A stretch of 64,000 nucleotides of DNA from Eledone cirrhosa (lineage: Eukaryota). The position numbers and the translations under genes were made by a program. The notes under the pieces are model-generated. The model was not told the DNA's origin. It did no database searches and was given only the letters and a program-made list of their open reading frames with translations. Location: assembly GCA_964016885.1 (NCBI GenBank), contig OZ024755.1, positions 15,996,001 through 16,060,000 of the forward strand, read 5' to 3'. This document shows positions 1 through 64,000 of the stretch, one piece after another (within the stretch, counting starts at the first letter, position 1; the number at the start of each line of letters is the position of its first letter).

Positions 1-965
1 CACGGTGTAGCATGCTTTTCAAAAACAATTCGACATTAATCCGCCCTCTCCTAAGAACATTCGATGGTGGTTCCAACAAAGTGGGTGTCTGTGTAAAGGA
101 AAAAGTCCAGGACGACCACGAGTTTCGGAGGAACAAGTCGCGAGAATCCGTGCTGCGTTTGAGGGAGCCCGCGGAAGTCCAGAAATCGAGCTAGCCGTGA
201 GCTTGCGATCCCTCAATTCACTATCTGGCGTGTACTAAGAAGACGTCTACATTTGAAACCATACAGACTACGCCTCGTTCAGGCACTTACCAATGACGAC
301 AAGAGGAAGCAGATGGAATTTTGCGAATCGATGCTGGAGATGATGGAAGACAAAACCTTCATTTCACGTTTAATTTTTAGTGATGAAGCGACTTTTCACT
401 TGAGCGGTACAGTCAATCGTCACAATGTGCGTATTTGGGGAACAGAGCACCCACATGAAACAGTTGAGCATGAAAAACATTCCCCTAAGGTGAATGTCTT
501 CTGTACTGTGTGTCAGGACAAGGTTTATGGTCCCTTTTTCTTTGAAGGAAACACCGTTACAGGACAAACCTATCTCGATATGCTCCAAAAATGGCTCTTC
601 ACTTCACTGCAAGCAGATTCGCATGACTTCATTTTTCAACAAGATGGAACACTGCCCCATTCTTGTGGGGATATGTAAAAGATCGCGTTTATGATCCACC
701 ACTACCCACTAACCTCGATGACGTTAAACATCAAATAACAACAGCGATCAACTCAGTGGTAATATGCTGATACGTGTCTGGGAAGAATTCTCTTATTGTA
801 TTGATGTTGCCCGTGCTGCAGGTGGTGGCTACATTGAACACTTGTAAGACAGGAAATAAAAGCTGATTGTGAGTAGAATACTTGTGACTTAGCTAGAGTT
901 TTCTATTGCTTTTCTTATTAAAATATTGCGTAATGAAATCGGTTCATTCTTTTTGAATAACCCTG
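1..965 (+). mobile_element. Degenerate Tc1/mariner-superfamily DNA transposon (DUF4817 HTH + DDE-type transposase), 5' end outside window
   Basis: ORF 253-678 has FSDEATF, NRHNVRIWG, SPKVNV, GPFFF, FQQDG motifs; upstream frames give KGKSPGRPRV; C-terminus GGGYIEHL* near 848; internal deletion at ~660 joins LPH to LWGYVKDRVY and removes the SPDL region; right terminus ...tttttgaataaccctg followed by TA (966-967). Confidence 0.9.
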
Positions 966-2117
966 TATATTATTTAAGAAAATATTTTTAACATCGCCAC
1001 CTAAAAAACAATGTATTGATTAGCTGCCTTGATTTATAAATGAGGTTTGGATTTTCTCAGACATAAAATGAGGTGGGGAAAGGATCAGCTTATATTTGGG
1101 TATATACAGTGTATATATATATCATTTGATCTAAATGGCATTCACATGTGTTGCATGAGCATTGCCTTTCATTGACTATTGATGAGGTGGCATGTTATCT
1201 GCTAATTAGTCGTGGTTCTCCATAGTTGCTCTATCTACTAGAAACACCAGAAATTATAGTCTTACATCTAAAAAAAGAAAAAGGCACATTACATAATGTT
1301 CTACTGAACAAGGCTCATCTGAAAAGTTCATAAGCTGACTATGAAGGAATGATACTAGAACTGTGAAATCTTACATGATTTAATTTCAACTCTTCTCATT
1401 AATAACTGCATTGTTTCTTTCCAAGGACTACGTTGAAAAATAAACCTTTGATCATTCCATGAGAGTATCTTGGTCAGCCTATGAACGTTTAGACCAACCC
1501 TCGTACACCTTGATATGAGAGGATGGGCATGGCTAGAATGTCTTTGATCATAAGTCTGCTGGATTATGGCTGAACTGGGGCTAAACAATACACATACAAA
1601 TTGTAAAACAGCAATTTAAAAGTTTTATTTATTCTGCATGTTTATATAATAAACATGTAGAATTAATTTAAATACACTGTATTTGAATTAATTGATAAAG
1701 AATTGATTTGGAGAGATTTACTAAAATTATTTTGATTATTAAGATAGTATTTGTAACATAACAAAAAGGTTCTTCTTCTTCTTTGACTACTTATTCCTGG
1801 AAAGGTCATGGGGGTAGAGTCCTCAAACACTCCCTTCAGTGCATTTTATTGTGTCACCAACACTAGAGAATGCATTTTATCACACAGAAGTGAACAAACA
1901 TTTTCATTAATGAAACTGATAAATATAACAAAAATGAAGTTATGATTGACTTATTCAAATTCCAAGAATTCTTTGCTACTCTCAGTAATTAATTTAACTC
2001 AAGACATTAAGAACTTGGCAAAATCAAAAGACTGATTAAAATAAGAAATGCTTAGATTTGTTTTGTTATTTTTATATTAAATCATATAATTTGAAAATGT
2101 AAATTATATTATATATA

Positions 2118-2310
2118 CAGGATGTATTAAAAAGAATCATCCGATTTAAACAAATGAACATATAATCATGTGATAACTTGTACAATACATGTCTGAATAT
2201 AAAGTTTTATTTGCAATTTTTACAAATGCTCAATATGCCCTCCTCTGGGTACACAACAGACATCTATACGATAGTCAAACTCATCCCATACTTGAGGAAG
2301 TGTGTCTGAT
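2118..2310 (-). mobile_element. 3' end fragment of a related Tc1/mariner element
   Basis: Minus-strand translation WDEFDYRIDVCCVPRGGHIEHL* matches the C-terminus of the element at 1-965; TA|caggatgtattaaaaagaatcatccgattt resembles the reverse complement of that element's TIR. Confidence 0.8.
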
Positions 2311-2330
2311 GATTCTTTTTGATATATTAA

Positions 2331-2551
2331 CCCTTTAGCATTTAACCCGGCCGTATCCAGCCAGAATTCTCTCAGCTCTTTCTGTTCAAACCAGCTATAA
2401 CTGGCCACTCATACTGATGTTAAGGTATTGTTCTCAAAACAAATAACATCAAAATTTCATAGATTCAATATTATGTGAGATAATTATGTAAGATAAAGCC
2501 TTTACCACATAAATACAATAATATATATAGAGTAATGTAAATGCTAAAGGG
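2331..2551. mobile_element. piggyBac-type MITE, complete
   Basis: TIRs ccctttagcattta / taaatgctaaaggg flanked on both sides by TTAA (2327-2330, 2552-2555); second full copy at 45360-45580. Confidence 0.9.
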
Positions 2552-4365
2552 TTAATATATCTTATACAAGAATTGAGTGGCAATACAAAACTTATTTGCC
2601 GCATGTGAACTCCTGCATGAAAAATTGGCACATGGAATGTAAAATGGTGGACACTGTGTAGAGTCTTTTAATGGTTTGTGGAGTAAATGAGGAAGATATT
2701 AATAAAATACATAGAGAAAAATAGATTTGACCAACTCCCTATGCTTATAACTATAAACAACACCATTATAATTACCTTGCTACCTTAGCAAAGGGCCACA
2801 ATCTGTCTTCACTTTGATCAGCAAGTTTTGGTGAAGAAGTGGCAAGAAATCTCAGCAGAATAAAGTTACAGTAGAGGGAGACCAAGGAAAACCTTTGCAG
2901 AGGTTGTGAGAGCTAATCTAAAATTGCTGAAGTTCACAGATGACAAAGAACCGCAATGAGTGAAGGGATGCTGTGCTGGAAAAGACATCCAACCTATGCA
3001 TGCATGGAAAAATGAATGTAAAATAATAATGTTGATGTTGCATTGTTGAAGACTGGATCTTTGAATTAGCTGGAGCCATACTCATGGAATAATATGTTAA
3101 TTTTTCTATTTTTTTTTTCACCATCAATTATACCTCATAAGGTAAAACCTGAATGTGTTTTTCTGCCAGTGAGAGAAGCCAACTCTTTCAACCAAGTACT
3201 CCAAAAATGATAAGAAAAAATGTAATATGTACCCCCACTGTTGTTGTTTTGATTTTAGTGGTTAACATGTATGTTTAGTTGGCCTCCTGTAAGGTTGCAT
3301 CTTATAGTAGGGTTCTAATGATAGGAGCCTAAGTGGTCAGTCATATCATCTCACTATTTTCCTGTGACATTATCCTCATTTCAAATCCGCTTTCCCTGCT
3401 AGCAATGGTTGGACGGGTCTTCAGAGACCAATGCAGTATTGAAGCAGGGCTACTGACCTCTAAGACAGGCCAGAGTTCCACATCTTGCTTACATACAGTC
3501 CCACATTCTACTGAGTGCTTTTTATTATGGCACCAGCACTAAAGAAGTTGTTATGTCTTTGACATAACTGAAAGGTCCTCCAAGCCCCTTTGTTTGGCAA
3601 GCTTTCTATGGCTAGATATGAGATTTGAAATCAGAACACACAGAACCAGAAGAGATACTGCAAGGCACTTTAACAATTTTGTCAATCCACCACATGAGAG
3701 GGTGCTTTACTTATTGACATGGAAGTATAAAAGACAAAATTGACCTCAGAGCACAGAAAAGTTGTATCAAATATTGATCCTCTAACGACTCTGCCAGTTC
3801 CCTGCCTATATATATATACATATATTGGTGTTAAGAAGGTCATCCAGCTGTAAAAATCCCGGACAAATTTTATAGTTCAATCTAGGCAAGGTATGGCACA
3901 GCCAATCTGCTCAGACTTGTCTCATGACATGGACGACCCATCTAATTCATGTAAGCATGAAAAATGGACTTTAAACGGTGATGATGATATAAATATATAT
4001 ATATACATGCTTCTCTGTGGTATAGTAGATAATATTAGAATAAATAAACAGACAGAGCTTACATCATCATCATCATCATAACACCCTTTCCTTGCTAGCA
4101 AGTGTTGGACGTGTCTACATAGACCAAGTCAGTACTGAAGCAGGGCTACTGATCTCCCAGATAAGCAAGGAAATTGCGTCTCACTTACATATGGTCTCAC
4201 ACTCTACTGAGTGCACAGGAGAAGTTATCATGTCTTTGGCATAACTGAAGGGTACTCCCAACCCTGTTTGGCAAGCTTACATGTATAAAATAATTTTTTA
4301 AGACAAAAAAAAAACAAAAAAAACAAGTAGATATGCTGTATTAAATCTGTACTATATACAAAAGT

Positions 4366-4876
4366 TCATTTTACTGTAATCCTTGCAGCATTTTTATCAG
4401 AAACAGTATACTGGTCCCATTTTTTCTCAGGATCATATGGTTCCCATCGACATGCTGGGAATATATGCTTGTTCCTCTCATACCAGCTACGCAGACAAAC
4501 TTTGCCAGCATGTGATTCATCTTTCTCCACAGTGGCATCGTTGATCAAACGGATATCTTCATGCACATCAAAATTAAAGAGTGGTCCACTCTTGCCTCGA
4601 GCTTTCGTCACAATGAAGTCATAAAATGTGTAATGGTGTGGGATGATTAAGTCTTCTTTAACATACATCAACTGATCGACTGTGATAGATTTCAGATCAT
4701 TGAATTCCTTGCGTAGATTTTCCAGACACCGTTGTAGGAATTGCTGGATGCTGTTACCTTTCTTCATTTTCACCTGGCGACGATGGCCAGAGCCATCCCA
4801 GTAACTGTATGTAATTTCAATCTCTTCATTTTTAATTTTTTCTTGTTTAGCAACCCATTCTTGACGAAGCTGTTCT
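4366..4876 (-). CDS. FAM50A: FAM50A/XAP5 homolog, coding exon 4 (XAP5 C-terminal domain, stop at 4366-4368)
   Basis: Acceptor ttttatag| at 4877; translation [34 protein letters not shown]...[33 protein letters not shown]...[34 protein letters not shown] is diagnostic for FAM50/XAP5. Confidence 0.97.
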
Positions 4877-5331
4877 CTATAAAAGAATAGATAGAATATG
4901 ATAAAAATACAATATGATAATAATATAAATATATGTATATAACTATGATATATATATACAAATATTGAAACAATATTGATGCAACATCGATATAATATTG
5001 AAACAAATTTTATAAAATATCAGAAAATTGATACAGTATGGAAACATTATGCATTGCACATGATATTGTATCGATTCTGCTTGCCTTAGCTTGGCTGGTT
5101 AAAAATATGTATCCATCGTCTAACTTTACATACAAGTGGCTATTAGCATTAACATTTCAAGAAGTTGGTCTAACAACTTGAAAACTATTAAATATATACA
5201 AACCAACTATAGCTATGTTAGCAGGTAAAAAAAGAGGTTACAAAAAAAATGTCTTGCCTTGACTTCTCGATCAAACCAACTACAGCTATGTTAGTAGGTA
5301 AAAATGAAGGTTACAGAAAAAAATGTCTCAC

Positions 5332-5516
5332 CTTAACTTGTTCTCTTCCTCTTCACGATCACGGTCAGGTAAAAAACTTGTATCAACATCAGGATTCTTT
5401 CCAAGACGTTTTCTTTTCAGTTTACCAGTAGTGATATCAATTTCTGGGAGTTCTTCCTCCAGGTCAGAAATATCATCATCATCACCTTCGTCTGGGTCAA
5501 AGGATAAAGCTGCTCT
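5332..5516 (-). CDS. FAM50A: FAM50A/XAP5 homolog, coding exon 3
   Basis: ccag| acceptor, |gtgag donor; [15 protein letters not shown]...[29 protein letters not shown]; phases 0/2 join exons 2 and 4. Confidence 0.95.
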
Positions 5517-5669
5517 CTGGTAATATCAACAAACAATCAGTGTTACAGGAGTGAGCAAATGTAGAAATATACAGAAGTGGTAAGATCAGATCTTAAAAAA
5601 TTAAACCTCACAGAGATGACAAAGGAATGCAATAAGTGGAGAGAAGCTGAAGGGATTTAGTGATATAAC

Positions 5670-5830
5670 TAACTTTTTCAATATTAAGTTGGTGTTTGGA
5701 GCATAACTTAACAAAGGCTCTTACATAAAATTATGATGGAAAATTCAAATTTAAATATGAACATTTTGAAACAAACAGCTTTGTATCGTAGAACTAGTGG
5801 AGGTTTCAGGCAGTTTGGTATAAAAAGGGT
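5670..5830. mobile_element. Partial piggyBac-like MITE in FAM50 intron 2
   Basis: Ends in ...tttcaggcagtttggtataaaaagggt, a piggyBac-like aaaggg terminus; opposite end and TTAA not recognisable. Confidence 0.4.
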
Positions 5831-5879
5831 GATGGCAAATGTTGTTAACAGGTTGGATTATGTAAGTTCTCTAACATAC

Positions 5880-6019
5880 CTTCATTTTTTCATATCGTCT
5901 TTTCTCCTCCTGTTGCTTTGCATACTGACGAGCTTCAGCATCTTTTTTGGCAAGTTGTTTCTCCCGTTGTTTAACTACATCTTCTTGTTTTGCTTTCATT
6001 TCATCCAGAGTAACCAGCC
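5880..6019 (-). CDS. FAM50A: FAM50A/XAP5 homolog, coding exon 2
   Basis: aag| acceptor, |gtatgt donor; GLVTLDEMKAKQEDVVKQREKQLAKK...; phases 1/0. Confidence 0.95.
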
Positions 6020-6659
6020 CTTTTCAGAAATAAGAATATGTTTATAAGAATATCTTTATATGCTACCTCATCATCATCATTATCACCACCATTTAACATC
6101 CATTTTTCCATGCTAGCATGGGTTAGAAGAGTTGAGCTGTTGTGAGACAAGTTAGATCAGATGGCCATGTCTTGCTCATACAAAACTGTTTCTGGCTTGG
6201 CTTCTATGGCTGGATACCCTTTCTAATGCCAGCCACATTTACAGTGTCGACTGGGTGCTTTTTATCATGGCACCAAAATTATCAACTGACAGGTTGGACT
6301 GGGTGCTTTTTGTCATATCAGCAACACAACCACCCAATGGGCCAATGAAGTAAAATGTTTTAGCAAATAGTGCAGAGGAGGGGGCACATTTACATGTTAC
6401 TATATTGGAGAGGATATTAATTTAACAACCCAGCCGTCCTGGAAATTGAACATCAAGGCACTTATGGACAGTGCATGCAAAATGAGAAGGCAGCTCCATC
6501 TTTCATAAATATGAGGACATTGATGTTGTCCCAAGTGATCACAGTAGGCCAGAAGTTATAAATAATTTTAAATAGGGAGTTTGTTTCAGTAATCAGAAAA
6601 AGGGAGGTAGGCATAAAAGCCAAATTCACTATTTTCAATTTGGTTTTCGTGCGAATCCT

Positions 6660-7045
6660 TACCCATGGGTAATAACTGAAAGAATACGATTGTGAATACA
6701 AACAGCTGAAATGGGATTCCAACAAAGGGTCTTTGGAGTAACATTATTCGATAGAGTGCAAGTCACTCCAGGTAGAGCCGTTACTTCTTTGAATTGAGAG
6801 ATCACAGCTCCAATACTATGGGCATGTGGTTAGAATGTCTCAGGAAAGAATCGGTGGAAGATTTTATGGGCAAAACCAACCAGCAGGAAGCCTATGGGCA
6901 GACCCTGAGCAAGATGTTTGGATAACATGCTTGGGGATCCAGCTGGATCAGTTGGAGACGGTTGCTTCTGACAAGACCTGCTGGAAGGAGTGTTTGAGGA
7001 CTCTGCCCCCATGACCCTCTCAGGAATAAATGGGCAAAGAAGAAT
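6660..7045 (+). mobile_element. 3' fragment of an RTE-clade LINE (Rex3/Expander-like) in FAM50 intron 1
   Basis: Broken frames give [53 protein letters not shown]; related fragments at ~30780-31100 and ~47375-47490. Confidence 0.75.
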
Positions 7046-7073
7046 TTCTTTCCACCCCCACTGTATAACTTAC

Positions 7074-7266
7074 CAATGGTGTTCGATTTGAGCTGCTGCT
7101 CAACAGCATCATAATGAGCTGCAAATTTGTTTTGGATGCTGCCAATTTTTAACTCCTCTTCAATTTTTTTCTTCTTTGCTTCCAGCTCTTGGTGCTCTTT
7201 CTGGCGTTTCTTCATCAGACTAAAAGCTCTCCCAGCTTCGGAGGCAGCTCCTTTGTAGTGAGCCAT
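7074..7266 (-). CDS. FAM50A: FAM50A/XAP5 homolog, coding exon 1 (ATG at 7266)
   Basis: [21 protein letters not shown]...[19 protein letters not shown] then |gtaagt donor at 7073. Exon lengths 193+140+185+511=1029 nt = 342 aa plus stop. Strong polypyrimidine acceptor at 7308 implies an upstream non-coding exon. Confidence 0.97.
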
Positions 7267-7910
7267 TTTTTTTTTTTTTTAATAAATGGATCTTCACAGT
7301 AATTAATCTGGAAAAAGAAAAAAAAAGGGCTATAAATTCTTGTTTTGGCTAACAATTTACCCGATTCATTTTGAAGTTCCACTCTTACACACACATAAAA
7401 ACCGAGGCGGGACACTAAATATAACACACAAACACAACCACATGAAGCAATGAGGGAATTCTAATACTGACGCGTATAAACTAAATAATCCTGTGAATCG
7501 GGCGAAATATTTTTATTTTCTTCATATCTATTTCATTTTCTATTGCCCAGAATACCCCGAAACCTGATAACGTGCAAACTGCATTTAAAATATAAATATC
7601 ATTGTAAACCATCGATAATTTCCTCCAAATAAAGCACCCGGTGGTGATTTTGTGAGACAAAAACAATTATATCTTAATGCTATGCTTAATTATACAAGAA
7701 AATGAGATGTTTAATCGGAATTGAAAGTACAACGTTGATAATATAGTATTTGTATGTATATATATATTATCTTGTCTACATTAGCATAACTTAACATAAG
7801 TAATTTTAATCGGTTCCTAATGTATTATCATCAAGTTATTCTAACGGGAATATAAAAACAAGCTAACAAAATCTGACAAGAAAGAGAGAAATAAAAATGT
7901 ATAAACTGAA

Positions 7911-8020
7911 ACTTACACGAAGAGTTACGGTGGTGAATACGCATGCGTAAGAACGGTGTAAATAAAAAGAAAGTTCCTAAACATAAAATCAGTTTATGCA
8001 CCTTTCCGCATTATCGAGGT
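7911..8020 (-). promoter_or_regulatory. Candidate FAM50 promoter / non-coding first exon
   Basis: Minus-strand GTAAGT donor at 7916-7911; palindrome tacgcatgcgta (7938-7949) resembles an NRF1/Ewg site; local CpG enrichment. Confidence 0.5.
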
Positions 8021-8164
8021 ATTGATGTAGAGACAAAATTTTACCTTTAACCTCATGTACTTATAAATATTTACGTGTACATAATTGTTTCTACTTTTGG
8101 CACATGGCCAGCAATTATCCTGGTGTATTACTGGTACTTTATTTTATCAACCCCGTGACGTTTG

Positions 8165-8400
8165 GTGAGGTTATAGCGAGGACAACTTTTCCTTTCATCC
8201 TTTCGGGTCGATAAAAAAAGTACCAGTCAAATACTGGAGTCGATTTTTTTTATATTTCTTTCTATCCTTCTATGGAAAAGAAATCTGCTCTGTTCAGACC
8301 TGGAGAGGGATGGGCTCCGTCAGGCTATGAAATGCCTAAGAAACGCCGTATTCCACCACGGCGCCCTTGCGGCTCCATCAGGAGTTATGGGACCATACCA
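8165..8400 (+). mobile_element. SINE with Meta-like central domain and a distinctive 3' tail (ggaagaaatctgct...cagacctggagagg...gggctcc)
   Basis: Same body and tail recur at ~41873-42210, ~59995-60315 and ~61975-62215. Confidence 0.65.
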
Positions 8401-9099
8401 TAGTCAGTTATGTCAACCGCGTCATTACCCTGCTGGTATACATGACTGATATTTTATTTTCCTCGATTATTACTGCACATGATTTCAAAGTAAATCATGC
8501 AACCAATAAAAACATGTAAGATGCACACAGGACTGTGGAGTAGCTATTGTAAACTAGATGCACACAGTAAAGATAAGATTTAATGTTACAATAATAAAGA
8601 AACTGTAAAGGAAGGAGTGAACAACCGAGCCAACACCAGAGCAAAAGACAGCAACGTCGCGAGGACAACCGGGCAACCTCTCTAATGACTTTTGAGGCAA
8701 GCCAGCACACTCGCAGCGTTGCCTCGGGTGATGGCGAGGCTGATGCGCTGGAAACCAAGCGCCCTCGCGAGAATCGCCACTTACCTCTATTAGGCGAGCC
8801 GCCTTGAAGAGAGGAACCTCGCAGTCAGCGACCCGACTTCCCCAAACCTCTCGAAAACAGGCTGAAAAATGTAGCTCGCCGACAGATCACAGGTAAGATT
8901 AAAACCTAAACTTCGTAAAAGTATTCGTGTTGTTGTTGCAGACTATGGAAACATATGTGTGTGTATATATATATATAAATATACCTGTAAACACATGTAT
9001 ATATTTATGTATTCATGTATGTATATAAATTATTGTCTTATTTACCAAAATATTTTTCTAATATCGTCTTTATCTGGTTTCCTTCCATATAATGTTACA

Positions 9100-11035
9100 A
9101 TAATAGGAAGAGGCGAAATAGATCGTCCAACCACCTCAAACAGGTGACAAAAAAGGCAGTGCTTCAATTTGAGCAGCGCATAGCAACCAGCCCTGACAGT
9201 AAGGTGTTCTGGAAGTATGTTCACTCAAAGCAGAGGCCTCACTCTCCAGTTGGTCCTCTTCGCAATCCCCACACAAGCCAGGTTACTGACGACCCCAAGG
9301 AATGCGCAGAGCTCATTGCTGAATGCTATGCAGGCATTTTCACTATTGAAGACCAGAGTGTACCATCTCCACCACCTATGACACCGGACTCTATTACAAC
9401 CATGGAATTTACACCTGCAATGCTGCGACGTCACCTAAAAAATAAACTCAACCATGCCTCTCCTGGTCTTGATGGTGTTACGTACCTGCTTCTTAAACGT
9501 GGTGGGTACTTCCTTCTACACCAGTTATCACGCTTCTTCCAATTCTGTCTGAACAACAGTGCTACTCCAGAACAGTAGAAAACTTCCAGTGTCATTCCTC
9601 TGTTCAAAAAGGGTGACCGCACATCACCTGTGAACTATCGTCCAGTCAGTCTTACTAGTTGCATCGCCAAACTGATGGAATCCTGTGTCAGAGAAACACT
9701 TTGGAACTTCTGGAGCTCTCACAGTCTTATCCGGCCCTCGCAATTTGGATTTATCCCCAACTCCAGCTGCTGTGATCAACTTATAGAGTTTCTTGAGGAC
9801 ATCACCCGGATCACTGATGGCGGCTCATGAGTGAATGTTGTTTACCTTGACTTTGCGAAGGCCTTCAATTCTGTGCCACACAAAAGGCTTATGGCAAAAC
9901 TCTCTGCAATGGGTGTGAAGGATGATCTTTTTAACTGGTTGAAGTCCTTCATTCTCAGTCGAAGAGAGGTAGTCACGGTTCTGGGACAGCATTCCTCACC
10001 ATATGAGATGTCATCTGGTGTACCACAGGGATCTGTTCTTGAACCCCTTTTGTTTGTGGCATATATTAATGACATAGATGCCAACTTAAGGAATGCCACA
10101 GTACTAAAGTACGCAGACGACATCAAGCTGTACCTTGAGATAAAAAGGACAGATCCTGAACACTATAGATCTTGCTTGCAGTCTGACCTGGACACAATGC
10201 AACAGTGGATCTCAGACTGGCAACTCAAGCTAGCTGTGGACAAGTGCACCACCATGCATTTTGGGAGTAAAAACCCAGCGTCCACATACTCCCTCCACAG
10301 CACTAATATCAAGAAGTCTTCCTGTGAACGTGACCTGGGCATTACGGTCAGCAGCGATTTGCGTTGGACGAGGCACATCTCTAAAATTGTCAAGAGGGCC
10401 GCCGAGGGTGTCTTAGCATCACTCAGCAAGACCTTTGTCAGCCGCTCTCCAGATATCTATTTAAGGCTGTATACAGCTATGGTGCGACCAAACTTAGAAT
10501 TTGCATCACCAGTCTGGAACCCCTATCTTGCTCAGGACATTGACCGCCTGGAAACTGTTCAGAGACGTGCAACCAAGCAAATACCCTCCATCAGGCATCT
10601 ACCATACTCTGAGCGCCTTGCTTCCCTGGGTATGGATTCATTGAAGCTCCGACGCCTGGCAACTGACTTGGTAAACACCCACAAAATTGTTAACCATGTT
10701 GCCAACAACAACCCTGAGTACCTTTTCGATTTCCATGTGTCTAACACACGTGGACATGCCCACAAAGTAAGAAAACAGCACAGTTCCCATGACTTTCGGA
10801 AACATTTTTTCACGCTCAGAGTTGCTGAAGCATGGAACAAACTACCTGCATCAGTTGTTAGCTGTCGAGACACTGCATCCTTTAAGGCCTCCATGCTTCC
10901 CGAGATCCGCCAACAGAACAGCTAACACATACACACATGTACTTCCCTGACATTTGTGTATTATTCTATGTACTATATTGACGAGTTGTAGTGCACCTGA
11001 GCACTTTACACAATAATTTCATTATTATTATTATA
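9100..11035 (+). mobile_element. 5'-truncated CR1-clade LINE (reverse transcriptase ORF2 with two in-frame stops)
   Basis: One frame from ~9100 to 10925: KVFWKYVHSK, SPGLDG, NYRPVSLTS, QFGF, YLDFAKAFNSVPH, SGVPQGSVL, KYADDIK, FFTLRVAEAWNKLP; stops at 9576 (TAG) and 9828 (TGA) where Trp is expected; 3' UTR ends tgtagtgcacctgagcac...aataatttc(ATT)n. Confidence 0.95.
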
Positions 11036-14000
11036 ATTCTCAACACACTCCCCTCCATTTACTTGCTGTCTTACTCTCTATATATATATTTCTTTCCCCT
11101 CTAACACAGTCTCTCCTTTCTCTCTCTCTCTTTGCCAGCCCCCTTCTCTCACACAGCCCACCGTTCTCTGCCCCTTCTTCTTTCTTTCTCCCTTATGTCA
11201 TATATTCTCTCTATCTGTTTCTCTCTTTATCTCTCTCTGCATCGCCTTTGTATTTTTCAGCCTTTCTCTCCTTCTCACTCCTGTCTCTCTCTGTCTCTAC
11301 ATATGACCCACTCTCTCTCACTACCATCAACCAAACATAAATAGTTACATCTTCTCCGGTCTCTCCTGGAAGAAAATTGCGGGTGTGCAAAGTCAGATTA
11401 ATTTTAGAGTCAAGGGGGAAATAATTCTAAAAGCATACCCCCTCCTACCACCATACTATCTTCTTTCTGTCTCTCTCACCAAGCAAACATAAACACTCTC
11501 ACCTCACCTCCAAAATAAATATGTAAACATACAGAAAGACACCAAGTCCCTACGTGGGCGCTCTACCAGGGAAAAATATCTCCAATAAAATTAATTAATT
11601 AATAAAATCCGATAATAAAACATCAATGACCCACTCTTACCACCACATTAACTCTTTTGACTCTCTCTCACTATCACCAACCAAACATAAACAGTGTCAC
11701 CTCTTCTCTTCCCAGTTCTCTCCTGGAGGAAAATTGCGTGTGTGCAAAACCAGATTAATTTTACAGTCCAGGGGGAAGTAATTCTGTAAGCATAGCCCCT
11801 CCTACCACCATACTATCTTCTTTCTGTCTCTCTCACCAACCCAACATAAACACTCTTACCTCTCCTCATCTCCGAAATGTAAACAAACGAAAAGACACCA
11901 TGTCCACACATTGGCACTCTACCAGGTAAAAATATCTCGAATAAAATAAATAAATAAAACCCGACAATAAAACATCACTGTATCGCCCATAATTACATTC
12001 ACAACTTTATAATAAAACATTGATAAGGAAAATAACAAAGTAAAGGTAAGACTAAAACCTAAACTTCGTGAAATTCCGGTAAAAGTATTCGTGTTGTTAT
12101 GGCAGACGATATTAACGTGTGTGTATATATATATAAATATACCTGTAAACATACGTATATATTTATGTATTTATGCTTGTATATAAATTATTGTCTTATT
12201 TACAGAAATATTTTTCTAATATCGTGTTTAATACTTCATATTGTGTCGTCTGGTGTTTCTTCCATTTAATAACGACATAACTCTCAACTGACTCCCCTTC
12301 GTTTACTTACTGTCTCCCCCTCTCTCTCTCTCTCTCCTTTTGCCACCCCTTCTCTCAGACAACCTTTTCTCTCTCTCTCTCTATCTCTCTATCTTTTCCC
12401 TCGCTTCTTTATCTCTTTCTCTCTGTTGCTGTTTCTCTCATATCGTCACTCTCTGTCTCTCTATTTTTGTTTCTCCCTCTTTTTTACTCTACACTTTCTC
12501 CTCCCCTCTTTTTCTCTCCACTTTCTCCGTCCCTCTTCTTCTCTCATTCTTTCTCTTTTTTCTCCGCCCCAACGGCCTCTCTCTCTGCCTTACCTGCTAT
12601 TCACTTAACATCCCTCTCTCTCTACCTCCTCTGTATTTCTCTGCCTTTCTCTCCGTCTCGCTCCCTTCTCTCTCAGTCTTTAGATCTGACCCACTCCAAC
12701 CACCACATTAACTCTTTTCACTCTCTCTCACTATCACCAACCAAAGTTCTCTCCTGGAAGAAAATTGCGGGTGTGCAAAATCAGATTAATTTTACAGTCC
12801 AGGGGGAAGTAATTCTGTAAGCATATTCCCTCCTACCACCATACTATCTTCTTTCTGTCTCTCTCATCAACCCAACATAAACACTCTTACCGCACCTCCT
12901 CTCCGAAATGTAAACAAACGAAAAGACACCATGTCCACACATTGGCACTCTACCAGGTAAAAATATCTCGAATAAAATAAATAAATAAAACCCGACAATA
13001 AAACATCACTGTATCGTCCATAATTGCATTCACAACTTTATAATAAAACATTGATAAAGAAAATTAACAAAGTAAAGGTAAGATTAAAACCTAAACTTCG
13101 TGAAATTCCGGTAAAAGTATTCCTGTTGTTATGGCAGACGATAGTAACGTGTGTGTATATATATAAATATACCTGTAAATATATGTATATATTTATGCAT
13201 GTATATAAAACTGTCTTATTTACAAAAATATTTTTCTAATATTGTATTTAATACTTCATATTGTGTCTTTGGGTTTTCTTCCATTTAATAACGACATAAC
13301 TCTCAACTGACTCCGCTTCGTTTACTTACTGTCTCTCTCTCAAATCCCCACCCCCTCACAAAGCCTTTCCTTTCTCTCTCTTTTTGCCATCCCCTTCTCT
13401 CACACAACCTTTTCTCTTTCTGCTCTATCTTTTCACCTCCCTTCTTTATCTCTTTCTCTCTGTCGAGTTTCCCTCGTATAGTCACTCTCTGTCTCTCTTT
13501 CTTTTAGTTTCTCCCTCTTTTTTACTCTGCAATTTCTCCTTCCCTCATTTTCTCTCTTTCTCTCTCTTTTTTTCTCCGCCACAACGGTCTCTCTCTCTGC
13601 CTTACCTCCTATTCACTTAACCTCCCTCTCTATCTAGCTCCTCTGTATTTCTCTGCCTTTCTCTCCATCTCGCTCCCTTCTCTCTCAGTCTTTAGATCTG
13701 ACCCACTCCTACCACTACATTAACTCTTTTCACTCTCTCTCTCACTATCACCAACCAAACATAAACAGTGTCACCTCTTCTCTTCCCAGTTCTCTCCTGG
13801 AAGAAAATTGCGGGTGTGCAAAATCAGATTAATTTTGCAGTCCAGGGGGAAGTAATTCTGTAAGCATATTCCCTCCTACCACCATACTATCTTCTTTCTG
13901 TCTCTCTCACCAACCCAACATAAACTCTCCTACCTCTCCTCCTCTCCGAAATGTAAACAAACGAAAAGACACCATGACCACACATTGGCACTCTACCAGG

Positions 14001-17000
14001 TAAAAATATCTCGAATAAAATAAATAAATAAAACCCGACAATAAAACATCACTGTATCGTCCATAATTGCATTCACAACTTTATAATAAAACATTGATAA
14101 GGAAAATTAACAAAGTAAAGGTAAGATTAAAACCTAAACTTCGTGAAATTCCGGTAAAAGTATTCGTGTTGTTATGGCAGACGATAGTAATGTGTGTGTA
14201 TATATAAATATACCTGTAAACATATGTATATATTTATGCATGTATATAAAACTGTCTTATTTATAAAAATATTTTTCTAATATTGTGTTTAATACTTCAT
14301 ATTGTGTCTTTGGGTTTTCTTCCATTTAATAACGACATAACTCTCAACTGTCTCCGCCTCAATTATTTACTGTCTCTCTCTCAAATCCCCACCCCCGCAC
14401 AAAGCCTTTCCTTACTCTCTCTTTTTGCCATCCCCTTCTCTCACACAACCTTTTCTCTTTTTGTCTCTATCTTTTCCCTCCCCTTCTTTATCTCTTTCTC
14501 TCTGTCGAGTTTCCCTCATATAGTCACTTTCTGTCTCTCTCTTTCTTTTAGTTTCTCCCTCTTTTTTACTCTGCAATTTCTCCTTCCCTCATTTTCTCTC
14601 TTTCTTTCTCTTTTTTCTCCGCCATAACGGTCTCTCTCTCTGCCTTACCTCCTATTCACTTAACCTCCCTCTCCCTCTAGCTCCTCTGTATTTCTCTGCC
14701 TTTCTCTCCGTCTCGCTCCCTTCTCTCTCAGTCTTTAGATCTGACCCACTCCTACCACCACATTAACTCTTTTCACTCTCTCTCACTATCACCAACCAAA
14801 CATAAACAGTGTCACCTCTTCTCTTCCCAGTTCACTCCTGGAAGAAAATTGCGGGTGTGCAAAATCAGATTATTTTACAGTCCAGGGGGAAGTAATTCTG
14901 TAAGCATATTCCCTCCTACCACCATACTATCTTCTTTCTGTCTCTCTCACCAACCCAACATAAACTCTCCTACCTCTCCTCATCTCCGAAATGTAAACAA
15001 ACGAAAAGACACCATCTCCACACATTGGCACTCTACCAGGTAAAAATATCTCGAATAAAATAAATAAATAAATAAAACCTGACAATAAAACATCACTGTA
15101 TCGTCCATAATTGCATTCACAACTATATAATAAAACATTGATAAAGAAAATTAACAAAGTAAAGGTAAGATTAAAACCTAAACTTCGTGAAATTCCGGTA
15201 AAAGTATTCCTGTTGTTATGGCAGACGATAGTAACGTGTGTGTATATATATAAATATACCTGTAAATATATGTATATATTTATGCATGTATATAAAACTG
15301 TCTTATTTACAAAAATATTTTTCTAATATTGTATTTAATACTTCATATTGTGTCTTTGGGTTTTCTTCCATTTAATAACGACATAACTCTCAACTGACTC
15401 CGCTTCGTTTACTTACTGTCTCTCTCTCAAATCCCCACCCCCTCACAAAGCCTTTCCTTTCTCTCTCTTTTTGCCATCCCCTTCTCTCACACAACCTTTT
15501 CTCTTTCTGCTCTATCTTTTCACCTCCCTTCTTTATCTCTTTCTCTCTGTCGAGTTTCCCTCGTATAGTCACTCTCTGTCTCTCTTTCTTTTAGTTTCTC
15601 CCTCTTTTTTACTCTGCAATTTCTCCTTCCCTCATTTTCTCTCTTTCTTTCTCTTTTTTTCTCCGCCACAACGGTCTCTCTCTCTGCCTTACCTCCTATT
15701 CCCTTAACCTCCCTCTCTCTCTGCCTTACCTCCTATTCACTTCACCTCCCTCTCTATCTAGCTCCTCTGTATTTCTCTGCCTTTCTCTCCATCTCGCTCC
15801 CTTCTCTCTCAGTCTTTAGATCTGACCCACTCCTACCACCACATTAACTCTTTTCACTCTCTCTCACTATCACCAACCAAACATAAACAGTGTCACCTCT
15901 TCTCTTCCCAGTTCTCTCCTGGAAGAAAATTGCGGGTGTGCAAAATCAGATTAATTTTACAGTCCAGGGAGAAGTAATTCTGTAAGCATATTCCCTCCTA
16001 CCGCCATACTATCTTCTTTCTGTCTCTCTCACCAACCCAACATAAACTCTCCTACCTCTCCTCCTCTCCGAAATGTAAACAAACGAAAAGACACCATGAC
16101 CACACATTGGCACTCTACCAGGTAAAAATATCTCGAATAAAATAAATAAATAAAACCCGACAATAAAACATCACTGTATCGTCCATAATTGCATTCACAA
16201 CTTTATAATAAAACATTGATAAGGAAAATTAACAAAATAAAGGTAAGATTAAAACCTAAACTTCGTGAAATTCCGGTAAAAGTATTCGTGTTGTTATAGC
16301 AGACGATAGTAACGTGTGTGTATATATAAATATACCTGTAAATATATGTATATATTTATGCATGTATATAAAAGTGTCTTATTTTCAAAAATTATTTTTC
16401 TAATATTGTGTTTAATACTTCATATTGTGTCGTCTGGTTTTCTTCCATTTAATAACGACATAACTCTCAACTGACTCCGCTTCGTTTATTTACTGTCTCT
16501 CTCCCTACCCTACCCCTACCCCCTCACTCACAAAGCCTTTCCTTTCTCTCTCTTTTTGCCATCTCCTTATCTTAAACAACCTTTTCTCTTTCTGTCTCTA
16601 TCTTTTCCCCTCCCTTCTTTATCTCTTTCTCTCTGTCGAGTTTCCTCATATAGTCACTCTCTGTCTCTCTCTTTCTTTTAATTTCTCCCTCTTTTTTTAC
16701 TCTGCACTTTCTCCTTCCCTCATTTTCTCTCATTCTTTCTCTTTTTTTCTCTGCCACAACGGTCTCTCTCTCTGCCTTACCTCCTATTCACTTAACCTCC
16801 CTCTCCCTCTAGCTCCTCTGTATTTCTCTGCCTTTCTCTCCGTCTCGCTCCCTTCTCTCTCAGTCTTTAGATCTGACCCACTCCTACCACCACATTAACT
16901 CTTTTCACTCTCTCTCACTATCACCAACCAAACATAAACAGTGTCACCTCTTCTCTTCCCAGTTCTCTCCTGGGAGAAAATTGCGGGTGTGCAAAATCAG

Positions 17001-20000
17001 ATTAATTTTACAGTCCAGGGGGAAGTAATTCTGTAAGCATATTCCCTCCTACTACCATACTATCTTCTTTCTGTCTCTCTCACCAACCCAACATGAACTC
17101 TCTTACTTTGTGAAATTCCGGTAACAGTATTCGTGTTGTTATGGCAGACGATAGTAACGTGTGTGTATATATAAATATTTATGCATGTATATAAAACTGT
17201 CTTATTTACAAAAATATTTTTCTAATATTGTGTTTAATATTAGAAAAATATTTTTGTATATAAGACAGTTTTATATACATGCATAAATATATACATATGT
17301 TTACAGGTATATTTATATATATACACACACGTTACTATCGTCTGCCATAACAACACGAATACTTTTACCGGAATTTCACGAAGTTTAGGTTTTAATCTTA
17401 CCTTTACTTTGTTAATTTTCCTCATCAATGTTTTATTATAAAGTTGTGAATGCAATTATGGACGATACAGTGATGTTTTATTGTGGGGTTTTATTTATTT
17501 ATTTATTTTATTCGAGATATTTTTACCTGGTAGAGTGCCAATGTGTGGACATGGTGTCTTTTCGTTTGTTTACATTTCGGAGAGGAGGAGAGGTAAGAGA
17601 GTTTATGTTGGGTTGGTGAGAGAGACAGAAAGAAGATAGTATGGTGGTAGGAGGGAATATGCTTACAGAATTACTTCCCCCTGGACTGTAAAATTAATCT
17701 GATTTTGCACACCCGCAATTTTCTTCCAGGAGAGAACTGGGAAGAGAAGAGGTGACACTGTTTACGTATGGTTGGTGATAGTGAGAGAGAGTGAAAAGAG
17801 TTAATGTGGTGGTAGGAGTGGGTCAGATCTAAAGACAGAGAGAGAAGGGAGCGAGACGGAGAGAAAGGCAGAGGAGCTAGAGGGAGAGGGAGGTTAAGTG
17901 AATATGAGGTAAGGCAGAGAGAGAGACCGTTGTGGCGGAGAAAAAAAGAGAAAGAAAGAGAGAAAATGAGGGAAGGAGAAATTGCAGGGTAAAAAAGAGG
18001 GAGAAACTAAAAGAAAGAGAGAGACAGAGAGTGACTATATGAGGGAAACTCGACAGAGAGAAAGAGATAAAGAAGAGAGGGGAAAAGATAGAGACAGAAA
18101 GAGAAAGGGTTCTGTGAGAGAAGGGGATGACAAAAAGAGAGAGTAAGGAAAGGCTTTGTGAGAGGGTGGGGATTTGAGAGAGAGAGTGTAAGTAGTTGAA
18201 GCGGAGTCAGTTGAGAGTTATGTCGTTATTAAATGGAAGAAAACCCAAAGACACAATATGAAGTATTAAACACAATATTAGAAAAATATTTTTGTAAATA
18301 AGACAGTTTTATATACATGCATAAATATATACATATATTTACAGGTATATTTATATATACACACGTTACTATCGTCTGCCATAATAACACGAATACTTTT
18401 ACCGGAATTTCACGAAGTTTAGGTTTTAATCTTACCTTTACTTTGTTAATTTTCCTTATCAATGTTTTATTATAAAGTTGTGAATGCAATTATGGACGAT
18501 ACAGTGATGTTTTATTGTGGGGTTTTATTTATTTATTTATTTTATTCGAGATATTTTTACCTGGTAGAGTGCCAATGTGTGGACATGGTGTCTTTTCGTT
18601 TATTTACATTTCGGAGAGGAGGAGAGGTAAGAGAGTTTATGTTGGGTTGGTGAAAGAGACAGAAAGAAGATAGTATGGTGGTAGGAGGGAATATGCTTAC
18701 AGAATTACTTCCCCCTGGACTGTAAAATTAATCTGATTTTGCACACCCGCAATCTTCTTCCAGGAGAGAACTGGGAAGAGAAGAGGTGACACTGTTTATG
18801 TTTGGTTGGTGATAGTGAGAGAGAGTGAAAAGAGTTAGTGTGGTGGTAGGAGTGGGTCAGATCTAAAGACTGAGAGAGAAGGGAGAGAGACGGAGAGAAA
18901 GGCAGAGAAATACAGAGGAGCTAGATAGAGAGAGAGGTTATGTATTTCTCTGCCTTTCTCTCCGTCTCGCTCCCTTCTCTCTCAGTCTTTAAATCTCACT
19001 CCTTACCACCACATTAACTCTTTTCACTCTCTCTCACTATCACCAACCAAACATAAACACTATCACCTCTTCTCTTCCCAGTTCTCTCCTGGAAGAAAAT
19101 TGCGGGTGTGCAAAATCAGATTAATTTTACAGTCCAGGGGGAAGTAATTCTGTAAGCATATTCTCTCCTACCACCATACTATCTTCTTTCTGTCTCTCTC
19201 ACCAACCCAACATAAACTCTCCTACCTCTCCTCCTCTCCGAAATGTAAACAAACGAAAAGACACCATGACCACACATTGGCACTCTACCAGGTAAAAATA
19301 TCTCGAATAAAATAAATAAATAAAACCCGACAATAAAACATCACTGTATCGTCCATAATTGCATTCACAACTTTATAATAAAACATTGATAAGGAAAATT
19401 AACAAAGTAAAGGTAAGATTAAAACCTAAACTTCGTGAAATTCCGGTAAAAGTATTCGTGTTGTTATGGCAGACGATAGTAACGTGTGTGTATATATAAA
19501 TATACCTGTAAACATATGTATATATTTATGCATGTATATAAAACTGTCTTATTTACAAAAATATTTTTCTAATATTGTGTTTAATACTTCATATTGTGTC
19601 TTTGGGTTTTCTTCCATTTAATAACGACATAACTCTCAACTGACTCCGCCTCAATTATTTACTGTCTCTCTCTCAAATCCCCACCCCCGCACAAAGCCTT
19701 TCCTTACTCTCTCTTTTTGCCATCCCCTTCTCTCACACAACCTTTTCTCTTTTTGTCTCTATCTTTTCCCTCCCCTTCTTTATCTCTTTCTCTCTGTCCA
19801 GTTTCCCTCATATAGTCACTTTCTGTCTCTCTCTTTCTTTTAGTTTCTCCCTCTTTTTTACTCTGCAATTTCTCCTTCCCTCATTTTCTCTCATTCTTTC
19901 TCTTTTTTTCTCTGCCACAACGGTCTCTCTCTCTGCCTTACCTCCTATTCACTTAACCTCCCTCTCCCTCTAGCTCCTCTGCCTTTCTCTCCATCTCGCT

Positions 20001-23000
20001 CCCTTCTCTCTCAGTCTTTAGATCTGACCCACTCCTACCACCACATTAACTCTTTTCACTCTCTCTCACTATCACCAACCAAACATAAACACTGTCACCT
20101 CTTCTCTTCCCAGTTCTCTCCTGGAAGAAAATTGCGGGTGTGCAAAATCAGATTAATTTTACAGTCCAGGGGGAAGTAATTCTGTAAGCATATTCCCTCC
20201 TACCACCATACTATCTTCTTTCTGTCTCTCTCACCAACCCAACATAAACTCTCCTACCTCTCCTCCTCTCCGAAATGTAAACAAACGAAAAGACACCATG
20301 ACCACACATTGGCACTCTACCAGGTAAAAATATCTCGAATAAAATAAATAAATAAAACCCGACAATAAAACATCACTGTATCGTCCATAATTGCATTCAC
20401 AACTTTATAATAAAACATTGATAAGGAAAATTAACAAAGTAAAGGTAAGATTAAAACCTAAACTTCGTGAAATTCCGGTAAAAGTATTCGTGTTGTTATA
20501 GCAGACGATAGTAACGTGTGTGTATATATAAATATACCTGTAAATATATGTATATATTTATGCATGTATATAAAACTGTCTTATTTTCAAAAATATTTTT
20601 CTAATATTGTGTTTAATACTTCATATTGTGTCGTTTGGTTTTCTTCCATTTAATAACGACATAACTCTTAACTGACTCCGCTTCGTTTATTTACTGTCTC
20701 CCCCCCCCCCCCCTCACTCACAAAGCCTTTCCTTTCTCTCTCTTTTTGCCATCTCCTTATCTTAAACAACCTTTTCTCTTTTTGTCTCTATCTTTTCCCC
20801 TCCCTTCTTTATCTCTTTCTCTCTGTCGAGTTTCCTCATATAGTCACTCTCTGTCTCTCTCTTTCTTTTAATTTCTCCCTCTTTTTTTACTCTGCACTTT
20901 CTCCTTCCCTCATTTTCTCTCATTCTTTCTCTTTTTTTCTCTGCCACAACGGTCTCTCTCTCTGCCTTACCTCCTATTCACTTAACCTCCCTCTCCCTCT
21001 AGCTCCTCTGTATTTCTCTGCCTTTCTCTCCGTCTCGCTCCCTTCTCTCTCAGTCTTTAGATCTGACCCACTCCTACCACCACATTAACTCTTTTCACTC
21101 TCTCTCACTATCACCAACCAAACATAAACACAGAGTTTATGTTGGGTTGGTGAGAGAGACAGAAAGAAGATAGTATGGTGGTAGGAGGGAATATGCTTAC
21201 AGAATTACTTCCCCCTAGACTGTAAAATTAATCTGATTTTGCACACCCGCAATTTTCTTCCAGGAGAGAACTGGGAAGAGAAGAAGTGACACTGTTTATG
21301 TATGGTTGGTGATAGTGAGAGAGAGTGAAAAGAGTTAATGTGGTGGTAGGAGTGGGTCAGATCTAAAGACTGAGAGAAGGGAGCGAGACGGAGAGAAAGG
21401 CAGAGGAGCTAGAGGGAGAGGGAGGTTAAGTGAATAGGAGGTAAGGCAGAGAGAGAGACCGTTGTGGCGGAGAAAAAAAGAGAAAGAAAGAGAGAAAATG
21501 AGGGAAGGAGAAATTGCAGAGTAAAAAAGAGGGAGAAACTAAAAGAAAGAGAGTGACTATTTAAGGAAACTCGACAGAGAGAAAGAGATAAAGAAGAGAG
21601 GGGAAAAGATAGAGACAGAAAGAGAAAGGGTTCTGTGAGAGAAGGGGATGATAAAAAGAGAGAGTAAGGAAAGGCTTTGTGAGGGGGTGGGGATTTGAGA
21701 GAGAGACAGTAAGTAGTTGAAGCGGAGTCAGTTGAGAGTTATGTCGTTATTAAATGGAAGAAAACCCAAAGACACAATATGAAGTATTAAACACAATATT
21801 AGAAAAATATTTTTGTAAATAAGACACTTTTATATACATGCATAAATATATACATATATTTACAGGTATATTTATATATACACACACGTTACTATCGTCT
21901 GCCATAACAACACGAATACTTTTACCGGAATTTCACGAAGTTTAGGTTTTAATCTTACCTTTACTTTGTTAATTTTCCTTATCAATGTTTTATTATAAAG
22001 TTGTGAATGCAATTATGGACGATACAGTGATGTTTTATTGTGGGGTTTTATTTATTTATTTATTTTATTCGAAATATTTTTACCTGGTAGAGTGCCAATG
22101 TGTGGACATGGTGTCTTTTCGTTTATTTACATTTCGGAGAGGAGGAGAGGTAAGAGAGTTTATGTTGGGTTGGTGAGAGAGACAGAAAGAAGATAGTATG
22201 GTGGTAGGAGGGAATATGCTTACTGAATTACTTCCCCCTGGACTGTAAAATTAATCTGATTTTGCACACCCGCAATCTTCTTCCAGGAGAGAACTGGGAA
22301 GAGAAGAGGTGATAGTGTTTATGTTTGGTTGGTGATAGTGAGAGAGAGTGAAAAGAGTTAATGTGGTGGTAGGAGTGGGTCAGATCTAAAGACTGAGAGA
22401 GAAGGGAGCGAGACGGAGAGAAAGGCAGAGAAATACAGAGGAGCTAGATAGAGAGGGAGGTTATGTATTTCTCTGCCTTTCTCTCCGTCTCGCTCCCTTC
22501 TCTTTCAGTCTTTAGATCTGACCCACTCCTACCACCACATTAACTCTCTCTCACTCTCTCTCACTATCACCAACCAAACATAAACAGTGTCAGCTCTTCT
22601 CTTCCCAGTTCTCTCCTGGAAAAAAATTGCGTGTGTGCAAAATCAGATTAATTTTACAGTCCAGGGGGAAGTGATTCTGTAAGCATATTCCCTCCTACCA
22701 CCATACTATCTTCTTTCTGTCTCTCTCACCAACCCAACATAAACTCTCTTACCTCTCCTCCTCTCCGAAATGTAAACAAACGAAAAGACACCATGTCCAC
22801 ACATTGTCACTCTACCAGGTAAAAATATCTCGAATAAAATAAATAAAACCCGACAATAAAACATCACTGTATCGTCCATAATTACATTCACAACTTTATA
22901 ATAAAACATTGATAAGGAAAATTAACAAAATAAAGGTAAGATTAAAACCTAAACTTCGTGAAATTCCGGTAAAAGTATTCGTGTTGTTATGGCAGACGAT

Positions 23001-24360
23001 AGTAACGTGTGTGTATATATATAAATATACCTGTAAATATATGTATATATTTATGCATGTATATAAAATTGTCTTATTTACAAAAATATTTTTCTAATAT
23101 TGTGTTTAATACTTCATGTTGTGTCGTCTGGTTTTCTTCCATTTAATAACGACATAACTCTCAACTGACTCCGCTTCGTTTATTTACTGTCTCTCTCTCC
23201 CCCTCACAAAGCCTTTCCTTACTCTCTCTTTTTGCAATCCCCTTCTCTCATACAACTTTTTCTCTTTCTGTCTCTATCTTTTCCCCTCCCTTCTTTATCT
23301 CTTTCTCTCTGTCGAGTTTCCCTCATATAATCACTCTCTGTCTCTCTCTCTCTTTTAGTTTCTCCTTTTTTACTCTGCACCTTCTCCTTTCCTCATTTTC
23401 TCTCATTCTTTCTCTTTTTTTCTCCGCCACAAGGGTCTCTCTCTCTCTCTCTCTCTCTGCCTTACCTCCTATTCCCTTAACCTCCCTCTCTCTCTGCCTT
23501 ACCTCCTATTTACTTAACCTCCCTCTCTATCTAGCTCCTCTGTATTTCTCTGCCTTTCTCTCCGTCTCACTCCCTTCTCTCTCAGTCTTTAGATCTGACC
23601 CACTCCTACCACCACATTAACTCTTTTCACTCTCTCTCACTATCACCAACCAAACATAAACAGTGTCAGCTCTTCTCTTCCCAGTTCTCTCCTGGAAGAA
23701 AATTGCGTGTGTGCAAAATCAGATTAATTTTACTGTCCAGGGGGAAGTGATTCTGTAAGCATATTCCCTCCTACCACCATACTATCTTCTTTCTGTCTCT
23801 CTCATCAACCCAACATAAACACTCTTACCTCACCTCCTCTCCTAAATGTAAACAAACGAAAAGACACCATGTCCACACATTGGCACTCTACCAGGTAAAA
23901 ATATCCCGAACAACATTAATAAAACCCTACAATAAAACACCACTGTATCGTCCATAATTACATTCACAACTTTATAATAAAACATTGATAAGGAAAAATA
24001 ACAAAGTAAAGGTAAGATTAGAACCTAAACTTCGTGAAATTCCGGTAAAAGTATTTCTATTGCTTTTGCAGACCATACTTTCATGTGTGTGTGAAAAATA
24101 TTTTTGTAAATAAGACAATAGTTTATATATAATAAATATACCTGTAAACATATGTATGTATATAAACTATTGTCTTATTTACAAAAATATTTTCTGTAAT
24201 ATCGTGTTTAATATTTCATATTGTTATCGTCTGGTTTCCTTCTATTTAATCACTACATAACTCTCAACATGTACTTTCCCTCTCTCTATCTATCTAACTA
24301 TCCCTCTCCCTTGCTTCTTTGTTGCTGTTTCCCTCCTATAGTCACCCTCTCTCTCTCTCT
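11034..24360. repeat. Macrosatellite-like array of a ~1.03-1.08 kb unit (about 12 unit equivalents) with alternating orientation blocks
   Basis: Marker aaggtaagattaaaacctaaacttcgtgaaattccgg recurs near 12045, 13075, 14118, 15165, 16240, 19410, 20445, 22935, 24010 (+) and reverse-complemented near 17385, 18420, 21940. Blocks: + 11034-17235, - 17236-18940, + 18941-21130, - 21131-22463, + 22464-24360. A partial diverged unit lies at 8891-9100 before the LINE. Confidence 0.97.
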
Positions 24361-24399
24361 CATTCCAGGGGCTGTAGAACTGGGTACCAGTACCCCTAA

Positions 24400-24530
24400 T
24401 AATATTTTTTGCAATCTACGCAAGTCTCCTGCATACAGCGCCCAGGTTTCACTTCTATGCAACATTGCTGTTTGTATGCATGCATCATACTGTGTGTGTG
24501 TGTGTGCCCCCAGCATGGCCTCAGTCAGAT
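24400..24530 (-). mobile_element. Short RTE LINE fragment
   Basis: YDACIQTAMLHRSETWALYAGDLRRL; a related plus-strand fragment (MKGKLYDAFILTTMLHSSESWALCAEDLRRLE) lies at ~52180-52276. Confidence 0.65.
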
Positions 24531-24603
24531 AGCTGGAACAGGTAAAAGATTGAAATATATATATATATATATATATATGAGAAAACTCATCGCTAGAACA
24601 GCT

Positions 24604-24810
24604 GAAATGTGTAATTTTGAAAGAGGTCACCAAGCAGACACTGGTGACCTCCCCTTGACTAGGTTTTCTTGAAAGTCTGCACACATTCATTTCTATTGTA
24701 ATGACCAATTATTTTTCTCTCAGTTCATCCGAACTTCGTCATTTATTTTACTTGTGTTGCACATCCTGTAGATCATGTTCGATTAGTTGACATGTACACA
24801 CTGGAATATA
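24604..24810 (+). repeat. ~205 bp dispersed repeat, copy 1, with 10-bp-stem hairpin
   Basis: Closely similar to 28184-28390; contains gaggtcacca-N9-tggtgacctc; bounded by (TA)n. Confidence 0.85.
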
Positions 24811-24839
24811 TATACATACATATATATATATATATACGC

Positions 24840-27830
24840 TAACTCTGCTAGTTGTAGGCTGCACATCAACATGAGATAGTTTTCTCCACAAAGTTTGATC
24901 ACCAACAGCAGAGTTTAAAGAGCAAAGGTCAAGTCCAGTCCATAAGTTAACATTATCAAGCCATCGTTTGGCGGCCGACCTCTGCCTCTCTTACCAGCCA
25001 ACTTTCCTTCTAGGCATAACTTACTCACACCACGAGTTGATCTTTTGATATGGCTATACAGTTTAAGCACTCTTTACCTGACAACTGATGTGGTTGGTCT
25101 AAGCCTAGTGATGTTGAGCAGCCCACTGATACAGCTATGGTTGCTGAGCCACTTGCCAGTTGTAAGTCTCATGATGTGATTCTGGAATGTAGAGAGCTTC
25201 TGAAGTGACCTTGTCATCCAATTAACACAGTCAAGACCATATAACACAACTGGTAGGATGTAAATATCTAAGATCTTAGCCTTCAAATGATAAGAAACTT
25301 CTTTTGATGTTAGTACTTCCTTGTTCCTAGAGTGATGCGATACAGCACAGTGACTATTCCATTGCTGTTTGATGATAGTTTGTGACCGAGATATACAAAC
25401 TCTGTATCTTGCACAATTTTCTGGTTGTAGATTGAGTTGGAGATTGGCATTGTTTTTATCAGTTATCATACACTTTGTTTTGAAGATGTTGATGTGTGAG
25501 CCAGCCTCTAGTAAATGTTTGGCCAGTACATTCAGAAAGTTTTGCAGATCAATTCTAGAGTAACTCATGATAGCCAGATCGTCTGCATAGCTAAGGTTTG
25601 ATAGAATTTTACCTCCTAGTTGATAGCCGGAGGAGCATTCCTCTTCAGTTTGGTAGATAAGTGCAGCTATAACTGTGCTGATAGTACATTCCCCTGCTTA
25701 ACTCCCTTCAAGATGTCGTGTAGTTCCCAAATCTGTTTTGATATATGCTGTTGAGTTGGTGTAAGTTTCTTTCAGTGAGTTGATGTATTTCTTATTAATT
25801 GAGGTTTTGTTAAAGAGTTGCCACAAGCTGGGTAGTTTCACATTGTCAAAAGCTTTTGTGAAATCAATGAAGGTGATGTGCACAGGGTTGTTGAATGCTA
25901 TTGATTTCTCAATGATTTGTTCAATAGCTAGGATCTGCCCAATGGTGCCTCTTCCAGGTTGATACGCAGCTTGTATTTCAGGAAATGAGGCGTAAAGTCT
26001 GACTTCACTCATGTTGCAATGATACTCATGAAAAGCTTGTAAACATGACTCAATAGGCTCATAGGACGATAGTTTCCATAATCAAGTCTGCTACTTTTTT
26101 TTAAGAGTACAACTATCAATGCTTTCTTGAACATGTCTGGGCTTTTTCCTGTAGTGATAATACGGTTAAAAAGATGTTGAAGTGCTTTGATAATTGGTTC
26201 ACCTCCAGCTTTGATGAATTCTGAGTATATGTTGTCGAGTCCAGGGCTTTTTCTTCACTTCAAATTTTTGTTGGCGTGAGATATCTCGCTAGTTAAGATA
26301 GATGGAATGGCATCTGATGTCGAATCATGAATAGTTGTTGGCTCTGAGTTGCTGAAGTACAGTTCTTCATAGAATTTAGCCCAGTGTTCAAGGATAGTAT
26401 TGTTTGAATCTTTAATGCCCCAGCTAAGATTTCTTGGTTTAGTCTTTAGTTTCTTCAGAACAGCATGATATAACCTGTGGGGTGGTAAGTTATTCATCTC
26501 TTCAATGTTGTTGTACATTTGCTCAAGTTTGTCTGATTTAACGAGTTTTTTTTATTCAGCCTTTGCTATACTATATTGGGCTGATGTGTGGCCATATTCT
26601 CTTCAGATATTTCTTTCTTTCTTTGTTGTGACATCCACTGTGGGATGGAAAGGTTTTCCTTAGGTAAAATCTCTTCAGATACCTCTTTTATGCCTCTGCA
26701 GATAGTATCATAAATCTTGTCGAGGTCTTCATCAGATTGCAAAGCTGAAAAGCGGTTTTGCAACTCGTTAGAATCGGCTTGCTGTTTCGTTACACGAGAG
26801 TTTGTCAAAGTTAACTTTCAATGGTATTTTATTTCTTTGTGGCCAAAAAAGTTGATATGAAATCTTGAACGCACCATTCGATGGTCAGATATATCATGAG
26901 TGTTAAGAGCAGTGCTGTCTAATATGCTTAGTCTTGTTGAAGATTTTCTTGCTACTATAAAGTTTATTTGATTCTTAGTTATATTGTCTAGTGATATCCA
27001 AGTGAACAGGTTTTCTTTTGAAATATTGTGTTGGTGATCTGCATATTATTCTTCATACAAAATTGGGCTAGAAGCTCGCCTCTCGAGTTAAATGTAACTG
27101 TGGTATATTTCCCAATACTTGATGGGAATGATTGATTACAGTTAAAGTAATCCATCAGAAAGAGGTGATCTCTCTTTGGTGTCTTATCTATAATGGTCTG
27201 TATGTTGTCATATAACTCATTGATTTCTTCTTCTGGATGTGTAGATGTGGGGAAAATAGTACTTGATAAGTATGAGTTTACAAAACTACTTTTCAAGCTC
27301 AGAACAGCTTGTCTCTCTGATATAGATTGATAGTTGTGTACTAATGATGCGCACATTTTGTTCATCAAGAAACCCACTCCATTCATGATATGAGTTTCAT
27401 TGCTTGATAGATAAATATAGTGTCTGGTATCTTGGTGTATCTTTATTTTGTTTTCGTTTGATTTAGTCTCTGATAATCCAATAATATCCCAGTTTACTTT
27501 CTCAAGTTCATACATCATTGTCTCAAGAGAGTTGGTATTACGGTCATTGATGGTATGTGTGTTTTATGTGCAGATATTAACAGTCTTTTTCTTTGTCTGG
27601 GTTTTTCTTCTATTCATATGAATCAAACTAGTCTGAGGTTGCTGGTGTGATCCCCTAGTCATAGCTGTTACATCATTCTGGGGCTGCTGGTGTGCCCTCC
27701 TGTTCACTCTTCGGGGGTCCAGAGGTGGCCTTCTCTGTACAACTAATCTCTGAAGTGACTTTTTCATGTTAATTTTATGAGCCTACTCTTCTATGCTGGC
27801 TCAAGATATGCTGGAAGAGAGCATTTGTAA
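24840..27830 (-). mobile_element. Near full-length but heavily decayed RTE-clade LINE (AP endonuclease + reverse transcriptase)
   Basis: Minus-strand fragments: ELEKVNWDIIGLSETK and NGVGFL (endonuclease), KSPGLDNI, YRPMSL, QAAYQPGRGT, FIDFTKAFDNV, NLSYADDLAI (~25575-25600), ILPVVLYGLDC, EGKLAGKRGRGRP; many stops and frameshifts. Confidence 0.92.
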
Positions 27831-28183
27831 GGTAACACAAAAATTAGTGTTTTTATTGTGGCACCATCACTAGGAGGGACTCCACCCACCCTCATCAAGA
27901 GAGGCTATCCCACACCAGATCTCAACTTAGTGCCTCAACCTTTGCAGATGTACATAGATTAAAAAGTAGATTTAGAAAAGAAAAAGTGTAAAAATATAAA
28001 AGGTTATAAAGTAAAAAAGTTAAACAAAGATGATGATGATATATATATATATTGAATCAGGGGCTAAAAATACTCTATGAAAAGCATGTTTTGTGAGAGG
28101 TGGGAATGAAATGTGTTTTTGAACATGTCGAAAAAAATCTATATGAAAAGTGTTTTGTGAAAGGTCGAAAAAAAATTCTATAT

Positions 28184-28390
28184 GAAATGTGTATTTTTGA
28201 AAGAGGTCACCAAGCAATCACTGGTGACCTCCCTTTGACTAGGTTTTCTTGAAAGTGTCTGCGCACATTCAGTTCTATTCTAATGGGCAATTATTTTTCT
28301 CTCAGTTCATCCGAGCTTCATCATTAATTTTACTTGTGTTGCAGATCCAGTGGATCATGTTTGATTAGTTGACATGTGCACACCAGAATA
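28184..28390 (+). repeat. ~205 bp dispersed repeat, copy 2
   Basis: Direct repeat of 24604-24810 with the same hairpin; element appears to start at ~28053 (gaatcaggggctaaaaa, also at 28541). Confidence 0.85.
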
Positions 28391-29119
28391 TATATATATA
28401 TATGTATATAATAAATATAAATATTGAAGTACAACACTCTCTCTCCCTCCCTATATATATATATATATAGTAATAATAATAAATGCGAAGACTAAAATCC
28501 AAAGAGCGCTCCATAAGGATAAATATATATCAAATATATAGAATCAGGGGCTAAAAACACACATCTATTTGTATATGTGCTAGTTTATGTACATGTTATG
28601 TTTATTGCATATCTTGGTTGATAACAGTGTAATATATTATGTTGACTTTCCTAGTAATTTTTTTTTGTCATGTCATAACTCTTTTTCTACATATCACTAT
28701 TTGTCAGTTGCTAGTATGTGTATTCAGAGACAGATTTCATAAGTTATTTTACTATAATCACTTTGAAAGCTGTAAATGTAATAAGACATGTTTGGCCTCA
28801 AATTGCATTTTCTGACCATTTTAAAGTGCAAAGAGCTAAATTAATCACTACAATTAAATTGTCCAAATGTTCCCCTCCCCATCATTCAGGAATTCTTCCA
28901 CTGTTCCACCCTTGCAAACACGTAAAATGACGATGATGATGATGTCCCTGATTTGTGCTTTTTTACCTATTCCAACATTTATATTTTTTCCGAAGAATAA
29001 TGTGGCAGTGACTTCAAAGTTTCAGCGTTGATGCTTTTTTTAGATTGAAGTAGAACCAACGCCAAATCTTCGATGTGTATGCACACACATACACATATAG
29101 CCACACACACACGCGCATA

Positions 29120-29167
<48 letters not shown>

Positions 29168-29353
29168 TATATAGCGGAAGAGAGAGAGGGTGTGGAGTAT
29201 CTATTTTAATGTATTTTTACGGTTTCTTTTGTCTTCATGATATGAACTGGATTTTTTTCTTCTCTATTTGTCATAATAAAAATGATCAACCATTTACTCT
29301 CGTTCTTCCTACGCACATACATATATAATTAATTCGCTACCTTTCTACCAATT

Positions 29354-29392
<39 letters not shown>

Positions 29393-29746
29393 GGAGGGGG
29401 AGTTACATCTCTCTTTCTCTCTATATATATGTGGGGAGTTGCATCTCTCTCCCCCTCTCTCTCTATATATATATGTATGTATGTGTCTGTGTGTGAAATT
29501 GTGTGAGATTGTGTGTATGTATATTATATATTTGTGTGCGCGTGCGTGCACATTTATATTTACACACACATGCATTCACACATACATACACACACACACA
29601 CACACACATATACATACATATACACACACACTCAAATACATACATTTTCCCTGTTATCTCTTTATAGCAACACCCTTCTTCACCAAAGTCAATCGCCCAC
29701 GTATGTTCTCAGTCTCTCACTCATTTATTCCACACTTTCTCTTCAC

Positions 29747-29783
<37 letters not shown>

Positions 29784-30138
29784 AACCACCTATACATTAA
29801 CTCACTCATCCACCCCCATTCAATTTCTCACTCAACCCTCTGCCCCCTTTCACTCAACCCTCCACCCCCTTTCACTCAACCATCCACCCACATTCATTCT
29901 CACTTATCCCTCCTCCCCCATTCATTCTCTCTCTCTCATTTGCCCACTCTTTAATCTACCAATGACTCTCTCAATCAGTGACCCATTCTCCCACTTATCC
30001 ATTCTCCAACACCTACCTAACCGAATCCCACATTCATCCGTTCCTGTCAGCTCATTCATTCATCTGCCCACACATCCTCTCACAGAACATTTCAATAACA
30101 AGCTTTGGTTTATTACCTAACTAACCATTATTATTACG

Positions 30139-30385
30139 ATCTGAGTTCAAATCCCGCCGAGGTTGACTTTGCCTTTCACCCTCACGGGGTCGATAAAATA
30201 AAGTACCAGTAATGCACTGGGTAATTGCTGGCCTTGTGCCTAAAGTAGAAACAATTATTACGGTGTGAGTTCAAATCCTGCCAAGGTTAACTTTGCCTTT
30301 CATCCTTATGGAGTCAATGAAAATAAAAGCACTAGTAATACACTGGGGTAATTGCTGGCCTTGTGCCAAAAGTAGAAACAATTGT
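30139..30385 (+). mobile_element. Two tandem copies of a tRNA-derived SINE with Meta-like domain
   Basis: B-box gagttcaaatcc followed by ctttgcctttcatcc..cggggtcgataaaataaagtaccagt...ggccttgtgcc..aagtagaaacaatt; many further copies (e.g. 37420-37570, 44105-44315, 45737-45857, 52950-53135, 58053-58168, 60990-61130, 63200-63960). Confidence 0.8.
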
Positions 30386-31534
30386 TACTGTTTACATCAG
30401 ATTTTAGAGAAACAATACTAAATGTTCTGTCTTCTTTTTCTTTATCATCATCATTGCCATCATCATCATCACCGTCATGATCAGGCTCAGTATCGTTATC
30501 ATCATTATCATCAACATGGTCATCGTCGTCACCACCATCATCATCATCTTCATCGTTGTCAAGTTCACTTCGTCCTTATAATCATATCTTCCCATCATGA
30601 CCGTGGTTTAAAATGGTCGATTTAACAGAGTCGTTAGAGATTTAGATATTTATTCCGAGTTTCTGAGTTCAAATCCTGCCAAAATCCACTTTGCCTTCCA
30701 TCCTTCGGGGTCGATAAAGAGAGTGCCAGTCTAGTACAGCCCCCTTTATTTCCAGCTGTCATATCCTGAATTCATGCCAACCCTTACTATAGTCATGAAT
30801 CTTGGGTAATGACCAAAAGAATTTGATCGTGAATACAAGCGGCCGAAATGGGATTCCTCCGAAGAATCACAATTCCGATACTATGGAAAGAATCGCTGGA
30901 CAGATTTTACAGACAAAAACCAACCGACAGGAGACCCAGGGGTAGATTCTGAGCAAAATGGTTAGATAACATCCATGAGCTCGGTTGATCTCGTTTGGAG
31001 ATCCAGGAGGCCCAATTACAGACGGTTGCTTCTGACAGGACCCGCTGGAAGGAGTGTTTGAGGAATTTGCCCCCATTACTCTCCCAAGAATAAGAAGGAG
31101 ATGATGATGATGAATCGTTTATCACTGTGACCAACAGTGTAGAGTCTGTCAAAGACAGCGATGGGCAAAAATGCCCCAGAGGACAGACCAGCAGACAGTG
31201 GTCAACAGAGAGACAATCCACTAGGTGAAGATGTGTGTGTGTGTAAAGTTGTCTTGTACATCGCCTTTCTCTATTTCCTTCTTCCAATCACTTCTGTGTG
31301 CCATTACACTTCTTGTCATCCTCCTCTTTCAATCTTCTCTATATTTAATTTGTCTGTCACCCACCTTGTCTCTCTCGATAATAGGTCGACTCGTCGTGGA
31401 CTAAACAACAACAACAACAAACAACAACAACTCCAATTAAAAACTGAGACAAAACAAAAATACTTGACAGTTATTCAGTTCTACTTCGACTTCGTATTAG
31501 CGGCATCACTTTTAACGTCTAGGTTATTCAACTA

Positions 31535-31585
31535 GTTGCTATGACAACGAACTTTGGCCTCGCAATCTTTTGTTGCCATGACGAT
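31535..31585. promoter_or_regulatory. RFX X-box motifs upstream of NOXRED1-like gene
   Basis: GTTGCTATGACAAC (31535-31548) fits GTHNYY-AT-RRNAAC exactly; GTTGCCATGACGAT (31572-31585) has a perfect left half-site; ~100-150 bp upstream of ATG. Confidence 0.7.
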
Positions 31586-31683
31586 ACAACAATGTCGTAG
31601 GTAGGTGCGCTTCGTTGCATTGACGAAAACAAGGAAGAAAGAAAGGGAAAAAAGCAAAAAGCAATCACCGACTGGTTTGATAG

Positions 31684-31871
31684 ATGGAGAATAAATCACT
31701 CATTTATATGCCTCATGATTTTGTTAGGGGTCTGGAGTCGCTGGAATTCGACAAAATCCTCCCAGAGGATAAGAAAGAATATATCAACACTCTACGCAAT
31801 TCTTGTCATGTAATAAACATATCTAAATGTGTGTATGCCATGTATTTTGTTAATACCTTGGATAATATCAA
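31684..31871 (+). CDS. NOXRED1: NOXRED1-like NADP-dependent oxidoreductase domain protein, exon 1
   Basis: MENKSLIYMPHDFVRGLESLEFDKIL...CVYAMYFVNTL; |gtaagt donor at 31872; phase 2 joins exon 2 in frame. Confidence 0.8.
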
Positions 31872-32051
31872 GTAAGTTGGTAGTAATTAACATAAATATG
31901 TGATCAGCGAGGGGGAGGGGGCATTTATTATTGTTATTATTAATATTATTTTTATTTTGTTCCATTTCTATTTTGAGCTTTGATTTTTGTTGTTACAATG
32001 TGTGTGTATGCATCGGTTCGTGTTTGTGAATATATAAATACATGTATGCAC

Positions 32052-32109
<58 letters not shown>

Positions 32110-33909
32110 CTATGCACACTCACACGCACACACACACACATATGTGTTTATATATACACACATATATATTACACACATATCTATGTGTGTGTATACATAT
32201 ATATCTATGTGTGTGTAGTGAGAGAGTGGGGTGGGGAGCTCCGTGACCAGTTTGCTTTGCTCAAGAAATTTGGAGGCTGAGGTTCACGTAAATGGTCGTC
32301 TCTGTCTCTTCCTCACTTTCTTTCTTCCCTGGTGGGTAACATCCTCTCCTTTCCAACAAGAACTAGCTCTAAAAACGGAGCCAGATGAAACAGCCCTACT
32401 GCAGTGGAGGGAGCTGTGTTTTCATTCCTGAAGCAGAGGAGGGTAGATTGAGACAGAGAATCTAGAGTGACTTACATTCAACTGTCTCTTTGATGAATCT
32501 AATTAATTCTCCAGGAGCTACTTACCTTTTGCAGGTGAAAATCTTTGGAGGGAGTAGCTTAATGCTTTGCCTATGACGAACATTAACAGCCTCCTCAATC
32601 TGAGTTGAGCTCTACATCACCAGTGCACTCAAAGTCAGAGCCAATGTCAATGGGGGATTTAAATGTTGTTGTGGCAGGCCACTTGGCTCTATGGGTCAGC
32701 ATGAATTGTCTTGCCATCTGAACAAAGGTCAAGTTGCTCCTGATACTGAGCTGAACCTACGTATCAAGTGGGCTCTGGCTCATGTCAATATCCTCTCAAT
32801 TCTGGAGTCAACCAGATTGTCCAGGGTTGATGGGAAGAGGCTAGATAGCTTACCCCTTGCCCCTGGCTAAGAGATAGATCCCTTTTAGGAGGCTATAGTT
32901 AGCAACCATTTTTGGCCCCTTCCCACATCCTGGATGCTGTGGTGAAAGTGAGGGTCAGTACATCCATAGCCAAATGGTAAAGTGGGTGTTTTGGTGACAC
33001 GACAAAAAGCACCCAGCTCACCCTGTAAGATGGTCATGCTGGTAACATAGTGAAAAAGTATCTGGTCCGACTTGTCAGTTGCTCATTTTGGTGTCACGAT
33101 AAAAAGCACCCAGTCTACATAGTAAATGTGGTTGGCATTAGGAAGGGCATCCAGCTGTAGAAATCAAGCCAGAAACAGTTCTGTATGAGCAAGATAGGGT
33201 CACCTGATCTGACTTGTCTCATAACAGGACAACTTGACTAACCCATGCTAGCATGGAAAATGGAGTTTAAATGGTGATGATGATGATGATGATATAAACT
33301 TCCCAGCTGCTGCTGGTACTCACTCGGAGCTGAGTGTTTTGCTCAAGAACACAATATAGCAGCCTGTCCAGGAATTGAGCTAATGACATTACAATTGTAT
33401 GCAAGCTTCCTAACCATTAGGCCATGAGCCTTCACACAATATCTGGTATGGCACATCTAAAATGTTGTATGCTAGTAATTTAAGATTTTCATGTTTATTC
33501 TCATGCCTACATTAGCATGTAACATGTACCATGTAATATGTAAGTAGCATTTTGTATTCTTGTTCTTCATTCAACAAATGGCTGTTTTTAGAACGCTATA
33601 TGTTTCTGCTAGATTTGAAGAAGCTTCTTCAAAATTGTCATCATTATTGACATAATATTGTGTCACCCTCTTCTTTCTAAATCTAGACATATTGTTTTTG
33701 TACTGGAAAGTGATGGATATGAGATAATATTGAAATATTAAATATGACAGAAGAAAAATATATTTGGAAAAAATATATTCCAGCTAAAAACCTGGCTGTC
33801 TTTCTCCACTGGCAGACATGTGCAGATAACATAATTCAAAATCTTAACATCCTTATTGTTCAATCACTATATTGCCTGAGGAGATGATATCAAAAAGCTG
33901 GAGTAGTGA

Positions 33910-34265
33910 GTGACACACATACATGTATGTACCTTGTCGACACACATACACATACACATACACACACTCACACACACATATATGTATGTATCTTGCTGAC
34001 AGACATACACACACTCACATGTACACACATACACACATACATGTATCTTGTCGACAGACATACACATACACACACTCACATGTACATACACACACACACA
34101 CACACATACATATATGTATCTTGTCTACACATGCATACATATATGTATCTTGTCAATACACACTCATATACCCACACACAAACGCATATACACATATGCA
34201 CACATATACACACACACAAACACTTACACTCACACTCATACAAACACACAGACACACACACATTT
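33910..34265. repeat. Degenerate (CA)n/(CATA)n minisatellite with recurring atgtatcttgtc motif
   Basis: Visible periodicity; gives spurious HT/CV-rich ORFs. Confidence 0.85.
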
Positions 34266-34488
34266 GTTTTCCACCAAACATCATTGCAGTGTGGGTACTG
34301 ATATCAGGATTGGTTGGAATGTATTTATAAGGTAAAGATTGTTTTTCAAAATATATCAAGATGTTTAATGGCAACATGTTATAACTATAGCTAGAAGCAA
34401 AGGTGTAGAATAGGATAGGATTAGCATAAAGCTGCACTACTACTGCAAACTGACTATATACACTTCATACACAATGATATATTTATCA

Positions 34489-35160
34489 TGCTGGTGGCAT
34501 GATAAAAGCTACCCTGCCCACCCTGATTGGTGGTGATACAAAAACACCCAGTGCACCCTGTAAGGTGGTTGTGCTGATTACATGATAAAAGCTACCCTGC
34601 CCACCCCGTATGGTGATCATACTGGTGACATTACAAAAAGTACTCAGTCCACCCTGTAAGGTGGTCGTGTTGGTGACACTACAAAAAAACATCCAGTCCA
34701 CCCTGGAAGATGGTTATGCTGATGACATGCTAAAAGTACCCAGTCCACCTTGTAAACTGGTCTTGCTGATGACATGATAAAAAAATACCCTATCCACCCT
34801 GTAATGTGGTTGTACTGGTGACGTGAGAAAAAAGTACCCAGTCCACACTTTATGATGTTCGTGTTGGTGACACTACAAAAATCGCCTAGTTCACTCTGCC
34901 CGATGGTTGTGATGGTGACACAACAAAAAGTGCCCAGTATACTCTGTAAGATGGTCATGATGGTGCCACAATGAAAAAAGCACCCAGTCAACACTGTAAT
35001 ATGGTGTGCATTAGGAAGGACATCCAACCATAGAAATCAAGCTAGAAACAGTCCCGTATAAACAAGACATGGTCAACTAACTTGACTTGAAATGTCACAT
35101 AATGTAACAACCCATGTAACCCATGCAAGCATGGAAAAAAGATGTTAAACTATGATGATG
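34489..35160 (+). repeat. ~43-46 bp minisatellite (about 11-12 units) expanded inside a SINE-like element with RTE-type tail
   Basis: Unit ~ggtgacactacaaaaaagtacccagtccaccctgtaaggtggtcgtg, then ttaggaaggacatcca...acccatgcaagcatggaaa...(gat)n; shorter versions at 32990-33290, 6070-6330 (-), 49830-50030 (-). Confidence 0.8.
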
Positions 35161-35238
35161 TGTATGCATATAATTTCGCTTATGTCTACATATATATATG
35201 TGTGTACACATGAACACTTATGTACATGTGTAACACAT

Positions 35239-35545
35239 GTCGGCATGCCTACAAAGTCAGAAAACAGCACAGCTCCCATGACTTTTGGAAACATTTTTTC
35301 ACTCAGAATTTCTGAAGCATGGAACAAACTATCTGCATCAGTTGTTAGCTATCAAGACACTGCACCCTTTAAAACCTTCATGCTTCTTGAGATTCGCCAA
35401 CACTGCACCTGATGTCCCCCTTCCATATACACGCGCACATGTATTTCATGACTCATACTGTTCATTTTCCTGACATTTGAACATTATTCTATGTACTATA
35501 CATTGATGAGTTGTAGTACACAATAATTTCATTATTATTATTATG
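35239..35545 (+). mobile_element. 3' end fragment of the CR1 LINE family seen at 9100-11035
   Basis: Matches 10750-11035 including (ATT)n tail; further 3' fragments at ~43085-43180, ~44560-44730, 55565-55870. Confidence 0.88.
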
Positions 35546-35593
35546 TATAATCTGTTTTACTTAAACGATACTTGTTATTTTCTGTTAATCCAG

Positions 35594-35787
35594 GAAAACT
35601 ATACTCACGAAAGAATTGTCTATAACTAAAAATTACCAGACAGAAGAATATGATAAGATTTATGGAATTCATATTGGTATGATTGGCTGTGGCATTCTTG
35701 GACAACAAATCCTTCGATGTCTACTGTATAAGAATAACATTCCACCATCTAATTTGCTCGTTTCAACAAGAAGGCCAGAACAGCTTG
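35594..35787 (+). CDS. NOXRED1: NOXRED1-like, exon 2 (Rossmann GxGxxG motif)
   Basis: ccag| acceptor, |gtatgt donor; IGMIGCGILGQQI...LLVSTRRPEQL matches the NOXRED1 / P5CR-like N-terminal fold. Confidence 0.9.
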
Positions 35788-35814
35788 GTATGTATGTATG
35801 TGTATTTATATGTA

Positions 35815-36288
35815 CTAGCAGAAAAACCACCCTTCCGGTGGTTTTCTGCTAGCATGTGTAGTGTGTATATTGATATTATATGCAGGTATAATGTAGATAT
35901 GATACATCAAATAAAATTGTAATTGACAATATATAATACATAGAAATTGAATGAAGACTGTGTTACACTGTCTTATGTAATCGGTAACGTAATCCATGAT
36001 ACATTAAAAAAGACGATATTATATATAAACTGCATTAGGAGAAAATTAGTGACGGAAAATTAGTATGTTTATTTAAGCAATTGCCACCGGAAGTGTTGAC
36101 ATTTCAGAAATTTTAAAGAAGTGAATCTTTAAATAAACAAAATATATTTAATGAACAGCCACGAAATTTAGTAGATAAATTATGTAATATTCATTCATTA
36201 TTTATTCAAAGTAATCCAACTTATTTTACAAACGGGATAAAAAAAAAACCTAAGCAATCCCGCAGACCTTCCTTTATTATAGTTTAGA
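35815..36288 (-). mobile_element. Non-autonomous Helitron (~474 bp) in NOXRED1 intron 2
   Basis: Minus strand begins A|TCtaaactataataaag (36288) and ends with a hairpin then CTAG|T (35815); inserted in an AT site of a (TATG)n tract, no TSD. Confidence 0.75.
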
Positions 36289-38099
36289 TGTATGTATGTA
36301 TGTGTGCATGCATGTGTGTATGCATGTATGTATGTATCTCTGCATGCATGTATGTATATATGTATGATTACTGTTCATATGTGTATGCATGTATGATTAT
36401 TGTTTGTATGTATACAAATGTATGATTATTGTTCTCAGGGATTAACTCTCTAGATATCTGTAATTAATTAATGAAATTACAAATTAAAAGCTTGTTAACC
36501 TCATTCTTGGTATTTTTGTCTTTATCACGACATAATTATAATCAGACCACTCTCAGAACATCTCATTAGGTTAGATTAGAATTTGGAGACTTTATTTTTA
36601 ATTCAGGATTTCAAATTGGTTAAGAATTAGAATATCACAACTCTTGGCTCACTACTATATAGTAGGAGGCATTGGATGGCCTTACTTTTTAATGGTCTAC
36701 TCTTAGCTGCATGGCTTAGTGGTTAGAGATTCAAATTCACAATCATGAGCTTGCAACTTTGATTCCCGGACTGAGCAATGTGTTATGTCTTTGAACAAGA
36801 CACTTTATTTCATGTTGCTCTTTCTACCAGGAGTTGCGGCCAGTAGATAATATCGGCAATGGAAAGACCAATTGAAACATTGTTTCCTTAGTCCAATTTG
36901 ATGAGTTCCATCCCACTCTGAGTGAAGTGGAGCAATGTGAAAGGAAGATGAGTTGCAACATCATTGGTGCTAAGTGGCATCAGCCATTGCCTTTCCCTTG
37001 GATAACATTGGTGGCATGGGGAATGGAGACTGGTATGCATGGGCGACTGCTGGTCTTCCACAAAAATACCTTGTCTGGGCTTGTGCTTTGGAAGGGAACT
37101 TTTTAGGTGCAAAACCCATGTTTATTCATGACCAAAGGGGGTCTTTACTTTGTACCTTTGTGTCAGTGACCAGGTTGCAAAGAGTGCACTGAAAATTTCA
37201 GCACCATGAAATACATGATAAATGTAAAGTGGATTTAAGAGTTTTATGTGTGTATGTTTTAAGGAGCTCAAATCACTCTTCCATGTAATTGGTTTAGTTT
37301 CAATATATTTGTCTCAAATTAAATAATGATTTCTGATTTAGGCACAAGGCCAACAATTTTGGGAGGGAGGGAAAAGTCGATTAAATCAGCCCCAGTACAT
37401 TACAGGTGCATAATGGTTTCTAATTTAGGCACATGGTCAGAAATTTTGGAGAGAGGGGAAATTCGATTATTTCAACCTCAGTGTGTTACTGGTGCATAAT
37501 TTTATCAACCACATAAGGATGAAAAATAAAGCTAACCTCAGCAGGATTTGAACTCAGAACATAAAAAGTCATAACTCTGTTGTCCAACACTCTGCCGATT
37601 ACTGTCAATCCACTTCCCCTACAACAGATGAATAATGGTTTCTGTAACTCTATGCCACAAAGCATGTTGTCCGACACTCTACAAATAATAATTCTGTAAC
37701 TAATAAAGCAAAAATATTTGCTTTTGTGCTTCATCATCATCATCATTTTACGTCCACCTTTCCTTGCTTGCAAGGGTGGGACGGGTCCTTATCAGCACAG
37801 CATCCCTCCATTCGTCACATTCCTTCATCATTTCCTCTGTGTGCTTCATTGATCTGAGGTCAGCTCCCACCACCTCCGCCCATGATTTTCATGGTCTTCC
37901 TCTACTGCATCTTCCTTCCACTGGGATTTCTTGGCACTTATATAGGATGTAAATGTATATGTGTATGTATTTGCGAGCGATAAAACTGTGTTAAGAAATC
38001 GTAATTTTCTTATATAGGACGTATATGTATATATATATTTGCGAGCGATAAAGCTATGTTAAGAAATTGTTAACGTTTATTTATTTTCATATTTTGTAG

Positions 38100-38438
38100 A
38101 TGAATTTAAAAAAACGGGAATCATCTGCATCAATGACAATATAAAAGTGTGCCAGTTTGCTGAAGTTTTGTTACTCTGCATTCCACCTTCAGAGCTTAGC
38201 TTGCTATCACTTCAAATTAAAGAACACTTACCAGCAGAGTGTATTGTGTACAGCATTTTAGCAGGCCAGACACTCCATAAGCTGGCTACCATGCTTGGAA
38301 CTCACAATATTTATAGTTTGGACATTTATTTTAATGAGAATAGCATAGTGAATGTAAATTGGGACCACAAGAACAGGGTTTTCGAATGGCTAAATGACCA
38401 GGAGAAACTGAAGAAATTACTGCCATTTAAAGGCTCAG
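38100..38438 (+). CDS. NOXRED1: NOXRED1-like, exon 3
   Basis: ttttgtag| acceptor, |gtatac donor; GIICINDNIKV...AEVLLLCIPPSEL...LPAECIVYSILAGQTLHKLATML; phases 1/1. Confidence 0.88.
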
Positions 38439-38471
38439 GTATACCTAATATATTATAGCACTTTGAACTTT

Positions 38472-38546
38472 AGTAGTAGTAGTAGTAGTAGCAGCAGCAG
38501 CAGCAGCAGCAGCAGCTGCTGCTGCTGTTGTTGTTGTTGTTGTTGT
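38472..38546. repeat. Compound trinucleotide microsatellite (AGT)n(AGC)n(TGC)n(TGT)n
   Basis: Read directly from sequence. Confidence 0.95.
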
Positions 38547-38572
38547 TTACCTCCAGGCAAGTGCTCATTGAA

Positions 38573-38865
38573 GTGGAGGCACATGGTCTAGTGGTAAAGG
38601 TGTTGTACTTACGATCATAATGTCATGGATTCGTTTCCTGGACTGGGTTGTGTGTTGTGTTCTTGAGCAAAACACTTCATTTCATGTTGCTCCAATATAT
38701 TCAGCTGAAAATGAGTGCCAGCAGTAGCTGGGGGTTTAACACCATAATAGACTGGCATTCTGTCCAGGGTGGGATGGGGGTGTCATGTACTCTCAGTCGC
38801 TTAATGCCATGGAAACCGGAATAAGCTCCAGTTTGATGAGCCTCCGGGCTTCAGATAGACTTTAG
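38573..38865 (+). mobile_element. tRNA-derived SINE with conserved central domain (ttcttgagcaaaacacttcatttca..ttgctcca)
   Basis: A-box tggtctagtgg, decayed B-box; copies at 50076-50352 (+), 53862-54137 (-), 41185-41380 (truncated); same head with other tails at 36705-37150, 39990-40285, 44985-45205 (-). Confidence 0.8.
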
Positions 38866-39154
38866 AAGTGCTCATTGAGCAGATTTATACTCAAAGACCT
38901 TCCGACCATTATCATCACGTTTTATTTTTGTAGACATAATACCTCTAGATTTACTTAATTTAACCCTTTAGCATTTAAATGGCCATATCCGGCCAGAATT
39001 CTCTCACCTCTATCTGTTCAAACCGACTGAAACCAGCTGCTCATACTGATGTTAAGGTATTGTTCTCAAAATAAATAAATGATGGTATATCGTGCAATGG
39101 CCATACTCAATAATGAGGAGGCAGCCATCATATATATATATATATGTGTGTGTG

Positions 39155-39482
39155 TGTTCCGGGTTCAATTGGGAATAACCGCAGTCAATAAGGTACTCAA
39201 TACATTAGTAGAGTGTAAACATCATATTTAATTTAGAAATGGCTTCTACAGGACTAGAAGCCATTTGTATTGTATGTATAATATATTCTGTAGAGTGTAC
39301 ATTCCTACTCACTGCTATCAAAGTGGAGTTAGCCGCCCACAGGTGCGAGTGCTGCGAGGTGGAGTAGCTGTTTCAAGGCATCCTCTGAGGCAATGCATTC
39401 TCCATCCTGTCAACCGGGACTCAGAGGCAGAAGGTAAGTTAATTAGAGGGGGAGGAAACTCATTCAGGCGTCACTTCTACAC
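39155..39482 (-). mobile_element. Possible solo LTR
   Basis: GC-richer ~330 bp island bounded by TG...CA; no clear TSD. Confidence 0.3.
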
Positions 39483-39736
39483 ATGTATTGAATACAGGCT
39501 AATATATGTTTATCATATAAATAAGAATCTTCTTGAATTTTTCTGGGACAAAATCTCCAACCAAGATAACAGAAACAGCCCTCATCTCCTTTTCAAGTTC
39601 CTTAACACCAGTAGCTTATCTTCCACATTCATTAAATAAGTTTACAAGGTATTCCTATTATTTCATTTGGGTGATTTTACCCATCTGCTATGATTTACAT
39701 TTGACTTCTTTTTCTTTACTTTTCTTTTTGATTCAG

Positions 39737-39929
39737 ATTCGTTAGTAGAAGGTTCTTACAGACTGCCGGTGATTATGATTTTCGCAGCACTAAATCTATG
39801 TTTTACAATATCTTCTCAAAATCCTGAGAATATTTTGAAAATTATCCAAACAGTCATCTTTGGTGAACTTCCAATGGATGAGAGCCATAGGTTTGGGATT
39901 GAAGATATTGACAAAAAACTAAACCAGAG
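39737..39929 (+). CDS. NOXRED1: NOXRED1-like, exon 4
   Basis: Long polypyrimidine tract then ttcag|; open frame DSLVEGSYRLPVIMIFAALNLC...; |gtgagg donor; phases 1/2. Not in the ORF track. Confidence 0.75.
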
Positions 39930-40696
39930 GTGAGGTGTGAATATTTATGTAAGACGTAGGTGGGAATAAGACATGTATACTCTTAACAAGGTGTATGGCT
40001 TAGTGGTTAGAGCATTGAGCTTGCAATTGGGTGTTTGTGAGTTTAATTTTTGGACCGGGTAAATACATCATGTCCTTGAGCAAAACATTTTATTTCACGT
40101 TGCTCTAGTTTATTCAGCTGTAGAAATGAGTTGCAACGTCACTGGTGCCAAGCTGCATCAGCCATTGCCTTTCTCTTGGATAACATCAGTGGCATAGAGA
40201 GGGGAGACTGGCATAGATGGGTGACTGCTGGTCTTCCACAAACAACCTTGCCCAGACTTGTATCTCAGAGAGGAACTTTCTAGGTGATGGCGGCGATGGT
40301 AATGAAGATGATAGTGGTGATGGTGATGATGATATAATGTACAATTTATGCATATATATATGTGTGTGTGTGTGTAAAAGGTAAACAGAAATAACAACAC
40401 AAATGGTACAGTATATGGAAGGAATATATTAGTTTAATGCTTGAAATAGCAGGAAAGATTGAAGGGACAGGCAGGGCAGAATCAGAAAAAATGTTTTTAG
40501 AGAAAAATAACAGGTCCATTCATGTTCTCATCTCTTGGAAAACTGTTGATGCTGGCATTTTGTGAATGATATACTTTTTTAGAAAAGTGGATGAAGGAGC
40601 GCGTCTATCTGAAAGGGGAAAAAAACGTTTTGTATATAGAACTATATATGTGCACATGCGTATATATACACAGGTACATTAATTCATTTATTGCAG

Positions 40697-40871
40697 TAAG
40701 AATGTCAGCATGTTAAAACTGAAAGGCAACGTGAATAACATGTATATTAAACTTGAGAAGAGCTACGGTCTTCAAGATGGATTCTGTAAGGTGTTTAAAC
40801 AATGTTGTTATGTGCCAGTTGTAGCTGAGAAATCTGAATGGGATGATATCAAGAAGAGTTTGAATATGTGA
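40697..40871 (+). CDS. NOXRED1: NOXRED1-like, probable terminal exon 5
   Basis: ttgcag| acceptor in the required phase; open frame SKNVSMLKL...KLEKSYGLQDGFCKVFKQCC...SLNM* (TGA 40869-40871); AATAAA at ~40918; total 1089 nt = 362 aa. Confidence 0.65.
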
Positions 40872-43179
40872 TTGAGCCTCACAAGAATTATATCAATATT
40901 TTGAAAATGTTGTAATCAATAAATATTTCAAGACACACATATATACATTTTATAGTTGTTGACTATATTAATATGTATATGTGTGTGTATTGAACAATGA
41001 AAATAAAACAAAAGTTGAATATAGGTTCTTAATTAGTTCATTGTTTTATGATCATTTTAGCGGGTTGATTAATCATTGTAGATTGATATATTGACTAGCA
41101 GGTAGTAGTTATGTCATTATCTATTTTTAGTCACAAAATCCCTGATCTATCACTTTGTCTTCTTCTGAAACCAACTGGAACATTGAGTTCTTGAGCAAAA
41201 CACTTCATTTATAGTTGCTCCAGTACACTCAGCTGAAAATGAGTACCAGCAGTAGCTGGGAATTGACCTTGGGATGGACTGGTGTCCTGTCCAAGGGGAA
41301 GTTTTGTACTCTCAGTTGCTTAATGCCAATGAAAAATGAAATGCCAGCCTAGTGAACCTGATGGCTTAGAACAGACTATAACAATTTTTTTTTTTATATA
41401 GGATATTGCAGTGTCATGAAGTATTTTCACAAATCTATTTTCTTAAGCTTAAGGCTTTAGGTCAGCAAAATTCTAATACCAATAATATTTTACTTTTTAT
41501 CCTGTCTGCCTAATTATATTTGTTCTAAAAGCATGCAGTAGTGCACAAGATTTTACAAGCTAACAAATAGACACTTTGGTATATAAACTTAATATAATCA
41601 ATGTACAAAGTCAGAAATAATAGATAACATTTTCAGATATTTTCACCAATGAAGAAATGAAAACATTTCCGAAAAGCAAACATTGCCTCATTTAGCATAA
41701 GTTAATAATAGAAATATCTCAATTTGAAATCTATTTTGACCTTAACAGTGAATTATGGAAGCTGTTCTCACACAGTGTTATAGAAAGTAACACCAACTCA
41801 AGAATTACTAATTTTAGTGAACAACATCATTTGAAAATATATCTGCTAAATATAAACTACATATTCTCATCAGTAAGGCAGGAATTGGCCGAGTCATTAG
41901 AACGTTGGATAGAATGCTTTGCAGTATCCATTTCAGCTCTCTGTTCTCTCAGTTCAAGTCCTGCCGAGGTCAACTTAGCTTTTCATCAATTCGAGGTCAA
42001 TAAAAAAAGTACCAGTCAAGTACTGGGATCGACTCTTCCTCTACATCTCTTTTTCACTTCTTCTCTCACTGTCTATCCTTCTCTGGAAGAAATCTGCTGT
42101 ATTCAGACCTGGAGAGGAGATGGGCTCCACCAGGTTTTAAAAATGCCCTAGAAATACTGTATGTCAATACAATACCCCTACCACACCCTCAGGAATGACA
42201 GGACCATCTTCTGTATGTATGTGGCAAATTGGCAGAATCGTCATTAAGAATTATGGATACAATTCATCCAACAGGCTTCTGTGTAGTTTGTCTACTTAAT
42301 TTTACCCACAAGGCTTGGTTGGTTCCACCTGAAGGTACTTACTGAAGATGTCATGAAATAGGATTGAACCAAGGACCTTGTGATTGCAAAATAAGCTTCT
42401 TAGATATTCAGCCATACTGTACTCCAGTTATAAATATAATATATTTAACTGACATTGCCATTATCCTCCTCCTCATCATCATCATCGTTGTCATCGTATT
42501 TGTCATTAACATCATCAGTTTTACGTCCACTTGTCCATGTTTCATTGGTTAGATGAGTCCATTCCAGTACAGCCACCTTCCACTCATAGCATTCCTTCAT
42601 CATCTCCACTGTGAGGTTCAGCATTTTGAGATCAGGTCTACCTAAATCTGCCCAGTATTTTTCTCAGTCATCCTCTACTACAGCTTCCTTCCACTGGCAT
42701 CACCTAGCACTTCTTCACCTCGTGCTTGACATATGCATCACATGTCTATACCAATGTAGTCTTCTCCCTTGAACAAAACACCTAATCCTCTTATACCCAG
42801 TTTTTTTTATCTTAGCTCATCAATCTTTCATTGTTCATGCACACTAACATTACACACCCAACAAAACATGGTCGTTTCATTTCTTATTTCTCTCCATCTG
42901 CCGTATATCCTCTGTATTTACTACCCATGTGTCAGTTTCACTGGCATGCAACATTGCACTTCTCACACAAGCATCCTACAATCTACCCTTCCCTTGTTTG
43001 AGAGAGATAGCTTTTTCGTTCTCAATCTTGGATGAGATAAGATCTCGATTGAATGAGACAAAACTAAATAATGCAATATGTTTCATCTTTTGTACATTAT
43101 TCTATGTACTATACATGCACTTTTGATGATTTGTAGTGCACCTGAGCACTGTACACAATAATTTTCATTATTATTATTA

Positions 43180-43505
43180 TATCTTCATCTTCAGCCCTGG
43201 AAAGTCCATTATTGGACATAGGGCTTCCCTGAGCTGTGCCATCTTTGCCGATCCTGACCTGTTTGTGGTCAAAATTTTTCAATTTTCTGAAGGTCGTCTC
43301 ACCACCTGGTCTTCTGGTGGCTTCAGTTTCTTGTTTGACCTTGTAGGGTTCCTGAAGGTGACGCGGATGATCCAACTGTTGTCAGTCATTCTGGCAATGT
43401 ATCCCCCCCACTTCCATTTTGCTTTGCTAATGATTTCTATGATGCTGCAAACTTTTGTTTTCTCTTGGATCCATTTGGCAGTTTTTCGATCTTACCATGT
43501 GATGT
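43180..43505 (-). mobile_element. RTE LINE 3' fragment
   Basis: Minus frames give SKAKWKWGGYIARMTDNSWII and RRPGGETT-like RTE C-terminal motifs; other RTE tails at ~42510-43000 (-), 37737-37940 (-), 43860-44100 (+). Confidence 0.65.
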
Positions 43506-44319
43506 AATATATTTAGTCTAATTCCATTGTATCATCGAAGCTTGCTTTACAGTTCGTGACTTCCTCAATTATTGATTCTTTACATAAACATAAGAGATGA
43601 GTTTTCATAGCGAAGTAGTTTAGTCAATGGAATCAATCTTAGTATATATAATATTAGTTTGTTATTATATTGACTTATATCTTATTAACAGTGCTGCATT
43701 GTCATGGCCAAGCTATTTAATTTTCAATGGTTCAGTGCATCTAGCTAACATTATGTAAGTTATTGTTGTGGCTTTAGCCCTAGGTCACTCTGTATTGAGC
43801 AGGCCTTTTGTTACAGTGTTATGTAAGGGGTTCAGTTAAATGATGATAATATTAAGTATATGGTACAGACATGTGATGTGCATGATGATGATCTCTGGGT
43901 GAAGAAGTGCCAGGAAATCCCAGTGGAAGGAAGCCACAGTAGAGGTAGACAAAGAAAGACCTGGGTAGAGGCAGTGAGAGCTGACCTCAAGTCGCTGAGA
44001 CTCACATAGTAGATGACAAAGGAACGCGATGTGTGGAGAGATGCTGTACTGAAAAGGACTCGTCCAACCCATGCAAGCATGTAAAAACGATGATGATGAT
44101 GAAATATATTGGCAGTATCGGTAGAGCGTCAGACAACATGCTTTGTGACATTGAGTTGTCCTTTATGATCAGATTTCAAATCCTGCTGAGGTTAGTTTTG
44201 TCTTTCATCCTTACAGGGGGTTGATAAAATAAAGTAGCAGTAATGCACTAGGGTCGATTTAATTAATTCCCCCACCTCCAAAATTGTTGGTCTTGTGCCT
44301 ACATCAGAAACCATTATTT

Positions 44320-44347
44320 ACTGGGCAACACCAGGTAGGAAATCTAG
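44320..44347 (+). mobile_element. Isolated Helitron 3' terminus
   Basis: ctgggcaacaccaggtaggaaatCTAG|T resembles the cgggcaacgccggg...CTAG-T Helitron end with CpG decay. Confidence 0.45.
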
Positions 44348-45359
44348 TAGTATATGATATAATATAACAGATGATGGAAAGCTGCAGAACATTTAAAGAC
44401 ATCTGATTAGCTATTAAATCTATAGAAGCCAAAGAAACAAAAGTATCTAATGAAACATGATCATTGTATTAAAATAATTAAAGAACTTTCAGATAATTGT
44501 AGGATCAGCAGCAGTAATATTACATCACCACCAATAACACCACCATCACTAACACCGAGAGTCGCGAACACTACACCTAATATTCTCCCTCCATACACAT
44601 GCACACATGTATATCATGACTCATACACTATTCACTTACCTGACATTTGTATATTATTCTATGTACTATACATGCACCTTTGACGAGTTGTAGTGCACCT
44701 GAGCATTGTACACAATAATTTCATTATTATACCATTACCACCACCAGCACCACTCTCACTACCACCACCACTAACACCACCAGCATCACTAACACCACCA
44801 CCAGCACTCTACTCTCACTACCACAACCACCACCACTAACACTACCATCACCGCCACCACACTATTGGTTGATATGGGTGATGGTGATAGTTTTAATGAG
44901 AGACGTAGCAGTGACAATGATGTTATTGAGTTAATAATATCAATAATTATACAAGGAATTGCTTGACAAGATCCCAGACCTCATTCACTTACTGAGACGG
45001 ATGGAACTCATCAAATTGGACCAAGGAAAGAATGTTTCCATTAGTTTTTCCATTGCTGATACTATCTACCAGTCGCAACTCCTGGTAGAAGGAGCAGCAT
45101 GAAATAAAATGCCTCGCTCAAGGACATAACGCATTGCCTGGTCTGGGAATTGAATTTGCAATCTCAAGATTGTGAATCCAATTCTCTAACCACTAAGCGA
45201 CATCTTTACAATAACTATACAAAGTTGAGGGAATTCTTTAGTTGTACTGCAAACAGAATCTACTGTCCCCGGAGGCACATTAAAATGTTCTCAGATGATA
45301 CTGGAAAGTAGTTGGCAGTAATAGGCCTTTAACTCTTGATGGAGTTACAGGGCATTTAA

Positions 45360-45580
45360 CCCTTTAGCATTTAAACTGCCCATATCCGTCCAGAATTCTC
45401 TCACCTTTTTCTGTTCAAACTGACTGTAATCAGCCCCTCATAACGATGTTAAGGTATTGTTTTCAAAATAAATAATATCAAAATCTAATAGATTCAATAT
45501 TATGTGAGATAATTATGTAAGATAAAGCTTTTACTGTGAAAATACAATAGTATATATAGAGTAATGTAAATGCTAAAAGG
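45360..45580. mobile_element. piggyBac-type MITE, complete (same family as 2331-2551)
   Basis: TTAA|ccctttagcatt ... aatgctaaaagg|TTAA; partial copies at 38964-39080 and ~46701-46730. Confidence 0.9.
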
Positions 45581-48500
45581 TTAAACATGGTGGAGTCGAT
45601 ACTTTTTTTTGGTCTAAACACACCCAATTTCTTCCAAAGAGAGAGAAATAAAGAAAAGTAGAGAGAAAGAGGCAGATGATTTGGGAAAGAGAGATAGCAG
45701 AAGAATCGATTACCTCCCCTCCCTCCTTCCATTATTGATCTGAGTTCAAATCCCGCCGAGGTTAACTTTACCTTTCATCCTTACAGGGTCGATAAAATAA
45801 AGTACCAGTAATGCACTGGGTAATTTATGGCCTTGTGCCAAAAGTAGAAACAATTATTGGTCTGGTTGGTACTTTATTTATTGACCTTGAAATGATGAAA
45901 GGCAACTACAACAGACCAAACCAAAACAAATACTGTAAAGTATTCTATCTGATGTTTTAATGATGCTGGCTAAAGAGGAGCATCAGGCCATTTTAAAAAA
46001 AACCTACAAGAAAATAATATAGTAAAATGTAAAAACAGACACAACAACAAGATGTTGTGGGTATCAGCTTACAATGGACGAATGGTAAAGTAGCTGTGAG
46101 ATGAGACCCATCTAATTGATGACAGCAGGGAAAGACACAGACTTGAAATGATAATGATTAATGATGATGATGATTGCACTGATGATGATGATGATGATGA
46201 TGGCGGTGGTGGTGGTGCTGTTGAGGATGTTGATTAATGATGATAATGATGGTGATGGTGGTGGTGGTGGTTTTGATAGTGAGGATTGTGGTAGGGGTGG
46301 TGGTGATGATGAGGACAACCACAATGATGATGATGATGATAAATGATAATGACGACAGTGATGATGGTGATACTGCTGCTGATGATGATGATCTATATAA
46401 TTATGTTGTCTAATGTCCATTTAGTTCCTCCTGTAAGTTCTCTTAAACAAAACTTGAAAGACACAAATATATTCAGCCATTAAATTTGATCTCCCCAGCA
46501 ATCTATAAGTAAATATAGATATTTGATATATCAATTGATATTGATACATAAGATGTATGATCTATCTATCATATTAAGATTGTGGTGTGTTTTGTGTAAA
46601 ATGTCGGTCAGGGTGGAAAGAGGGTGGTAAGAGAATTATGTGTGTGTGTGTGTGTGAAAGAGAGAGAGGTGGAAGGGGCAATGGAATTTTTTCATTTTAA
46701 CCCTTTAGCGTTTAAACCAGCCATATCTGGTACTGGTATGTTGTGGTAATGCCAGACATTTTTTTTGTCTTAATCCCATGCTGTAACAAGTCTTTATGGA
46801 AAGCAGATGGTAAGAGAGTGTCTGTATATATGAGGGGGGGGGGGGTTTAGAGGGGTAGCAATAATGCTGGAAATTATATAGTTTAATCCCACACTAACAA
46901 GTCTTTATGAAAACAGGATGGTAAGAGAGTATGTATGTGTGTGAGAGAGAGAGGATAGAGGGGTGGTGATGGTGGTGGGTAGCACCAAATACTAGAAATC
47001 ATCATCATCAACGTTTAACGTCTATCTTCCACGCTAGCATGGGTTTAAATGTTTATCTTAATCCCATGCTGTAACAAGTCTTTATGGAAACGGTGATAAA
47101 AAAGTATGTGTGAGAGAAAAAGAGAGAGACTAGCAACAATGCTGAAATAACTTTTAAACAAAATATTTAAAATGTCATATTGATCTTTAATATTTTGTGG
47201 TTGTTTTTAATTAAACTGTGAAATTTCTATCTCCAGGGGTATTTTTCTCCAATATTCTCAACTATAATTTATAGTGGTCACTATTATTATGGTTATTTCT
47301 GTGTTGGAATGACTACATTTTTAATTTCATATTTTCCAAACGTTTCTTCCTAAATCAATGATTTTATTTACAATTTTGAGCTCGGGGATCCAGCCAGATC
47401 AATTGGAGATGGTTGCTTCTGGTAGAACCTTCTGGAAGGCGTGTCTGAGGATTCTGCCTCTATTACCCTCCCAGTAATAAGTGGGCGAAGAAGAAAGAGA
47501 AGGAGGATAATGAGGAAAACAACAACAACAAGGTATTGTTCAACCTGAAACCATGGGGTAGATGAATGATGCTTTTGCCTAAAGTATCAGAGTGGTTTCG
47601 AACACACAATCACATGATTGTGAAGTGAACTTCTCAACCACATAGCCTCGTCTGTCTGTACCCATCCAGTATCCAGTAAAACTATTTGTTTCAGATAGTA
47701 TGTGCTATTTATATATAGTCTGTTCTATCTCTCTCTCTATGTATATATATATATATAGAGAGAGAGAGAAAAAGAAAGAGAGTGTATATATATATATATG
47801 TATTTATATATATATACAAGCAACTAACTGTAGAAACCAAGCCAAAATCAGTTCTGATGAGCCAATTCACGGTCCTCCGACCTGATCCCTCACAAAGGGA
47901 CAGTCCGTCCTACCCATGCTAGCATGGAAGATAGACGTTAAACAGTAATGATGATATATATAGCATGAAAGATAGAAGTTAAACGATGCTGATGATGATA
48001 TATATATAAAATTATATATATATATATATATGGATATTTCATAACTGAATTTATCGGAAGAATCTACAGGAATCTATTACAAAAATAAATTTGGTTAAGA
48101 TATCTAGAAGATAATCTAATCAAAGTAATTTGTGAGTATAGAGAGGCTCATGGGCAAAATAACATTTATTTAGAATGAATAAATAAGCTAAATTACAAGC
48201 TGGATATATGCTTATTGTAAAAGATGGTGAATGATAGATTTAATAGAAAAGGCTACCTAAAATATCAATTTTATCAATATGTTCAAGTAGATTAAAATCT
48301 GAATGTAATTTATAACTCAGTAGGATAATTTATAAGTTATTAGTAGTACTAATAGTAGTAAGAAGGATATTATTGTTGAAAATTCAACTGTTGTCAATGG
48401 TGTTTCCTCATTGTAGAGCAGACATTCTCAAACGTTTGGGGCCACCGCCCTCCTCACAGCCTCGTAATACCTTCAGCACTCCCCAACCTTATTTCTACGC

Positions 48501-48615
48501 AAATTGTAAATAATATATGGTAAATAAAATCGTTAATCTATATAATAAATGATATAATATATACTATGTAGAAATAAATATATATTTTTTTATTTTACTA
48601 TATTTATATATAATA

Positions 48616-49785
48616 CTAGCAGTGTATCCTGCCATTGCACGGGTAAGAACATTGGTAATAGCACCTCCAATGAGAAACGTTTATTTGTGAGTGCCTGTTA
48701 AAACTCACAAAAATATACCGACAGGAAACTTGTTTTATTTGGAGAAAATTAAGAAGTTGAAAGTACAGTTTAGCTGTCTACGTCCATTGTTCATAGAAAT
48801 ATTGTTGAGCCCCTTCTTTTCATACTCCTCTGTTTTGGCCTTTTGGAGTAAATGTGAAAGAGAAAGTCACAGGTTAAGTTGGCAGAAGGTTCCAGTGTCA
48901 TAGCAGTAAAGCGTAGGCTACTTACCTCAAAAGTTCATTCGCACTCTTTCCACTAAGTTACTCTTTCTCTCTATCCCTCTTGGTGCAGTCCCTTGCGAAT
49001 TTCTCGTGTAGGCCTGGTGTAGATTTGCACCCGATCCATCTGCCCGATGCACATGTCTGCTTTGTACGGCTTTTGGAGGAAGGAGTGACCAGCAGTACAT
49101 TGTTCGGTATTATTACGAAAAGGTGTAGCAGAGAATCCCGCGTGAACTAACAGCTCGGGAGGAAACTGCTTACCTTGAAGATTCATTTGCCATCGTTCTT
49201 GTCAACGCTCCGTTTAGTTGGTATTTGTTGGTCTACAGTTAGATGAATGGCGCACAAAGAGTTAATGTTTATTGGCAAGAAGTGCAACTGGGCTGGCTTG
49301 CCTCGTTTATATTATATATTAAAATAACAGATTAAAGTTTAAGCAAAGAATCGCTGCTTTCACCCTTAATGGGATCTTCTGAAACTAAAAAAATCAATCT
49401 GTGAACGCAGAAGTAAATATTTCGAAAAACGTTGCGACCGAAGGAAAACAGGAAGACGATACTTTGGTTCGTGAAGACGTTCCCTGACAATGAACAGAAA
49501 ATAGCGAACATAATACGTCATCAATGTTTGTCAGAATGTCGTAATGCAGACAGCCAGGCATACAGACAGATATTATAAGGACGCGACGGAGATGGATAAC
49601 CGGCGCCTAACACTCCTTTAACAACAGAAAATTGAAAAATAAAAGCTGCAGTTAATATCTTTAGACCGCAAGGAATATATAAATGCAAGTTTGAAGTCAA
49701 TCGGAGTAGAAATGTGGATTTGTATAGATTTTGCAAAAATGAGGACACACACACAGACAACTACAGTTTTATATATATGTATAGA
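48616..49785 (-). mobile_element. Complete non-autonomous Helitron (~1170 bp)
   Basis: Minus strand starts A|TCtatacatatatataaaactgtagttgtctgtgtgtg (49785) and ends cccgtgcaatggcagga-tacactgCTAG|T (48616): TC start, subterminal hairpin, CTAG end, AT target. It sits just downstream of a hAT-like left end (cagacattctcaaac, ~48418). Confidence 0.85.
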
Positions 49786-50605
49786 TGTATCATTTGATAT
49801 TTAATATACTATTATATCATCTCTACTGCATGTCTTGCTCAAACAGAACTGTTTCTGACTAGGTTTCTATGGCTGGATGCCCTTCCTAATGCTAACCAGA
49901 TTTACAGTGTGGGCTGGGTGCATTTGTTGTGACCTACACGACCACTTTACAATGTATGCTGGGTGCTTTTTGTCGTGATACCTACACGACCACATTACAA
50001 TGTGAGCTGGATGCTTTTTTGTTGTGATACCAACACATACAATATATATATACACGATGATGAAATATATATAATGTGGAGGCTAGTGGTAAGGGTGTTG
50101 GACTTACGATCATAATGTCGTGGGTTCGATTCCTGGGTTGCGTGTTGTGTTCTTGAGCAAAACACTTCATTTTACGCTGCTCCAGTATACTCAGCTGAAA
50201 ATGAGTAGCAGCAATAGCTGAGGGTTTAGCCCTGCGATGAACTGACGTCCTGTCCAGGGGAGAGTCTTGTATTATCAGTCGCTTCATGCCATGAAACCAG
50301 GATAAGCACCGGCCAAATGAGCCTTCTGGCTTAAGGCAGACTTTAGACTTTTATGTATTATATATAGTTAAACAAATAAAGCAAAACAAATACAGGGATG
50401 CAAAAATACCAAGTCTTATTAGGATCATGCTTAGGAGGAAGCAGAGGAGGGTTTGGCGCCTTCAGACTGAAGTCCTTTGTCAGGAAATGGAGAGTTCAGA
50501 TAAAGAGAGAACAGGAACATACATGAAAATTTGGAAAAGATTGTTAGGGTGGGGCTGGTATATATATAAGTTTGATTTGAAACAGCGAGCAGAGCTTGAA
50601 ATTTA

Positions 50606-50792
50606 GTAGAAACAGAAGCTTTCACCATATTTTTTACTAAAGAAATTTTAGCCTGATAGTATGGCTTAAGATCTTCTAAAAAATGGAAAAGGAGTCAATA
50701 CTCATCCTTTTACATTATTTAGAGGGTTTTAAGCCCCACTATCAGGCTAAATTTTCTTTAGATAAAAATATGGTGAAAGCTTCTGTTTCTAC
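50606..50792. repeat. Imperfect palindrome, ~88 bp arms
   Basis: gtagaaacagaagctttcaccatattttt... pairs with ...aaaaatatggtgaaagcttctgtttctac. Confidence 0.9.
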
Positions 50793-51103
50793 CATATTTT
50801 ACTTCACTAAGAGGTGACATTTATGTGACTAATTCTGTTTCATTCAACAATGAAATCGACAGATTTAATTGTGGTATCCTTCTATTCTTTAACAGAACAC
50901 AATTCTACTATATATATATTAACCGCGACTTCTCAAGCGTGAATCTAATAAGACTTTGTGTTTTTGCATCGCTGTGTTTGTCTTGTTCATTCTTGAACTA
51001 TATATGTATGTATTTATTTATTCATTTGTGTTCCAGCCAAGGGGCTGAGGCCATGGTGGGGCGTATATATATGTGTATATACATATATATATATTTACAC
51101 ATA

Positions 51104-51150
<47 letters not shown>

Positions 51151-51158
<8 letters not shown>

Positions 51159-51483
51159 AGATCAAAAGATGGTTAAAGGAGTTCCATGTATTTTATTATG
51201 CGCATTTCAAAAACAAACATCATCATGCAATAATATTTGTGTTTTCATCAGATAAAACAGGAGAACATGATATGAAGGCTAAAAAACACTTGTGGATAGT
51301 GCAGTTTTAAATCAACATGTTAATTTAAAACTGCACTATCCACAAGTGTTTTTAGCCTTCATATCATATTCTCCTGTTTTATCTGATGAAAACACAAATA
51401 TTATTGCATGATGATGTTTGTTTTTGAAATGCGCATAATAAAATACATGGAACTCCTTTAACCATCTTTTGATCTTATATTAT
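51151..51483. repeat. Near-perfect 333 bp palindrome
   Basis: Centre aacatgtt at 51314-51321; arms of ~165 bp differ at only about three positions; abuts a long (TA)n. Confidence 0.97.
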
Positions 51484-51566
51484 GTATACTCCAGTCCTAC
51501 AAACTGTAGAGTGCTTCTTATCCGATATCTGCATTGCTTTATTGTACTACAATAAAACTCACCTCC

Positions 51567-51602
<36 letters not shown>

Positions 51603-52289
51603 CACACACACACTTATGTATGTATGAGAACTCAGATGCTAGTACTGTATATTGATAAGGGGAAGTTTATACAATTATCCACATCTTATGCAGTGAGGTG
51701 GAAAGTGGAAAGCGTGACATTTCTATCATACAAATATCCACATAGATACTACATCCAGAATCAATTTGGACAATAAAATAATGACAGAGAAGAGACAGAC
51801 ACTAGAAGACAGGGGAGAGAATGAGGAGGAGGAGGAGGTGGTGGCAGCGGCAGAGGGGGAGGTTGGCACTCCAGCAACAGTTGAAGTCATTCTTGTAAGA
51901 ATGGAGTTGATGACGATTATGAAAACAACTATGGCAACGATGCCAGTGATGTTAAGTAAAGAACTACACACAAGATATATCTATAACTATAACTATATAT
52001 ATATATAAACATATAAACACACATATGCACATGAACACACACATATATACACACACAACATTTCTTACATCTATAGTTTCAATGAGTTGCCTTCAGCAAA
52101 GTCAAATAAAGTAGTATTTAATTACAGTTATACATGAATATGTCTACCAGTTTATATACATACATACATACATATATGAAATGAAAGGCAAACTGTATGA
52201 TGCATTTATACTAACAACAATGTTGCACAGTAGCGAGAGCTGGGCACTGTGTGCTGAGGACTTGCGAAGATTGGAGTGTGTTTTATTAT

Positions 52290-52935
52290 GTTATCAGCAG
52301 GTTACCAGACATTGACTTGACTGAAGAGCCCTCCTTACTCTTCTATATTGATTGAATATTTCCCTTATTGTACAAATGATGTAGTGCCGATGGTGGCGTT
52401 AGATAGAGGAGAGTTTGAGCTTTTCAAGTCACAATAAGTAATCAATGGCTATCATACCAGGTATCACTTTTGCAATTGACATCTGAGGGGCTTCAATTTT
52501 CATAATACAGCAGGCATTAGCATTTAATTAAGGGCTGGGAAAAGGTAGAGAAGAGAAGGATAGAGGTATGAATATCTCTAAACTGGAAAGTTAAAAAAAT
52601 CCATGAATATATCCTGCAGGCCATGTCAATTTTTTTTTTTTTTTTTTTATGTGGGTATTCCACTTTAAGTTGTTATCAACAGTTATCCTGAGATTTCTAG
52701 TATTATTTGATGTCCAATGCTTTTGCCTGGAGAGGGGTCGGGGGGGGGGGGGGGGGTATGCCAGCTTAGGTGCATCCTTTTTTCTTAAGTAGATTATCTC
52801 AACATTTATCTCATTTAGCAGCACGTTGTATTTTCCTGCCCAATGTTGAGGGTTTACTGCACTAATACAGCCCAGATCAATCATATGAGGATCACTGAGA
52901 ACAGAGCAGTATTGTTTCTGCAGAATTTCACCCAT
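52290..52935 (-). mobile_element. Highly decayed CR1-like LINE remnant
   Basis: EILQKQYCSVLSDP and NTRNLRITVDNNLKWNTHI resemble CR1 ORF2 segments (RDLGV.VD..L.W..HI). Confidence 0.55.
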
Positions 52936-55564
52936 GTTTTTAATATCATTATTGTTTCTACTTTTGGCACAAGGCCAGCAATTACCCAGTACATTACTGG
53001 TACTTTATTTTATCGACCCCGTAAGGATGAAAGGCAAAGTTAACCTCGACGGGATTTGAACTCAGACCGTAAAGGGACGTAACTATGCTGGAAAGCATGG
53101 CGTCCGACTCTCTACCGATACTGCCAATCCACCGCCCACCGTTTTTAATATCATTATGGAGAATGTTGTTTTGATCAATCAGAGGGCCAGTGGATGAATT
53201 AGTGACCTTATACATTTTGACAAATAAGAATAACACTTAGGGATTGAGTTTAATTATTTCCATGGTCCAGTTCTCTTCAGATGTTCTTTGGTTTTTGATA
53301 ATAATGCACACACAGTTTTGAATATTATATATTTTTTTATTTAAACAATATATATTATAGCTGTTGAATAGAAGTGTTGCTGCTGGCAATATTTTAGTTG
53401 GTTGATTTTAAAAAAAGATTTTTAAGAGTTTTTTATCTTTCTAATAAGAGTGTTTCTATCTCTAGGCAATATTTTAGTTGGTTGATTTAAAAAAAATTAT
53501 GAAGTCTTTTTATTTTTCTGATAAGAATTTTTCTATCTCTAAGGAGTCTGCACTTAATTTTGTTCATGAATCATGATTGAATGTGGCCTGAGTATATATT
53601 TATAACAGTATCTACAAATAGCTGCCAAATGTTTTGATGTTGTAGGGGATAAGTGTGCGTATGTGAAAGACCAATCAATATGAAAGATCATGAATGATTG
53701 CATCCTATGTTGGAACTATGAAAATCCATATTATCAAATAGGTAGGCTAGAGTGTATGTATGTGGGTGTTTAACTTTTCATTGCTAGAATCAGTGAGTAT
53801 TTTGAGCTGTGATCGTGTCACAGCTACTTTAGTAACCATGTAAGAAAATCATACACTATAAAAAGTTTAAAGTCTGTCTCAAGCTCAGAGGCTCATCAGG
53901 CTGGTGCTTATCCTGGTTCTATGGTGTTAAGTGACCGAGAGTACAAAACTCCCTTGTGGACAGGGTACTAGTCGTGTGCAGGGTTAAACCCCCAGCTATT
54001 GCTGGTACTCATTTTCAGTTGAGTATACTGGAGCAACATGAAATGAAGTGTTTTGCTTGAGAACACAATACACAACCCAGTTCATAGCATTATAATCATA
54101 AGTCCAACATCCTTACCACTAAGCCACATGTTGCCACCATATACTATAACATTTCAAGATTTATTAATCCATCATCAGTGATGTTTCCTTACTCAGTACT
54201 GAAGCAATAAAGCTAAAGTTTCTTATATATAGAATTTTGCAAATAATACATTTATGGAAATGCTTATCTACATATAATGCAGGCTTGTAGAAATGAGAGT
54301 CCTTCAGCGTTAATGCAATGTCAGATAAGGACACCATTGTCAATGTTGTGTGCTATTGACAATCCGTTAACAAATATATTTAAATCAGGTGGTATTTCTG
54401 AAAGAACTTGATATCTAATACAAAATGTCAGAAATATTTTATTAGCTATGAAGAATGCCAGAGCTGTTCAAGTGCACAATGGCCAAATAAAGAAATGTGC
54501 TGAGGAAGATGAACAAAGTAGAGTAAAAAAAATGTACAGCAATATTGAAAAAAAAAATAGCTCTCCTCTAATGATCAAAATGTTGATTTATAAGAAAAGA
54601 TGAACAGTGATGAGTTTTTGGTCAATAAATCTAATGTTGAAGTCAATGTTAGACCACAAAAAAATGATCTGAGAAGAAGCCAAAGAGTAAAACAAGGCCT
54701 GCTTTCCAAACCAATTCAGGGAGATGTAAAATGATATCATCATCAACCTTTCTAGCAAGGGCTGGACATGTCGTCACAGATCAGTCAGTACTCAAGCAGT
54801 GGGCTGGGGACCCAACATATGATCTTGTGCTCTACTGAGTGCATTTTATTGTGGCACCATCACTGGTGAAGTTGTCATGTCAATGGCAAAACTGAATAGC
54901 TTTCCAAGGCTGCAATCCCTTCCTATCGTCAATAACTTTACAGACTGTATTGGGTGATTGTTTATTGTGTAGATCATTAACAGTAGGGAGGGTGTCGTGT
55001 CTATGGAACAGCTGAAGAGTCCTCTCAACATTTTCTCTGAGAATTTGAAATATTTCATATTTATGTTGTTGTATTAGATGGTTGATTTGACTGAGTGATA
55101 AAAGCATTGAATATCTGTTTCACATTTCTGCGTTCTGAGTTCAAATACTACTGAGGTCCAGTGCTGGTACAGCTCTCTCTTTCCTTCCAGCTGTCATGTC
55201 AGGGATGTTCTGCTGAATCAAGGAATAGAGGGTTGAAAGGATGTGTAGCAGTAATATAAATGTTACGGATGTCTGTGTCTGCACTGCTTATGTCTGTAAG
55301 GGCATCTAAAACCTTTACTGAAACCATCATACATACTAACAAATCATACTGTGAATTACATGCCAACGATTTTAGCCTGGATTAAGAGATGCATTTCTTA
55401 ACAAGTGAAATTTAAACTTTTCCCATTGATCACTATAAAAAAGACCTATGACTCAGAACAAAAAATTGATTGACAATAATAAATTTGGTATGGTATGGTC
55501 TTGTAACTCCTGGTCGAGTTGTAGGGGTACTTTAAGCCTGGGCATTTTAAGCCTGACAGAGCAT

Positions 55565-55870
55565 ACACACACGTGGACATGCCCACAAAGTAAGAAAACA
55601 GCACAGTTCCCATGACTTTCGGAAACATTTTTTCACGCTCAGAGTTGCTGAAGCATGGAACAAACTACCTGCATCAGTTGTTAGCTGTCGAGACGCTGCA
55701 TCCTTTAAGGCCTCCATGCTTCCCGAGATCCGCCAACACTACAGCTAACACATACAAACATGTACTTCCCTGGCATTTGTGTATTATTCTATGTACTATA
55801 TTGACGAGTTGTAGTGCACCTGAGCACTTTACACAATAATTTCATTATTATTATTATTATTATTATTATA
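55565..55870 (+). mobile_element. Young 3' fragment of the CR1 LINE family
   Basis: Almost identical to 10744-11035, with (ATT)n tail. Confidence 0.92.
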
Positions 55871-56172
55871 AAAGAAGAAATTAAAGTAAAATATAAAGTA
55901 ATAAAAAAATAATAATAGTGAAAAGAAAGAAAGTAACCAATAACAAAGAAAAGAGAGCGAGGAAGAAACACTAAAAGAGTACTTGTAAATAAAGGTTAAA
56001 AGAGATAGCTTACTACATAAAATGTGTTTGCCTGTGCTTAACTGTATGTTCTTCGTGTAGAAGCTATCCCTGGGAAATGTTTCTTACGTGCGAAACAGAT
56101 TTGTTAATATAAAAAAATCAAAAACAGATGAAAGTGAAAGTCAGAAAAAGAACTAGAAAAGAGAGATGACAC

Positions 56173-56241
<69 letters not shown>

Positions 56242-56815
56242 AAACTGGTTTTAGACCATACTGGAGCACCTAGGGTTTATTTCATCGATCTCTATTTATC
56301 GAAACGTTACGTTCCGGGACATGAAGCGACATAACATTTGTTTTAACTGATGTAAATATAAGCATAGACACATACATTAATTGTGTGTTTGTGTGTGTAT
56401 GACAGGTTCAAGAAATAGAGAGAAGAGACTAGAGAAATCGAGAAGCTGGATTGAGGGAAAGCGAAGAATAAGACAAGACAATAAGATACAGAGAAACGAT
56501 TACAGTTAATAAGGGGGAATAAACCAGGTGTGAGTTACAGTGTGAGTGCGATATTGGAAGGAAGAGGTAGTGGGAAATAGAGAGAGAAATATATACAGAG
56601 GCAGAGAGTAATAAAAAAAAAAGTGCGAGATGGAGAGAACGAGGTAGAAATGAGTTTAGACGAGACATACAGAATTGGTTCTAAATAACAAAACAGGGGA
56701 AAGAAAAGTGAAGATATATATGTATTTCTTAAAGAGAGAGGCAAAATAGCAAGTGGTGAATGCGCAAGAGAGAAAGTGACAGTGTGTTTACTAGACGTAT
56801 ATCTCTTTAAACAGA

Positions 56816-56857
56816 ATGGCCGAAGCAAGCGAAACAAACGACGCACAGTTACGTCAG
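56816..56857 (+). CDS. Candidate first coding exon of an unidentified gene (MAEASETNDAQLRQ)
   Basis: agaATGG start context, 14 codons, CAG|gtatga donor, CpG-enriched patch with tgcgca upstream; no downstream exon identified in the window. Confidence 0.5.
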
Positions 56858-58164
56858 GTATGAAATACTATAATTAATATAATTTAAATGTAATTTCTTT
56901 AAAAAAAAAAAAAAAAAAAGGAAAAGAAGAAAGAAAGTAAAAGTAGAGTTCTTATTTTCAGCATTTACTGGTTTTCATTTAAAAAATAAACCACACTGTA
57001 AACCAGTCCCACAACCACATATATAAATAATATCACCGCGTTAATTGTTTATGTTTAACAGTTTTACTCATACCGTATTTTGCTGTTTATTGCACATTTT
57101 TTTAACTTTTAAATCTTTTGACCATTTCTAATTTTAGTTTCATGTAAATATTATCTTTCGTTTCGTCAGTCGCATGTTTGTGTTGGAAATATGATCTGGA
57201 TTTATTTAGTTAGGCATGTTTTTTCTTACCATATCTAGTATCTAGGTTTCTAGATATTAACAGCTAATCAGCTATTTTACTCGTTTGTTGTCCCAAATTT
57301 ACCTGTTTACACACTATGTAGGTAATACTTAAAACTTTAATGGTTACTAAGGTAAATAAACACACACAAACACAGCATCACGACATTTACTCCCTATATT
57401 TATTTGTGTCTGATTATCACACTTGACATTCCCGACAATATTTTACGCAAAATTAATTCAGTTATTTATCTATTCCATCGAAACAATTATTTATAATCAT
57501 TATACAGACACAATTTATATTGAAAAAATGATATATATATATATGTGTGTGTGCATGTGTGCATGTATGTATAGCTTCTGTGCCTCTGGCACCAAATCGA
57601 TCTTACCGCGGCATCCATGATGTGGGATGGAGCAACAGCATCACTGACTGTGGTGTCCCAGATGAGACACCTACCTCTTCTGGATAATTCAGAGGGGTCC
57701 AGAATTGAGGGGATATTTACCAGAGCTAGGGTCCGTTTAATGATCAGTAAGTAAAATCGAAGTCACTGTTGCAGCATATATATAAACTTTTTTGGCATAT
57801 CACAATCGTTTCAATATCGATCAGCTCACGGTACAATCATAATGGTTGGGGCCCGACTCTTCCTCGAGATCTTTTCAGATATGCGTGTTTATATATTCAA
57901 AGACACATTCAAACTCTGCACACTCCAGCCGACTTAACTCTCCAATCCAACCCTACACGAGACGGACCTTGTAACAGCATCAAGTGCTTTTCGCAGCGAA
58001 CCGCCTATAACTGTAGTTACACACTTAACCAACACACACACATTATGTATGTCTGAGTTCAAATCCCGTCGAGGTTAACTTTGCCTTTCATCCTTACGGG
58101 GTCGATAAAATAAAGTACCAGTAATGTACTGAGTAATTGCTGGCCTTGTGCCAAAAGTAGAAAC

Positions 58165-58224
<60 letters not shown>

Positions 58225-58431
58225 GTAGAACACTGGAAGGTAATATCCGTAGTGGTAGAGCACTCAGTCCATGGGACGAGTTAGGTAGAAGTAATGGACA
58301 TGGTTATAATCATGTCCATTACGAGCTGAGGATCCGCTAAGGTGAAACAATTGTTCTCGGTATGGTGAACTAACTGTTGTGTAACCACTTATATATAAGT
58401 GGTTACACAATATATATATATATTAGCCCGA

Positions 58432-58466
<35 letters not shown>

Positions 58467-58550
58467 GAAGAAGACCCTCACACGTCATAACCTGGGAGCG
58501 CTGGAGTTCCCCTTTAATCAACTTTTAGTGAACTAACTGTTGTGTAACCA

Positions 58551-58588
<38 letters not shown>

Positions 58589-58636
58589 AAAACAAATAAC
58601 GAATGTGTAACAAATATGTAGATGTACATTTTTAAC

Positions 58637-58690
<54 letters not shown>

Positions 58691-59337
58691 GAAGAAGACC
58701 CTCACACGTCATAACCTGGGAGCGCTGGAGTTCCCCTTTAATCAATTTTTAGTCAAGCTTGCATCATTGCCGCGAGTGATAGCGATGATTTTCCAGTAAT
58801 TGTATATTTTAATTGCTATAATTATTAAACTATATCGATATCAGAGTATTACATGCACCCGACTGATCAAATTAATCCGCACTCTTCAACTGATTAGTGT
58901 CGTTAAATGTGTTGTTAATATTTTCTTTTTACGAAATGTTTGTTTTTAATCAGTATGTTTAAATTATTTGTGTATTCAAGTGTGTATGTTCATTCACTAA
59001 TATAGTTTTCAATGATCGTTGGAGAAAAAAAAAATGGAAAGTTGAGCTATTAATAACTCCCATCCCTAATTAAACGGAGTTAATGTCATAAGAGTAACAG
59101 TTCTATCTAATTGGAAATCGAAACTGAACTGTAGATACAATTCAACGAGAACTTGTCTCGCTTCATTGAATAAATATCACACTATATACACAATCCGCTA
59201 GAAATAGCTGTCAAATCTATATGAAACTATCTCCTAACGTCTTAAAGAGGGTTGAATCTTTTGATATATAATACTAGATACAGGTGGTGCCCGTGAGAGT
59301 GCTTGGTTGTTTCGACACCTGAGTCTCGCCATCACCC

Positions 59338-59995
59338 ACGGTAATGCTGCGAGCGTGTTGGCTTGCCTCAAAAAATTCCGATGATCCTTATGGTGTATGA
59401 CCAATTGGAATTGATGTTTTGTTTTTCTTTTTTCGTTTTGATTGTATATTTTATGTATTATATTTATAACGTTATGTATGTAGTTCTATTTAATATTATA
59501 TATTTGTTATATGTAAACAGAATTAAATTTCAAATTTACTTTTTAAAAAACACTAGATACACTGTTCTTGAACAAAAGATAATGGATAATCACAAGTGGA
59601 ATGTTTTTGATCAGATGTCTTCTCGATCTGAACTAACCTAGGGCTAAATAACAACAAAAACAGCATTGCTTTGTTAGGCCGCCCTGCACTGTATTAAAAA
59701 CGAAATTGTTAGTGTCCCAGCAAAAATATTCCGTTTGTTTTATTCGTAATTTTATATACTTCAGAATTTTTGACACCACATATAAAAAACGGTAATGCAG
59801 TGAGTGTGTTGGCTTGCCTAAAAAAATTCCGATGACCCTTGTGGTGTGTGACCAATTGACGCACTTGGTGTTGAGTTGATGGGTTTTTTTCACGCTTTGA
59901 TTATATATTTTTATGTATTATATTTATAAGGTTCCTTGCAATAATTGATTATATGTACGTACTTCTATTTAATCTTATATCCTTGTTATATGAAT
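59338..59995 (+). repeat. Diverged direct repeat, two ~190 bp copies about 450 bp apart
   Basis: acggtaatgc...gtgttggcttgcct.aaaaaattccgatga.cctt.tggtgt.tgaccaattg at ~59338 and ~59789. Confidence 0.8.
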
Positions 59996-60682
59996 GCGAT
60001 GAATTGGCAGAGTCGTTAGAATGTTATGCAGTATTCGTTTCGGCTCTCTACTCTCTTGAGTTCAAATCCACCGAAGTCAACTTTACCTTTCATCCATTCG
60101 AGAGTAATAAAAAAAGTACTAGTCTAGTACTGGGATCGACTCTTCCTCTATATCTCTTTCTCATTTCCATTCTCTCACTATCTATCCTTCTCTGGAAGAA
60201 ATCTGTTGTATTTAGGCGTGGAGAGGAGATGGGCTCCGCCAGGTTTTAAAATGCCCTGGAAATACTGTATATCAATACAACGCTCCTACGACTCCCTCGG
60301 GAGTTATGGGACTATGCATGCATTTGTTATATGAAAATAAATATAATTCTATATAAAAGCCAACAATATATATACTCAAAATTATTTTTTTAATCACGAA
60401 ATTTTCGACCTGAAAAAAAAAAAAAAATACTCGTTAAAAAAAATAAATTTCAAAATATGACCATTTTGTATCTAAAAACAATAGACTATAAAAATGTACT
60501 ATTAAGTCCCTGAGTTTGTTTATAATCGGGATCGAACTTAAAGCTTGTTGTTTTGTTGGCTATATTACTCTATTATGTGTTGCAGCTGACTGGCTGAGGC
60601 TATGCTAGGGTACTGCCATTGTCCGCTAAATATTATTAATATTCTGCGACTTATTTTATTTATAGATATGAAAGAATGTATG

Positions 60683-60736
<54 letters not shown>

Positions 60737-60761
60737 ATTTATAGATATGAAAGAATGTATG

Positions 60762-60817
<56 letters not shown>

Positions 60818-61317
60818 AATCAACTTGCAATTCGGTATATATATATATACCGAATTGCAAGTTGATTCGCATACACAGATGTCAAAATAAAGTGATTTTC
60901 ACGCTAAGTTATATCAAAGCAAAAGCACAACGTAAATACACACTGTTGTCTTATGTTTATAACGTTCTAATTATAATTAGTAACTAATAATTGTTTCTAC
61001 TTTTGGCACAAGTCCAGCAATTAAACAGTGCATTACTGGCACTTTATTTTTATCGACACCCATGAAAGGCAAAGTTAACCTCGGCGGGATATGAACTCAG
61101 ACCATGAAGGGCCGTAATTCTATGCTGCAATTATTAGTTTGAAGTAGACAGAAAGAGAGAGAAATGGGATATTGTGGCATGGATGTATTTCCCAAGAGTA
61201 GAGTTGGCGTAAGTGAAGTGAAATAGTTACAAGCAGGAATTGAAATCGTGTTAAGGGCACAATGCGTCAACACTTGGGACTGAGTAAGTACCGAATAGAT
61301 CTCTCGTCTGAAGCATT

Positions 61318-61603
61318 AACTTCTGATATATTTGTTGTTAGAATACATACAAATCCCAAACACAGAAAATAACTGTAACCACAGTCGATTGCTTTAATTA
61401 ATAGCTTAGAAAAACAGGTAAAATACCTTTATAGACGGGGAAAAAGTGAACAGCAGCCGCTACGAAGAATCGAACTCCGGTTCTGTGTATAAAGATATTT
61501 GACCCGATTTACTAAGCTATTATTTAAAACAATCGACTGAGGTTACAGTTATTTTCTACGTTTGGGATTTCTACATATTCTAACAACAAATATATCAGAA
61601 GTT
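61318..61603. repeat. Fold-back element, ~115 bp imperfect arms around a ~50 bp loop
   Basis: aacttctgatatatttgttgttagaat... pairs with ...attctaacaacaaatatatcagaagtt. Confidence 0.88.
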
Positions 61604-62739
61604 CCTATGTTCCGATAGTTTATTTTCAAAATATTTGTTCCTACATGAAACCTTATCGAACAGACCTATGATCAAAGGTGTACCAGCTATAACCACTCTG
61701 TTTTCATATTGCTTAGGGCCTCAGCAAGTTAAAGTCCGGCCCTGCGTGTATTTGATGGAAAATTGTGATATTTGTGTGGATAATTGATGAAGCAAATAAA
61801 TATTTTAAAGGATTTTAAGGAATGTTTGTTCTTATAGGCCTATTTATATCTTAGGGGAAAAAAAGAAAAGAAAAGAATCCGACACTAAAGAGGTACTTTA
61901 AGAAACTTCAGTTAAGTAATTCGGGTGAGGTTTGAATTGTTTTTATTATTTACTTATTTGTTTGTCTTAGTCAGATGGCGGCGAATTGGCAAATAGAATA
62001 CGTACTTCGTAGTACTCATTCCAGTTGTCTATGCTCTGAGTTAAAATCCCAATGAGGTCAGCTTTGCTTTTCTTTCTTTCAAGGTCGATAAAAAAAAGAA
62101 CCAGTCCAATATTTGGGTCGTTTTTGCCTCTATATCTCTTCCTCACTTCCTCTCTGTGAGAAATAGGGTATGTTCAGACCTGGAGAAGGATGGGCACCAC
62201 CAGGCCCTAGAAAGGCAAGAAGTTTCTGAGAGAGTGTATAATCGATTAAACTGCCACAAATACTCAATTGGTATTTTATTTTTATCGGTCCCGGAATGAT
62301 AAAAGAAAGGCAAAGTTGACTATGGCGTGATTTGAACTCAGAGCGTAAAGATATGGAATTAAATGCTGTAAGACATGGTATTTATCATTTCACCGATTCT
62401 GCTAATAAAATATTGACAGAGAGCAGACTTTTGACATTGTCGAGTTATCTTGTTCTATTGGGGAATATCTAGTTATGTTGGTTATCTTGTCTTTATTGTG
62501 ACAGTAAAAGGTAAATGGTCTTCCGTCGGTTTCGACGATAACTGTTGTTGTTGTTCAGTCAACGGAATGACCTGCTTGTTAAATTAACGTGTAAATGGCG
62601 GAGTAACTCCCTCTCTACAGATTCAGTGTGACACAATGCTTGCCTTTTAGATTACTAGTACAGTCTATTCCATTCAATGGCATATTGCGGTTCGTTTGAG
62701 TTACTGAATGGCAAACCTAATTTCAAAAGTGCCTTGAAT

Positions 62740-62825
62740 TTGTTTAGTAGAGTGGCCTGCGGCCCGCCTCATGATGAGTTTCATCATATTCGGTCCACTA
62801 CACGAAAAAAGTTGCCTAGTCTATC
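62740..62825 (+). mobile_element. hAT-like terminal fragment
   Basis: gtggcctgcggcccgc ... cggtcc ... aaaaaagttgcctagtct resembles Charlie-type right ends; another hAT-like end (tagggcctc...gtccggccctg) at ~61714-61744. Confidence 0.4.
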
Positions 62826-64000
62826 CTATGGGGTTGCAAACAGTTTCAGTTTACCCAGTTTCGCACATAGGCCTTGATAAAACACACTTACCCAAGTTTT
62901 CACACAACTGCACTGAACCTGCAATGTGATATAAACTTTTAAACTGCTTTTGAATTTTGATTTTTAAATATGTTGTTCTCATTTGAAGATAAGGAAATAT
63001 GTTTGGCTGTTGAACTGAATAGGTGGAGTAACTTGTGGGAAGAGGAAAGTCGATTTAAGATCCAGCACTTGACTGGTACTTTATTTTATTGATCTCAAAG
63101 AGGAAAGGTTGACCACGGTGGCATTTGACGTTAGAGCGCAGTGAACCAGAACAAATAGGAAGCATTTTTTTTTAATCCGACACTCCAACGACTCTGTCAA
63201 TGCCCACAAATAATAGTTGTTTCTACTTTTGTCACAAGGCCAACAATTTGAAGGGAAGGGAAGACAATTAAATCGATTCCAGTACGTTACTGGTTCTTTC
63301 TTTCATAGACCCCCACGGTGGGATTTGAAATCAGAACGAAAAACGAAGTAACTATATGCCGAAAAGCATGTCCGAAGCTCTACCGATTCTGTCAATCCAC
63401 CGCCATATTCCCACAAATAATGGTTACTGATTTAGTCACAAGGCCAATAGTTTTGGGGGTAGGAAAAAGTTGATTAAACCAATCCCTGTGCGTTATTGGT
63501 ACTTACGTCTCTTTACATTCTGAGTTGAAATCCCGCCGAGGTTAGCTTTGCCTTTCATTCTTACGGAGTCGATAAAATAAAGTACCAATAATGCCCTGGG
63601 TTCGATTTAATTTACTTTCCTCTCTCCTAAAATTGTTCGCTTTATGCCTAAATCAGAAACCATTACTACTATGGATTGGCAAAATCGGTAGAGCATCGGA
63701 AATGCTTAGAGTAATGGCCCTTTACGTTCTGAGTTCAAATCCTGTCGAGGTTAGCTTTGCCTTTCATCCTTAAGGGGTCTATAAAATAAGATACCAGTAA
63801 TTTAATTAACTTTAGGCACAAGGCCAGCAATTTAAAGGGGAAGGGAAAGTCGATTAAATCGACCCCAGTGTTTCCTGGTACTTTATTTTATCGACCCCGG
63901 CGAGATTTGAACTCAGAACGTAAAGGGCCATAACTCTATGCTGCAAAGCATGGTGTCAGACCAGTCCGGTAGTCCGGTCAACTCTTCCTCCATATTCTCT

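What the first reader, a model, noticed from the sequence alone, without database searches (positions are those of the whole stretch)
11034..24360. 1-kb satellite array that reverses orientation four times, forming kilobase-scale fold-backs
Seen: the array runs +,-,+,-,+ with switches at ~17235, 18940, 21130 and 22463, each a head-to-head or tail-to-tail fold-back with a loop of only ~5-26 nt, so arms of 1.3-1.7 kb could pair. All three inverted units share a private variant (aaaaccccacaat versus aaaacccgacaat in most plus units), which argues against a simple read chimera. Established: long near-perfect palindromes are usually unstable, and replication template switching at short inverted repeats (ODIRA/FoSTeS-type) yields alternating-orientation amplicons. 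Inference: an array grown by fold-back amplification rather than only unequal exchange; if transcribed it would make very long dsRNA hairpins, a potential endo-siRNA/piRNA source or ADAR substrate, ~3 kb from the FAM50 promoter.
Basis: partly seen in the sequence, partly recalled or inferred. Interest (0 to 1): 0.75.

Follow-up and report, generated by a model that had tools for sequence, protein, structure and literature searches.

The report
Helitron-born array, one fold-back copied twice
A 13-kb run of 1-kb repeats beside the FAM50 gene does flip direction four times, but its repeat is the inner part of a rolling-circle jumping-gene (Helitron) family, and the four flips likely trace to one old fold-back copying error that was likely duplicated once and then trimmed, so this is mostly ordinary repeat turnover.

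Summary
The +,-,+,-,+ array is in the assembly, but the four switches are not four fold-backs. Stretch 18989-22466 is a direct copy of 13691-18943 (47 of 3474 bases differ). J4 therefore repeats J2, and J3 is J1 with a 656-nt centre deleted, leaving a 162-nt spacer. Arms are 2.8-4.3% mismatched with bulges, not near-perfect. Fold-back added about 1.6 of about 12.7 units; the rest is likely unequal exchange. The unit is the interior of a dispersed non-autonomous Helitron family: A|TC 5' ends in 4 of 4 unit-linked copies, and one shared CTAG|T 3' end in 12 of 23 loci. This window has lost both ends. Twelve of 26 other arrays also switch strand, and small fold-backs are common genome-wide. Read support for the junctions was inconclusive, and the hairpin-RNA idea is untested. 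The scan has noted fold-back junctions copied in tandem in other satellites of this genome, but not this repeat. Verdict: real, a new member of known kinds, modest interest.

The parts
7075..7263 (-). First coding exon of FAM50A (neighbour, not part of the array)
   Evidence: phmmer to 8c6j_CF, E 1.2e-15
8563..8584 (+). Short remnant of the unit (r418-440), the likely old left edge
   Evidence: sequences printed side by side; about 19 of 22 letters agree by eye
8590..8890 (-). Retroelement-like fragment interrupting the first unit; no Pfam hit in the one frame scanned; likeness to the C-terminus of CRE/RLE-type elements is recalled, not shown
8891..9100 (+). Decayed unit remnant (r429 to about r645), 78% identical to the reference unit
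9102..11032 (+). LINE inserted into the first unit at about r645, ending in an (ATT)n tail
   Evidence: RVT_1 E 1.6e-26, 85-94% matches in other loci
11033..17239 (+). Block A: decayed edge (about 15% diverged), five full units and a last unit with 205-nt and about 21-nt deletions next to J1
17230..17235 (.). J1: true fold-back, 6-nt loop on a pre-existing 4-bp inverted repeat; one hit in the assembly
17236..18940 (-). Block B: original inverted duplication, about 1.6 units
18915..18940 (.). J2: fold-back with 26-nt spacer and at most 2 bp of homology
18941..21131 (+). Block C: copies of block-A units (C1 close to A3 at 1.7%, C2 close to A5 at 1.0%)
21131..21292 (.). J3: J1 after loss of 656 nt (matching 16940-17595), with a 162-nt spacer; ends lie in register on paralogous sub-repeats r16-95 and r183-254
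21132..22463 (-). Block D: copy of block B (1.7% over 1333 nt)
22438..22463 (.). J4: same junction as J2
   Evidence: 2 hits in the assembly, both here
22464..24360 (+). Block E: original right end, last unit 8-10% diverged
24093..24193 (.). Small inverted duplication inside the last unit (35-bp perfect arms, 29-nt spacer)
13691..18943 (+). Cassette 1 (A3-A6, J1, B, J2)
18989..22466 (+). Cassette 2: direct copy of cassette 1 minus one unit (14684-15774) and minus the J1 centre
   Evidence: 47 of 3474 aligned bases differ

Best explanation
The array is the likely orphaned interior of a non-autonomous Helitron that expanded in place, likely gained one fold-back inverted duplication by replication template switching, and was then likely duplicated once by unequal exchange, with the tight palindrome centre likely deleted afterwards. 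Shown: (1) the unit lies between TC and CTAG ends in other loci; (2) this window's units form their own clade; (3) cassette 2 is a direct copy of cassette 1; (4) J4 equals J2, and J3 aligns to J1 with its centre missing. Inferred: (5) a Helitron copy inserted here and lost both ends to later insertions; (6) J1 was primed by a nascent or resected strand folding back on the 4-bp repeat, and J2 returned synthesis to the forward template; (7) the duplication was an unequal crossover between plus units; (8) both copies of the 6-nt-loop palindrome decayed by deletion near the tip while the 26-nt-spacer junction survived, as expected if short-loop palindromes extrude and are cut. No function is implied.
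For: Family and ends: 511 first-look candidates, 20 scored; 1516 candidates, 40 scored; one search gives the shared layout; 12 of 23 loci with the AT-rich tail plus RTE piece end at the same CTAG|T; 1 ends CTTG|T, 2 end 5-8 nt short, 1 reads on as RTE, 7 are cut earlier at scattered places. Control: 23 of 26 motif copies without the tail read on as RTE, and 4 of 4 with the tail stop (these 4 are among the 12); 4 of 4 unit-linked 5' ends are A|TC, and L075 and L047 are whole TC...CTAG elements between A and T with no target duplication. In-place growth: the 12 window cores form one clade (100/99) at 2.9% mean divergence, 12.1% from the nearest other locus, edges are 6-15% diverged. Order of events: arms 2.8-4.3% against cassette copies 1.35%, with all four unit pairs at 1.0-1.7%. 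J1 and J2 occur nowhere else in the assembly.
Against: Neither Helitron end is in the window, so the origin of this copy rests on homology. The 3' hairpin is weak (-3.4 to -4.6 kcal/mol) and is also present in the parent RTE; the T after CTAG could come from the RTE too. No RepHel locus shares an end at BLAST level (0 of 20). J2 has at most 2 bp of homology and needs one later substitution. Unit mosaics (C1 and D2 share two variants that A3 and B2 lack) need extra gene conversion. No listed read or contig bridges a junction.
Confidence: 0.74

Rival explanations
1. The inversion was made during Helitron transposition (fold-back while the single-stranded intermediate was copied), and local gene conversion later made it look young.
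For: 8 of 9 other arrays with at least 3 kb of unit sequence switch strand, and 6 of 6 single-switch arrays converge in the same polarity (two-sided p 0.03). Four elements (C9a, L060, C24b, L059) carry the inversion nested between correctly oriented end modules. In C24b, C7 and C9b the arm divergence (5.9-9.1% minimum) approaches the distance to other loci (8.0-10.8%).
Against: Here the inverted cores are 1.3-2.8% from plus cores but 12% from any other locus, and younger than the array's own edges. Junction positions differ between loci, so none was spread by transposition. Fold-backs are common outside the family (12 in 499 kb).
Confidence: 0.1
2. Cassette 2 is a false tandem duplication: two haplotypes of the locus placed one after the other by the assembler. 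Only one inversion per chromosome would then be real.
For: 1.35% divergence is in the range that allelic difference could reach (own knowledge; heterozygosity was not measured). One search lists no piece bridging J3.
Against: The seam at 18941-19027 has private changes and is nearest to neither E1 nor A3. Either single haplotype would be 8-10 kb with distinct flanks, which long reads usually span (own knowledge; read type not known).
Confidence: 0.08
3. One reading: the array grew by repeated independent fold-back amplification (four ODIRA/FoSTeS events).
For: Alternating orientation; J1 lies on a short inverted repeat.
Against: J2 and J4 are one sequence. Inverted units are closer to each other (1.7-2.0%) than to the units they face (3.7-4.5%). 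Cassette 2 aligns end to end with cassette 1.
Confidence: 0.05
4. Whole structure is a read or amplification chimera.
For: Fold-back chimeras are a known artefact of amplified or palindromic reads (own knowledge).
Against: Arms differ by 2.8-4.3% with indels and private variants, while a chimera would mirror exactly. Twelve other loci of the family show switches with diverged arms.
Confidence: 0.02

Closest known systems
Canonical non-autonomous Helitrons (Helraiser/Helibat; PMC4778049, passages read)
   Same: 5'-TC and CTAG-3' ends, insertion between A and T, a 3' end likely made anew from captured flanking DNA (here an RTE LINE piece), captured host fragments inside.
   Different: Weak 3' hairpin; no matched autonomous partner found; the window's copy has lost both ends.
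Helitron/Helentron-carried tandem arrays in Pacific oyster (PMC7492417, passages; review PMC12628747, passages)
   Same: Dispersed satellite-like arrays between conserved end modules; stand-alone and one-sided forms; the review mentions central arrays 'oriented in different directions' at shuffled loci.
   Different: The oyster Cg_HINE arrays kept one orientation relative to their flanks 'without exception', whereas 12 of 26 arrays here switch. The unit here is about 1 kb, and the ends are TC/CTAG rather than subterminal inverted repeats.
Inverted triplications: ODIRA (PMC10766183, passages) and small inverted triplications, SIT (PMC13334657, passages)
   Same: Inverted centre between direct copies, short spacers (6 and 26 nt), a short inverted repeat at J1, and secondary deletion of one arm as reported for ODIRA.
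   Different: An origin, dogbone intermediates or a flap defect cannot be tested. J2 lacks clear homology. The inverted piece (1.7 kb) is about ten times the SIT median. The repeat of the pattern came from a later direct duplication.
Tribolium freemani macro-dyad satellites (PMC12581902, passages)
   Same: Satellite sub-arrays in opposite orientation, with truncated monomers and 9-27-nt loops at the switch.
   Different: There six junction types are conserved across chromosomes in multi-megabase centromeric regions; here junctions are private to one 13-kb array next to a gene.

Membership tests
Canonical non-autonomous Helitron (the repeat family) | 5' end TC preceded by A | tested here: met
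   4 of 4 unit-linked ends. Among 30 loci, 13 show a TC start and 11 of these follow A (7 of 9 by script, four more read by eye); 17 show none. Most of the 13 are a sister family that shares only the 5' region.
Canonical non-autonomous Helitron (the repeat family) | 3' end CTRR followed by T | tested here: met
   12 of 23 loci end at one CTAG|T; control 23 of 26 plain RTE copies read on. The T may be inherited from the RTE.
Canonical non-autonomous Helitron (the repeat family) | Hairpin about 11 nt upstream of the 3' end | tested here: inconclusive
   5-bp core stem with 12-nt loop, -3.4 to -4.6 kcal/mol, in the right place but also in the parent RTE (4 sequences folded, 2 of them family ends).
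Canonical non-autonomous Helitron (the repeat family) | No target-site duplication | tested here: met
   2 of 2 whole elements, L075 and L047.
Canonical non-autonomous Helitron (the repeat family) | Autonomous RepHel partner sharing the ends | tested here: inconclusive
   150 of 150 scored candidates pass the PF14214 cut-off. 0 of 20 fetched loci share an end by BLAST; 3 of 20 start with a similar A|TC-TATATA motif.
Canonical non-autonomous Helitron (this window's array) | Array lies between the family's ends | tested here: not met
   No match to the AT-rich tail or the unique 5' part in 1-32000 at E 1e-3. The array is an end-less remnant, assigned by unit homology only.
Helentron / HINE | Subterminal inverted repeats and 3' palindrome in two end modules | not tested
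   Not searched for; the TC/CTAG ends point to canonical Helitrons instead.
ODIRA inverted triplication (J1-B-J2) | [quoted passage not shown] | tested here: inconclusive
   J1 yes: 4 bp with 6-nt loop, 2.8% of positions. J2 at most 2 bp, which 57.5% of positions offer.
ODIRA inverted triplication (J1-B-J2) | Arms of the repeats within about 100 bp | tested here: met
   6 and 26 nt; 6 nt is below the 40-80-bp optimum given in PMC10766183.
ODIRA inverted triplication (J1-B-J2) | Amplified segment holds a replication origin; hairpin-capped intermediate | not testable with these tools
   No origin map or intermediates.
Small inverted triplication (SIT) | DUP/IN/DUP with spacers of about 30 nt and junctions of about 6 bp | tested here: inconclusive
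   Spacers 6 and 26 nt fit; junction homology is 4 and at most 2 bp; 1.7 kb is far above the median but inside the stated range.
Foldback transposon (long internally repeated terminal inverted repeats) | Fixed inverted termini with target-site duplication | tested here: not met
   Ends are asymmetric TC and CTAG with no duplication; switch points differ among loci.
Retrozyme / Penelope-mobilised array | Hammerhead ribozyme in the unit | tested here: not met
   Rfam scan of 8000-26000 to E 5: 125 matches, none a hammerhead, none at gathering score.
Tribolium-type macro-dyad satellite | Junction types conserved across chromosomes | tested here: not met
   J1 1 hit (1 mismatch allowed), J2 2 hits, all in this window.
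Hairpin-RNA (endo-siRNA) locus or ADAR substrate | Transcript across a junction; small RNAs or A-to-G changes against DNA | not testable with these tools
   No RNA run was available to lay.

The most novel reading that the evidence does not exclude
This Helitron family's internal arrays fold back on themselves far more often than other DNA and in one polarity: 8 of 9 long arrays invert, each at a private junction, and 6 of 6 single-switch arrays converge the same way. That points to a strand-specific trigger, such as stalling on the 400-nt purine tract of the unit or fold-back during second-strand synthesis of the rolling-circle intermediate. A Helitron would then be a repeated source of kilobase palindromes, and of hairpin RNA where transcribed, in a cephalopod-type genome.
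Probability: 0.2. Interest if true: 0.6.

Novelty: new member of a known kind. Interest (0 to 1): 0.3.

Why it matters
For this locus, little: it is a readable case of known processes. Its value is as a clean natural record of palindrome ageing. Two copies of a 6-nt-loop palindrome both lost sequence at the tip, while two copies of a 26-nt-spacer junction stayed intact. The family gives about two dozen independent arrays in one genome on which the rate and polarity of fold-back in Helitron-carried repeats can be measured; published oyster arrays were reported to keep one orientation. If the polarity bias holds, it would say something testable about how Helitron DNA is copied.

Tried and rejected
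The laid part, 20575-21830 (three contig sets of one sample and one RAD run), lists no piece bridging J3. Its 'opposite strands' joint at 21130/21292 is the ordinary unit continuing, not J3. Depth values were too uneven between runs to count copies. Expression: no RNA holder listed, which says nothing on transcription. Rfam hits to miRNA precursors at the junctions are all under gathering score and only reflect the hairpins. Retrozyme/Penelope reading (lead from note e1-8805111): no hammerhead. Foldback transposon: considered when loci seemed to start and end at r105-117, rejected once the ends proved to be TC and CTAG. Twin-primed LINE-tail retroposition: considered because of the RTE piece, rejected because that piece stops inside the RTE at a fixed CTAG. 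Exon-intron tandem (splice-like motifs in the unit) was seen by eye and not tested; ORFs in the array are low-complexity frames. Simple inversion: excluded by junction geometry. Clustering of breakpoints along the unit was not scored, because BLAST ends pile up at the borders of the diverged CT-rich tract. Look-ups of earlier notes by place near and by sequence gave nothing relevant. No paper on this repeat appeared in the listings of searches. Papers were read as passages only; listings were otherwise seen as titles and abstract starts. Supplements were not opened; the repeat library behind PMC13282606 may already hold this family.

Full report
Observation. Self-BLAST and mapping to a reference unit (window 13691-14734, 1044 nt; positions written r1-r1044) confirm five blocks: + 11033-17239, - 17236-18943, + 18941-21130, - 21132-22466 and + 22464-24360. 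The junctions join r604 to r594 (J1), r968 to r997 (J2), r77 to r238 (J3) and r968 to r997 again (J4). The private variant is in 3 of 3 inverted units and in no plus unit. The arms align over 1466, 1665, 1151 and 1285 nt with 3.9, 2.8, 3.6 and 4.3% mismatches and 6-10 indels each; the perfect run next to the loop is 23, 28, 9 and 40 nt. They are long but imperfect palindromes. J1's left arm lacks about 205 nt some 135 nt from the tip, and J3's arms are 162 nt apart. A small extra inverted duplication lies at 24093-24193. The neighbouring gene is FAM50A.

Four switches, one inversion. Unit divergences pair A3 with C1 (1.7%), A5 with C2 (1.0%), B2 with D2 (1.7%) and B1 with D1 (1.3%), while full units facing each other across a junction differ by 3.7-4.5%. 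A global alignment shows that 18989-22466 is a direct copy of 13691-18943 with 47 differences in 3474 aligned bases (1.35%) and two large gaps: one whole unit (14684-15774) and 656 nt (16940-17595) that is the centre of the J1 palindrome. So J4 is J2 copied, and J3 is J1 with its centre removed. A 25-nt J2 pattern has 2 hits in the assembly and a 30-nt J1 pattern has 1, all in this window.

The original inversion is a fold-back. A two-break inversion at p and q gives junctions p/q and p/q; here they are about 598/594 and 968/997, so sequence was copied back on itself (inference). J1 uses TATT/AATA around a 6-nt loop already present in the unit; such a repeat closes a loop of at most 10 nt at 2.8% of positions. 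J2 offers at most 2 bp, found at 57.5% of positions, so it does not discriminate. This matches the geometry of inverted triplications. ODIRA junctions use 2-14-bp repeats and sometimes lose part of one arm later (PMC10766183, passages). SITs have spacers near 30 nt and inverted pieces from 20 bp to several kb (PMC13334657, passages). Which replication route acted cannot be told. Fold-back added about 1.6 of about 12.7 units. The edges are older (6-15% diverged) than the arms, so the inversion postdates the founding of the array.

What the unit is. The window is G000:C15:15996001-16060000. The unit matches 74-84% in arrays on many contigs (20 of 511 candidates scored). Fetched loci share one layout: a 5' part of about 830 nt with SINE-like pieces (SINE likeness recalled), the unit region, a 426-nt AT-rich tail (1516 candidates, 40 scored) and a piece of an RTE-type LINE (translated; RTE label recalled). 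Of 23 loci with tail and RTE piece (three tandem copies in C18 counted once, the duplicate pair L074/L075 once), 12 end at the same CTAG|T, 1 at CTTG|T, 2 end 5-8 nt short, 1 reads on as RTE and 7 are cut earlier at scattered places. Plain RTE copies with the same motif read on in 23 of 26 cases. Four of 4 unit-linked 5' ends are A|TC, and L075 (2389 nt) and L047 (3077 nt) are whole TC...CTAG elements between A and T without target duplication. These are the Helitron marks given for Helraiser, including 3' ends made anew by read-through (PMC4778049, passages). Weak points: the hairpin is feeble and shared with the RTE, and although RepHel is abundant (150 of 150 scored hits over cut-off), 0 of 20 fetched RepHel loci share an end by BLAST. 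The window holds neither end. Its array begins in remnants at 8563 and 8891 that are split by a retroelement-like fragment and a LINE. A tree of 101 core copies puts the 12 window copies in one clade (100/99), 12.1% from the nearest other locus against 14.5% between loci on average, so the array grew in place.

Is switching special? Among other loci with at least 900 nt of unit sequence, 12 of 26 switch strand, with 19 switches in 87.6 kb (shorter loci were dropped, L074/L075 count twice, and a few switches involve stubs of 50-60 nt). Among arrays of at least 3 kb it is 8 of 9. All 6 single-switch arrays have the same converging polarity (p 0.03; noticed after the fact). Outside the unit there are 12 fold-backs in 499 kb (simple-sequence palindromes excluded, some may be MITEs), and three more. 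The two rates are not like for like, because any switch is visible in an array, so the excess is suggestive only. Oyster Helentron arrays were reported to keep one orientation relative to their flanks (PMC7492417, passages), though a review mentions Helitron arrays oriented in different directions (PMC12628747, passages). Tribolium macro-dyads differ in having junctions conserved across chromosomes (PMC12581902, passages). That the genome is octopus-like is recalled from its repeats and is not shown by a call; PMC13282606 (passages) reports Helitron activity in Octopus vulgaris but no satellite analysis in its main text.

Artefact and RNA. Diverged arms exclude a simple read chimera. A false tandem placement of two haplotypes cannot be excluded for cassette 2, since only part of the array was laid and no listed piece bridges J3. 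The hairpin-RNA idea is untested. The sequence offers 39 AATAAA hexamers on the + strand before J1 and a cluster about 340-410 nt past J4 on the - strand, which would tend to cut such transcripts short. With about one fold-back per 40 kb elsewhere, this locus would not be an unusual dsRNA source.

Verdict. Real structure; best read as a Helitron-derived local array with one inverted duplication, one direct duplication and centre deletions (confidence 0.74). New member of known kinds; interest 0.3. The bolder reading, a Helitron family with strand-specific fold-back, has probability about 0.2.

Noticed in passing
window 51146-51488, 50599-50799, 61318-61603; G000:C5 locus C5a 15393-15732 (L056); L059 2569-2913; L035 region (C18 10818-11113): Small fold-back inverted duplications outside the family, 79-100% identical arms; about one per 40 kb of fetched DNA.
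   Followed up: partly
L041-L042 (G000:C3:139879425-139890883): Two family ends face each other 11 kb apart with identical match scores and the RTE piece flipped against the tail; a 1.9-kb AT-rich palindrome lies inside. Looks like a large inverted duplication.
   Followed up: no
L034-L035 (G000:C18:37007000-37016700): The family's 3' half plus flanking DNA is repeated three times at a 3.6-kb period, 98-99% identical, and reads past the usual CTAG end.
   Followed up: partly
G000:C20:3.5-5.2 Mb and C27:13.0-15.5 Mb: Near-identical RepHel domains recur about every 110 kb in the same orientation, suggesting a giant tandem repeat that carries a Helitron.
   Followed up: no
L168-L169 (G000:C15:14243200-14257900): A 13.6-kb sister array with a 1.56-kb dimer period and an old inverted arm (about 75% identity), 1.75 Mb from the window. 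Seven of the arrays found lie on C15.
   Followed up: partly
L077 5348, L057 671, L062 707, L109 1501: Family ends often abut what look like the 5' or 3' ends of other Helitrons (head-to-tail junctions).
   Followed up: no
family junctions, unit r328-389: Eight junction ends from five loci fall in this 60-nt AT-rich stretch, including a 6-nt-loop fold-back in C9a like J1.
   Followed up: no
window 24365-24400: A GC-rich motif with a short internal palindrome abuts the right end of the array; may be the end of another transposon that cut the array.
   Followed up: no
window 24900-27900 (-): Decayed LINE pointing toward the array; RVT_1 and endonuclease hits both under cut-off. A possible source of read-through into the array.
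   Followed up: partly
window 8582-8596 and 9092-9106: An exact 15-nt direct repeat flanks the retroelement-like fragment plus unit remnant; unexplained.
   Followed up: no
G000:C23:8428097-8429031, C26:17595690-17596092, C1077:22395-22614: The RTE motif that forms the family's 3' end is itself tandemly repeated at 99-127-nt periods.
   Followed up: no
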